The notes beneath the pieces were generated by a model. It worked only from the letters and a program-made list of their open reading frames with translations, did not search any database and had not been told where the DNA came from. A stretch of 64,000 nucleotides of DNA, taken from contig MU057416.1 in NCBI GenBank assembly GCA_013265495.1, positions 1,420,545 to 1,484,544 of the forward strand, written 5' to 3'. Both the position numbers and the translations under genes were made by a program. Positions 1-64,000 of the stretch are shown here, piece by piece (the stretch's first letter is position 1; each line of letters begins with the position of its first letter). The stretch is from Vicugna vicugna (taxonomy: Eukaryota).

Positions 1-150
1 TATTGATGCTTCTAATGCCCACTAGGTGCGTGTGAGACACAGCGTTAGCATCACAGAGAAACGTGTTAGGTGCTTCGTTAGATTCCTTTAGAACGAAGTG
101 AGGCCAAGAACTTAGCGACAAAATAACGTACGTGCTTGGGGATCATTTCA

Positions 151-415
151 GTTTTTTTAATGGAAGTGCAGTCAGCTTACGATGTTGCATCCATTTCTGA
201 TGTATAGCGTCATGTTCCAGTCATACATGCACATGCATATATTCCTTCTCATATTCTTTTTCATTCTAGGTTACTTACTACAGGTATTGAATATAGCTCC
301 CTGTGCTGCACAGTAGGACCTTGTTTATCTATTTTGTATCTAGTAGTTGGTCTCTCAGATCTCGTCCGTATGGTTACCAGCAGGGAAAGCGGGTGGGAAG
401 GGATAAACTGGGAGT
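151..415 (-). mobile_element. 5'-truncated L1 3' end with a short inverted segment
   Basis: T-tract plus L1 3'UTR on minus strand (151-348); + strand L1 piece atggttacc...gggataaactgggagtt; flanked by tcatttca at 143-150 and 416-423. Confidence 0.7.
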
Positions 416-2544
416 TCATTTCACAATTCTCACGAGAATGCACTTATGGCCCAGATGGTCCTGCACCCCAGGGGCCCCAGGTCAGATCCAGGACCTCAGT
501 GCCTGAAAGATGTCTCAAGAGAGCAACCTCTCACCAGCCAGGACCCCTCACGGGACCACCGCTGTAGCCTGCACCCACCCCTCACGCCCTTCTCCTCCCC
601 TTGCCCTCCCCCACCCTGAATGCTTGTGCAAGCATGCCCCCTCCCTTCCCCATCCATCCCTCCGCAAGCACAGGCGCACACACACACACACATGCACACG
701 CACGCCGCTGGCCGTCACCTCTTGTGACTCCGAGCCGTTCAGCTCATCCTCCTGGCCCGAAGTCACCCCAGCGTTTCTGGAAGCGAGAAGACACAGCGGA
801 AGCAGAGAGGCCACGCGTGCCTCTCCTTTCAGGCCCAGGAGGACATTTGCATTTGGGGTTTTTTATTGGGGGTTTCTCAGCTAGCCCGCCGCTTTTGTGG
901 CCCACGTCTGTCGGGGTGAAATACTCTTTATCCACAAACCTGTGCTGTGAGCTGTTTCCTCCTCTACTTCTTTCCAGTTTTCTGCATTTTCCAAAATGTC
1001 TGTGGTGAAGATGCATTGCTTTCTTTCGTAAACATGAAAAGAAGTTTAAATTTTGTTGAGTATTCCCACACAGGAATGTAAAAGTCATTCACTTTTCTGA
1101 GCGGTGGGACCACGGGTGGCTTCTTTCTCTAGTCTGTATGTGTCCACATTATGTGGTGTTAGAACTGTATCTAGTTTAACTTACATGAAGATATCTGAGA
1201 GACATAAAAGTGGGGGGCAGACCTGTGCTATGTCAAAACGGGTCTGTCCAGACCACCACTGGTTTACTTCCTGCTGTGTAGACCAAGCACCAGGCGTTTT
1301 CCAGAGCTGAGAGCGTTCCAGAGACAGAGAGCGGTTACGGAGCGATCACGGCCCCGAAGCACTAACGGGGGGAGACGGGCGCGGCCGGCGTGCGGTTAGC
1401 ACTTCCCGTGTGGTTTTCCCTTTCCATCTTCTGGTGAAAGACGCTGGATTTACTGCTGAGCCCGTGCGCGGCTCGCCTCCTGAAGAGAGAATTACTTCTT
1501 TCCCAGAACCTGCTTGCACAAGCGGAAATCTCGGCCGCGCTCCGCCCGGCGGGAGGGCCGCTTCAGACTCTGATGTGCTGACCTGGCTCTTCTGAGTTAC
1601 CTGTTCGGAGAACTTGGGGCACACACCTTCCGGTTTGTCCCTTGGCATCCTTGAGTGTGTGGTGCCCCCTCAACGCAGTGGAACTCCCGGGAGGTAGCAG
1701 GGACACCTCGGCGGCCAGCACCGGGTCCTGGCGTGAGAGAAGCCCGTCCCCCCATGGGGATGCAGAGAAAAGCACCCTCTGAGCGTCTTGGGGGCGATGT
1801 CTCCAGTACCTGACGAAGGAACGAGCGGGGGCCACGGGGCTGCAGGGGGAGGGCGGGGAGGTGGGGACGGGCGAGGCCCTGGAAGGCTTGAGGGGCTGGG
1901 AGGTAATTCTGAGTCTGACGAGAAGCCGTTTGCAGGCTTGTTGGAGGGGAATGATGGCCCGTGATTTTCTTTTAATGATCCCTCTAACCTGAGAACGGGT
2001 TGTGACAGGCTGAGCCAGAAGCAGGTAGAGCGGCCCTGAAGCCCTGATGGGGAAGACAGTGACCTCGATCAGGGGGCCTGGGATGGTCCTGAGGCTCCGA
2101 GGTCCGAGGGCAGCGCTCAGGGCACCAGGCCTGCTTCTCCACGAGGCGCTCCGAAGGCCCCGGGGCTGTGTCTGAAGGGCTGTGGGAACAGGGTCTCTCC
2201 CGGATTTGAGATGGGGACTCGCTAGAGGCTCGCGGGCCCTGGAGAGGCCACGTTGCTTGTGGACGTACCTGGTTCAGCCCACCTGGCACCCCGCCCTCCC
2301 ACCTAAGAGTGTGGGTCCCAACAGGTGTGCCCTGTGACCCCAGAGAGAACGGCTTCCCCCCGGAGAGGCAGAGGGAGGCCAGTCTGCGCCGCTGTCAGAC
2401 CCGGTCATTGCCAGTGCGCGCCAGAGGCCTGGCGCCGGGCTCTGAGGAGCTTCTGGACGAGCTCTGCGATGCAGCCTGAGAGCACCACTGGGCTTTGTCT
2501 TCAGAATGTTTGTTGAAATATAAAAAGCACGCATCTATGTTGGG

Positions 2545-2716
2545 GGCACCCAACCCTGGCTGCCCGGAGGAAGCACTGAGGAGCCTTTCAAATGCACCTG
2601 CACCCAGGCCCCAGTCCAGACCGAATCTGTCAGGGTCTTGGCAAGAGGCCCGGGCATCGGTGACACTGAAAAGCTCCCTGGTGGTTTTCACGTGGGTCAA
2701 GGGGCGAAGCACTGCC
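2545..2716. mobile_element. MER5-like hAT-Charlie DNA transposon remnant
   Basis: ggccccagtccagaccgaatc...aagctccctggtggtttt resembles MER5A. Confidence 0.55.
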
Positions 2717-2727
2717 GCAGGTGAGGT

Positions 2728-5700
2728 TGTAACCCAGCAGGACCTCTGGGGCCTTCCCGGGACAGGACAGACCCCTCCCCTATGTCCTCCGCTGTAGCTT
2801 TTCTCTGAAGGACCCAGATGATAGTATCTCATGCAGGCTTCTTGAATTTTTCAGATGCTAAAACCACCACCAAAGGGAAGAAATTATCTGCTTGATGATC
2901 ATGAGCACGTGGCCCCCAGATCTCCTGGCGCCTAAGGACTGATCACGCTCAACCAACCAGAGAAGTGGTCACAGCTGGTCGCACACCCGGGGACGCCCCT
3001 CCCTCAGCCGGCCTGTGGGAAGGCTCAGCTGAACCCCTGCAAGGAGCTCGCGGTTTCCGAGCGTGAGCCACTGGTTCTCCTTGCTCGGCCCTGCAGTAAG
3101 CCTCCCTCTGGTCCAGACTCCGACATTTTGGTTTGTTTGGCCTCACTGTGTGTCAGGCACACAACCTCGTGTTCCGCATGAATTGTGGTGAAGCCAGCGA
3201 GGAGCCTGCACGCGTGGCAGGTCGGCCCGGCGGGGGCGGGGGCGGGCGGCCCCTTCCCTGGGTCCCAGCGCGGCCCAGCTCACTCCGCTCCAGGAGCTGG
3301 GAGGGGCTGCCTGGGAGGCGCGGCCGCCCCGCCCAGGGCCGTTCGGAGCCGAGAACCGGCCGGAGCGGAACCGCGTAGCCCACACGNNNNNNNNNNNNNN
3401 NNNNNNNNNNNNNNNNNNNNNNNNNCCGGCCCTCGGGCGTCCGCCCGCTGCTCGCCGCGGGGCCGCCGGTCGGGGCGCTCCCCGTCTGGACCGAGGGAGC
3501 GCTGGTTGGGAGTCTCCCTTTGGGGCCTGGGGGCTGGGCCCTGAGAGGCTGTCGTAATCGTTGTTTGCTTGGTATTTGGGAGCATCAGCCGTGAGTCATT
3601 AAGCGTGGATGTCAGAGCTCTGTTCCGCCTTGTAGTCCCCGAAGGGTCTATTTTGCAAAACTAGGAGGTCTTCAACTGTGCTTCCATAAACGAAATGAAA
3701 TGTTATTTTTATTGTAAGACGGGGAGACCTCAGGACTCCCTGGGACCTGGAGAACAGCGGCCCCGGTGGCTCTGCTGTTGCCCCAAAGTGGGCCTCTTGC
3801 AACTTGGCTTTTACCTTGGGGCTGTGTGTGCGAGTGTCTTAGCAGCCGCGTCCAAATCCTGGCTTCGCTTCCTGGTTTTGCTGAAGGTGAGGCATGAAAA
3901 TGTGAGGCGTAACGTATGTATAGTCTAGTGCCATTATGGGACCTGGAGAAAAATCCCGGAAAACAGCCAAGACGGTGGGTCTTGTAAGAGCAGCTGGAGG
4001 AGGAATTTGCGTCATTGAGATGTAGGTGATCTTCCTGGGCTCTCGAGGAAAAAGAGGTTTTTAAAACTCAAGCAGAGAAACTGTGCAATCTCTGGTTCTG
4101 CCTTTACCTAAAAAAATTAACTTTAAATGAGCTCTATTTAATTGACTTAAAAAGTAAGTGCTTACAAATTGAACACTTCGGAATATAAAAGGAGCTAGAC
4201 AGAACGAACTTCAGGTTTACCTGATAGGAAATACTCGACATTGAGTTGATACCCGACATGAAAGCTCGCTGAAGCTGGGTGGTGCCGTCAGCACACACAT
4301 GTTCCTTGTTGTCCCTGAAGGTCAGCGAGGTCATGTTGTGTCTGTCGCAGTTTGTCAGCAGAAAGGAAAACCGTAATTTGGTGTGATGAGATCCTTATAC
4401 GTGAATTAAATGCAAATAAGATAAGAGCTTTTGGGTGAACCCTTTAGCAATAATTATATTTTAGGAATGTCTACTTAAAAATCACCTCACCAAATATTTG
4501 GTAACTTGAAATTTTAGACTTGGGCTAAATTAAGTTAAATGATGGACGTTTACTGAATAGTTGAACAGCTGGCTCATTCTCAAACAAAATAAGATACTGA
4601 AACATTCACTGGGAACTGAGGTTTTTAAGAGTTGATGGTTCTAATTTAAATATATAATTAAAGCTGCTAAAAATAATAAAGAAACATTTCAGTATACAAC
4701 AGAAAAACAGGATATATGTTTTGAGCAAAAGAAACGGGGAGGGGGAGGAATGGAATGACATTTCATTAAAGGAAAAGAAAGTGATTTGGTCCTAGAGATG
4801 GTGTTTCTAGATGGGAGAATAAGGGACAGACTAACATGGGAGCAGGGAGTCATGGAAAGGTTACAGAAAGGAGCCCTAACAAGGGGGTCCCGTGCATGGT
4901 CGGGCTGCAGTTAGACGGGCCCTGACTGGGTGAGTGGGTTTCATTACTCACAGTGGGCGGGGGCAGGGCTAGATTTGGTTCCCTTCAGTTAAGGAAACAA
5001 GTTCACTGAGGACGCTTCTGATGACAGACTGTGTGAAACTTTTTGATATTTTTGACCGACTTCCTATCAAATTCTAACTGAAGTCCATTGATGTCAGCCA
5101 ACTCTGAGATGTTTCGGAGGGCCCCGGAGGCATCTCAGAGGAAAACGTTAAGCTAACTAGGATTGCTCGGTGTGTTAAATTACGTGGGAAACATGTCAAA
5201 TGAGCGATAAGCCTGCTCAGATTAAATGGCACGGGTAAATGTTATTAATACAGACATTCTAGAAACTATGTACAAGTTTCTGAAATTTGGGTCCGTAAGG
5301 CTGTCCGTCGTGGTTCTGGCCGTTACCCTAGAGTGCTGTGTGTCACAGCAACTTGATGAGGCGTCTCTGTCCAGGACATGGTGATCAGATCCTTTGCCTG
5401 GCCTTGGTGGCTCTTCTGTCATTCCTGGTGCTTTCTGGGACTGCCTCGTCTTCAGGACGATTTGTATCGAAGAGGACTTTTGGCAAGCGCAGGTTCCTTT
5501 CAGACCGCACTGCTGAGCTGGGCAAGATGTTTAAGGGGTGTCACGGAGACTCTGACTTCACGGAACTGTTGGTAGCAGGGACTGACTACGTGGGATTGGG
5601 GAAACTGATGAATGTGGTTGTGGTTTTTTTGGTTTTGTCTGAACTACTACTGGCTTTTGATCTATGGTTTTTAATTGGACTGTTTACCAAATTTCTATCT

Positions 5701-7411
5701 CCCTATCAATTTTGCCCCCAAAGTTTAAGCTAGGAAGAGAACTCTCTAATGGAGTCCGAGCGCAACTACTTGGGATGTGCATCGGTGCTGGCTTTAAGTC
5801 TGCTGCTGAAGCACACGTGCGATGCTCACCTAACAGCTGGGTGTCAAGGGGTCAGATCCGTGGCCTGCGAAGTGCTTCCCCATCCGCATACCTCTGCGCC
5901 TGCTCACGGGGTCTGATTCGCTTCCCCCAGTGTGGACAGCTAGGCAGGTAGAAAGGAAGCCTCGCACCGAGGGGCGGGACCTGGACCAGGGCGGGAGCCA
6001 CCAGCCCAGCATCGAGGGGCAGGAGTTTCAGTCATCAGCGCTTTTTACTGAAAGATTTGCGATCGAAAGGGGAACTACGGAAGAACCTGCGCACGCTGAG
6101 GTGCAGGGAGGTCGCACTGGCTCAGGCCTGGTTTACCGTACGGACCAGTCGGCCTGCTTCATGGCCTGCTGGACATGCGTGGTCCATCTGCTTTGGCCTT
6201 GAGGAGGGGCACTCACTTGAATGGAGTCAGAATGGAGCGGCTGTGGTTCAGACATTCAAGGTAAAACAGGTGGCCATCGGGGGCGTAATTCTAGACACAT
6301 CTTGTTTTGTCGAGGACTTGAATTCTCTGAGCTGTGTCAAACTTGGGACGCCACCAGCCATTCCCAAAGCAGTGTCTGCTGGGAGCCGCACCCTTGGGAC
6401 CTCAGGGTCTCCTCTTGTAACTATTAAATTTTAGGCAATAACAGTGCTATAGATCAGATGTTGGCAGAAAAAAGGAGCCGTGTGGTGGCCACTAGCTATG
6501 TTAATAACATATCGAAAGTAAAAACCTACTCAGGTAAAAGTAGGCAGCTGGCGACGCCTCCCCCAGAGCACCAGGTCCAGGCGGCTTGCAGGCTTGTTCT
6601 CCTGAGCACCTCAGGGCTGGGATCGGTTTTGTCTTTTAAAGTTCTGGTTGTCTAATTGGGTCTGTTGGTACCAAAAAGGTGGACTAAGGGACTGAAATCT
6701 TAATCATACAAGACTCGGATCCAGGACTTGGAACTCAGGAATATTTCCAGCTTGGTGTCCCTTCCCCGCGTGGAGGTGGGACCACGCCCCGTTTCAGCAA
6801 GAAGTAGCCAGAGCGGTCATCGCCCTGTGCCCTGAAAGGTCTGGGGCAGGAAGAAATGGGATTGGAGGTTGGAACCAAGTTCCTCTGCCGAGTTTGTGCT
6901 GAACCTCTCCCTCCTAAATATTACTCCTTTCCTGTCCAGCACCTGTTCTCATCAAGATTAAGGAGCATCAAAGAAAAGGGGGTCCTGCGGGGCCCTCCCG
7001 GGGCAGACCCCTCCCCTACATCCTGTTCTGGAGCTCCTCTCTGCAGGACCCAGAGGGCAGCATCGCAGGCCTGTTCCTGAGTTTTTCAGATGCTGCGTTC
7101 TCCCATTTGGTGTGGTTTTTAACAGATGATCTTGAGCACATAGCCCCCAGGCCCTCTGGTTCCCAAGGGGCTCTGAGCCCATCAAATCCCATCAACCAAC
7201 CAGAACTGCACACGGTGGTTCTCACACCCGGGGACGCCCCTTCCTCAGCAGGTGTTTAAAAAGGCTCAGCCGAAACCCTTCTGGGACGTCGGGGACTTGG
7301 GGGCAGGGCCACCGGTTCCTGCCCGGCCTGCAGTGCGCCCTCCTCGGGCCAGACTCTGACATTTCTGTCTGCCTCTCTCTACGCCGGGCACGTGATGTGC
7401 GTTTGGTTACA
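2728..7411 (+). mobile_element. ERV1 (class I) provirus with decayed internal region; 5' LTR ~2728-3182, 3' LTR ~6981-7411
   Basis: Starts TGTAAC and ends GTTACA; 4-bp TSD AGGT at 2724-2727 and 7412-7415; the two LTRs are alignable (cagacccctccccta, tttttcagatgct, cacacccggggacgcccct); PBS follows the 5' LTR; purine tract aaagaaaaggggg precedes the 3' LTR. Confidence 0.85.
3186..3204 (+). other. Degenerate primer-binding site, tRNA-Arg(ACG) type
   Basis: tggtgaagccagcgaggag versus expected TGGCGAGCCAGCCAGGAG (2 substitutions, 1 insertion), immediately after the 5' LTR. Confidence 0.7.
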
Positions 7412-7829
7412 AGGTGTCACTCTGCCACCTGTCCTCCCCACAGGACGGGCGTCGTCCCTCGAGCAGGCCGCAGCTGATGATGTGGTGTTCTGCCTCCCAC
7501 GTGGAGCTCAGACACACCCCCCTTTTAAGCACTTGCTGGAATTAGTCAGAAAACTTGAGCACAAGCAGATTCATCGATTTTAGGCTCAGGAGCGGGCAGC
7601 CTCTCAAAGGCGGCTGGACCCTCTCTTCTTCCTTTCTTCTCCTGCACTGTCTCTTCTCCTTGCCCTGGTCGCCCCCTCTGCTGTCTTCCATGGGCCTCCG
7701 GGACACTTGCCCGGGCACCTGGGCTGGCCAGTCACCCAGGAGGCCTCCAGCCACAGGGAGCAGCTCTGGGAGAAGGTCTGGGTGAAAAGCGGAACTCGTT
7801 GAATAAAAGGCTGTGGCATTTCTACAATG

Positions 7830-8433
7830 TCTTGCTTTGCTGCAGACTCGGGTGCTTCCCTGCTGTGAGAATCAGTCTGGCATTTCTTTAAAGGTTCGCC
7901 AAGGAGTCACCGTCTGGCCCAGCAAACCCACCCTGAGATGTGCTCCTCAGAGGAATAAAAGTACATATTTGCACAGGAGCTCGTGCACCACGTGCACAGC
8001 TGTGCTATTCACAATCCAAATATCCACTGACTGATGAACCGATAAACAAAACGTGGTCCACCCCTACGGTGGAATATTGCTCGTGCCTAAAAGACAGTGA
8101 AGTTCTGGTCCGTGGTGCAACTTGGATGAGCCCTGATGACACCTGTGAAGTGAAAAGTCACAAAAGCCCACGTGTTGTAGGACTTCATTTCCATGAAACG
8201 TGCAGAAAAGGAAAATCGAGAGAGACAGGAGGAAGGTAAGAGATGGCCGGGGCCGGGGGCGGGACGGGGGAGAGTGGGTACCTAGTGGGCACGGGTCTTC
8301 TGGGGTGGAAAATATGTTCTAAAATCGATCGTGGTGATGGTTGCAAATATGCTAAAAACCAGTGAACTGTACAGTTTAAATCGGCGAATTGTATGATATG
8401 TGAACTGTATCTTGATAAAGCTGTTAAAAATAA
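7830..8433 (+). mobile_element. Old L1M 3' fragment
   Basis: gataaacaaaacgtggtcc...ggaatatt; gtggtgatggttgca...gtgaactgtatcttgataaagctgttaaaaataaaa. Confidence 0.75.
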
Positions 8434-9950
8434 AATGCGTGCTTCCACGGCAGAAAACTGTGATTGCTGGAATGATCAGATTTACAAATCGTGGGGAACC
8501 CAGGGAGTGTTAACTGGAACATCCGAGTCAGGCAGTCGGCATGTAACACAGGCATGCACTTTCTGTTTAAAGTTTCAAATGCCAACCAGGGTGAAATCAC
8601 ATATTCAGAAAGCGGCAGAAGCACGCTTCTGATACAGCAAACATCTACCTACCGACGTGCATTCCTGTGTCCAAGCACACATGTGCCTACAGGAAAGAGA
8701 AATGCATTTTTCTCGCAAATTACTGGTATGTTTAAAGTTCAAAGTTGATTGACACATGCTTTCACTTAATGAAGGTAATTACAAAGAATAACAACGCCAA
8801 ACAGATCTGTTCAGTGTAACAATCTCGTCCTGCCCCGCAGACGACGTTGAGGCCCGTCAGACACGCGGGCTTGCCACCAATCACACGTCCGCACGTCTGC
8901 GAGACAAGAAACAGATTAATGAGCATCAACACTTTGCTCTAAACACTTGCTGAGAAGAATAAAAACTGCTGGCTCTGAAGGAAATGACCCAACGGGAGAC
9001 GTCTTCTGTATCCAGCCTCTGAAACAGCCCTGTCGGGTCTCGGGACAGACACGGGGCACGCCCCCCTCTTGGGACTGTCACTCTCCGTGGAACGGATGCT
9101 AGCGTCCACTAGTGCTCCCTCCCTGACATGGGAGTGTTTTGCTGCGCTTACTGAAAATCTCTACTGAACCGTTTGGATAAGTAACAGCCCGAACCCAAGG
9201 TTTGCTTCTGCTCCAGGCAGCGGGTTCTCCGTGAGTGCAAGTACCAGATACCCTATGAGTGTGTGTAGCTAAAAACCCAGGGCTCCTGGGATGCCTGGTC
9301 AGATATTTGGATGCAGATCGGTTCCCAGGCCTCACTGGGGAAACGCGACTACACACGGAAAAGGCCTGCGATTACAATTACACTGCCACGAGGGTTAGTT
9401 CTAGCTTCAGACGCCAGGCTTATGAAAGGGGGCTCCACTGAGTTTAGTTTTATCCTGCCAGAAGTGCTGGCCAAATGAATGCTGTGCCTAACAGACCAAA
9501 GAGTGGATTTTCCACTTGACTTTTTACTACCACGGATAAATAGCCGGTGAAATGGAAACGGACGGACAGAGAGCATTGAAACAATCCAACTGCATATGGC
9601 ATGAGCTCTGTCGCTGTGTCATCGTTGTGGGGTCTTCTACTCCAAAGCTGGTTTGGATTTAGGGTCACGTTTTCTTAGAGCAAAGGGGGCAGAGAACTGT
9701 AGCCAGTCTGTTGTCTGATCTCAGCCCGGTCGTGAGTGGAACATGACCGTTCGCTTTTATGTGGCACCAGGCACTACGAGGCCCCGCGGACACGCCAGGC
9801 GACGGCAGAATAAACAAACAGCGCACGTTTAAGACGAAACCTCCTCGGTCACCTTGCTTTCAAGAATCTGCATCCTATACATAAAAGTGAAGGGAAGTGT
9901 CTTTCTCTTTATTTAGAAGTTGAAAAGGTCTATTTGAAAGTTAATGTTCG

Positions 9951-10030
9951 TATAACTGGATCACTTCGCTGTACACCTGAAACTAACTCAACCCTGTAAC
10001 TCAACTGCACTTCAAGTTTTTAAAAAAATT
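9951..10030 (+). mobile_element. L1 3'-terminal fragment with A tail
   Basis: tataactggatcacttcgctgtacacctgaaactaac...aaaaaaa. Confidence 0.7.
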
Positions 10031-11205
10031 TCAATAAAATTTAAAAACCCTTTTAATTAACCTTCTCCCTTGGAAAATACATTTCTGTGGCCCTGTCTCA
10101 GTGAGGGAGTGGGTTTATGGGTCTCCCAGCGTCTCTCAGAAATAAACACCCGTCGGTTCTTTAGAGGAGCCTCAGGACTTCGGGGAGGTTGGAGGCGCCT
10201 TCAGGAATGTCCTCTCAACAGCACAGATCTCTGCAAGAATTTATTCCAAAATGTGTTGATTCCTTGGTTTTGCTCATGTCCTAAAACTGCTCTAGAAAGT
10301 CTAAATGTCTTTGCAGACTGTATGTCCTTCCACCCATTACTGGGAGACAACTTGCTGAGACGGACGTGGCTGCGTGCTGGCTGTTACAAGTGCCTCTGTC
10401 TCATTCAGTTTCTGACTTCAAGGTAGGCCTCACTGTCTCAGAACGAGCACGTCCCCACCGTGGGACGCAGCCCTGAAACACGCTGACCAGGACAGCCGCC
10501 TGGGTGTGACCAGCCAGCTTCCATATTTCGGAATCACAGGCTTACAGAACACAGCAGCCAGGAGAGACCTCATGGGCTGTCAAGTGTCACCCCTCAGTTT
10601 TCAAAAGAAAAATGTATTGATATGATGGGGCAAAAAGAAAGCAGCACGAGGGCACAAAGGAGGGCCGGGTCTCCTTTTACTCCGTCGCTCCTCAGCCCTG
10701 AGGGCCTCGTCGACACCTACCCAGACTCAGATCACACGCCCATTTAAACCCGGAGATTCCATTTTTAAGGCTCTGTGCTCTACGAATAATCACACACGAG
10801 CACACAAGAATACACGTGTAAAGACATGGCTTCACCACAAGGGGAAACAACCACAGACAGCCCCCATGTGGATCCCAGGCACCCGGGGAATTGGGTGCGG
10901 GGTGAGCGAACGCGGTGACAGCCGCCCGGGGCGCGCCGGCCGCGCGGGAGGGGAGTGTGGAGAGCGGCGCGCGCCCAGCGCAGAAACCCGCGCGCTGTTA
11001 CGGAAGCGGCTGGAAAGCTGCCAACCACGGCAGGAGTGTTTAATGACGGACTTTCTTCCTATGTGGCCAAGGAGGGGCGATGGAGGGGGCAGAGAGGGAA
11101 GAGTCCCACCTTTCATTTTATACCTTTCAGTGGTGGACATGCTTCCCACTTCACATACTGCTTAGGTAAGGCTTTAAAGTGAAAATAATTCAACATTTGT
11201 GACAG

Positions 11206-11275
11206 GCACGCACAAGGTCCTGGGTTCAACCCCCAGTACCTCCATTAAAAAATGAGAACAAACAAATAAAAGAAC
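11206..11275 (+). mobile_element. 5'-truncated tRNA-derived SINE (camelid Vic-1-like)
   Basis: gcacgcacaaggtcctgggttcaacccccagtacctcc plus A-rich tail; B-box GGTTCAACCC. Confidence 0.75.
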
Positions 11276-12639
11276 GTTTATTTTAAAAAGAATTTTTAAA
11301 AAGGCAGTTCCCATGGGCAGCTTTGACGTGGCTGTGACATTGCCACCTGCGTCTGTCTTCATGGGCGGGGAGGGCAGAAGACACATCCCAGGAGGAGGGA
11401 CTTCAGGGCTTGACGAAAGCCAGCTGGGCAAGTAACGTGCACGCACGCCCCATGATTTCACTTCAAATTAAGGCTGAAGACTAATCATTTTTTGCATAAT
11501 AAGTTCAGAGATGGGTTTTATTGGCTGTAAGTTGCACGCGTCTGAACACTTTCACTTAAGTGGAGTCAGAATGCTTCAGACAGCCGAAGGCACGGCACAG
11601 TTTAAGTGTCAGACGTTTGTTCTCAGTGGCCCACGGAGTTACTAGGCGTCTTACTGCAGCGTCTCACATTTGCTAACATGCAGCATTTGTAAGGTTTTAA
11701 TGACAAATTATTAATTAACAATTTCTCTGTTTGTGGCCATCAAAACAGCACTAAAATCTGCCTGGAGGTGCAAGATGAGATCAGAAGGCTTTCTGAGGCT
11801 GTCAGTGGGTTTTTCGATCCTTTTCTCAAAAAAGGTCTGTTCTCATTGTCCTGTTAATAGGTGAAGGACACAGACCAAGACCTTTCCTGGGATTTTTCCG
11901 TCCTCCTGTAACTGATCAACACAATGCAGGTTTGTGTAATCACTTAACTTTCCACCTGCTCCCCAGCAGGAACTACAGTGGCCAAGTAACACCTTTCCAT
12001 GATGTCTAATAGGATGTAGATGTGGCCAAAATATGTAGTTTTTCTTGAGACATTGTCCCACTTGTGTGTGACAATTTTCTAGTGGTAACTGTTAGCTCCA
12101 ATGTTGTCTGAACAAAATGTCAACCAGTTTGCAATATTCTAAGGTTTCCAAAGCCGCCCCTCCACTGGGAGCTGAGTGGGTTCGGCTCTGCATCCCAGCG
12201 CCCGTGTGCAGTGTAGACGGAGACCCGGGAGGCCAGGAACTGGGGGAGAGGTGGGAGCACGCCTCCGTGTGACACTGCTCCTTCTAGTGAAAAACAAGAT
12301 TGAAGGCCCCTCCCCCACCCCCCAAATGTTAGTCAATAGAAATGGAGCCATTTCCAAAAGGAGCATGAGGTGGCACTAAAGCGAGTGGTTTATTTGTCCC
12401 TGCTTTCTGGTTTCCACACAACTGCGCACCAGATCTGCATATTTAACGAGTTCCCAGAACTGAGGGCTGAGATACTAGTGCATTTGGGAGGGGGGGGGTT
12501 ACTCTGTCCAGCGCTGATGGTCTGTCCCTCTGTATCGCCGAAAGCAGAAAACTGTTTCATTCCTTTTTGAGACAGTGTCCAAAGCAAACAGCATTTAAAA
12601 TTTTTTTTCCATCCAGTTTTATTCAGATGTAATTGCATG

Positions 12640-12758
12640 TTTTTGGGGGGTGGGTGGGGGGGTAATTAGGTTTATTTATTATGGCAGAGGTACTGGGGAT
12701 TGAACCCAGGACCTCATGCATGTGAAGCACATGCTCTCCCTCTGAGCTGTACCCTCCT
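12640..12758 (-). mobile_element. Near full-length tRNA-derived SINE (camelid Vic-1-like)
   Basis: Reverse complement reads gagggtacagctcagagggagagcatgtgcttcacatgcatgaggtcctgggttcaatccccagtacctc...aaataaacctaattacccccc. Confidence 0.8.
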
Positions 12759-13215
12759 CACCTGAGCGGTCAGTGTTTTGCTGGAATTCAACAAACGCGT
12801 GTGGAAAGGAATCGCGCGCCCAATGGAACTGGCTCTCACAACTGAAACCTTAACTTTATAAAATAGCAGAGGGAGGTTCTCCCTTTGTAGACTGAACTTT
12901 CACTTTGGACTCGCATGGCCCCACACGCAGAGACTGATTTATGAACACTCCTGGATGATTCAAAGGACAGCCAGGGACTGACTGTGGATTCCTCCAATGA
13001 AGAGCGTGTGTCCGCATCGGAAGGTAACATTTAGGCAAAAATACTCCCAGAGCGAGGTCTTCAAGGGGACAACCACCCAGTCTGAAGGCCCCTCGAAGGA
13101 AAAGTAGGCCAGACCCAGCTCAGAAGGGACCGCCGTGAAGGGACCCCCAGGCCTTGGGGACTTGCATTCTGAGAAATTACTTGTGAACAAAGAAGCAGCC
13201 TTTGTTTTTCTAGAG

Positions 13216-13522
13216 CAGGAACCTGCAAAGTTTTTTGCAAAGGGCCAGAGGGGGCCTGTTCCAGGCTTCGCAGGCTGCACGTGTCTCTGTGGCAAGGACC
13301 CCGCTCCCAGGAGCCCCAGAGCAGCCGGACAGCACGCACGAGAAGGGAGACCGAATTCCAGATGGCCTCTGGTTACATGAAACTCAGGTTTTCATATGTC
13401 CATAATTGTCACATCGCAAGATACTCTCTTTTTTTTTTTAACCATTTAAAAGTATAAAACCACCTTCAGCGTGGGGCCAGACAAACACCAGCAACGGGGC
13501 CAGGTCTGGTTTGCTGACCCGG
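13216..13522. mobile_element. MER58-like hAT DNA transposon
   Basis: cagg...gcaaagttttttgcaaagggccag start and gtttgctgaccc end. Confidence 0.6.
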
Positions 13523-14862
13523 CTTCACAAGAACGAATGCAGGAACGTGTCTGTCCCTGCGTTTGCTTAGAAACAGATTCAGGAGCAAATCAGAGCTTGT
13601 TAGTAAGTGGACTGATTCAGCAAAAGACGCATTTGGGGATAGAGCCGATCAGACCCAGCCCACCCCCCATTCCCGCCCTCCCAGGCCACAGGAACTGGGA
13701 TTGATCCTCCAATGGCGCGGGTACTTGAGGTGCCGGCATCGCGGGGGGAGCTTGCTCATCCCAGCTCCTTCCTCACTAGCGGGGTCACAGGCGGCGGAGG
13801 TGTGCAGAACCTCAGGCCGGGGATGGCTCTAGCAGGATCTTCATCACTCAGTCTGCCCGCCGTGGAGGCGGCTTTTGCTGTCCGTTGGGTCACCAAAAAT
13901 ACCAGCTCTGGGTCCCCAAGTGAACAGTTTACAGGTGTTGATTTACTCAAACACAGGCCTATTAAATACGAGCCCCAAAATTTGGAGAATCCAGAGACAC
14001 GAAAACTGGAGGTCAGAGATGGGGTGCGTTCCCACACCCAGCGGCAGGAGGGCAGTTTCCCTAAAGTGATGCAGGACAGGTTCTGGCAACAGTGGGACCC
14101 TCGACCACGAAGCAGGGAAAAGCCGCGAGCAGAAATTGAAATGCTTCCTTTGCTTCACAAACACATCTGCCTCGGTTATTTCATTTACCAGTGTGTGTGG
14201 CCACGCTGCCATATGTCACACACAGCTCTTGGTCACAGAAACATGCCAATGCATGGTGAAATTCCTTTGGAGAATTTCCCTCAAAATACTGAGGACCATG
14301 GAGAAGAGAGATGTGTTTATGGTGGACCCAAAAAGAGAGAATCCACATGGAGATGGTTTCTTGTCTCTGGTGAAAAGATGAAGGAGACAGAAGGGGTGGG
14401 GCCGGGGGCCGGGGGGAGAGATGTGGAAGAAGAACCCAGGAGCTAGTGCTTTTTCCTCAGGGAGAGCCTGCTGGCAGTCAGGCTCCCTGTGGTGACTTGC
14501 AGGGTGGCCCTGGGGCCCAGCACAGAGGCACTCCAGAATCACAGCCGCCGGGGGCGCCATAAGTGTTTTATGGGCCATGTTGCTCGCAGCAGCCTCATCT
14601 TCGCCGGGAGTCGCTACCACCTAACAGTACAGAATAAAGACCAGTGTCCAGCCAGCGCAACAGCGAACCGCCCAGCCCGACCCTAAGCTCTCAGATGGGC
14701 TCTGCTGGCACAAGCTTGCCCGATCCCATAGGTGGGACCAAAGCCCTTTTCTGCAGCAACATCAATGCTCTTTTAGGGAAACTTTCCAATCACACACAAA
14801 GCAAGACCCACATGCCTGACAGCCGCGGGGCTGTTGCAGAAAAACGTGCTACAGCTCAGGCG

Positions 14863-15342
14863 TGACAGCAACCTGGATCCGGGCAAGAGACCAAGCAGCA
14901 CTCGGAGGGCTGGAGAACTCACGTTTATTACGCCAGCGGGCCCAGAGGAGTTAACACTCCAAGCTCTGAACCGCCTCGGAAGGTTTACACAGGCTTTTAT
15001 ACGCTGCCAGTTTACACTTTGCAACATCATATGTAAATAAGGTATAACAAAAGTTGACTAATTAGAACAAGCTTTGTAGAAATGGACCAATCAGGAGGGA
15101 GAGAAATAACCAATCAGGAGTGAGCTCCATGCAAATGAAGCAGTACAAATGGACCAATCAGGAGTTAGCTTACGGAACCAATAGAATTTTAGCGGTAAGT
15201 TCCACTTTCCTAGAAGTAAGCCGTTTCAGAGGCAAAAAGTGAGATAAAGCCGCTGGGCCAGGAAACCAGGTGGTGCTGGCAGGAGAGCAGTGGCCCTGCC
15301 TGGAGGTCCTGCTGGTCTGTTTTTATGGGGCTTCCCGCCTCA
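14863..15342 (-). mobile_element. Solo LTR, 480 bp, 5-bp TSD (class III/ERVL-type TSD length)
   Basis: TG...CA termini; TSD aggcg (14858-14862) / aggtg (15343-15347); minus-strand TATA (~14995-15001) upstream of AATAAA (14924-14929). Confidence 0.8.
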
Positions 15343-17436
15343 AGGTGAGGCCCCAGCACAGTGGCTGAAACCCTGAAAGCTGCGTCTCATTAAAGTGGAG
15401 ACTGAGTGAGAAAGTTTAAACAGAGAACTTAGGGGAGAAGGGGGAGGCTGAATGCTCCGTGGAAATAGTTCCACCTGAGAAACAGCAGAGCAGGTGGCCG
15501 GCTCCGGCCTTCCACGCGGCCCTGGTCAAAGAGCCAGCTTCCCAGCCGGGCGGCCGCCCTTCAGGCAGTGGCCCAGGCTTCCCCGCAGCCCTGGTTTCGG
15601 TGAGTCCAGTGTCCTTGACGATGCTCATTTCTTAGGAGTAATAAACAAGGTGGCAAGATATTTTCAGCATTACGAGACTTCACAGAAGGAAGCGAACAGC
15701 AGCCCTGGCTTCCCTGCCAGGAGGAGCAGTGCTACCATCGCTGAAGACAGAGCCTGCCCGGAACTGCCCCTGGCTTCCAGGCTCGCGGGAAGGCGCCACA
15801 CGACTGCCTCATTCCATTACGCTCCACCAGGGAGAAATGAGCATTCCTCTCAGCCGCCGCAGGGGAGACCGGCTCCCACGTGTGCCCGGAGGGCCAAGGA
15901 CCGAAGTCCGGCCGGAGGGCGCTCGGGAGGCGCCTCGGGAAGCCCCCCCACCACCCGCGCGCGTGCTCGCGGCGCGCTCCTGACGTCAATGACTTACTCC
16001 TCCTGGCCTCGAGGTAGAAAGAGTGGGTATAAAATGTCACAAGAGGACTTTTTGAGAGAGTTTGGAGATACTTCTTTTCACTATATTATGCACCAAAAAA
16101 ACTTTTAATCGCCCCACTTTCGTCTTCAGTTACTTGGAAGTAAGGGCTTCAAGGCCAAGACAAGTCTATCAAATTCCTGTGAGATGCTGCCATCTAGTGG
16201 CCGGTGTGAGCACTACCGGCATGACAGGACTGCCCCTCAAATTCTGGGTGTTTTTTGGAAAACCCATGAGCTTCCTTTCACCAATATTTCCACTAATTGT
16301 ACTGGCTATCGCTTCTCAGCCCTCAAATTAATCTTTTCTTTCAGTGTGAATAGTACAAATGAGCCATAATAGAACCCAGAAACGACTTACGTTGAAGGAT
16401 TAAGGGGTCTTTTTGTTTGTTTTCTTGCTTGTTTGTTTGTTTTGGATAAATGGGCAGAAAAAGATACAGCCTTTTAACTTGAAAACATGAAAAGCAGAAC
16501 TACAAATCCACCCTTGACATTTGAGAGGAAAGCGCATAGGGGGCGAATTCTGTGACTTCGCAGAAAGAGCTAGCAATAAACATTGACAAGGTACTATGTG
16601 ATGAGCAGGGCGCAGGTCACTTGCTACACGTATGGAAAGCGTGGGGGGTGCTTCACACGTGGTATCCCATGTGGTCTTCAGAACACACAGCTCCGTGCAA
16701 CCCCGTGTCTTTTCCACAAACGTGGACGCGTGAATGAATGCATGAATAGGCCCTGCGGCAAGAGCTGCCGGCGCCCACCAAACTCTGTCTCCTCTTCCCA
16801 GGCGCAATGAGATCGCATTTCTGTCCCCTTTGCAGTTGACGTGACCATGCGACCAAGCTCCGCCCTTGGAACATTCCGTCCAGGCCTGGCCGATTAAAAC
16901 CTCCTGTCTGGGAGCCTCCTTTTCTCCCCTCTGCCAGCCAAGCAGGCGACTCCAAGAAACTAAAGGAAGGTGGGGGGCTGGGACCCTGAGTGGCTGCGTA
17001 GAGCAGAGCCCCCCACCCTCGCCGGATCGTAGCATGAGTGACCAGTCAAGGGCCCCAGCAGCGGTTCTGCCCCACCGAGGCCAACTCCGAGGCAGACCCT
17101 TTGAAGTTATAAACACTGCTCTTCTGTACAATAAAGACATCCTGCGTGGCTGTCATTTTAACTTAAGGCTCCCACGACGGAATAAAGAACTGGAGCTTTA
17201 CGTTTATAATTAATTCACACCCTCATGGGAGAGTCTTCATCAAGTCAGAGAGAACTTAAAGAGAGTTGATTTTCTCTCTCTGTCTCCTTCTGGGGTTTCC
17301 ACGGAAGCTGGGAGAGCCCAAAGGAGAAACCGCTGGCTCCGAGGCGGCTTAAAATGCTCAAGTTCCATCGGTGTTCAGGGCACCTGTAAGGTGGCATGTT
17401 CCGTGAAATCAAGCAACAGCTGCATCCAGCACATCT

Positions 17437-18010
17437 TTATTTTTTTTTAATTTTCTAAAAATTTTTATTGAAGTATAGTCGGTGTACACCATGTTGATTT
17501 CTGGTGAACAGCATCGTGATTCAGTTACGCACATTCACGTATATATACATTCCTTTTCATATTCTTTTTCATTATAGGCTATTTCAAGGTATTGAATATA
17601 GTTCCCTGTGCTCTGCAGTGGCCTCACTGTGTATCTGTTTTACATATAGTAGTTTGCATCTGCTAATCCCAAACTCCCAATTTACCCCTCCACACCTCCT
17701 TCCCCCGGTAACCACAAGTCTGTTTTCTATGTCTGTGAGTCTGTCTCTGTTTTGTAAATAAGTTCATCTGTGTCCTTTTTCTAGATTCCACATATGAGTG
17801 ACATCATATGATATGTCTTTCCTCGTCTGACTTACTTCACTTAGTTTGATGATCTCCAAGTCCAACCATGTTGCTGCAAATGGCACTGTTTCATTCCTTT
17901 TGATGGCTGAGCAGTGCTCCACGGTGTAAACACACCACAGCTCTCCCCAGTCAGCTGTCGGTGCATGTTTGGGTTGCCTCCAGGTCTTGGCTGCTCTAAG
18001 TAGCAGTGCC
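17437..18010 (-). mobile_element. 5'-truncated L1 3' end
   Basis: T-tract plus ttattgaagtatagt...; colinear with the L1 copy at 40495-41040. Confidence 0.9.
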
Positions 18011-18824
18011 TGCTCCTAAGGTCGCCGGCTCTGACCCTGACTCAGCTGAGTGAGGAGCTTGACTTCTCAGGCGACGCGCCAAACCACAGAAAGGGGGGAG
18101 TGCAAAACGCAAGGCTGTGTCCGTACCGCGGAGCCCCCACACCCGAGGCGGGAGCCCTCCGGGTTCCTAGGAGATGCAGGCCCTCTCGGCGCGTGGCGGT
18201 TCTGAGCCTGAGCGTCGTCCTGACAGTTAAAGCCACTTTGGCTCTTTGATGTCCCTGTGTGTGTGTAGCTTCTCCTTCCGCAGTTGCCCACCTAACTGGT
18301 AGGTTTCAAGGCATCTGCCGATGTTTTTTCCCTTTCTAATTGTTCTGACAAGGATATACGTCCCGTTCGGTATGGATCCCCCGAGAGAGCTGCTACCTGC
18401 CTCCAATTTTCCTCTGTCACCTGCCAGCCACTTTCAGGGCGTCTTCGTGTTGGGTTAGAAATAGAAATGCCCCCAGAAAGGGGGGGGGGAATCCACCGAG
18501 AAACACTGTATTTCTATTGACGTACAGGCTTATAAAATTCAAATACAATTCCATCCTTTAAAATTTGACATTATTTTAACATGTATCTGAGAAAATAGAC
18601 AGTCGAGAATAGGAAATTTTAGCAGAAAAGGATGAAGGAGGATTTGCCTAATTAAAACCAATTTAAAGACACATTAATTAAAACAATGGGGTAATGACAT
18701 GAGAACAAATACCGATCAATGAAATAGAGCAGTGGTTATAAAATGGGTCCTCAAATATTTAAGGTACCAGGGCATTTATCTTTATTATTTAAATCGCAGA
18801 CTAATGAGGAAGGGGTAGAGTGTG

Positions 18825-19170
18825 TGACACTCACACTGGTCGGAACGGCCAATTACAAAGTCCACAAACAATAAATGCTGGGGCGAGTGTGCAGAAAAGG
18901 GAGCCTCCTGCACTAGGTGGGAGTGTAATTCGGTGCAGCCACTACGGAGAGCAGTATGGAGATTCCTTTAAAACTAAAAATAGACTCACCATATGATCCA
19001 GCAGTCCCACTCCTGGGCGTACATCCAGAGAAGATGAAAACTGTAATTCAAAAAGGCACCTGCACCCCAGTGCCCACAGCAGCACTGTTTACAACAGCCA
19101 AAACACGGAAACAGCCCGACGTCCACCCATAGACACCGGGTAGAGGAGCTGTGCTGTATACACAATGGGA
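18825..19170 (+). mobile_element. L1 ORF2 C-terminal fragment, GC-shifted
   Basis: cagccactacggagagcagtatggagattcc...atgatccagcagtcccactcctgggc. Confidence 0.85.
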
Positions 19171-21815
19171 CACTACACGTGGATCAGTGACTGCCGGTGG
19201 CTGTCCCGGCCCAGGGCAGCCCCTGCTCTGTCCTCGCCCCTGGGACCAGGCAGCACCATTCAAACAAGGAGGACCGAGTCCAGAGCAGCAGACTGGCTGC
19301 CTCGCGGTTCAACCCCGCCTCAAGTTCTGAAGGAGAGATGGGCAAAGCCCCTTTAAGGAACAGCAAGGGTCAGCAGAAGACCAGATTTTTAAAAAACAAA
19401 CTTCATAACTTAAAGCACCAACAGCGCCTGGGTGCGAAGCTCCCCCACTAGCACCAGACCTGGATGCGGTGGCAGGAGGGAGGGACAGGCCACGTGCTGT
19501 TAGAGCGGAGGGGAAGCAGGTCCAGTGTGTGGGGTCTCCTTTGTCCTGAAAGATCGGAAGGTGGTGTGGCCTGACCTCTCGGGCAGCCGTGCGGCTGGCG
19601 GGGCCTGACGGTGATGAAGCTTGTTCCAAGCTGCGCGTGTGGTTTAGATTCTTAAATCTTCAAGGGTGACAGGCATTCTTCTTTGCCAGCATTGCTTCAC
19701 ACCTGAAGTCCCCGAGGGCCCCGAGTGGCCGGCAGGGAGCGGTTACCATGACGACCCGGGATGAGCGTGGAGGTGGGACATCACCCGGAGCAGCTGCGTG
19801 TGCCTGGAACACGCTGTTCCGTTCCAGTCTGGCCATCCGACCACCTCCCTCCCCGAGGCAGAGTCGCGCAGGAGGCTTCCCCCAGCCCCAGAGTGCAGGG
19901 TGCACACCCCAGTCCTGCCAGGCGGGAGCCGTGTGGCCCGGCCCTCGTCTCCAAGGAGGAGGTGGTAAGGTTAACGGGAACCTCGCGAGGAGGAATGAAC
20001 AGGGCCTGCGTGTCCCGTCGTGTGCGGGTGGTTCTCCCCACGCAGGGCCGTCCCGGCAGTGGGTGGGTGAGAAGGCGCCTTGTTACTTCTGTTACCCCTC
20101 TGGGCAGCCCTGCCAGGCTCTCGGGCCCTGGGTCACCCATCTCTCTCCTGGACCCGGTAAACCACCATCCTCTAGGGTTTGCAGCAGGAAGTTCAGGCCT
20201 GTTGACGTGACAGGGACAAAGCAGCAGGGGCTGGAAGGTTGCCCTGGGCACCCCACCCAGGAGGTGATCGCAAGCGTTCAGAAACAAATTGACACATCGG
20301 TGCTGGTTTAAGTGAGACATGAGCTGGGCTCTCTAACCTGTCAGCAAGCCTGTTAGTTGGCTAAAGACCCCATAACCGAGGGCTTGGCAGGCTGCCTGGG
20401 GTGGAGTCCTTGCTGTCTCCCCGCCGGGAGACCCAGAGGCCGAGTCACGTCCCTGAGGGTGAGGGGCTGCGCCTGCAGAGCAGGGAGGCCCCACAGATGC
20501 CAAGAAGCACCCCAGGGGACAGCCAGCCAACTCCCGCTCAGGGAGCAGAAAGGGCAGGAGGGACAGGCTGTCGCCTCTCCCGGCCCTGCCCTCCCCAGTC
20601 ACCTCTGCCTCCAGGAGGGAGCAGGTCTGCAGGGTGAAAACAGACCCCTCTCCCCTGTCTGGACCTGGCTTCAGCACTGCCAGAGGCCCGTCAGCGATCT
20701 GACTTCCCTGCAGCGCTACTGTTAGCTGATCCCGTGTACAGATCTGCGGTGTGTAACACACATGGCTGTGAGGAAATTAAGGTTTCAAGAACATTTTTGA
20801 TTTATTCAGTTCAATCCTATTTGTAAAAAGCTAATCAGGTTCAGTTTCCAGAATCACCCACACGAATTTTATAGTCCCGTTCAGCCTTTAAACGGCAGTA
20901 GGGCAAACGCTCCGGTTACTCAGAAGCACCTACAGTCGGAATCAGCGCTGAGGAGTTTAGTGGTCAGTTTCTGGTGGTTTCATATGTTTGTGCTACATTA
21001 GGAATGTTAACATACTCAAGAGTTTGCACTGTTGGGTGTTAGTTTGTACTCTTGTCCTGGGCTAGTTAAGCAGAAAACCGCGGGAGAACGGACATTCCCT
21101 GATTTTCACCGCAGATTCGGAGGACGTGCGGGTGAGCCGTCCTGGGCTGCCTTCCATCTGAGCCCTCGGCCAGCAGGGACCAGGGCGGACGCCGTGTCAC
21201 GACTCCCGCACGGGGACGGCAGGGCCCCAGAGCACAGGGAGCCCCACCCGGACGGGACGGGACGGCCCTGAGACCCGCCCCCGCCGCGCGAGAGGACAGA
21301 ACACAGCTCGGTCTCTCAGGACTGGGAAGACCGTGGAAGGCATTGCAGTTGGCACAGGATACCCCTCGGCTCTGAGATAAGGGGTAGCTTTTTAAATCTT
21401 TCCCCAAAATGGGTGTTAGGTTTAAAAGAAAACCCTTCCTACTCTGAAAAGGGGCAGAGTCTCAGGGCCCTGTGTGGCCGCTGGCCGGCAGGTCCCTCGG
21501 GATGACGGTGGCCTGAGTGCCCCCCGGGTACCCCTGCTCTGGGTGTCTTCACCCACGGTGTCGGCCACGAGCGGCCCGTGACCCAGCGGCAAGTCTGCAG
21601 CCTGGGGCCCTCACGTGCTTTGTTCCCTGGAGATAACTGAAGAGTGGGTTCTGCTCTTTTTTTGGGGCAGTTGCCCTAAAATATCATCGTGAAAATAAGG
21701 ACCATCTGTTGGAAGGTATTAAGCTGGTGGTTCTTCACCTGCTCAACGAAAATGTCTGGGGAGGTTTAGAAACGTACAGGCCGTCCCCACCCCTCCCCAC
21801 CCCACCCCAGTGGAA

Positions 21816-21973
21816 TCGGGGCCCTGGGGGTCGGGGCCCTGGGAGTCGGGGCTCTGGGGTCAGGGCTGTGGGTCAGGGACCTGGGGTCAGGGCTCTGGGT
21901 CAGGGCCCTGGGAGTCGGGGCTCTGGGTCGGGGCCCTGGGGGTCAGGGCTCTGGGGGTCGGGGCTCTGGGTCG
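21816..21973 (+). repeat. G-rich minisatellite, ~11 copies of a 13-15 bp unit TCRGGGCYCTGGG(RG)
   Basis: Direct reading of the tandem units; embedded in a MER5-like element. Confidence 0.9.
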
Positions 21974-22069
21974 AATTTTCGAGGAGCCCCGGGTGATGCT
22001 GACGTGCAGTTGTGTTGGGGCCTCTTCTCTCCGTCAGGGTCAGAACGTCTGCGTCCTGACGCTTGTGTT

Positions 22070-22210
22070 CATTATGGCACCAGCTGTGTGACCTTGGGCA
22101 AGTCCCCCAACCTTTCTGTGCTTTATTTTCCTCAACTTTAAGATACAAATAATGGTAGTAGCTAACTCGCAAGGCTGTTGTGAGGACTGAGGTAACGAGT
22201 GAGTCTTTAA
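22070..22210 (+). mobile_element. MIR SINE remnant
   Basis: agctgtgtgaccttgggcaagtc...aacctttctgtgcttt...ggctgttgtgaggactgag MIR core. Confidence 0.7.
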
Positions 22211-25200
22211 TGATGACTGGTCATGGTTTTTATGTTGAAATGACAGGGACAACTCTTGAGAGTCACCAGGGAAGTCTTCCCTTCCTCGTCTGGTCAGCAC
22301 TGCATCTGTGGACGGAACGGAGCCGCCTCTCTCCTGGGCAGCAGAGGCGGCTACACGTCCCGATCTGGGCCGAGTTACCTGAACCACCTACTGGCCCCGG
22401 TCGTTGGACCGTGTGCCCTGTGCCTCTGCCGCCGCTGCTCTCCTGATCTCCAGTCTTGTAGAAGCTGCTGACAATTCAGGCGTTGCATCTGCTGCTTTGT
22501 TACCTAAACGTTAGGTCAAGAGCAAGACCCTCTGAGGACGCAGCTCCGGCGCTCAGAGAGGACAGACGCGCCTTCCCGCGGCTGCCCACCCTCACTATCT
22601 CCTGGCAGCCGCCGCAGAACAAGCCGGTTGCTCTTTGTGTGCAAAACTTTCCTCAAGGTCAGTTTGCTGGTGCCCCTGCTGACATCCTGCAAAATGAAAT
22701 GCGAGGATCATTTACCCCTGGAATACATCTCACCTCCCGAGAGCTGCAGGCCTGCCGCGGCCGCCTCAGCCGCACCCGGGCCGTGAGCCACACGCAGCTA
22801 CTCTGCATCGGGTCCGCTCTCCACCGTGGAGCATCGTTCACGGCCACGTCAGTCCAACCTGAGCCTGCACTGCCCGCCTGGCCGGAGGGCCTGGATGGCC
22901 GGCTTGTCAGTCAGGCCGACAGGCCAGGGGTGCGAGGCAGAGCTTCAGGAAGGCCCCGCTCACGGGACGATGTGGCGCCGAACGGTCGTCAGGGGCACGC
23001 GTGACACTTGGCCCCCTGGTTCGCCCGCACAGGCAGAGGCGCGGCCATGCTCCACGGCCGCCCCGCCAGCCCCACGAGGCCAAGGGCGGCAGCCGCGCGC
23101 GGCAGGGAGCGGTGATTCGCCACAGCTGCCTCAGGATGGTTTATCTGCGAGCATGACTCTCTCCAGAGGCCTGGGTGAAACCAAGAGCAAACAGACGTTA
23201 CCTCTACTCAGGGGGTAGGGTGTGTTTTCACAGTGAAACTGTTAAAGGAAGTTGCGGGAGAACCTTCCTGTTAAATGCTAAAACACTGAGCAACCTGGGA
23301 CACCGCAGACGTGTGCACCGACAGGCACGTTCAGGAACGTCCGTGTCAGCACTACCGTAATGACCACACCCGGGGAATTAAACGTCTGCCAGCGAGACCC
23401 CGGCCTCACGCGTCTCGTCCCCCTGAGGACCAGCCTGCACGAGCCTGCCTGTGGCGACGGTGGATTCGCAGCTAGTAGTGCACTTTTCCACGGCCGTCTG
23501 CGTCCCTCCTGCTCACTTCCTTTCAGCCGAAGCACGTCCGACGGCCGGAGGCGGGCAGGGAATGCCCCCGCCTCGCGGGGAAGCGCTGGGAGGTGGCAAG
23601 CCCAGGGACGGGGTCAGGGAGGGCGGTCAGCGCGCAGTCTATCCACAGGCACACGGTAAACCATGATACCCGCACCCGGCGGAGCTCCACCCACGAGCTA
23701 ACCCCGCGCAGCAGGTCAGACATGGAGCTCCCAGGTGCGGCCCGTCCGTGCACAGTCCAAACGCAGGTACAGCTGACGGCCTGGAGACATCGGGCGGGGG
23801 CTCCTGGGGGCTTGTCACGTTGTTTCTTCCTCCGGGCCGCGGCCACCCTGCTGTCTACACGCAGCGAAGACCTTGCAGGACACGTGATGCGTTCGTCACT
23901 CTTCAGCTAAAAAGCTGACTTGAAGAGAACTGGGCGCGCCAGGCAGTCTGAGGCCGGCGCAGACAGAAGAACACGAGTGTGACCTGTCTGGAGGTGGGTC
24001 TTTGGGAGAGAATCAAGTTACAATGAGATGAAGCAGGGACCAGCGTCCTAACAGGTGGGCGAGGTGTGGAGACAGCCGTGCAGCGGGACCACGGGCGTCT
24101 GCACACCCAGGAGGGGCCTGGGCCAGGCCCGCCCTCGCCCTGCTGACACCCAGCCTTGGGCTTCTGGCCTCCAGGCTGCAAGACAGATCGTGCCTCAGGT
24201 TTGTGACGCTGTGACGGCAGCTGTGAGAATGAGTGACCCCCACACCCCTCCTCCTCCGGCCGAACGTCTGGATACCAGTCTTTTCCTCTCTTTCATCACC
24301 CTCCTGTCACCACATCACCAATCTGGTCCGTTTCCCCTCCTGTTTCTGGGAACCACTCCCGTCTCCTCCCGCTTCCATGAGCACCTCCCAGCACCCGACC
24401 AGCCCCTCCATCCACTACCCGACGCGCAGCGATCCTCCTGGAACCCAAACGCCAGATCACTTCCTGGCCTAAACCCGTCCAAGGCCTTGCCCTGGGCTCA
24501 GGCCTCCCCGGATGTCCTTCCGAGGACGTCCAGGCCGCAGGCCCCGCCCTGTGGTCCTGCCGGTGACGGGCATGTGCCGCGATGCCCGCCCCCCCACCGC
24601 CCCCCGCCCGTCCCGTCAGGGCGCCAGCCATGCCCGGCATCGTGCAGGGACCCGAGCAGGAGGAGGTCCGAGAAGGCGGCAGCATTCAGTTAAGCAGACT
24701 GAGCCTTTATAACGACAGGCTGTGCAGGGCGGGCGGGACCGGGCGGCGTGGTGGGGGTACGCCTACTTCAGCCACACCTGGGGCCGGGGTGCGCGGCGGC
24801 TGCCGGCAGGCGCTGAGCGGGCCGTGCTTTGGCAGCTGTGGCAGGAGGGGTCGGACGCCGAGCTCTGTTCGGTGCTGGTCTGTGCGCAGAAGCGCGCACT
24901 GAGAGCTCTTGTGTAGAAGCAGGCGAGGAGATAAGCTCAAATTTAGGAAGAGCCTCCCGGAGGTGGGCGGGGCCAGGGAGCTAGGGAGCCAGCAGCAGAC
25001 AGATGGGTGGCCTCCCTGGAGGAGGAGTCCGCGGAACTGGTCCCGCTGGGTGACGGGAGGCGTGAGGGAAGAGGAGCAATGTCGTGAGACCGTGAGGGCG
25101 ACCGCGCGGGCGTAATGATGGGACCCTGTGCCTGTGATGGGGAAGGGGGCGGACACGGGCTTTATGAACGATTTTCTACTTGCTAGGAGTCAGACCTCAG

Positions 25201-25231
25201 ACCAGAGACGAGACTTAAGAAAAGCATTCTC

Positions 25232-25237
25232 TTTATT
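25232..25237 (-). terminator. Probable KIF14 polyadenylation signal (AATAAA)
   Basis: tttatt on + strand at the end of AT-rich UTR-like sequence, followed on the minus strand by GU/U-rich sequence and then GC-rich intergenic DNA. Confidence 0.55.
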
Positions 25238-25321
25238 ACGACATGTCTTACCAGCACACGATTCTAAGAGCAAATATATTTTCCACCATTGTTCAAATAT
25301 TGTGGAACAATCCAGAGTATA

Positions 25322-25349
25322 AATATATATATACACACACACACACACA
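25322..25349. repeat. (TA)n(CA)n compound microsatellite in the KIF14 3' UTR
   Basis: aatatatatatacacacacacacacaca. Confidence 0.85.
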
Positions 25350-26767
25350 TTTTACAAAGACTGAAAAGCTTCTGAGCAGTGAAGTCATGAGTGTAGAAAA
25401 CAAAGTAGAGATTAAATACTGAACATTAAGATAAAAACTATCACACTAATTCTTTAGGAAGTTCTTCAAAGAGGAACAACCTTCAGGAAAAAACCTTGTA
25501 AGTACACCTGGCTCGTAAACTTGACAGCAAAAGTGCCGCTCGGCAGAGCACCGACCATTACAAACGCAGAGCCTCAGCAAGACTACGAGCTCAAACGCCA
25601 AAAAGAAAAGAAAACAAGAAAACAAAAGCGAACGCGTTACACTGCACCATTTTCAACACAGCACATGGGTCGTTAACTTCGTAAATAAACATGGTCACCG
25701 TATCAGAACCAGCTCCCCAGCCAGAAAACCATCCAGTTCATCCCTGGCGCCAACGGCCGCCCCCACCAGCCCCGCCAGGTGTGCGGTGGGATCTGCGAGT
25801 GAAGAGGGCACGGGGGGACCAGGTGGTTTAGATGCGTCCCTCCCCGAGCTGCTCCTGTCACCGAGCCGTCACTGCACACCCTCCTGCTGTCAAAAATGTC
25901 AACCCATCTCCTCGATGGGAGCTCCCCAAAGTAGAATGTTACCTTTATTACCTGATTGGAGATAAAGGTATTTCTAAGCTGTGGGATGTCACAAGGACCT
26001 TTAATCTGCGTCAGGCCACGCACAAGCTGTCTCCTCACACCTTCCTCAGAACAAGCATTATCAAGACGCAGCCTCGGCTCTCCCGACCCCACCCAGCAGC
26101 TGAGTGTGAGTCTGCAGTCTTTGCCTGGTTTTAAACCACGTTCGCGCAGCCTCTCACATGGAACCCCCACAGACGATGCAGTAAACTACTGTGCCGACAA
26201 GCCGTCTCATTAGCATACATCACACTGCACTTAGGCAGGCAGCTACTTCTCATCTGGAAAGAAACAGGAAACTGCCCTGAACACACTACGCAAAATGCCA
26301 CCCAATCAATCCTTCAAGAAAAGACTCAGATTTAACCAGGCAAGTTCAGCTGCCTTAGTTAAACTTGTTTTGGCCACTTCACCAGAAATCTCACCACACC
26401 GCGGTGATGAGATTTCTGGATGGTTTGCAGAGAGAAGGCACAGACACAAAGGTTTCCACTCACAAGAAAATAACTTAAAACTACCACGATAACCATAAAA
26501 TCCACTTAGAAACAGGGTAATGAACCAACCAGAGATTGCACATCAGGGTTAAAGACATTTAAAATGTAAGCATGAACAGCCAGAGAGATGGCCATCCACC
26601 TTCGCTCTGTGGCCACAGCCTCCCAGTGCGGTGAGCGCCAGCTTCAGGCGGCGGCTGAAGGCTCCTGCGCGCACGCTGGGCGCTGAGGTTGCCTCCGCCA
26701 CCTGCGCGTCCACGCCCGGCACCCGCCCCCGCTCACCCCGGCCCGGGCCTGCCCACACAGACGGCGC

Positions 26768-26993
26768 TCAGTCTTCTGCTCCGGGGCCTTGGTTACACGC
26801 GTCCCAAGGTTCCAGCAGATCCGGTCTTTCTTCAGATTCAAAACACAAGAGGAGCGAGGTGGCCAGAGACCCCAAGGCCCCGTGGTCCCCCCGAGCCCTG
26901 CTCCCCGCAGAGCTTCGGGCAGAGGCAGGGCCCCGTGCCTGGACGGCTCTGGCCGAGCTGCAGAGACTCCAGATACAATTCTTGAGAAGGCTC
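26768..26993 (-). CDS. KIF14: KIF14 terminal exon, visible coding part: ...SLLKNCIWSLCSSARAVQARG...SLATSLLLCFESEERPDLLEPWDACNQGPGAED*; acceptor hidden in the N gap
   Basis: LLLCFESEERPDLLEPW matches the recalled KIF14 C-terminal motif; TGA at 26768-26770; 5' end lies in gap 26994-27107. Confidence 0.85.
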
Positions 26994-27107
26994 NNNNNNN
27001 NNNNNNNNNNNNNNNNNNNNNNNNNNNNNNNNNNNNNNNNNNNNNNNNNNNNNNNNNNNNNNNNNNNNNNNNNNNNNNNNNNNNNNNNNNNNNNNNNNNN
27101 NNNNNNN
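26994..27107. other. Assembly gap (N run); other gaps at 3387-3425 and 63433-63524
   Basis: N bases. Confidence 1.
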
Positions 27108-27430
27108 GGAGATCAGCCTTTCCGGTTCTCACCAGGCGTTAGTGCTGTGCCGACCCGAGAGGCACTTAAGCCAAAGCCACCCTCTCCAGACAGCTTCAAG
27201 CTGCTTAAGATTATCCCGTTCGGCTGCTAAGTAAGCAGCCCGGGTTTCAGGCTCTAGTTATTTAGGCCGAGGGGCTTATGTCTATTCAGTGGGGACCCAG
27301 CCACAAGCCCCTACAGGTAATTCATGCCGATGAATTAGGCTTCAGCTGAAGACTCAGACTAGAAATGAAAGGCGTCTGAGACTTAAACTATCACACTGTG
27401 GTGAACTATAAATCCCACTTGGATACGCAC

Positions 27431-27563
27431 CTCTCAGTGCAGAAACAGTCATTTGAATGGTTTGCTCTAAGCCACGTTTTAACTTCAAGAACTCTGGGGC
27501 AAGGTTAACCATCTTCTTCAAGTCTTGGTATTCAGGATTTTCTTCTTGCGTTCTGAAACTCTT
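27431..27563 (-). CDS. KIF14: KIF14 exon ~29: KSFRTQEENPEYQDLKKMVNLAPEFLKLKRGLEQTIQMTVSALR
   Basis: 133 bp, cag (NAGNAG) acceptor, gtgcgt donor. Confidence 0.93.
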
Positions 27564-28326
27564 CTGTGTAAATAGAGTGAATGTTTTAAAAAATGTGTAA
27601 CAGGCTACGTGGCAGTAAGTCTTCATCAGAGCAACTTTAATTGCCAGACTCGGGTCCTTGAGAAAGAGTGCGTCTGACCTCCTCACAGCACTTGACGCTG
27701 CTTCTGCAGGCCAGCCCGAGTTACAGCGTTAACAGCTACTGTTTCCAGAAGAAATTAAACATTTTAATTAATTTAACACAAAGTCCAATCATCCTATTCC
27801 ATGAGAATGAAATACAACAATACCATTTATTATTATCCAATATCATAGAAGGAAAATTTATTTCATTTTTAAGAGCTTAACTTTTTATCTCCCATTCATT
27901 TTAAACATTTTCAAGCCATAGAAATTTCTCTTCTTTTTAATACATTGATTATATACTTGGTTTATATTTTTCTGTTTACTTACGACATGAGAATAAGATA
28001 ATGTCTAATTTTCTGTATCTTAAAACCTTTGAACATATTGATTATTAAACACTATTTTTTAGCCTACACTGACTATTCAAGCAAAGTTCGAGCAGCAGTA
28101 AGACGCAGACAGAATACACACGTGCTGGCCCATCTCTATGCAGTGTGTCGTCATCACTCAGACGTAATCACGACATCCCGGAGAGACGCCTGAGGGACCC
28201 CTGCGCCTGCCCCACTGCACTGCGCGGAGGGGCCGGCGGGCCGCGAGCAGAGCCCCCCCGCCAGAGCCAAGAGCGCAAATACACTAAACAGCACAAAACA
28301 CAGAAGCAGCGTAAAGCTTCTCTTAC

Positions 28327-28401
28327 TGTTTTCCACTCAGCAAAGAGGTGTTCGAGGGATCCGATCAACCCCACGGCACTGGCCTTCATCCGTTTGGTGA
28401 C
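28327..28401 (-). CDS. KIF14: KIF14 exon ~28: VTKRMKASAVGLIGSLEHLFAEWKT
   Basis: 75 bp, tag/gtaaga splice sites. Confidence 0.92.
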
Positions 28402-29795
28402 CTACAGAGAACGGTGAAGCGCGTTACCGCACAAGCACGATGCGGAGCGCACGCGTCGGTCAGCTCCGTGGGCCCTGCCGGGGAGCGGCGTTCTAGTCCA
28501 GAGCGAGCCTGGAGCTCCGTCCCTGAGACTGCGATCGCACAGTGCGAGTGCCTGCTTCACAGAAGCGCAGTTTCCAAGTAAACTGCTCGTTGATTCTGCA
28601 TTAAATACGGAGACCCTCTGCTGTGTGCTACAGCATTGGTAATAGTATTTGCCTATTTAAATATCTATAGGAATGAAACTTCCGAAACCTCCCTTGGAAG
28701 GAGGGGAGATAACTAATACATGAAGCAAAAATTACGCCCTCAGAGCTTTACACACGCATCTTACCAGCCTTACTGAGAAGTAACTGGCGCGTGACACCGT
28801 GTTAGTCTCAGGTGTACAGCACGAAACCTGCCTATTATGAAATAATCACCCGGTGAGTCTGGTTAACGTCCGTCCCCTCATAGTTACAAGATGTTTTCTT
28901 GAGATCAGAGCTTTTAAGACTGACCGTCTCAGCGGCCTTCACATACACCACGCGGTACTGTTAACAGGACACACACGGCAGGCGGTCTGGGAGCCCGGCA
29001 GGCAGCATGCAGACCCTGACTCGGGGCAACCAGGCGGGGTCCCCGGCTCAGCCAGACCACGGGGCGGCAGTGACGCCCACGCTGCAGGGTGCCGAGGGAG
29101 GTCAGCACTGCTCTGCGTAAGGCACCCGCCCAGGGACCCTTGCCAGGAGTTATTTAATAAACAACCAGCCCACAGCCTGTGACACAGGCGTCCTCACTCA
29201 GGACAGGTGAGGAAACAGGGTCAGGACACTGAGTGACTCGGTAAACGACCGCTGGAAGGTGACAGGCAGTTCATACACACAGGTCTTCAATGACAAAATC
29301 CAGCCCGTCCCCAGGGGCCACCTCGGGGACAGCACAGGTTCTCTGCTTTCATGTTAGTTAGCCGGGGGCGCGGGCAGGCGTGTCTAGGAAGTCCCCCACA
29401 GTCTCCTAGGTTCTGCATCTTGACAGGGAACAACTGATGTGAACACCCCTTGTTCAACAGCCCCTTGGATCAACGAATGGTCGTTTCCACTCTCATGTGG
29501 ACAAAGACCAGGAGGAAAAACACAAGCAGAAGGTGGACACGAGGCGTCACTGACACACTCTGTCCTCCTGGATCCCCGCTGACACCAGCCATGGCAGGTC
29601 CAGCAAAGCACTGCCCGGAGAGGCCGCAGCGCTCAGGTGTAACCGGGAAATGTCATTGGCCTTATCAATAAAAAATAATTCAACACAAACTAAACTAGAT
29701 AAATTTATAGAAACCTCATTCGCTGAGTTAAATTATTTTTAAGTCAACCTTAGACACCTCCGGTGCTGAGCACAGCCCTCTCTTGTCCCTCTCAC

Positions 29796-29918
29796 CTCGC
29801 TAGGGGTGTCCTGCCGCAGGAGTTCACGCGCTAACTCTTCTGCTTTTTCTAGTCCAGAATCCAGCAGATGCTCCAGCCCCGAGCCTACGCCATCACAGAG
29901 GGCGTCCATGAAATCATC
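29796..29918 (-). CDS. KIF14: KIF14 exon ~27: DDFMDALCDGVGSGLEHLLDSGLEKAEELARELLRQDTPSE
   Basis: 123 bp, tag/gtgaga splice sites. Confidence 0.93.
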
Positions 29919-30510
29919 CTAGAGAAACGTTCCAAGTGTTAACTGGCAAATTCAAGTTTTATATTTTTAAAAAATTATCAAATAATTAAGTTATATTTTC
30001 TGCTTATTTTAGGACTGTAATACATTCCAAGTTTATTAATTCAACTAACGCTGGAGTAAGAGAACTAACAGTCTATAAAGGGAAAAAGTCAGCAAGCCTG
30101 TGATTTTGCGTCCCACAGATAACATGCTGGAAGGAATGTTTCTCACCACAGGGTGCTGCTGCCGCTGGAACACGGTCACGTTTAATATCACACTATGTTT
30201 GCAGCAGCATGAACAGTTAAAGCAAGCAAACACACATTCTCTAGAATTACATGAGAATGTGATTTCATTCCTCCCGTGTCGGTCGGCTGAGCAAACCCTC
30301 AGAGTACACGGTACCATCAAGTCAAAGACCCCGAAGGTGCGGAGAGGACCCAGACCATCGGGCACGCTCAGCCCACTTAGCCTGTAACAGCTGTGGATCT
30401 TCCTGCAGAACTAGTAAAAGCATGTGCCATTTTGGAAAATGAAAACTCATCCTGTTTAGTGACACCGTTATCGGATGAAGTTTTCACAGCGGCCCGGCCT
30501 GGCTGGCTAC

Positions 30511-30669
30511 CTGGCCCCCAGCCGCCCTCCTGTCGCTGTTCTCTGGAGGGTGCAGCTCGGTTCCTCTGAGGGCTGCCAACTGGCCCACGCACTTCACAGC
30601 TCGGAGCACAGTCTGCGTCACTTGCTTCTGAGCCTCCTTCACCATTGACGAAATGTCTGAGGAGCAGCC
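30511..30669 (-). CDS. KIF14: KIF14 exon ~26: GCSSDISSMVKEAQKQVTQTVLRAVKCVGQLAALRGTELHPPENSDRRAAGGQ
   Basis: 159 bp, cag/gtagcc splice sites. Confidence 0.92.
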
Positions 30670-32131
30670 CTGCAGGACAGAAGGACCAGGGTACCGGACG
30701 CACGCAGTCACGAGGGCGGGCACAGACGAGACCCACCTGGGGAACACGGAGCCTGCTTCAGCGACAGCGACTGCGCGTCACCCAAGTCTGGGCAGAACCA
30801 GGAAACGTGCAACACGACAGCCATGGCAAAAATGACTCAGATACAGGCCCCCAAGACCTTCCACACACAGGAGTTGGGAGGCAAGAAGGCGGTGACCTGA
30901 CAGAGATGGGCCTGCCCGGCGCTCAGTGGGAGAAGGGTGGCCCGAGCTCCTTCCTGGGCCCCCCCGGGTCTGCCCAGTCTGGAGGACGGGGAACAAAGAC
31001 GCTCTGTTACCAGGAAAAAGTGGGGAGGGGTGCCTGAAACATGCAAACTGAAGGTCTCGGGTGCCCCAGAGCAACGGGGCACGTCCCCACTTGTCCCGTC
31101 TGCCAGGCGACACCAGAGCCCTACCCCCTCGAAAGAAGCGGCTGGTATGACTGAGCTCCGCTGCAGGCCCAGCCCAGGGAGGGCTCGTGGTGGGCCCGAG
31201 AAGGCCCGCCCAGGTGTTCTGGAACCTTGTGCTAGGAGGCCTGACTGTTCGTTTTTAAAGGTGAGCCCGACCCCCTTTGGCTTTGGCGTCGGGTCTCCCG
31301 CACACAGGCGTTCTCTCAGGGGAGCCTGGGCCACAGCAGACGACCAGGCCCCCGGGGTCCGCCCCTCCCTCCACAGTGGCCGTCTTTCACTGGTGCCCCG
31401 GCGCACACTGCCCAGAATAGAGACCACCTTCCCAGCGAGCCTGCCGCTTGGTGGGGCTGCGCGGAGGTTCTGGCTGAGACGTGTAAGTGGAAATGTCAAC
31501 GGCAACTTCAGGCACCTCCCTTAAGAGGCCCCGGCGGCCCTGCCCTTGGCCACTGCGTCTGCCACCGTGTGACCTGAGCTCCCACGGAGCCGAGCCACAC
31601 TCCAGGCACAGCGCAGGGACAGGAGGAGCCTGGGCCCTGAGGACTCGGGGAAGCACGACCACCCAGCCGACTCCAGACTCTGCTGAGATGTGAGCTGTGG
31701 TCTGACGTCCCGGCTGCCTGACCTCATCTTACCTGACAGGAGGGAGGGACGACAACAAAGCCCCTTTCCTTGCCTGGGTCTGCAGGCTGGCACCCCTTCA
31801 GCACCAGCGGAACCCAACCCACACGCAGGGCAGGGCTCCCCGTCCTGCCGGCAGCCCTGCTGGGGCTCGGATGGCACGCCCTGGGGCTCGGCCAAACCTG
31901 CCTCACTAGCCGTGCGACCCTGGCCGGGCGCTCAGTGTCCTCCCTGAGGGCGTGGAGACCAGCGCCGGCCGCCGGCTGGGCTGGGGGCTACAGGAGCTAC
32001 CGCGTGCGTCACTAGGGCTGCCCGCGCCCGGGGCGCAGGTCTAGTTCGGGGCAAGACGCGAACAGGAGACAGTTAATAAATACTTCCTGAGCCAACAAAT
32101 TCTTCTAGAGATGCTCAGCAAGTCACTTTAC

Positions 32132-32313
32132 CTGCAGAAATAACTGTAAGCAGCCTCCTAGTCTTTCCACCTCTTGCCTCAGCTCATCCGGCAGAGCCGC
32201 GGCGCTGCCTCCAGGGAGCTCACCCCTCAGCCAGAGCCTCGTCAGCACCACCAGCTGCTCAAAAGCGCTCGCCACCCGGACGGTGAGCGACTGGGTGGCC
32301 CCGTCGGAGAACA
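32132..32313 (-). CDS. KIF14: KIF14 exon ~25: FSDGATQSLTVRVASAFEQLVVLTRLWLRGELPGGSAAALPDELRQEVERLGGCLQLFLQ
   Basis: 182 bp, aag/gtaaag splice sites. Confidence 0.93.
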
Positions 32314-32474
32314 CTTTGAAAGAAGAAGGAGAGTTATTCCAAGAAATAAGCTCCAGATAAGAGAGCTCAACACGCTCGCCATGAGAACACGTGACACGCT
32401 CAGACGAGGCCGGCAGCCGCCCAGGGCGGGGCGCGGCCTTTCCCGGAGGGGGCGTGCGGGCGCAGGCTGCTCAC

Positions 32475-32699
32475 CGTCACACTGACTGTCCTCATCCTGT
32501 TCCTCGTGAGCTTTGGAAATGGCAAGGATGCCCTCGCAGATTCTCAGGAGGTTACTGATCAGGCTGTCTGCCACGGTGTTTTCTTCATCGTAACTGTGGC
32601 CCAGAAGCTCTAAGGATGAACCAATCAACTCTCTGCAAACTCCGGGAAGAGGCGATTCTGCAGAACCAGGGTAAACGGTGCTCGATTTCCCCGCTAAGC
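32475..32699 (-). CDS. KIF14: KIF14 exon ~24: LAGKSSTVYPGSAESPLPGVCRELIGSSLELLGHSYDEENTVADSLISNLLRICEGILAISKAHEEQDEDSQCD
   Basis: 225 bp, cag/gtgagc splice sites. Confidence 0.93.
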
Positions 32700-34896
32700 C
32701 TGTGTCGACAGAAGACAGCCACCTTAAGCCTCGTTTCCAGGGACAACACTTTCAAACAGAGGCGTTAGCACGAGCGATTTGGAAACACGGGCCAGTGGGC
32801 CCACAGCGGGCTGCGCCTCTGCACGCCAGAGGGAAGACACAGTCCCACGGAGGAGGCAGCCCCCTACCAGCGTCCGTCCCTAGCTTGGTAGCTGTGGATA
32901 CAGATAACGGGGAATCCAAATGTCCCACGTAACCACTGGCTTAATCTTCTTCACTCACTCTCTGGTGACACCTAAGGAACTGCGAGCTGTGAAACCCATG
33001 GCAGGAGCATGAAAGAACAGAAACACAATACATACAAGTGAAATAAATGAAATCAACCCACAAGCTGGGCACAAGGGCAGGGACAGCGCAGAGCATGATG
33101 ACAGGGCCGTCCCGGAGGCGCCTCTCGGCCCCAGGCCCTACTCCAGGGACACCACAGCCAGCCAGGCTGCAGCCAAGGGCCCTCCACAGCCAACCCGCCA
33201 TATCTTGGGGAGGCAGACCTCCAGCACGATTTTCTAAGCTCTGTCCAAACCAGAGGCAAGTGGAAGAGCTGGAAGAGCTGGCCTGCGGCCTCTGGAGGCG
33301 GCTTCGTCCCAGAACGCTGCCACGGGAGCACGGGCTCACTCACTGCGCGAGGCGACTACAGGGGCGCACAAGGAGCAACAGACTGAGAAGGACGGAAAAT
33401 GGAGGCACAGGGTGGGGACGAGGAGGAGTCCAGAGCCATGGTGAGAGCTTGATCTGGGCAGAGAAGGAAGAAAGGCTGCCGGGCACCAAGCCCTGTCGCT
33501 CCCGGGGACGCAGCAGCACCACGATGGCAATGACTGTCCTCTCGTCACTGCGGACAGGCAGCTTTCAGCGTCTGTTTGACGAGACAGCTGTGCTGACGCA
33601 CCCTGAAATCCAGCACCCCCACTGCAGAAAGATGTGCAGAAATTCAGCTTCAAAATAGGGCCCCAAAGGTGAGCTGTTCAGACACGTGGTCAACTCTCCA
33701 AAGCTGGGGTGCCCCCAGCACACCCCCCGCCTCCCTTCCCCGACCTCACGGCTGCCCAGGAGGCGCCCACTGAACACCCGCAGCAGGAGGATGGGGTTCC
33801 GGCTCCCTCTGCAGGGACCCACAAGCCAGCAAAGGCCTCTTCTATTTCCGACTTCCCCTCAGTAGCATGACTTTTTTAAAGGGCCCTTAAAAATGAGCCT
33901 TGAGGAGACGGGTTGAGTCGTCTGGAAAAGGTGCCTTCATAAAGCACCTCTCAGACAACACTGAAAAAGGAAGCTGCTCCCACAGACACGCCGCCTTTGA
34001 TTTTGCTGGTGAACAAGAAGCCTATAGCATATTTTGTTTTACCTTAAACGAGTAACAGGATAACAGTGATCCTCCTAAAAGATACTTTGATGATTAAAAA
34101 AACGAAACCCTAGTGCCTTTATTTTAAAGTCAAGACAAGACGCAGTTTCTTTCGCGGCCACTCGTATCGCACGTGCCTTGACCAAGCAGACTGCTTGGTG
34201 GCAACCGTGCAGCCCTGTTCACTAAGGCGTGGGCGACGTTCTGCGACGTGTGCAGACCTCTGGCGCAGGGCTCCCCCAACAGACGCGCATGCCGCGTGAC
34301 CCCCGCCCCTCCAGCAGGCTCCCGCCTGACCAGCCGTGCTTTTCTGAACTGCTCTGGCTTCTGCGTTTTGGCTGTCCTTGAACTTCCTGCGGGCACATTC
34401 ACCCTCTACACGCTCCTCATCATCTAGTTGCTTCACTCAGCATAGTGTTTCTGGGACGCACCTGGGCTGGATCGGCAGCTGGCTCTTTTCTGTTGCTGTG
34501 CGGTAGTCACTGTCACCGGGTGGTGACGTTAACTACTAGAGGTGCTTACACGCGCAGACTCACAGTGCACCCCCTCTTCTCATGAAAATTAACATTATAG
34601 TCAATATTGGCATAAAATAGTTACTCAGTGGAACAGTGCCTTATTTTTCTTTTAAACTTCATTATTAAAGTAACTGTAATGAATGACACCTGCATACTAT
34701 GTAAAATTCAGGAGAAAACAAAGGGTACGCTGTGAAAAGGAAGTCTTCCCTCCTGTCCTGCCCCGCTTCCCCCTCCCGCGGACAACCAGCGCCTCCAGGA
34801 GACGAAGTTACTTGCACAAGGACGTGAAACGAGGCCGTGGCAGAGACAGGGCTGGATGCTTCTCTCAGGGCCCAACAAAACAGGGTGGGAAGGTAC

Positions 34897-34991
34897 CTGA
34901 CGAGCGTGATGGACGGGCGTCCTGGGCTGAGCAGGCCGCGATGTCGAGCAGACAGCCGGAAACCCTTCTGTTCTTCATCAGACTCCTGCTC
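34897..34991 (-). CDS. KIF14: KIF14 exon ~23: SRSLMKNRRVSGCLLDIAACSAQDARPSRSS
   Basis: 95 bp, cag/gtacct splice sites. Confidence 0.9.
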
Positions 34992-35215
34992 CTGGAAGAG
35001 AAGCCGCGAGAGCGGTCACCCGCCAGGTGGGACGGCGCTCGGGACGTGTGCTTCACGTTCTCTGAAGAACACGGATGCCCACACGTGTGTTTCCAGGGAA
35101 ACTCTGTCCTCCAGCGCTAAATCAATTTGCTTCACTGAGTAAGAATCTTACCCCTTACAGGTGTTACTCTAAGCCTACAGTTAACCAGGGGAGTCGGATA
35201 CACATTCACAGAGCA

Positions 35216-35402
35216 CAGCTGGCCCTGAACACCACAGGGCTTGGGGCACTGACCCTCAGCACGGAAATCTGTCTCACGGAGCCAGCCGTCTGCTACCAGG
35301 CTCCTCTGCGCCCGCAGGTCCAACCCCCAGTCCAGTCACCCTGCAGCATTTACGCCTGACAAGGACCCGCAGTTCAAACCCAAGTTGTTCAAGGGTCAGC
35401 GG
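35216..35402. mobile_element. Tigger2a-like TcMar DNA transposon (MITE-sized)
   Basis: Degenerate terminal inverted repeats cagctggccctgaaca / tgttcaagggtcagcgg. Confidence 0.65.
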
Positions 35403-38400
35403 TCCTGTTCTTCAAAGGCTCTGGACACTGGGCGGAGTAAACACAGCAGACGTGGGTTCCAGGCTCACCGGCATAAGGTCCACAGGAAAAGAGAGAAATT
35501 GGGCAAATGACGACGAGAAAGCACTGTGCTCCACAAGCGAGTGCCCGGGGGCCAGAAGAGCCTCCCGGAGAAAGGGTGCTGGGGGATGAGGACAGTCAGC
35601 CATAACGGGGAGGCAGCGATTCAGAAACGGGCACAGGATGTGGGGAGACCTGGTGATGGAAGGAAGGATGGCACACGCAGGGACCGTCCGGGAGGAGGAG
35701 CGGGCCCGAGGCTGGGCGTGCGGGCCAGACGACCCTGGGTGCCAGTGAAGGCAGCGTGGGCTTGGCCTGGGCACCCCGCGCCGGGCAGGGTGTCAGATGG
35801 GGCCGGCTGGGTCCAGGCACTAGTTGCGCGGCGCGCAGAGGTGGTGCTGGGAGGTGCAGCAGTGGCTCGAGAGGACAGAAGACCTCACCTTCAGATCCTT
35901 TCTGCCGCCTGCCCTCAGCTCGAGGGTGAAACACTCAGCCCCCTACCTTCGAGGGTGACCAGCCTCTGCCGTTGCTCCTCCTGCTGCTGGAAGAACCCGC
36001 CCGCTTCCCCGTCACCATCCGTGCTCGACTGTCTCGACTCCAGGTCCAGCCCCGTGTGTCAGAGAGACTTCCAAGCTGTGACTCGGTTCCAAGTCCAGAA
36101 CCCCCAGCCACCCAAAAAAAACTCTTTGTTGAAAAGATTGTTAAACAAAAGCTTTCTATCTGTAGTCGCCTAAATGTTTCAAATGTAAAATTTCCCCATG
36201 AATTCCTGCAGGACAAGCAGAGATGCGACTGGTAACAGGAGTGGAAAACATCAGCTCTCACAGGCCACAGCTCTTACTCAGCAGTGGCAGGGACGGGTGT
36301 GTCGTCACAGCACGCGTGGACCAGGAAAACGCACCCTTTCAACTGTAGTCAAACAGTGTTCAAACGCAAATAAAAATACACCGGTCACCTTCCTCTCAAA
36401 GAATTTTTACTTAGTATCGGGGGAAATTTTACTTCAGACTGTCAACAGCGCGTATCAAAATGCACAGGCTGCCAAACCGCCCGCAGCCCCACATTCCGGC
36501 CCCACAGCAGCTCCCTGTTCCCCGCTCCCCGCTCAGCCCTGCAGTGGCTCCGCACCCACCTCCCATCACAGGCACTCCTCTGAGGCTGAGCCTTCACACG
36601 CAAGGCTTCGACCAAGAGCAAGTCAAGCTTTTTAAAAAATGATACTTTTAAATTACGGAAGTTGTCAAAAATATCTCTGCCAAATTAAAATGCCTGATTT
36701 CAAAATCTTAGGAAATGTTAAGCTTTGATTTTTCAGTAGCAAGTTAAACATCTGTTGATTCCTTAATCATTATCCTCAAAGTCAGCACATACAAGCTGTC
36801 AGTCACTAACTTTCATGTTATCAACACTCATGTTTGATCCACAATTCTTACCACGTAAAGTTCATAATAAAATAGTAAGAAACTAGTCATTTTTAAATCG
36901 AAAGGAATTTATAAATCACACTCCAATGAATTTGTAGGTCCGATTTGAATTCTGGGGAGGCTCACCTCACTGGCTTCAGTATAAGCCCACCCACCCAATT
37001 CTACTCAAGGACCATTTAGCTCATTTTAGTGCCAGAGCCCAACTCATGACAAATCACCTGCAGGTATCACGGTTTATTGGTGTTGGATCAGAAATCATAG
37101 CCTCTCTGTTTTCCAAGATTTCACATAATTCAGTGCATCTTAGGCTCCCAACAGTACGAGCTGCCACTTACTGAACAGCCCTACAAGGCTGGAGGTGTCC
37201 TCACAGCATCACCACCACCAGTCCCACATTACAGACCCTGGGCTCCCAGGACACGGGGCCTCACAGATGACCTCGTCCCGCCTCCTGATTTCAGATGAGA
37301 AAACTGAAGCCTCGAGACGCCACATCCGGGCCCAGCCACGCAGGGCACGGATGAGCTCTCAGGGCTCTGTAGGAGCCTGGGACTTGTCACAGCACCACCC
37401 CGCAGGGGCGCACTCAAGGAGGCCAGAACCCGCGTAAAGAGCACGCTCTGTATCTCTTCCACCCTGAAATGCTTGGCTGTTACGTGTATAGCACATAAAT
37501 GTATAGCTTGTTCGGTCTTGACTATTTGTTACTCTGCCCAGCAGTCAGGATGCAGTAAACAAAGCAAAAGTAACAGGGAAAAGGTCGCCCTCAAGTCGTT
37601 CCACCTTTGAGGAAATTTCATATAAACGAGTTTACAATAAGCCTGGTCAAAAACAAGAAAGAACTAAACAGGTTTAAAAACCCAAATGGATTCTGACCTG
37701 CAGCTGAAGGCAACGAAGTTAAAAAAAAGTGTCACCAGAAAATGCTGTTCTTCCGTGTGCCAGAGACAGCACACACAGCAGTCGAGAAACCAGGACCTCT
37801 GGAGTCACCAGACCTGGATGCGAGGTCCCTCTGATGAGCCACGTGGCTCTGGACAAGTCCCTGAGCCCCTTGACACCCTCACTACCCAATCCGTGAGGTG
37901 GGGGTGGGCCAGGGGTTCCGTGGAAGGTACTGCAGGAGACACTGCTCACACGTGCTCAGCAGACGCTCCTGCCAATGAGGCTTCTGCTGGACGAAATGCC
38001 ATTGACCTTGATATCCTGAAAAGTCCCTAAGCCCTTCTTCAAAGTTTCAGACCCCAGTATACACCAGGATGACCCCTGGGGACCCCAAGCTCACCATGTC
38101 CACAGATAACCCCTCCTACCGCCCTGCTCAGGGAACACCACGCTCCCCCAGCCGCTTGGCCATGCTGGGACCACAGTTCACCCTGGAGCCCGCGCCACCA
38201 TCAACCCCACACTGGCCACCACATCCCGTGGATTCTGCCTCCCGAGTGCAGGCAAAACCTGGCCCCTCCATTCCCGCCCGGCCTCAGCTCAGGGCTTCAT
38301 CAACGGCTCAGGCCTGTCGTTCCCCAAGTCCTGGCCTCCAAGGACAGGGAGTCTTTTGTGTTCATCTTGGTACCCTTGGGCATGGCAGACAGCGGTCTTG

Positions 38401-39040
38401 TTTAAAAACCAAACTAAGAAGTATTTAAAAAGAAGTATTTGTTTAAAAACCAAACTAAGGTGCAACACTAAATCAAAGAGGAAGGCCCTTCTGTTACACC
38501 ACTCTGCCCCTTTGTAACCTAAGTGTGCGGGCTGTAAGCAGAGCCAGTTTTCACTTGAAAAGCATCTATTCACCGTGGAAGTCTGTGACATTTTAATAAG
38601 CAGAAGTCCTCTATCGCCATGGTGTCTTGTTCAGTGGTGCTCACACTAACCCGACGGCATTTAAAACCATACAACTTACACCACAGTATCATAGAATATG
38701 CCAAGTTTCTGTGAGAGGGCAATTTAAAGTAATAAACACTTAAATTAATTAATTAATTAATAAAGTAATAAATAAAGTAATAAAGTAATAAACACTGTTC
38801 ACTTCTATAGGAAATGAGACTTACGGTATTGTAAATTGCTCTTGAAACTCACCTGGTCACACACTGAGGGTTTTGCCTCCTGTTCTCAGGGTGATGCCCT
38901 AAGTGCTGTGCCTTGATCGGCAACGTGCCACAGCAGGGCTCCCTTCACAGACACCCATCATGACAACAGACAGTTCTTTAAAAAGGAAATGATACACATG
39001 TTCACCCAGAACAAGAAAGCCAATAACCGAGTGTCCTTAC

Positions 39041-39141
39041 CTCCTTCTAGAAAATGAAGAAACTGGTACATCCGTAATGTCAGGTTCCCACTCGTCTGCA
39101 GGGTCACAAAAGACATCTTCACTCCTGTTACTACCGTAACT
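39041..39141 (-). CDS. KIF14: KIF14 exon ~22: SYGSNRSEDVFCDPADEWEPDITDVPVSSFSRR
   Basis: 101 bp, cag/gtaagg splice sites. Confidence 0.93.
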
Positions 39142-40494
39142 CTGAGAAACACAAAACACATAGTTTCTATTAATTATGGGTTTAAAATGTTTAGCAACCA
39201 AGGAAAAAAGTTTAAATACTTCGTCTCATTTATAAAATCAGCAAAGTTACAGGTTATCTGATAAGCCTGAAAGAACCACATTCCTAATAAAAGCTTAAGA
39301 ATCACATGACACTGGGAAATCGTAAGAGTCTAAGAAGCACAGCAGAGCTCACTCGATAATTTAGAAGTAACAAAACTGGGATTTAGAAGACATAATAAAA
39401 ACAAAGAATAGGCTCCTCAGGAGAGGAGTAAAAGAGTAATCTGACAACATTAAGATTCAATCACTTCCTGGTTGAGTATTACTGATCCTGACAGTAATTT
39501 ATATTTTAATCTAAATATTGAAAGCCACCAATTAAAGTTCTAGCAAAATACTATATAGAGCTTGATTCAGAAACATGTAATTATACGTAAAAATAAGTAA
39601 AGCACATCGCAACCAACAGTTGAGAGCAGAATGTAAGGTGATAAATGAGGGCAACTGATCTACCAGGTTCTAACACGTAAGTCAGGCAAGAATTAAATGA
39701 CCTCAGCACAGTTTTCTGTTGTTCTAATTACACAAGCAATTCACATTCATTGTAGAAAACCTGGAAAGTATTAATACAGACAAACACAAAGGAAAAAAAG
39801 GTAAACCCGTCACAAACCCGGCAGGCAGAGGTGGACACCGTCGGCTCTGGTGTGCTTCCACTCGGCCTTTTCGTATTTTCTGCTGCGACCACACCCTCCG
39901 TCCCTGGGGCTAGCCCTGCGCACTCGTGCTGCAAGCGTTCTCCCAGCACAACTGCAGGTCTGACTTTCAAACGTTTCCCTCGGGATTTCCACAGCTCTGC
40001 TCATGTCAGGAGGGTTTTGGAATTCTCTTCTGAACTACCCTTCCAGTTTTTGTGGGTTTTGTTTTGATTTTGACCAGTTATTCAAGCATCATAACCGTGA
40101 CACGTTCTGTTCTTTGCTGTGTTCTAGAGCAGCTTAACCAAACAGGATTTACCTGTTCTCCGGAGGTTCGCAAGTGCTTACCTATGAAACTGACTGGGAT
40201 CAGCATCTTTTTCTTCCAGTTTTTTTTCAGGCTAGTTCACTGACAAAACTTTTCAATTTATTGCCTGGTTGTTCATCTACTAAATTAACTTTCATAATTC
40301 CCCTTTTTCTAGAAAATTTTTTCTTTCTAGAAAATTATCAAACTTAGTAGCATAAAATTTTATCTGTAAGATAATTTTTAAATGTTTTTGTTATCTTTAA
40401 ATTCTATTTCCCATTCCTAAAATCACATATTCATCTTTTAAAAGGGCCAGAGCTTGAATTTAATTCTAATTTACCCATTATTGCTTTTATTTTT

Positions 40495-41605
40495 TAATTG
40501 AAGTATAGTTGACTTATAATGTTGTTCATTTCTGCTGTACAGCAGTGATTCAGTTATAGATATATATTATTTTTCATGTTCTTTTCCATTACTGTTTATT
40601 ATAGGATATTCCCTGTGCTGTACAGTAGAACTTTGTTGTTTATCTATTTTATATATGCTAGCGTGTATCTGTAAATCCTGAACTCCTAATTCATCCCTTC
40701 ACCTCTTTCCTCTTTGGTAACCACAAATTTGTTTTCTATGTCTGTGATCCTCTTTCTGTTTTGTAGATAAGTTCATTTGAATTATATTTTAGATTCCACA
40801 TATAAGTGATATCAGATGGTATTCTTCTTTCTCTGCCTGGCTTACTTCACTTAGTATGACAATCTCCAGGTCCATCCATGTTGCTGTAAATGACATGATT
40901 TCATTCTTTTTTATGGCTGAGTAGTATTCCATTGTATAAATATACCACATCTTCTGTATCCAGTCTGTCGTTGGACATTTAGGTTGTTTCCACGTCTTGG
41001 CTGTTGTAAGTAGTGTTGCTGTGAACATTGGGGTGCTTGTGTCTTTTCGAATCAGATTTCCCTCTGGGTATATGCCCAGGAGTGGGATTGCTGGATCACA
41101 TGGTAGTCTATTTTTAGTCTTTGAAGGAATCTCCGTACTGTTTTCCATACTGACTGCACCAATCTACAGTCCACCAACAGTGTAGGAGGGCTCCCTTTTC
41201 TCCACACCCTCGCCAGCATTTAGTTTGTAGACTTTTTAATGAGGGCCGTTCTGACTGGTGTGAGGTGACACCTCACTGCAGTTGTGACTTGCGTTTCTCT
41301 GGTAAGTAGCCATGTTGAGCATCTCTTCGTGTGCTTATTGGCCATCTGGAAGTCTTCTTTGGAGAAATGTCTATTTAAGTTTTCTGCCCATTTTTTGGTA
41401 GAGTTTTTTTTTTGTTATTGAGTTGTGTGAGCTGTTTGTATATTTTGGAAATTAAGCCCTTGTCAGCGCCTTGCTTGCAAATATTTTCTCCCATTCCCTA
41501 GGCTGTCTTTTCATTTTGTTTATGGCTCTTTGTTGTGAGAAAGCCTGTAAGTCTGATTAGGTTCCACTCACTTAGTTTTGCTCTTACTTCTGTTGCCTGG
41601 GGAGA
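40495..41605 (-). mobile_element. 5'-truncated L1 (~1.1 kb; end of ORF2 plus 3' UTR) in a KIF14 intron
   Basis: ORF 40789..41148 encodes the L1 ORF2 C-terminus (DPAIPLLGIYP...TWKQPKCP...WYIYTMEYYSAIKKNE); TSD tgcttttattttt at 40482-40494 and 41606-41618. Confidence 0.95.
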
Positions 41606-42851
41606 TGCTTTTATTTTTAATGATTCCTTCATTTGCTCTCCTTTGTTTTAGTTTATTATTTCCTAGACTGACTTAACCATTTAGTTTATTTTCATTTTTC
41701 CGTTAAACAATTCAAGCACTAAGGCTGTAATTTGGCAGGTTCTTCAAGTTTTTATATACAATGTCTTCATTCTTGTTATTATTCTAAGTAGCACAGACTA
41801 TAATTCCACACAGTGACATTACTTAATGGTGAGATATCTCACAATTTATGTTGCAACTATTCATTAAATGTTTTAGGGATAATAACATAGTAATATGGAG
41901 AAAAATTAACTTTAGGTTCATTCCCTTCACAATACACCATAACAAATTCTACAATTCAAAGATATAAATGTTAAAAAAAAAAGAATTAGAAGAAAAGACT
42001 CAGAAACGGATACTATTTCTAGACTAATATGTAGCTTCAAATATGCCAAATTAAAAATGCCTGCATAACAAAATGAAACCAAGGAAAAGTCAACATATAA
42101 CCAGGGGAAAAGTGTATAGAATGAATATAAAATAAAGGATCATTATCAAAATATGTTAAGAACCTTATAGACGTTAGCTCATTACCCACACTTCACTTGC
42201 CAAAAACTTCAAAGGACATGCACACATCCTTTACCAACGAGGAAACAGTCAAGCCCCCAGATTCACTAGTTACTAAAACATAAAGTGAAACAAACCAGTA
42301 ACTTTGGTAAAAGGCAGTACTTCCGGCAGGCAAACTGTCAGTGAGCAAAGTCTAACAGAAAATGTATACTTCTGGTACAACTTTAGAAAAGACGGCAAGG
42401 AACTAGGACACTAGGAACTAACGTGTGCAGAGCTGCGCACAACTAGCAGCTGTGACTCTCAGCGCAGCAAACAGTCAGGGACACGCCGCACGGCCCTGAG
42501 GGGGTAAACGTGATCACGTGACAGCGCAGTGCTGGGCACTGGCGGTAACTCACGTGACGCACACTGCCACCTGTCGAAGTCCTTCTTCCCTTACGTTTAA
42601 ATGTAAGATTTTAAAACACAATTGTAACTGAATATATTCAGCACTAAGTTTCTCTATTACAGTCATAACCCTATTAAACCCGTAAAACCCCTTCTGCAGG
42701 CAGCAGGGAAGGAAGTACACATTAGTGTCGGTCGGTTTGGGCAGTGTGGAGCGCCTTTCATTTCACTTGCCAAAGTTTCTTTAATAAGAACATGTCACTT
42801 TTATCCTTTTTACTTCAAAAAGTTTATAGAGATTTTAATAATATTCCAAAC

Positions 42852-42984
42852 CTCGTAAAGTTCTTTCATTGCCGCAAGCTTAGATTCAAACTTTTCCAGA
42901 CTCCAGACAGTTGAGACCCCTAGCTGCAGGTTTCGGACCTGAACACACGTGTCAGAACCACCTCCTTTATCCGGGACAACGTGT
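42852..42984 (-). CDS. KIF14: KIF14 exon ~21: HVVPDKGGGSDTCVQVRNLQLGVSTVWSLEKFESKLAAMKELYE
   Basis: 133 bp, cag/gtttgg splice sites; WSLEKFE..L..M.ELY kinesin-3 tail motif. Confidence 0.94.
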
Positions 42985-43490
42985 CTGAAAGAAAAACCAA
43001 AGGAACCGTGCTTATCCTAAAACACACGCATGCAGTTTTCTGAATCAGAGTAACTCCCGTGAAAATCCAGTCTACTGCTTCAGTCCCCCTGCAGGTACGT
43101 GTTTCTCTTAGAGCGGCACTCATGTCCGGTACATATTACACTGAAATGACTTCTCATATGAAAAGATTTTAATGAAAAATCCTAATGTGTATTTTTTAAA
43201 AATGAAATACTGATAAATTTTCAACTCAAAAGAAAATTAGTAAATTCCAAAAATATCTAAAATTATTCTGTTTATAAAATCTACTAGTGTGTTAATTGCT
43301 GAGAGCCTGGGTCCCTCCAGAGTGAGCCCTGAGCAGGGGCCTGAAGTGTCGATGGGGACTGTGACGCTCGCTCATTCCCAGACCAGCCCTGTAGACCCTG
43401 TGCCTTCAGAGAAGCCAAAAGAAAAAAAATCATATGAAGGTCGACTAGTTTAAAGCAGAGAAGTACTTGACAATTAAGGTAGCTACTCAC

Positions 43491-43584
43491 CTGCCAAAAA
43501 CATAGTTCTTTTCTAACTTCTTGCTGACGGCGTTGGCTTCCTGAATCATCAGGGAGAGTTTCATGGAGCCCCAGTTTGGCTGAA
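43491..43584 (-). CDS. KIF14: KIF14 exon ~20: QPNWGSMKLSLMIQEANAVSKKLEKNYVFG
   Basis: 94 bp, cag/gtgagt splice sites. Confidence 0.94.
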
Positions 43585-45316
43585 CTGGCAGAAAGCACAG
43601 ACAGCAGGCTCAGGACCCACGCACGAACGTGAACACGCACCGCCCGCAGGACAGCTCCGAGAGGAAAAATGATTTCAAGTGAATGGTTGTAACTGCGTAT
43701 CACAGAAGGTAAAGGGGTATCTGAGAAACTTTTCTTCAGCTCCCACTGGTGAAATAAAAGCTGCTTCAAAGAAGAAGACATGGAAGAAAACTGAAGTTCA
43801 CAGAGAAAGGGTAAGACTTTGTAAGAGAGGAAACGCCAAGGACAATGCTTCTCCTTCTAATATTTTTAAAGACTTTCTTTTTTTCCTCTAGTTTCTAATA
43901 TATTCAAAGTATTAGGTCAAGTATACCATAGCCTTAACTTAAATAGAACCACAATCTTTTTTATTTTGCCTGAATTTTTAAAAGAGATAGATAACACAGA
44001 CAGAGATACGTCAGGACATAAAGACAAATCTCAGACCACAATTCCATATCCCTAATTTAAACTTAAGATTTTATCATAAACATTTTCTATATTGTTCAGT
44101 CAAACCTATAACCAGTATTACCTTAAAAATATTTTTTGGAAAGATAAAAGTCATTATTCATATGGATTAAAAAAAATCAAGTATTCATTGCAAGGCACTG
44201 TTTTCGGACCTAAGAGGAATAAAAAGGTATGTTAATCCAATGTACGTATTACCTCTTGCAGCAGATATAAAGAGCAGCAATGGTTTCAAAGTTACACGAA
44301 GTACACAGCACGACTACGCACGTCCTCGCTAAAGCGCTGACCCTGGATGACGGGCGCGTCACAGGCTCCTGGGCAGAGGGACCCGCCAGGCAACAGTGGG
44401 AGATGCAGTCAGCACGACCCAGGATCTGGGAAACTCAACACTAAACCACCTGATTTCACCAATAAATGAGTTACAAGGGGACAGACAGGGAGAGAAGGGA
44501 GAGCGAGTGGACAGACCGAGAGGCACGCCTACCAAACACAGGGTGTGGACCACGTCTGTGCCCTGATTCAAGCAAGCAAATAGATCAACAAATTATGAAA
44601 TAATCCAGGAAATCTGAATACAGACTAGATATTTGATGAGTGTAAGAAATTACTCTATTTTAGGTGTGATAATAACATGAAATTTGTGCTTCAAAGAGTG
44701 ATGGAGAAGAGAGGCCCTAGCTTAGAGGCGCAGAGTGAGCATGCCCGGGCCAGATGGGCGCGTGTCCGGGCTCTGCTCACACGGGCCAGGGAGGCAGGCA
44801 CGGAGGACAGGTGGAAAAGGCTGCACGCGGGTGGGGACTGCTGAGGCTGGACAGGACTGCCTGAGGGTTTACTGCAGTAATATCCCTACTTCTATAGTTT
44901 GCTTTAAATTTTCTATAATTAAAAAAAGTTTACGTGAAAAACTTGCTTTGTTCTACACAGGAACGTAGCAAGTTACCAAAACATAACTTCCAAGTGAGAA
45001 AGAAAACAAAGCACCCAATGATGGTGCACAATTTGGATAATAATTCTCATAAAATGAGATTACGACATTTTAAAAAGCATGATCCACATTAAAATAACAC
45101 TTGGAATTTCGTTTACTATTTGCTTATGTAACTAAATGTTCTAAAAAGTGAATCTTCTAAGAATAATCATTCACACAAATTTATCTAGACTCATGAAAGT
45201 CCCAGCAACATCCAGAAGAAAACGTTTCGAACACACACAGGTAGCTGCCACCTCAGCCGCTGCATGGAGCGCCGCGGGGCCCTAGGAGACGCCTGGGGAG
45301 AGCACCGCGCACTCAC

Positions 45317-45443
45317 TTGTGAGGGGCTTGTCCCTGCTGCTCTGGTTTTGCTGTAGAATCTGTACTTCCTTCGCAATTCTTTGCTTCTCAGTTTCTAAAG
45401 CGTCCAGAATTTTGGCGTGGCGGATCCGGTGGTCTTCTAGAGC
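45317..45443 (-). CDS. KIF14: KIF14 exon ~19: ALEDHRIRHAKILDALETEKQRIAKEVQILQQNQSSRDKPLT
   Basis: 127 bp, cag/gtgagt splice sites. Confidence 0.94.
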
Positions 45444-45571
45444 CTGATTGATGTTCATTCATACAGAGCCACACACAGGAATGTGCAAAGAGAGAAATTG
45501 TGAAAAAGACGGATAATGGTAATACAACATAATCCTCACTTCACAGCACGTTTTACTAAGCGTAAAGGTTT

Positions 45572-45623
45572 TGTTTTTTTTTTTTGCCAGTTGATTTTTT
45601 TTAACATTTTTTATTGATTTATA
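45572..45623 (-). mobile_element. Ultra-short (52 bp) L1 3'-end insertion
   Basis: 17-bp TSD actaagcgtaaaggttt at 45555-45571 and 45624-45640; insert matches the terminal bases of the L1 at 60187-60360. Confidence 0.85.
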
Positions 45624-46763
45624 ACTAAGCGTAAAGGTTTAACCCGTTTTACGTGTTTTAGTAAGCATAAAAGGCTTTTAAAAAATGGTGTATGAAGTAT
45701 TTTTATAAAATGACTTTTTCCCCACAACAAACCCATGAGGAGTTTCTGATGGCACAGATTAACCTTTTCTGTCCCATTAATAAGAGCATAAATACCTTCA
45801 GGGGGAAAAAAGGAAAAAAACTACTCAAAAAAGCACATATTCAAGAACATTTGTTGACTAAAAAGCACATCAAAAAAATCTCATTTGACAATAAGCCTTA
45901 TAATAGCCCACTAATAACAATTGTTCCCAAGATTTAAACAGTTCTGTGTTTCTCTTAGAACTCTCTGAGGTGGCTCGCTGGCCACTCTGCGTCCTGGATC
46001 TGCCAACACGCGCTCGTCCCGTGTCACCAGGGCTCTGGGGTGACTGGGAGCATTTCCTTCACTTGAGAGTGAAGCTTGAAGGCTAAGATGTAAGAAGCCG
46101 AAGCAGAGATTAAAACGGTGGCTCTGCAACCTCGGTCTCCGTCAGAGCCCCTCCAGGACTGGTGAGAACAGAGTCTGGGCCCGAGGCGGCGGTCCTGGAG
46201 TGGCCCGAGGGTCCGCACTGCTCATGGCGGTGCTGGGCCGCTGGGCCGGCAGGGGTTGGAGGACCACTAGCGGAGACAGGAAGGCGGCCGCCGGGTTAAC
46301 CAACGGCCTCTGGTTCCACACTCCTGTCTCCTGACTGGGCTCTGTGAGGAGCTCTGTGAGCCTCTGTTCTCGCCTGAGCCCCCAGGACTGGGGGGACAAG
46401 GCCCGGCCACGAGCTCTCAGGGGCGGCAGACGCAGGCAGACGGGGCGCCCCCCGGCACCGGAGGTGACCAGTGTGAGAGCTGTGCCTTCCTCCCCTCCGC
46501 GCACCTTGCCCCGGTGTCACTTCTCCTTCACGTCCCCCAGCACCGCTGACCACGGAAAAGAGAAAACGTGAATGGACTTGCTGGAAAGCACAGCTGTCCC
46601 TCAGAAGATCAGTGTGATGCTGTGTGAGCACATCTGGGGGCCAGACGGGCTCTCACGTTGGGACCTGGCTTTGGCTGACGCCTGTCAAGATACCGTAAGT
46701 TCTTTACCAAAAAAACCCAGCTTTTCCTCGAAAGAGCTCAAACTAGCAATAAAATGAAGTTAC

Positions 46764-46916
46764 CTGTTTTGTAGCCAAAGCCTCCATCTCTAAGCGCTTT
46801 CTGCTGGCGTGTGCTTCCTGCTCAAAACGCTGCTTTGCCTTTTCTAGTTCCTCAATTTTGTGAGTAGCCTTTTGATTATTTATTTCCTGCATTCTCTTCC
46901 TTTGAGATTCTTCTTT
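46764..46916 (-). CDS. KIF14: KIF14 exon ~18: KEESQRKRMQEINNQKATHKIEELEKAKQRFEQEAHASRKRLEMEALATKQ
   Basis: 153 bp, aag/gtaac splice sites. Confidence 0.93.
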
Positions 46917-47331
46917 CTTTAAAGAACAGTAATAAAAAATGAATAGGGCAAAACACAGAGCAGTTCTTCAAAAATAATACCAAAATATTACAAAAGCCCC
47001 TTTTATCAAACGAACGCACAAGACACTGACTCACTGAAAGAAGAGGTCCCTGCGGCTCCCCCACCGTCCGGGCCACTGACCCACTAAAGACGGCCGCCAG
47101 CCAGACCCTCCGGAACCCCGTCCTGAGGCGGGTTCTGGGGGCGCAGGACAGCCAGCAGGACAGAGCCCCCCCGCTGCCCTCCTCTCCCGGAGTCTCCCCC
47201 CCGCATGCTTCCCAAGAGAAGTCAGACACGCCCGAGCCCTGACACCCCCAGCGTCCCCGCAGAAAGGGAACTTCACGGCCAGCGCGTCACCCGGGGCACC
47301 AGCCGAGGAAGAGAGCGCGGCTGCCTCGCAC

Positions 47332-47479
47332 CAGCTCGGCCTCCAGGGCGCTGATCCTGCTCTCATACGCAGCTTTCTGAGAAGAGAGCTCCTGCTGAGC
47401 CATTTCTTTTACGATCTGGATTCCCTGCATCATTTCTTCCTTTGCTTTCAACTGTGCCTCTTTTATTTCCGCCTCAAGT
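47332..47479 (-). CDS. KIF14: KIF14 exon ~17: LEAEIKEAQLKAKEEMMQGIQIVKEMAQQELSSQKAAYESRISALEAEL
   Basis: 148 bp, cag/gtgcga splice sites. Confidence 0.95.
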
Positions 47480-47959
47480 CTGCAAGGTAGCAAAATGTTT
47501 ACAGGGTACATCGTCAAGAACTCTTCCTAAACTACAACAGCTCTCAGTCATATTAGGGTGTTTTCAATTAAACCAAAGTTCAACTCTTAAAATTTAATTT
47601 CTGATATTCTGTCAACAGTGTTCTTAAATTTTTACTAGCTTTAGAACTGAACACAAAGAAAATATAAAAGAATGAAAATTTGGTTTCTAATTTAGTTACC
47701 ACTACAGATGTCCGATATTTAAGCAAATATGTTTTTTCTACTGCTTAAGTTATATAAAAGTACTTTAACTTATATAAAAATATAAAATATCTATTTATAA
47801 AAATATATGAAAATGATGTTATAGTGAACACTGCAGTAAATATTACAGTTGACGTTACAGTAAACACAAAGTGTGGGTATTTTATGTTAAACTAACAATG
47901 TTTAGAGCAAAAGTTACTTCACATATTAGTATCTTTCAATTCACGGTTAGGTCCCCAGT

Positions 47960-48610
47960 TACAAGTGTCCTGGAATGACTCTAAAAGCCTGACCCACGAG
48001 CTGACAAAGCAGAGACTGACACAGTTCGCAGTCGTCTGCAATCATTCTGTGGGCAGGTAGGGGTCCCCAGAGGCCCTGGGGAGAGAACCAGGCATGGCTT
48101 TCTGATGGAAGAGAAGCCATTTTTGGCCTAAGCCACTCTGGGATCTAAGGCGGGTCCCAACGCCTGCCTAGGACAGCTCTCAGGAGTATGATCTTAGGGG
48201 AACAAGAGGACAACGGTCATCAGACAAGAGAGGTAACAGGACAACACATCAGCTGTGAAGACTCCAGCTCTGCTTCAAGGGGAAAGACTGGCCCGAAGGC
48301 TCAACCCCCAGGTCAGCAGGGACCTCGGGGAGGGGGACGTTGGCCTTCCCTGACCCGCGTGACTTCAGTCTGCTGAAGCCGTGACGCTGCCGACTCCGCC
48401 CCGTGCTGCGCTGAGCTCGGCTCCGGTCAGGTCCCTTCGGGAACATGCAGGTACCCCTGGCTTAGTCCCAGGCCTGCTGAGACGCTCTTTGGGAAAGATC
48501 CCACGTTCTTCCTATTTGCTGCACGTAATAAACTTTCTTTCCTCCATCTTTGGTTTGGTTGTGTTTTGGGTCAACACTCACCAGGAGGCCAACCCAGTTT
48601 TGGGGTAACA
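47960..48610 (+). mobile_element. Solo LTR (ERV1-like), antisense to KIF14; 5' boundary uncertain
   Basis: AATAAA at 48527-48532, U5-like T-rich stretch, terminal ggggtaaca; no TSD found. Confidence 0.6.
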
Positions 48611-48789
48611 AAAGTCAAAACGTGCAATCAGCTTTGTCACCTTTCCACATACAAGAGGAAAAGGGTGGATGATCATAGGAAACTGAAAGCTGCTTTCTTC
48701 TCAACAAGTCAATGCTTTAACAGCTGTAGTGCAAAGAAATTTCCATACCCAATTTTACTGAAAATAGAGTAAGAATATTAAAAGAAAGA

Positions 48790-48997
48790 GGGCCAGGGGC
48801 TAGCAGGGCCCAGGGCCGGGGGAGCAGGAGCCACCGTGCAGCGGTACGGAGGTTGAGTCAGGCGAAGAAAAAGTTCCGGAGATGGAACATGGTGATGGCC
48901 GCACAACAGCGCGAATGTGCTTACCACCACTGGACTGTCGTTTAAAATGGCTAAAAAGGTGAACTTTATGTCAGTACTTTGTACAACTTAAAAAAAA
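48790..48997 (+). mobile_element. L1M 3' end fragment
   Basis: aaagttccggagatgga...ggtgatggccgcacaacagcgcgaatgtgctta...tacaacttaaaaaaaa. Confidence 0.75.
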
Positions 48998-49528
48998 GAG
49001 GGCAAATCAAGTTCAGACTTTTTCAAAAGGTGACAAAGCGGATCCGTCCGGCCCGCCAAGTCGTTCCTGAGCCCCTGCCGGCCCTCCCCGCCCACCCAGC
49101 CCTGCTGCTCCTCCTCCTCCAGGACGTTTCTCCCGACTCAGATGTGGACGCTCACGGCGCCTCAACAGCCCGCAAGTGGCACCTGCAGGCTGGGCCCTGC
49201 CTCTCGGCTCCACTCTCCACACCCAGCACGGCGGCCCCTCTGGAGATGGGATTCTGATCATGTCTGTCTTACGTCTGCCTAAAACTCTGTAATCATCCAT
49301 ATCCTCTAAGACGCAGGGCTCTGTCTGTCTGTCTGTCCTGAGAGAGGACGGGCTCCTCCAGTGCAGGAGCTAAGTCCCCAGTGCCCTCTCCAGCCCGAGC
49401 ACCTGGTACAGGGGCAGGTACACAGCACCTGCTCAGGAAACGTGTGCAGGGTGAACGAACGTGGGGAGATCCTGACCCCGGCGCCCTCTCCCACATGCTC
49501 ACTGCTCCACGCCAGCGATAATACTTAC

Positions 49529-49689
49529 TGTCCTCTCTGGGCCGCGAGCAAGTCGTTTTTTGCAAATTCAAAGTCTTTTGCACCCTCGCTCATAAGAGTG
49601 TCTCTACCGGATGGTCTGTCCCCTTTCTGGACTCCTCCTGGGTGATTAAATCTAAAATAGTGATCGCCACCAAGAATCACCCGATCACC
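49529..49689 (-). CDS. KIF14: KIF14 exon ~16: GDRVILGGDHYFRFNHPGGVQKGDRPSGRDTLMSEGAKDFEFAKNDLLAAQRG
   Basis: 161 bp, tag/gtaagt splice sites; GDRVILG..HYFRFNHP end of FHA. Confidence 0.95.
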
Positions 49690-50482
49690 CTAAAGCACAC
49701 GAGAAATGCACGACTTGAGGTGAGTCTGAACCAGAACTTGCACGGGACAAACCCCGACGCCCAGCAGTGAGCGTGACCTAGTGCCGCCCATGACAGGCCT
49801 ACGGACCAGCAGCTAGCACTGCGCAGGGGCTCCCTCAAACACGCCGCCTCCCTGGCGGCTCACAGCCACGCAGTGGGGCGTGTGTTATCACCCCAGTTGT
49901 AGGAACGAGGAAACTAGATCAAGCACAGAGCTCAGCAGTAACAGCAATCCATAAGCACCTGCTGAACTTACTATTGGCAGACACTGTATTAAGAACTTTC
50001 TGGATTCTTTCGTGTCCTCCTCTCTCACCCCGCCCTGAGAGACAGGACGCACACGAAGTGACCATATGTCCTGCTCTGCCTGCAACAGAATGGCTTACGC
50101 CTGTTCTCCTAATGTAGTTATTACTAAAAATGCTCTCAGAAGTGTCCTGATGTGTGACACAAAATCGCCCTCACATCATAACATCATAACTGAGGTCACA
50201 CAACGAATGGCAGGGCCCGGGCTTCAACCCGGTCTGGCCTGACTCCAAAGCCCCGCTCTCACCAGACACGTGGGCAGCCTCCTGGCACCGGCTGGCTGCC
50301 AGAGGGCCTGGGTCGCTGCCCAAAGGGAGGCGACTGGTGAGACGCCAGGACAGAGGCCGCAGGAGCTGCAAAGCCCTGCATCTGGTTCACTACGGACCTT
50401 ACAGAGGAGACCCCGGCTCAAAAAAATTAAACTCCATCCCCAAAGTCAAGCAATTTCTCACACTTAGCAGCAGCCAACTTAC

Positions 50483-50585
50483 ATGATGTAACACCGTGGG
50501 TTCCAAAATGAGTTTCCCATTGACGTACGTCTTTGCTTCGCCCACCGGGGTGATGCTCACGGTGCCATCAACATTCCTGATGGTG
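50483..50585 (-). CDS. KIF14: KIF14 exon ~15 (FHA): TIRNVDGTVSITPVGEAKTYVNGKLILEPTVLHH
   Basis: 103 bp, cag/gtaagt splice sites. Confidence 0.95.
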
Positions 50586-52648
50586 CTGTGGAGACAGGGG
50601 CACACTTACAGCTGCAGCACGGACGAGCAGCAACGGACAGTCCGCCCCGGCCCCTCCTTGGTGTAAAGTCCACACCAATCTGTGACGACTGAAAACTGTC
50701 TTATTTTCCTACAGCTAGATTTTGAACTTTTGGTGAAAAAGCCTGGCGATCCACCAGTGGTGGGAAGAATTTCCATTGTCTGTATTTTGATTACAATTAC
50801 TTAAAAAAAAACCCTCCCCTCACCCCAAAAGAAAAAAGTTAAAGGAAAAAAACATTAACTACTGGCAGTGGTTTACTTATGAATGAAGCAGTTTCAGGCG
50901 TCATTTTTTACTTTTCTGACTCCTGGCTTTATATACGAGCTCTAACAATGGCGCACGCAGTGTTGTCCTAGGGCGAGAACTGGGGCAGCACAGAAGGCGA
51001 AGCGCGGAGGTGAAAACACACTCCTGGGTCACCCGCTCAGCTGGACCCCGCGCGTGAGATGCTCCTGTGGAGAATCAGCCGTAAATGCTACAGATCCCTT
51101 CGAGTCTTTTTATTCAGAAAACAGGAAAGCAACTCCAAAGTCCGGCTCATCTTTGGATTAACTGGATAGAAAGAAAGAGCAAACTGCAGCAAAAGCCGAG
51201 TCCCCAACAAAAGCCTCTCGCTCTAGACTAGGCTCCGAGAGCCGCGGGAAAGACCCGGAGCTCAGCGCGAGCATCCAGACAAGGGAACCCGGGGCGAGCG
51301 GCGCAGCGCCCTCCCACCAGGCGTGTCCGAGCCAGGGAGGGTGAGACATCCCCGGCCTGTTCAGAAGCCTCCTCCCTCCTGGTCTGCCTACTCTGCCATC
51401 AAAAGCCCGTGGCGTTCCCTAGCATTCTGGACACCCCCAATCTGGCTTTAGCAACCAAGCCCCTTACCCGCCACCGTCTCCCCGTAAGAGCCCCAGGTGG
51501 ATCTGCCTGTCTGCTTCTCTTCTCCACCTGAGTCCTCCATTAACATAAGACATCTCTCCAGGCCCGACAAACACCAGACTCCAAGCAGCTTTTCTTTAGG
51601 GCACAAGCTAGACCTGAACTTCCCCTCTTTCTTTACTTTACCAGCTAAAATGGCCAATGAATATATGATGACCATTAGTCAAAGAAATGCAAAACACATC
51701 CACGAGATACCATCTCCTGTTCAGCCAAGCAGCGCGAAGTCCGACAGAACCAGGTGCTGGCAGGGATGCGGAGCAGCAGGTGCCCCCGGCAGCAGAACCG
51801 ACAGCCGCCCTGCAGACGCGGTGTAGCTGCCTCGCAGAGGTGGACGCACACTTCCTGATGCCACTCATCTCTGAGACGCATGACTGAACAGTGCGTCCCA
51901 AACTTTAAGGTGACTTTACCACAGGGTGGGGACTCATCACACTCACACAGCACGCTGGGGAGACAGGGAACTGGCGCCCGGTTCCCACCGGCTGCCCCGA
52001 GGGCACGTCTGAGTTCCTCTCGCGGGAAGCTTGCTCCTGAGAAACCCCTCCCGTTTGCACCAGGAGAGGAGACGCGAACAAGAGGACTCAGAGCAGCGGG
52101 ATGGGCAAAACACGAGAAACCGCCCGAATGTCTACCATGAAGTAGGCGACAAAGCAGACAAGTGAATTCACACAGCAGAGCTCCTCACAGCAGTGGGACC
52201 AGAGAGCATCGACACAGGTAAGCCCTGAAAACACACCATGGAGCCGAAGTGGTTTACACACACTACCATTCCAGCAATGCACACAGTCTGGCTCGATTCC
52301 TGTGAATGAAACGTCTTAATCTGTCTGTCCAGCCAGAGCTCCTGCCACACGTGGTGAACAGAAGCTCCATTTCATGCCTATGATTGTGACTCCAAGGAGA
52401 GACACTGTCCCTCAGCCAACGGTCACGGCCAGAGCGTGACTGCATCACAACCTCGCGTCCAGAGTAACGGACCTGCCATCCTTACCAGACAGCCACCCCG
52501 TCGGTTTCTTGTGGCTGAAACATGCATTTGAAGGGTTATACTGAACAATCTGTACAAATGAATGCCTCGTGTGAAGGAAACCGAAGTTACCCAGACCTGG
52601 AAACCTGCTGAAAAGTGAACAGGTGCCTCTATGAGAGGACGAATGTAC

Positions 52649-52833
52649 CAGTGGTCCTCGGCGATCAGCACCCCCGCTAGCTGAATGTCGTGGCCGGAGC
52701 TGGGTCTGTGCTTCCCGACCGTGGTCGTCCCCTCCTTGAGCATGTACAGCAGGATCTCCGACAGCTGAGGGTCTTCATTCAGGTTGACCAGGTTTGGCAG
52801 ATGGTTGTCCATTTGAAACGTAATGCCTGCTTT
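52649..52833 (-). CDS. KIF14: KIF14 exon ~14 (start of FHA): KAGITFQMDNHLPNLVNLNEDPQLSEILLYMLKEGTTTVGKHRPSSGHDIQLAGVLIAEDH
   Basis: 185 bp, tag/gtacat splice sites; kinesin-3 signature before the FHA domain. Confidence 0.96.
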
Positions 52834-54140
52834 CTAGAAGAAATCAGGAAAGTAGTTAACCTGAATTACAGGTACGGATTGTTAAATCCACCTGAAGTGA
52901 ATGGTCCGCGCCAAACGCTAAAATCACCCGCTGTATGGGCGACCACCACTCCTCAGGCTCCAGGGCTGCGCTGACCCCGGCCCCAAACAAACCGCCCGGC
53001 GTCCCCGCAGTGTGCCTGTGCTGGGCGTTGCCGTCTCCACAGCGGAGGGGCTCCTCCGGCCGTGTCATCTGCCTTCTCTCACCACTACACAGTGCACACC
53101 TCTCAGGAACCTGGCATCACTCCCGCCTCTTCCATCTGTGTCTCCACACACACATCAAAAAACAAAACCTCTCGAGCCTGTCGGCTTCACCTCCTCTCTT
53201 CCCTGGAGTCCAGCTCCTCCACGGGCCACTCTCACCTCTCCCCGTAACCACAGCCCCCTAAGAGCACAACGTTCCCAGCCAGCGTCTTTCCTCCCCTAAT
53301 TCCACCTTTCACACCTTCTCCAGAGGAGTCCACTCAGACAAAGTCTGCTCCTGTCCCTCTCCTTCCACTGAAAACCCTTCGGTGGCCCCAATCCCCTAAA
53401 TCCACATCCTCTCTTCGTCACAATCCAAATGTCGCATCTCTGTCCAGTCTTATCTCTGTCGCCCACACTCACTGAGTACTTCCCAATTCTCTGGACGTCG
53501 GGCAGTGTCGTGCCTTCGTGCTTTTAAATGTGGAATTTCCCTGCCTAGAAATGCCAGCTTTGGTAGCCCGGCAAGTCCCACACAGCGTACAAAACCCTGC
53601 TAGACTCTTCCCTCCGATGTCCTCCCAGGGACCCCAACAAAAGGGGTCACCCCTCCCGCCTCCTGCTTCTCCACCCACTGCCCACGTCCCGCCGCGTTAG
53701 GCTGCACCGGGAGACGCCGCCGGTGTGCACCCGCCGAGCACCCAGCAGACGGCAGCGGCACAGGCGTCACCTAGCCAGTCCCGCAGCATCCGGGCGCGTG
53801 CTCAGGTTTTGTAAACCTGCCTCTGGATCTCAAGCTCTCTGAGGGCCAAAACCGCACTGCTTTCACCTTGGCCTCCCCCACACCTGGCACAGCGTGAACG
53901 TTTAATATTTGTTGAACCAACATGAAGGGAGCGAGGCAGTTCGCTTATATTTTAACTTTCCGACCAGCTTGCAGGCGCTAGGCCGCCACAGCCGTGATCT
54001 CACAGCTCCTGCACACCAGCCCCTCCGCGGCAGTGCTCTGGGCAGTCAGTGCGCAGCGAGTACTGGAGAGACTCCATCTGCATGTTTACCGGCAGGTCTC
54101 TTCCAAATTTTCAGATCAGTTTAGGGAGTTGAAAGGATAC

Positions 54141-54204
54141 CTGTAACTCCTTTGTTACTTGAAGTTTTCTTTTTTCAGCTTGCTCAAATTTTTCTTTCCA
54201 CATT
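54141..54204 (-). CDS. KIF14: KIF14 exon ~13: MWKEKFEQAEKRKLQVTKELQ
   Basis: 64 bp, aag/gtatcc splice sites. Confidence 0.93.
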
Positions 54205-54434
54205 CTTTCCAAAGACAAACAAAATAGCAGAGTTAAAAACATCCAGACATGTAAGACTGAGAATCAAGACACAGTCAGTAAAGATCAGGACACCACTTAG
54301 GAACATCTGAAATGTAAGCGTCCGGGGACGCGCTGCTCACACGAAGGCAGGGAGAAAGGCGGACATGCTCGCCTCCTCAGCCTGCCCCCAGCCCGGCCGC
54401 GCCCCCGCCGCCTGCTGCGCCGGCCAGAGCCCAC

Positions 54435-54582
54435 CTCTGCATGTCCGCCATGTCTCTCTCCTGCTGGTGCAGCTTCATCCTTAAGGACGTTATCTCTTGC
54501 CGACAGAGCCGGTATCGCTCAGGGTCAATATTCTGACTGCTTCTTTGAGCCGCTTTCAGCTTTTCAATTTCTGCTTTCAACT
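54435..54582 (-). CDS. KIF14: KIF14 exon ~12 (coiled coil): LKAEIEKLKAAQRSSQNIDPERYRLCRQEITSLRMKLHQQERDMADMQ
   Basis: 148 bp, tag/gtgggc splice sites; matches ORF 54377..54580. Confidence 0.95.
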
Positions 54583-55605
54583 CTAAACATTTGTAAAAAG
54601 ATGTATGATTAATAACATCTAATATATAGTAATTTCCACACTACACATAATCCTCCAATCTTCTGTTTTATTTGAAGTTTTAAATATTAATAAAACAGAG
54701 TATTTACAGAAATTTTACTTTACTTACCTACGAATCTCTACCTAGCCTTAACCTGAAAAATTGCTCCAGTATTAATGAATTCTCCTCCTTCGTAAATAGG
54801 ATGGCGGTGTAACAAACTGTCCAAAGTGGGACACTTCTGAGAAGGGAAGTGGGCAGTGATTACACTGGCCTGACAGACATGAACCAGAGTCGTTCCAGGC
54901 AAACCACATTCATAAAGACACGTTGCACAAAGATCAGAGATGTTTCAAGTGGGGTTCAGAATACTTATTTCTAATGAAAACGGTCCCATTTGTAAGAGAG
55001 AGGGGATTCAGAGGGAAAGATGGACCACGGCATGGAAGCTCGCTTCTCTCTGGCCCACGCCCCTAACGGACCGATTCACCTTCTGCTGCTAAAAAGGCCG
55101 GAGGACAGAGGGGTGTGGAAAATGCTCCCCATAAGCGGAGAAAGCGGACAAGCTGAGACTCCTTGCGGGAGCTGAGTCCATCCTAAGCAGAAGGGAGCAC
55201 TGCGCATAAAGACGCAGGACTGCGCTGGAACCCGGGCTCAAACAGCCTTCAGACCAGTGAATGAAGCCAAGCAGGCGAAGGAGAGGCCACAGAGGACAGG
55301 ACACAACACCAGGGTCTTGGTGGCTGCGGTCCCCGCGCGGACGGCTCGGCCGGGACACGGCGCTCGGTGCTGGCGGCTCCCCTCCCACTTCTACGCCCTT
55401 TTCTGACTGTTCTCCCCTCACTGTTCACTCTCTGTCCCTCTATCCCCCCGTCTGTCTTCCTGAGTCAGGCAGTGTGACTGGAACCTACCATAAACAGGCA
55501 GGACAGAGGAGTCTTGAACCTTCCTTAATGGCTTGTTTTCACGACTGAAATTAACCTTTGAGACGAAACCCCTGCAAAGTAAGTTCACGCCGCGGCGACT
55601 CTCAC

Positions 55606-55778
55606 CTCTGATGAGCCTGGCGCTCACGTCCTCGTTGACTCGGGCCACGTTGACTATGGCGCGGGCCTGGGCGGCGTACCTCAGTGCGCCCAGCGTCTCC
55701 TCCACGCTGCTGGCCGCCGGGCTCACGGTGGCCACCATGGCGGTTTTCGAGTTTCCACTCAGACTCTCTTTCAGCAGC
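55606..55778 (-). CDS. KIF14: KIF14 exon ~11 (end of motor/neck): [57 protein letters not shown]
   Basis: 173 bp, aag/gtgag splice sites. Confidence 0.95.
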
Positions 55779-56859
55779 CTTCAAGGAAGCAAAGCCATAG
55801 TCAGACTCTGCTTCTCCAACAACCTGGTAACAGTCATCATCTAGAAACACGCAGCAAGCTAACGGGACGTGATACAGCACCGCGCTCTCCACTCCAGGAC
55901 CGTTAGAATTTTTTGGTATTTGCAGCTATTTTTAGATCTTGTGAGCACTTTATTTTCTCTCACACTTTTTATATTGTTTTGTGATTTTAAAATATGGTTA
56001 ATTATCAAATATTTAGCAAAATTCCTCTCCCCATGCTAGACTGGGAGCTACTCTAGGAGAGGGACGTTTCCCGTGCTGCCGCAACGTTTAAGTAAGGGCT
56101 GGAAACAACGAATGAACGTATAAATACAAACTTTGTTTCCTATGATATTGCAAAAGCCTTATTTTAAAGGAAAAAAGAGTATGAGACTAAAAACCCTATC
56201 TTTATTAATGCAGAATGAATTATTCTTAACTTTCAAAAGGAATTCAAAAAAAATCAAGATTTTCCTCTTGTGGGCTTTGGGGTGGCAATTCCATCATCCT
56301 ACGTCAGAGGTGAGGGTGCACTGCTGTCACGCTGGGATGCAGTCCTTGCCAGAAGAGGATACGAAATCTACACAGCGTAATCTGAATGTAACGTGTCTGA
56401 GGCTAAACACATATTCATTAATGAGACACTTTTTGAACACTTACCTGCCAGCCAGTGCGTGTTAAGCAGTAAAACCACCCGATCTCACTTTACACCCACA
56501 GCGACGTGCTTGGTGACACCAGAGGTGTGCAGGCACCAGGGACGGGGCACGGTAAGCACAACCACCACTGACACTCACACGGCACACACTGCGCATCACG
56601 TGACCCTCGCCCGCACCAGGAGAGACAGACACCGATCTTCCCCGTGCTACAGACGAGGAGGCAGGCGGGAGTGCCACCAGGTGATCTGCCCGAAGTCACA
56701 AGCCTGCAGGAAGCTCGGCTGAGCGACCCCAGCAGCCTGGCCCTAGAACTCATGCGCTCGCCACTCCTCTCTGCCCAGAGTCACGGGAGGTCACCTGTGC
56801 TCTTTCCCCACGGCACTCACTGGATTCCATACAATTCTTCATGCGTCAAAGCTACTTGC

Positions 56860-56975
56860 CATGTAAGAACTGACTCGCGGTAAGGAACGAAAACTCTCCT
56901 TCCATGGGCTCGCTCCGAGAGGGCAGATATGACCTTGCCCAGGGTCAGCAGGGACTTGTTAATACTCACGCCCTC
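56860..56975 (-). CDS. KIF14: KIF14 exon ~10: [38 protein letters not shown](W)
   Basis: 116 bp, cag acceptor, non-canonical GCAAGT donor; frame continues into the next exon. Confidence 0.94.
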
Positions 56976-57288
56976 CTGTGGATGAGAGAAAACACTTTAA
57001 AGTAATTGCTCAGTAATAAACTTATTTCACAAATATATTTCTCCCCTCATACAATCACTGAGTGAATACTTTCCTCCATAAACTACCAACTTTCTTAGGA
57101 CTTAAAATTCACTAATTTTCTTCAAAAAGCAGTCATAACCAAGAACCACAGATCGCTCTTTGAACCACAGCAACACAGTCACAAGGTGCAAGGGAAGGGA
57201 GACTCTTCTTCGGTTACAGATGCTCAGCTTGGCATCGCCTAAAATGCTGCCCCAGCAATGTGTCGCCAACGTGACCACAGCCCCCGAC

Positions 57289-57405
57289 CTTCAGCCGCTC
57301 CCCGCTGGTCTGCGTCATGGGGCAGCGCTCGCTGCCCGCCAGGTCCACCAGGTTCACACGGCTCCGGACTTGGTGATCCAGCTCCTCCCCTTCCACAAAT
57401 TCCGT
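57289..57405 (-). CDS. KIF14: KIF14 exon ~9 (switch II): TEFVEGEELDHQVRSRVNLVDLAGSERCPMTQTSGERLK
   Basis: 117 bp, DLAGSE motif, cag/gtcggg splice sites. Confidence 0.96.
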
Positions 57406-58275
57406 CTGGAGCAGAAGATATTAAGTAAGACATCCTGAGCTCTATTCTGACCTGCCATCACATCAGTCTGCAAAACAGCTACACAAGATTACAAAGCACT
57501 CATTTATTTTTGAAACTAATCCTTCTTAAATCTGATAATTTGTAAGGATACGTTGAGCAGGGCTTGGACTATGTCAAAATAAAACAAATAACTTTATGGG
57601 CTAAAACTCACAACTACTCAATTATACTAAGGAAGCAGCTACAAACAGAGAAAAGGTTTAATGTACAAAGATGCTGTTTATCCCAAAAGTAAAACAGCAA
57701 AGTATTTAAAAGCAACATTTATAAATGTCCAACAGCAGAGAAAAATCTGAGGAGTTTTAATAGTCAGTGGAATGTTATGCAGCTATGAAAAATAATATTT
57801 TGCAAGTAATTCTAATAACATAAAGTTGTTGCAGATTTTGTAAATTCGTTTAGGTGTGATTGTTAAACAACTGGAAGCCTATATACCAAAATGAGTAGAG
57901 GGGCTTTGTTTGAGTAGTGGAACCTGTGGCTCAATTATTTAAAATCTTTCTTTCTGGTATGTTTTTTCAAATACTGTACAACTACATGTTGTAGCATGTC
58001 TTGTTGACACTGCATTATCATATACTGACATGACAGTAGCACCATCATAACAAGTTAATGATCCTACGTCACTGATTCCTAAGACGGTGAGAAAAATACG
58101 CCGCCACAGATGCCAAAAGCCGCTCAGAGTTACTGTGTGTACTTCCTAGAATCCAGTCAGGTTATGGATTTATGCAGCTGTGCTTTTACTTTTGATTTAA
58201 AGAACTAGTAAGGAAAACATGAAACCTGAATATATTTACTATCTCACCTAAGAAGCTGATCACGCAAAAACGCAC

Positions 58276-58383
58276 CTTGGTCTGGGTCATCACCAGGGTG
58301 AGGACCGAGTGAGAGCGGGAGCTTTTGTCGTTCATCCCGGTGGCGGCAGTGGCCTTCTTCTTGTTCCCCAGCTCCAGCCAAAC
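58276..58383 (-). CDS. KIF14: KIF14 exon ~8 (switch I): VWLELGNKKKATAATGMNDKSSRSHSVLTLVMTQTK
   Basis: 108 bp, NxxSSRSH motif, tag/gtgcgt splice sites. Confidence 0.96.
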
Positions 58384-58876
58384 CTAGGAAGGAGGGGGAG
58401 GGAGGGTCAGGGCTGCAGACTGCAATTTACTGGAACAAACTAAAGAAAAACAAAGTTGAGTAAGCACATCTGGTAACATACACACATTTATAGCCAGTTT
58501 ATAAAATAAAATTACCAACAAATGTTTACTTAGTAATTTGTATTCCTTGGAGGGGTATAGACACCCCCCCCAAAAATTGTTTTAATTGTATTCCCATTGT
58601 CTATTTTTACTTTTCTGTCACAGAAATTTGAATCACGAAATATTGCCTTTAAAAGGCACTTTCCATAACTCTAAACTGACATGATGGTCAGTTTAAGTTT
58701 TTAGTTTTTTAAAAGAGTAACTTTTGATTAAAGTTTACACAAACAAAATCAGCCCGTTATAAATTAACGAAATTAACCTTTATTTATACAAACAGCAAGT
58801 AAGGAGAACTATGCTTATGAATTCGTGCAATTACGCTCCGTCTGCTGGAAAGAAGACAAAAGACAGTCAGCCTTAC

Positions 58877-58907
58877 CTGGACATCAGAGTAAGAACTGAC
58901 AACATTC
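58877..58907 (-). CDS. KIF14: KIF14 exon ~7 (31-bp exon): NVVSSYSDVQ
   Basis: tag acceptor, gtaagg donor; restores frame between the flanking exons. Confidence 0.92.
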
Positions 58908-59704
58908 CTATTTGTAAAAAGTAAAAAGACAAAATCAGTTTTAATGATGATCACACTCTTGTTCTCATAAAATAACCGCCGCCTGTCAGTTACATAATTA
59001 CTCTCTGAAGACCACAAGGGAATAATTCATAGATACTATTATTCTGACTCTTACAGAATCTTTCATGGTCTCCATTCTAAATGGTAGGAAATAAAATAAT
59101 GTTTCAGTTTTACCAAATTAAAAGAAGTATGATTTTCCTTAATGTAATGAAGCACTTTAGCATGTTAACATTGTAAAAGATACACTTTAACCCCCATGCA
59201 CAGGCACAGGTGCACAGGGGTGCGGGTCTGCTGGTGTGTACGGGTCTCAGCGCGAGCCCAGATTTGCTAAACGGAGCTGAACCCATAGCTGGTGACTTTC
59301 CCTTTCCGTTAAGAAAAGCACTTGGAGTGTTGAAAGGCAAAGAAATGACTCTCAGCATATTTCTAACTCTAAACACTGAACTCATTTAGCACCCTCTCCC
59401 CCTTCAGCTAAAAGTAATAGATAAAAAAGCAGCTGGAGAGGGAAGGCTTAACTTCCTGGGTACGCAGGGGGAGGGAGAAAGGTCACTATTTCACACTCAG
59501 GATAATGGCTGCTCTACGCAAGGCACTTTACAGGTGCTGTGAGAGATATAAACAAATACACAGCAGGCAGCCAACTCTATCTGAGAAGAGAAGGCTAACG
59601 TTCGGGGTAGAAGACTCAGCGGGGGAGGCCACCGAGGACGGCGTGGCGCTGCTCCTGCCCCCTTACCCCGCGCGGGGCCCCAGCACCGCCCCCGGCCCAC
59701 TCAC

Positions 59705-59757
59705 GTGCTCAGGCCCTCGACGTACGGCCCCGAGGTGGGGTGCTCCCGCACTCGCAG
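59705..59757 (-). CDS. KIF14: KIF14 exon ~6 (motor): LRVREHPTSGPYVEGLS
   Basis: 53 bp, cag acceptor, gtgagt donor, phase 0/2. Confidence 0.95.
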
Positions 59758-60186
59758 CTGTGGGGCAGACACGGCAGCAATGAGGGCAGGACAACGTCAT
59801 ATAAAACGGGGCTTCGGGTGGCCTTTTTCTCTGCACTTTGGGTCTAAGGTAAAGAGATCTGTCTCGACTTTGCCCAGAAGTGAATATAAAGGTTCTCAGG
59901 AGGACAGATCTGCAGGCACTAAGACGCCACCGCGCGCAGCGTCAGTCTCCCCAGCCCTCCCGCTGGAGCTGTCCTTTTATGCTTGTAACAGCTTTCCAAA
60001 GTATGTTCAGTTTCAGACAGTTAACGTTTTTCTCAGGTTTGCACTGTACATTTTAAACTCTGTGACCAGAGATTTTAAAGCACACAGAAGTCACAGAAGG
60101 AAACGCCAGGCTTTGCTAAGCTTCTCGGCGCTGCCGACAGCCGACTACGTGACCTTGTCAGCTTCTCGCTCTCCACGGTCCTTTTC

Positions 60187-60360
60187 TTTTTTTTCGTTCT
60201 TTCTTTTTTTTAACATTTTTTATTGATTTATAATCATTTTACAGTGTTGTGTCAAATTCCAGTGTTCAGCACAATTTTTCAGTCATTCATGGATATATAC
60301 ACACTCATTGTTACATTTTTTTCTCTGTGATTTATCATAACATTTTGTGTATATTTCCCT
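60187..60360 (-). mobile_element. Young 5'-truncated camelid-type L1 3' end
   Basis: 13-bp TSD cacggtccttttc at 60174-60186 and 60361-60373; interrupted poly(A). Confidence 0.9.
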
Positions 60361-60855
60361 CACGGTCCTTTTCAAAATTAAAAATTTAAGTTCTAATAGC
60401 AGAATTTTTTTTTAAGCTTATGCATTTGTGAAGCTTTCCATTTCACAGAAAATATTATCTACAAGACATCAATTTGTAAAATATCCCAGTGAAATACATA
60501 TTCTATAATAACAATACAGTTTTTTAAAACTTCACTGCCCTTTGGCTTTATAGACTTTTAGGAATTTGGTATTTGACGTAAGTGATCCAACTAAATCTTG
60601 GAATGTTTTATCTTTAACTGTTACTTAATACTTGCTTCAGTATAATGAGGTTACATTTAATAACTAGCTTAATGTCCACTAACAATAATGTTCAGCTTAT
60701 TTATAAAATAACACTGTTAGACTGTAGGTCACAAGCATTTGCATATAATAGCATTTTTGTAAAACTTTAAGCCATATATCATCTTGAGAGTTAATATAAT
60801 GATGTGCATCAATAAAAACAGAAATTAAAAACAAGTATCAATTTTTTAATCTTAC

Positions 60856-60948
60856 TGTTTGCTTTCTCTGCCCATTTTCACAAATCAGAAGGTCATGAAT
60901 TTTCTCATTATATACTTCAAAGAAGCTCATTTCAAGGTGATAGCTGAC
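60856..60948 (-). CDS. KIF14: KIF14 exon ~5 (motor): VSYHLEMSFFEVYNEKIHDLLICENGQRKQT
   Basis: 93 bp, ctag acceptor, gtaag donor, phase 0/0. Confidence 0.95.
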
Positions 60949-60989
60949 CTAGCAGGAACAGAAACAGAGCACACCATTTATTTTAAAAG

Positions 60990-61812
60990 TCTTCGCATTT
61001 TTTACAAATCATAGCTGATAAGGGTCTAGTATCTAGAATATATAAAGGACTCTTACAACTCAGCAGAAAGACAAACAACCAATTAAAAAATGGGCAAAGG
61101 ACTGAACAGACACTTCTCCAAGGAAGATACACAAATGGCCAACAAGCACATGGAAAGGTGCTCAGCGTCACCAGGCATCAGGGAAGTGCATCAGAACCAC
61201 AGTGAGAACCTCTTCTCACCCACTAGGACAGTCACAGTCACAGACGTGGGAAACGACAAACGCTGCGGAGGACGTGGAGGCAGTGGGACCCTCCAACGTT
61301 GCTGGTGGGAACGTCAAATGGTGTAACTGCTGTGGAGAACAGACGGCAGTTCCTCAAAGGTTAAGCACAGAATACCGAGTAACTCAGCAGTTCCCTCCTG
61401 TCTACCAAGGAATTACAAATAAATGCAAAAAAAAATGATACTATTTGAAACAGCCAAAAAATGGAAACAGCCTAAGGCCCACCACCTGATGAACAGATAA
61501 GCAAAACTATTACTCAGCCAGAAAAAGGAATGAAGGGTCTGTGCACGCTACAACACTGAAGGACTTCGTGTTACATGATATTCCGTTCAGGAACTGTCCA
61601 GAAGAGGTGACTCCAGAGAGACAGAAAGCAGGGCTTGAGTGGAGGCGCCTGGGTTGTAACTACTTAATGGGTCTCCTTCCGGAGGGTGGGGACAATGTAT
61701 CAGACCCAGTAGAGGTGGCGGTTGCACAAGATTATGGGTACACTAAATGCCACTGGGTTTTACATTTTTAAATGGTTAATTTTATGGTGTGTGAATTTTC
61801 TCTTAATAAAAG
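60990..61812 (+). mobile_element. Old L1M fragment (ORF2 end plus 3' UTR)
   Basis: gataagggtctagtatctagaatatataaaggactcttacaactca...aaaatgggcaaaggactgaacagacacttctcc. Confidence 0.88.
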
Positions 61813-63749
61813 TTTAATTTCAATGACTGAAGTCCTTGAATTTCTTACTAACTTCTAGGTAAGGTTTCATGCAGCCCTCTGGGAACCTGCCTCATTCGTG
61901 GCCTTGGGCGCCAAGGAGCAGGACATGAAGACGTGAGACAGGGCTCTTGCCCGTGCGTCTCCACCTCAGAGGATACGACACACCTTCTAACAGGTAAGAT
62001 AGAGCAACCGAAAATCCAGAGCCAGGATGAGAGATCATGACCATTAACAAGACTAATCAGAAAGCGGAGACACGGGAAGGAGGAACGAAGGATGAGAGAC
62101 GTGGGCTGGACCTGAGTGCGGACCCTCCATCTGCTAAGTTAGGGCCTTAAATCAGCATTTTTCTCCCTAAGTGGGGCAAAAAGCCATCATCAGACCACGT
62201 AGGGCTGAGCTTTTCCTCCTTTTGACTCTGAAAGACCAGGCAGAAAGGCCAAAAAGGGAAAATCTGCTTCCATGCAGCGTTGTGACAGTGAGAGCATGGC
62301 TTCTTGTTAGAGAAGTAAATTCCACCCACTGGCCAGCACAAACAGGACTAGAAGCTTCCAGCGAGCTTCAGGGAGACTGAGGTTCAAGGCACCAAGTGTT
62401 TACTGGGCCCAATCGGTACACAGTGCTCTTCCCGGAGCTGGCAGAGAGTCTGAGGTGGCCTGGACCCCGTCTTTATCCTCGGGGCGCTACCCCTCTGACT
62501 GGAGGTGCACTGCATGTGTGCTGTGGAGAATGGTTAGTGTCCTGGGGGAGGAAGGAAGCCCTTCCAGGTAGAGACCAGGTACAGGGGACACCGTGCAGTC
62601 ACAGGGTTTCTTACAAATGCTGGGGACACAGGTACTGGGGCTCAGAATCCAACAGACATGTATTAATGACTTTTACAACATAAGATGGTGTATTGCGTGA
62701 TGGGCTCCGGGCCTGGGAGGTGGGCGTGCAGGGGGAGGAAGTGGGAAAGGTGAGGAGGTTCACATCGTAGAGGACCGCACCTCGCCTCCTCCTCGGAGGC
62801 GCCTGCATCAGCTGGCCACACCACCTCCGTCCCACACCGTTCCCCTTTACCACCCTGAATAATCCCAAAGGTGGCAAGCCACATCACTTGGCTGGGTCAC
62901 CATGTGCCAGGCACCGTTTAAAACCTGAACCCCTTTCGGCCTCGCAGCACACCTGTGAGAAAGGCCCCGCCGCCAGCGCCCTGTTCTCTTGCTGAAGCGC
63001 AGAGAAGCCCCGGGAACTGCTTGGGGCCGCACATCAGCAGAGTGCTGGAACCTGGATTCAAACCCCACCTGTCTCCAAAGCCCAGGCCCCTAACCGTCAT
63101 GCCCCACTCCTCCCAGCGGCAGTCGCTCCGCACAAAACCCGGGCACCCCGGCCCCGGGAAGCCACCAGGGGACCCTCCTCTCCCCAGGCTTCCACCACCT
63201 CCGGGCTGCTCTACACCCAGACTCTGCACCCAGAAGCAGCCGTTTCTGTCGGTCCCCTCCTCCTCCGACCTTCCACCTCAGCACTTGAGGAGAGAGGCTG
63301 GCAGAAGAGAAGGCCAGAGTCAGACAGAGCGCCCACGCCCGCCTGACAGACGGGGCTCAGCGCCCTCTCGGGGCCTCACCCACCGCCAGCGAGCCCTGAG
63401 CCCCTCCCCTCGGCCTCCATCCCCTACCCTACNNNNNNNNNNNNNNNNNNNNNNNNNNNNNNNNNNNNNNNNNNNNNNNNNNNNNNNNNNNNNNNNNNNN
63501 NNNNNNNNNNNNNNNNNNNNNNNNGTCCCACACAGCCCCCCCAACCCCCCGGCGCACAGAGTCCTGCCTCTCCAGCTTCCCCCTCATCACCCTCCGCTCT
63601 CCAATTCCACGCTCAAAGCAAACAATTCACAGATCCCCCAGGGCTCCCCACTTTCCTGCTTTCAAATCTTGGCACATGCTGCTCCCCGCTTCACAGGCTA
63701 ATAACTGTTATGTTCCTTCAAAACGAGCTCTGATGCTCCCTCCCTGAGG

Positions 63750-63751
<2 letters not shown>

Positions 63752-63781
<30 letters not shown>
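63752..63781 (+). repeat. Poly-C tract (30 C)
   Basis: Direct reading. Confidence 0.85.
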
Positions 63782-64000
63782 AGTATTCTAAACCGGACTT
63801 GATTCAGTGGCTCGTGCTTGCACTTGGCTGTGTACTGGCCGTTTCTCCATCACTCTCCTAACTACAGGGTCTGGGCCTTCTGACTCCACGCTCCTGTATT
63901 TCCCCAGTTTCTCTTATCACAAGAATTACCAGAGGAGAGGTATGGAATTTATAAATTCCCAGGCTATCCCCCAAACTGACTGAATCAGGATCTCCAGATT

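What the first reader, a model, noticed from the sequence alone, without database searches (positions are those of the whole stretch)
17880..18010. Patchy, one-directional AT->GC shift visible between repeat copies in the window (signature of intense GC-biased gene conversion)
Seen: 17911-17940 (gcagtgctccacggtgtaaacacaccacag) and 40921-40950 (gtagtattccattgtataaatataccacat) are the same L1 segment. They differ at 9 of 30 positions, and at all 9 the first copy has G/C where the second has A/T. The rest of the same L1 copy (17460-17880) looks much less altered, so the shift is sub-kilobase patchy. Other old repeats (18825-19170, 28770-28960, 48790-48997) also show CpG gain where CpG decay is expected. 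Established: neutral mammalian mutation is GC->AT biased, and gBGC at recombination hotspots or subtelomeres reverses this. Inference: this locus experienced strong lineage-specific gBGC.
Basis: partly seen in the sequence, partly recalled or inferred. Interest (0 to 1): 0.7.

Follow-up and report, generated by a model that had tools for sequence, protein, structure and literature searches.

The report
GC-shifted L1 patch beside camelid KIF14
About 120 bases of a dead L1 repeat in a South American camelid have had about 30% of their A/T bases replaced by G/C, and the neighbouring repeats and the KIF14 gene lean the same way, which is the ordinary footprint expected of GC-biased gene conversion during meiosis.

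Summary
The two 30-mers differ at 9 of 30 sites. Against outside mammalian L1 copies, 8 are A/T→G/C gains in the 17.9-kb copy and one is a G→A loss in the 40.9-kb copy. Copy-private changes run 81:18 towards G/C in three window copies, against 21:22 in the fourth (p=1e-4). The step at 17886 is modestly supported (permutation p=0.007; scan tests p=0.02–0.29), but the rest of that copy is biased too (20:7). The gains are mostly non-CpG and strand-symmetric, and neighbouring copies share no more than chance, which argues against editing, ectopic conversion and a GC-rich subfamily. The window encodes KIF14. Its protein leans towards GC-coded residues in camelids, but also in hippo, ruminants, pig and bats, so the regional shift is not camelid-only. 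Best explanation: moderate, patchy GC-biased gene conversion (time-averaged B about 1.3). Not obtained: camelid allele frequencies, camelid L1 subfamily states, recombination map, chromosomal position. This scan noted the same kind of thing on other DNA of this genome. Known process, ordinary example.

The parts
17886..18003 (-). GC-shifted patch: the truncated 5' end of L1 3'-end fragment 'copy A' (label L1 recalled; no repeat library was available)
   Evidence: Private W>S 20 of 66 A/T sites, S>W 3 of 37; change-point p=0.007
17462..17885 (-). Remainder of copy A with its A-rich tail; milder bias
   Evidence: Private W>S 20 of 180, S>W 7 of 73; 73.7% identity to copy B over 17462-18003
18010..18240 (.). 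Small GC/CpG peak abutting the patch; candidate centre of the tract (inferred)
   Evidence: GC 0.64, 18 CpG, o/e 0.77
18822..19176 (+). L1 fragment 'copy C', inverted relative to A, overlapping A's last ~90 bases in L1 coordinates; GC-shifted
   Evidence: Private W>S:S>W 25:6; A-C identity 55/95, lower than A-B 68/95
153..348 (-). L1 tail fragment 'copy D'; GC-shifted
   Evidence: Private W>S:S>W 16:2
40490..41467 (-). L1 fragment 'copy B' in a KIF14 intron; unshifted internal control
   Evidence: Private W>S:S>W 21:22, GC* 0.37; CpG o/e 0.25
26774..60948 (-). 3' part of KIF14 (kinesin-3), 25 exon matches; GC3 0.63 overall, 0.32-0.94 by exon
   Evidence: Best PDB match KIF14; one exon 100% to alpaca and 98% to dromedary KIF14; exon map; GC3 over 967 codons in 23 exon pieces, heterogeneity chi2=110.5, df 22
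28770..28960 (.).
   Evidence: 11 CpG, o/e 1.00
48790..48997 (.).
   Evidence: 10 CpG, o/e 0.72

Best explanation
After these L1 fragments inserted, meiotic recombination repeatedly formed heteroduplex DNA over parts of this region, and mismatch repair favoured G/C alleles, so new A/T→G/C mutations fixed more often than their reverse (gBGC). The force is regional but uneven at the scale of 0.1-1 kb, as expected from clustered hotspots: strong at 17886-18003 and at copies C and D, weak in the rest of copy A, undetectable in copy B. It also pushed KIF14 codons and residues towards G/C. SHOWN: direction of change, independence between copies, non-CpG and strand-symmetric character, unevenness, GC-leaning KIF14 protein. 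INFERRED: that the cause is fixation bias, that recombination is high here, that the locus lies near a chromosome end in camelids, that the CpG peak at 18010-18240 is the hotspot centre.
For: Private W>S:S>W is 40:10 (A), 25:6 (C), 16:2 (D) vs 21:22 (B); Fisher p=1e-4; GC* 0.68 vs 0.37. The 0.37 matches the human genome-wide GC* average in PMC2346554 Table 3. W>S per site is raised 2.4-fold (0.182 vs 0.075) while S>W is somewhat lower (0.084 vs 0.128). 99 of 114 gains lie outside CpG; transversions lean the same way (22:8); T>C 53/341 vs A>G 39/207, p=0.35. A and C share gains no more than chance (4 of 49 sites, p=1). KIF14 differences from rhino have the GC-richer residue in alpaca 153:52. 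Cattle KIF14 lies at 80.8-81.3 Mb of BTA16 (PMC6471778, passage); that this is within about 1 Mb of the chromosome end is recalled. gBGC tracts are about 1 kb and cluster near telomeres (PMC3744432, passages).
Against: No allele-frequency data, recombination map or camelid chromosomal position were obtained, so fixation bias is not separated from mutation bias. The outgroup panel is four non-camelid copies. One of them (L005) itself scored 41:12 under the majority method, so that method can give a W>S excess without a known cause. With outgroup-only reference letters, GC* falls to 0.57 for A+C+D. Uniform gBGC with human-like CpG decay does not reproduce the window's CpG o/e of 0.59 in a toy simulation (o/e 0.21-0.33 at GC 0.46-0.55), so a second ingredient is needed. 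The region was chosen post hoc from 64 kb.
Confidence: 0.8

Rival explanations
1. Copies A, C and D come from camelid L1 subfamilies whose source elements already carried these G/C bases; B comes from another subfamily.
For: A and B share 27 differences from the outside copies, so subfamily structure exists. 17916 and 17931 are shared by A and C. No genome-wide camelid L1 set was examined.
Against: A and C differ from each other more (55/95) than either does from B (68/95, 67/95), and their gains fall on different sites. Differences shared by A and B are balanced (12 W>S, 10 S>W). Unique coding sequence (KIF14) leans the same way.
Confidence: 0.05
2. A regional change in mutation spectrum, including germline hypomethylation with slow CpG decay, rather than biased repair of heteroduplex DNA.
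For: CpG o/e is about 0.55 at all local GC levels from 0.35 to 0.6. Lower CpG decay alone (h=4-5) reproduces the o/e in simulation. CpG transition rate falls with GC content in humans (PMC2346554 Table 3).
Against: 99 of 114 gains are outside CpG and W>S per site is raised, which slow CpG decay cannot do. Low CpG decay without gBGC leaves GC at 0.35-0.39 in simulation. It likely acts together with gBGC, not instead of it.
Confidence: 0.1
3. The regional bias is real, but the sub-kilobase patch is only sampling noise picked post hoc.
For: Scan tests give p=0.29, 0.18, 0.02 and 0.14 for four widths. Strength intervals of patch (0.7-3.6) and rest (-0.3-1.8) overlap.
Against: Change-point permutation p=0.007. 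Exon GC3 is strongly heterogeneous (chi2=110.5, df 22). GC autocorrelation halves within about 300 bases.
Confidence: 0.2
4. Ectopic conversion between the inverted copies A and C, or A-to-I editing of the L1 RNA before insertion, produced the changes.
For: The most shifted parts of A and C are the very segments that form an inverted repeat about 1.1 kb apart.
Against: No homogenisation: A-C identity is lower than A-B, and shared gains are at chance level. Editing would give one strand-specific change only, but T>C and A>G rates are equal and T>G/A>C gains are present.
Confidence: 0.02

Closest known systems
gBGC tracts in human and chimpanzee (phastBias; Capra et al. 2013, PMC3744432; passages read)
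   Same: Clustered, mostly W>S substitutions over a few hundred bases to about 1 kb, in clusters, enriched near chromosome ends.
   Different: Those are called on 6-My branches with orthologous alignments at B of about 3. Here the signal is integrated over tens of millions of years from paralogous repeats, and the patch is cut off by the end of the L1, so its true length is unknown.
Runaway GC evolution in gerbils (Pracana et al. 2020, PMC7403616; passages read)
   Same: Clustered regional W>S excess that reaches non-synonymous sites.
   Different: Gerbil core genes have GC3 of 73-100%; KIF14 here averages 63%. The shift here is shared with other cetartiodactyls and bats.
Dog CpG-island hotspots and gBGC-made CpG islands (Berglund et al., PMC4350167; abstract and one results section read); default hotspots in placental mammals (Joseph et al. 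2024, PMC11161765; significance statement and one passage)
   Same: Low CpG decay together with raised W>S rate; the patch abuts a small CpG peak.
   Different: The patch itself is CpG-poor. Methylation state and PRDM9 status were not tested. No camelid term was found in the Joseph main text or its 4 text supplements.

Membership tests
gBGC tract | Excess of W>S over S>W substitutions, polarised by outgroups, in neutral sequence | tested here: met
   81:18 vs 21:22, p=1e-4; panel of four non-camelid copies
gBGC tract | Bias present outside CpG and in transversions as well as transitions | tested here: met
   99 of 114 non-CpG; transversions 22:8
gBGC tract | Strand symmetry | tested here: met
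   T>C 53/341 vs A>G 39/207, p=0.35
gBGC tract | GC-conservative changes (A<->T, C<->G) not or only mildly raised | tested here: inconclusive
   14/660 vs 4/453, p=0.15; B may be younger
gBGC tract | Clustering at about kilobase scale | tested here: inconclusive
   Change-point p=0.007; scan p=0.02-0.29; patch truncated by the repeat's end
gBGC tract | W>S alleles segregate at higher derived frequency than S>W alleles | not tested
   Runs holding neighbouring DNA exist, but no variant data were obtained
gBGC tract | High recombination rate or subtelomeric position | not testable with these tools
   No genome held; only the cattle position is indirect support
PRDM9-independent (CpG-island) hotspot | Germline-hypomethylated CpG island at the centre | not testable with these tools
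   Sequence only: 18010-18240 has GC 0.64 and o/e 0.77, but 55% of the window meets the same criterion
PRDM9-independent (CpG-island) hotspot | Independence from PRDM9 binding; persistence across species | not tested
   No PRDM9 sequence or orthologous DNA examined

The most novel reading that the evidence does not exclude
The KIF14 region is a long-lived, poorly methylated recombination domain in camelids, and in parallel in ruminants, hippo and bats. In it gBGC acts much more strongly on CpG-type mismatches, holds CpG o/e near 0.55 over 64 kb or more whatever the local GC, and has rewritten on the order of 100 residues of KIF14. That would make the published mammal-wide 'positive selection' on this microcephaly gene partly a gBGC artefact, and camelids a dog-like case of default-hotspot use.
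Probability: 0.2. Interest if true: 0.55.

Novelty: new member of a known kind. Interest (0 to 1): 0.25.

Why it matters
As a single patch it matters little: it is a clear example of a known process. Two practical points remain. (1) KIF14 was reported under positive selection across mammals by site models (M8 vs M7 and M8a) in PMC8091745, whose main text has no occurrence of 'gene conversion' (passages read; supplements not read). The GC-ward lean of KIF14 in cetartiodactyls and bats is a likely confounder for the mammal-wide result, though not for its primate-only result. (2) I found no paper on gBGC in camelids in 9 searches (open-licence library only), while this scan lists many similar notes for this genome (unchecked). 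A genome-wide camelid substitution map would therefore be the useful product, not this locus.

Tried and rejected
No whole genome is held for the window. A two-motif pattern found nothing in metagenome or viral contigs; a one-motif pattern gave 4 + 1 loci. L003 was dropped from all counts as a near-duplicate of L002. No read or contig data were obtained for the stretch, so polymorphism, camelid subfamily states and assembly accuracy of the patch stay untested; the 20 runs hold 84-93% of the words of 19200-26900 only. No branch-by-branch direction of KIF14 amino-acid change was obtained; only composition and pairwise asymmetry between living species. Rejected: RNA editing and ectopic A/C conversion; column-specific mutability (other copies are low on the same columns); CpG retention as the cause of the patch (2 CpGs). 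Copy E (61000-61500) vs B was only suggestive and unpolarised (65:45, p=0.07). Exon GC3 does not track flanking GC (rho 0.13, p=0.56). Per-gene GC tables of PMC6636035 could not be read (files too large or without text) and may hold KIF14 values. PMC7288448, PMC6598621, PMC6371769 and PMC13751797 (passages; one section of PMC6598621) gave no position for camelid KIF14. PMC8336415 (passages) has no KIF14 mention.

Full report
OBSERVATION. The two 30-mers are as stated: 9 of 30 differences, all G/C in copy A (17911-17940) and A/T in copy B (40921-40950). Self-comparison of the window gives four overlapping fragments of one repeat: A 17462-18003, B from 40490, C 18822-19176 (inverted) and D 153-348. 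The label 'L1 3' end' is recalled; no repeat library was available. Over the whole A/B alignment, A has the G/C base at 65 sites and B at 25 (p=3e-5). A pairwise count gives no direction, so outgroups were needed.

OUTGROUPS. A motif shared by A and B, just outside the 30-mer, found 5 loci in public contigs. They are mammalian L1 fragments, evidently host contamination; that L002-L005 look pig-like is my recollection, not tested. L003 duplicates L002 and was dropped, leaving four. At the nine sites the outside copies carry B's A/T at eight. At 17926 they carry G, so B lost it. L004 has C at 17917. Copy C shares A's base at 17916 and 17931.

POLARISED COUNTS. Counting only changes private to one copy (it differs while B and the outgroup letter agree), W>S:S>W is 40:10 in A, 25:6 in C and 16:2 in D, against 21:22 for B's own changes (Fisher p=1e-4). 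Implied equilibrium GC is 0.68 vs 0.37; 0.37 is also the human genome average in PMC2346554 Table 3 (passages). The log ratio, a time-averaged strength B relative to copy B, is 1.3 (0.6-2.1). Two other ways of choosing the reference letter gave 91:24 vs 27:25 and 114:44 vs 40:37 (p=0.003, strength 0.8). Against this: outside copy L005 scored 41:12 by the majority method, although the four pooled gave 169:138, so a small panel can mislead for one copy.

CHARACTER OF THE CHANGES. 99 of 114 gains are outside CpG; transversions lean the same way (22:8); T>C and A>G occur at equal per-site rates (p=0.35). This excludes CpG retention and strand-specific RNA editing as the main cause. A and C form an inverted repeat over their most shifted parts, but they are less alike (55/95) than either is to B (68/95, 67/95) and share gains at chance level. 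That excludes ectopic conversion between them and argues against a shared GC-rich subfamily. GC-conservative changes are 14/660 vs 4/453 (p=0.15), so B may be somewhat younger, but its ratio is neutral whatever its age.

PATCHINESS. In copy A the W>S rate is 0.30 from 17886 on and 0.11 before. A change-point permutation test gives p=0.007; fixed-width scans give 0.29, 0.18, 0.02 and 0.14. Other copies are low on the same columns (3/71, 9/72, 5/74, 3/73). The patch ends where the repeat ends and abuts a GC/CpG peak at 18010-18240 (GC 0.64, o/e 0.77); the most shifted end of C likewise faces GC-rich DNA. The patch is probably the flank of a longer tract (inference). The rest of A is still biased (20:7).

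SETTING. The minus strand carries the 3' part of KIF14; one exon is 100% identical to alpaca and 98% to dromedary, so this is a South American camelid. GC3 is 0.63 over 967 codons in 23 exon pieces (6 of the 23 did not match the alpaca protein exactly, unresolved) and ranges from 0.32 to 0.94 (chi2=110.5, df 22). I aligned 24 of the 120 homologues. GARP/FYMINK over 1238 gap-free columns is 1.49 in alpaca, 1.46 dromedary, 1.36-1.40 ruminants, 1.34 hippo, 1.19 pig, 1.00-1.14 whales, 1.15-2.24 bats, 1.09 tenrec, 0.73-1.02 rodents, 0.88 rhino and 0.63 birds. Pairwise with rhino, alpaca has the GC-richer residue 153:52, bison 147:70, Myotis 202:47. Alpaca exceeds pig and narwhal but not bison or hippo; alpaca vs dromedary is 28:20. 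The list was ranked by likeness to a camelid exon and names no primate or carnivore, so it is not an even sample. Cattle KIF14 is at 80.8-81.3 Mb on BTA16 (PMC6471778, passage), near that chromosome's end by my recollection. The camelid position was not found.

UNEXPLAINED PART. CpG o/e is 0.59 for the window and about 0.55 in 300-base tiles from GC 0.35 to 0.6, falling to 0.25 at copy B. Toy simulations with assumed or published human rates give o/e of only 0.21-0.33 at this GC under uniform gBGC. They reach about 0.6 if CpG decay is cut to 4-5-fold, or if gBGC is stronger on CpG-type mismatches. Both ingredients are known (PMC2346554; PMC4350167, abstract and one section), and I cannot tell them apart.

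MECHANISM. Most likely gBGC from clustered recombination in a region prone to it in several laurasiatherian lineages (0.8). Shown: direction, independence, symmetry, unevenness. Inferred: fixation bias, high recombination, distal position, hotspot centre. The defining population test was not run.

COMPARISON AND VERDICT. It works like the human and chimpanzee gBGC tracts (PMC3744432) and is milder than the gerbil case (PMC7403616). Membership as a gBGC tract is met on three sequence criteria, inconclusive on two and untested on two. Earlier notes of this scan describe the same kind of thing elsewhere in this genome (23 fit, 8 shown; unchecked) and none near this place. The one side-result of use is that KIF14's reported mammal-wide positive selection (PMC8091745, passages) was not controlled for gene conversion in the main text. 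Interest 0.25.

Noticed in passing
L005 (NZ_JAUCMW010000078.1, 55-937): A 937-base contig of a Labilibaculum genome assembly is a mammalian L1 fragment (77% identity to copy B over aligned bases): host contamination in a bacterial genome record.
   Followed up: partly
window 2740-3128 and 6981-7364: Direct repeat pair, 68% identical, about 3.9 kb apart, LTR-like by eye; probably the two ends of an old retroviral element, with an assembly gap and a CpG-rich stretch between. G/C differences 44:30, unpolarised.
   Followed up: partly
window 60187-60360 and 45572-45623: Two short AT-rich inserts (GC 0.25 and 0.15) flanked by perfect 13- and 17-base direct repeats: young L1 tails (label recalled) that have not yet shifted.
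   Followed up: partly
window 55607-55777 (minus strand): In this KIF14 motor-domain exon nearly every difference from the solved-structure KIF14 chain is towards a GC-richer codon (I>V, K>R, N>S, T>A, M>V); GC3 0.86.
   Followed up: partly
window 1-64000: 55% of the window falls in 200-base tiles that meet the classical CpG-island criterion, so that criterion is uninformative here.
   Followed up: partly
proteins P0016, P0052, P0065 (bats): Bat KIF14 proteins (Desmodus, Myotis, Pteropus) are even more GC-shifted than the camelid one (GARP/FYMINK 1.96-2.24).
   Followed up: no
window 21816-21972: Short GC-rich, strand-skewed tandem repeat (84% identity between halves).
   Followed up: no
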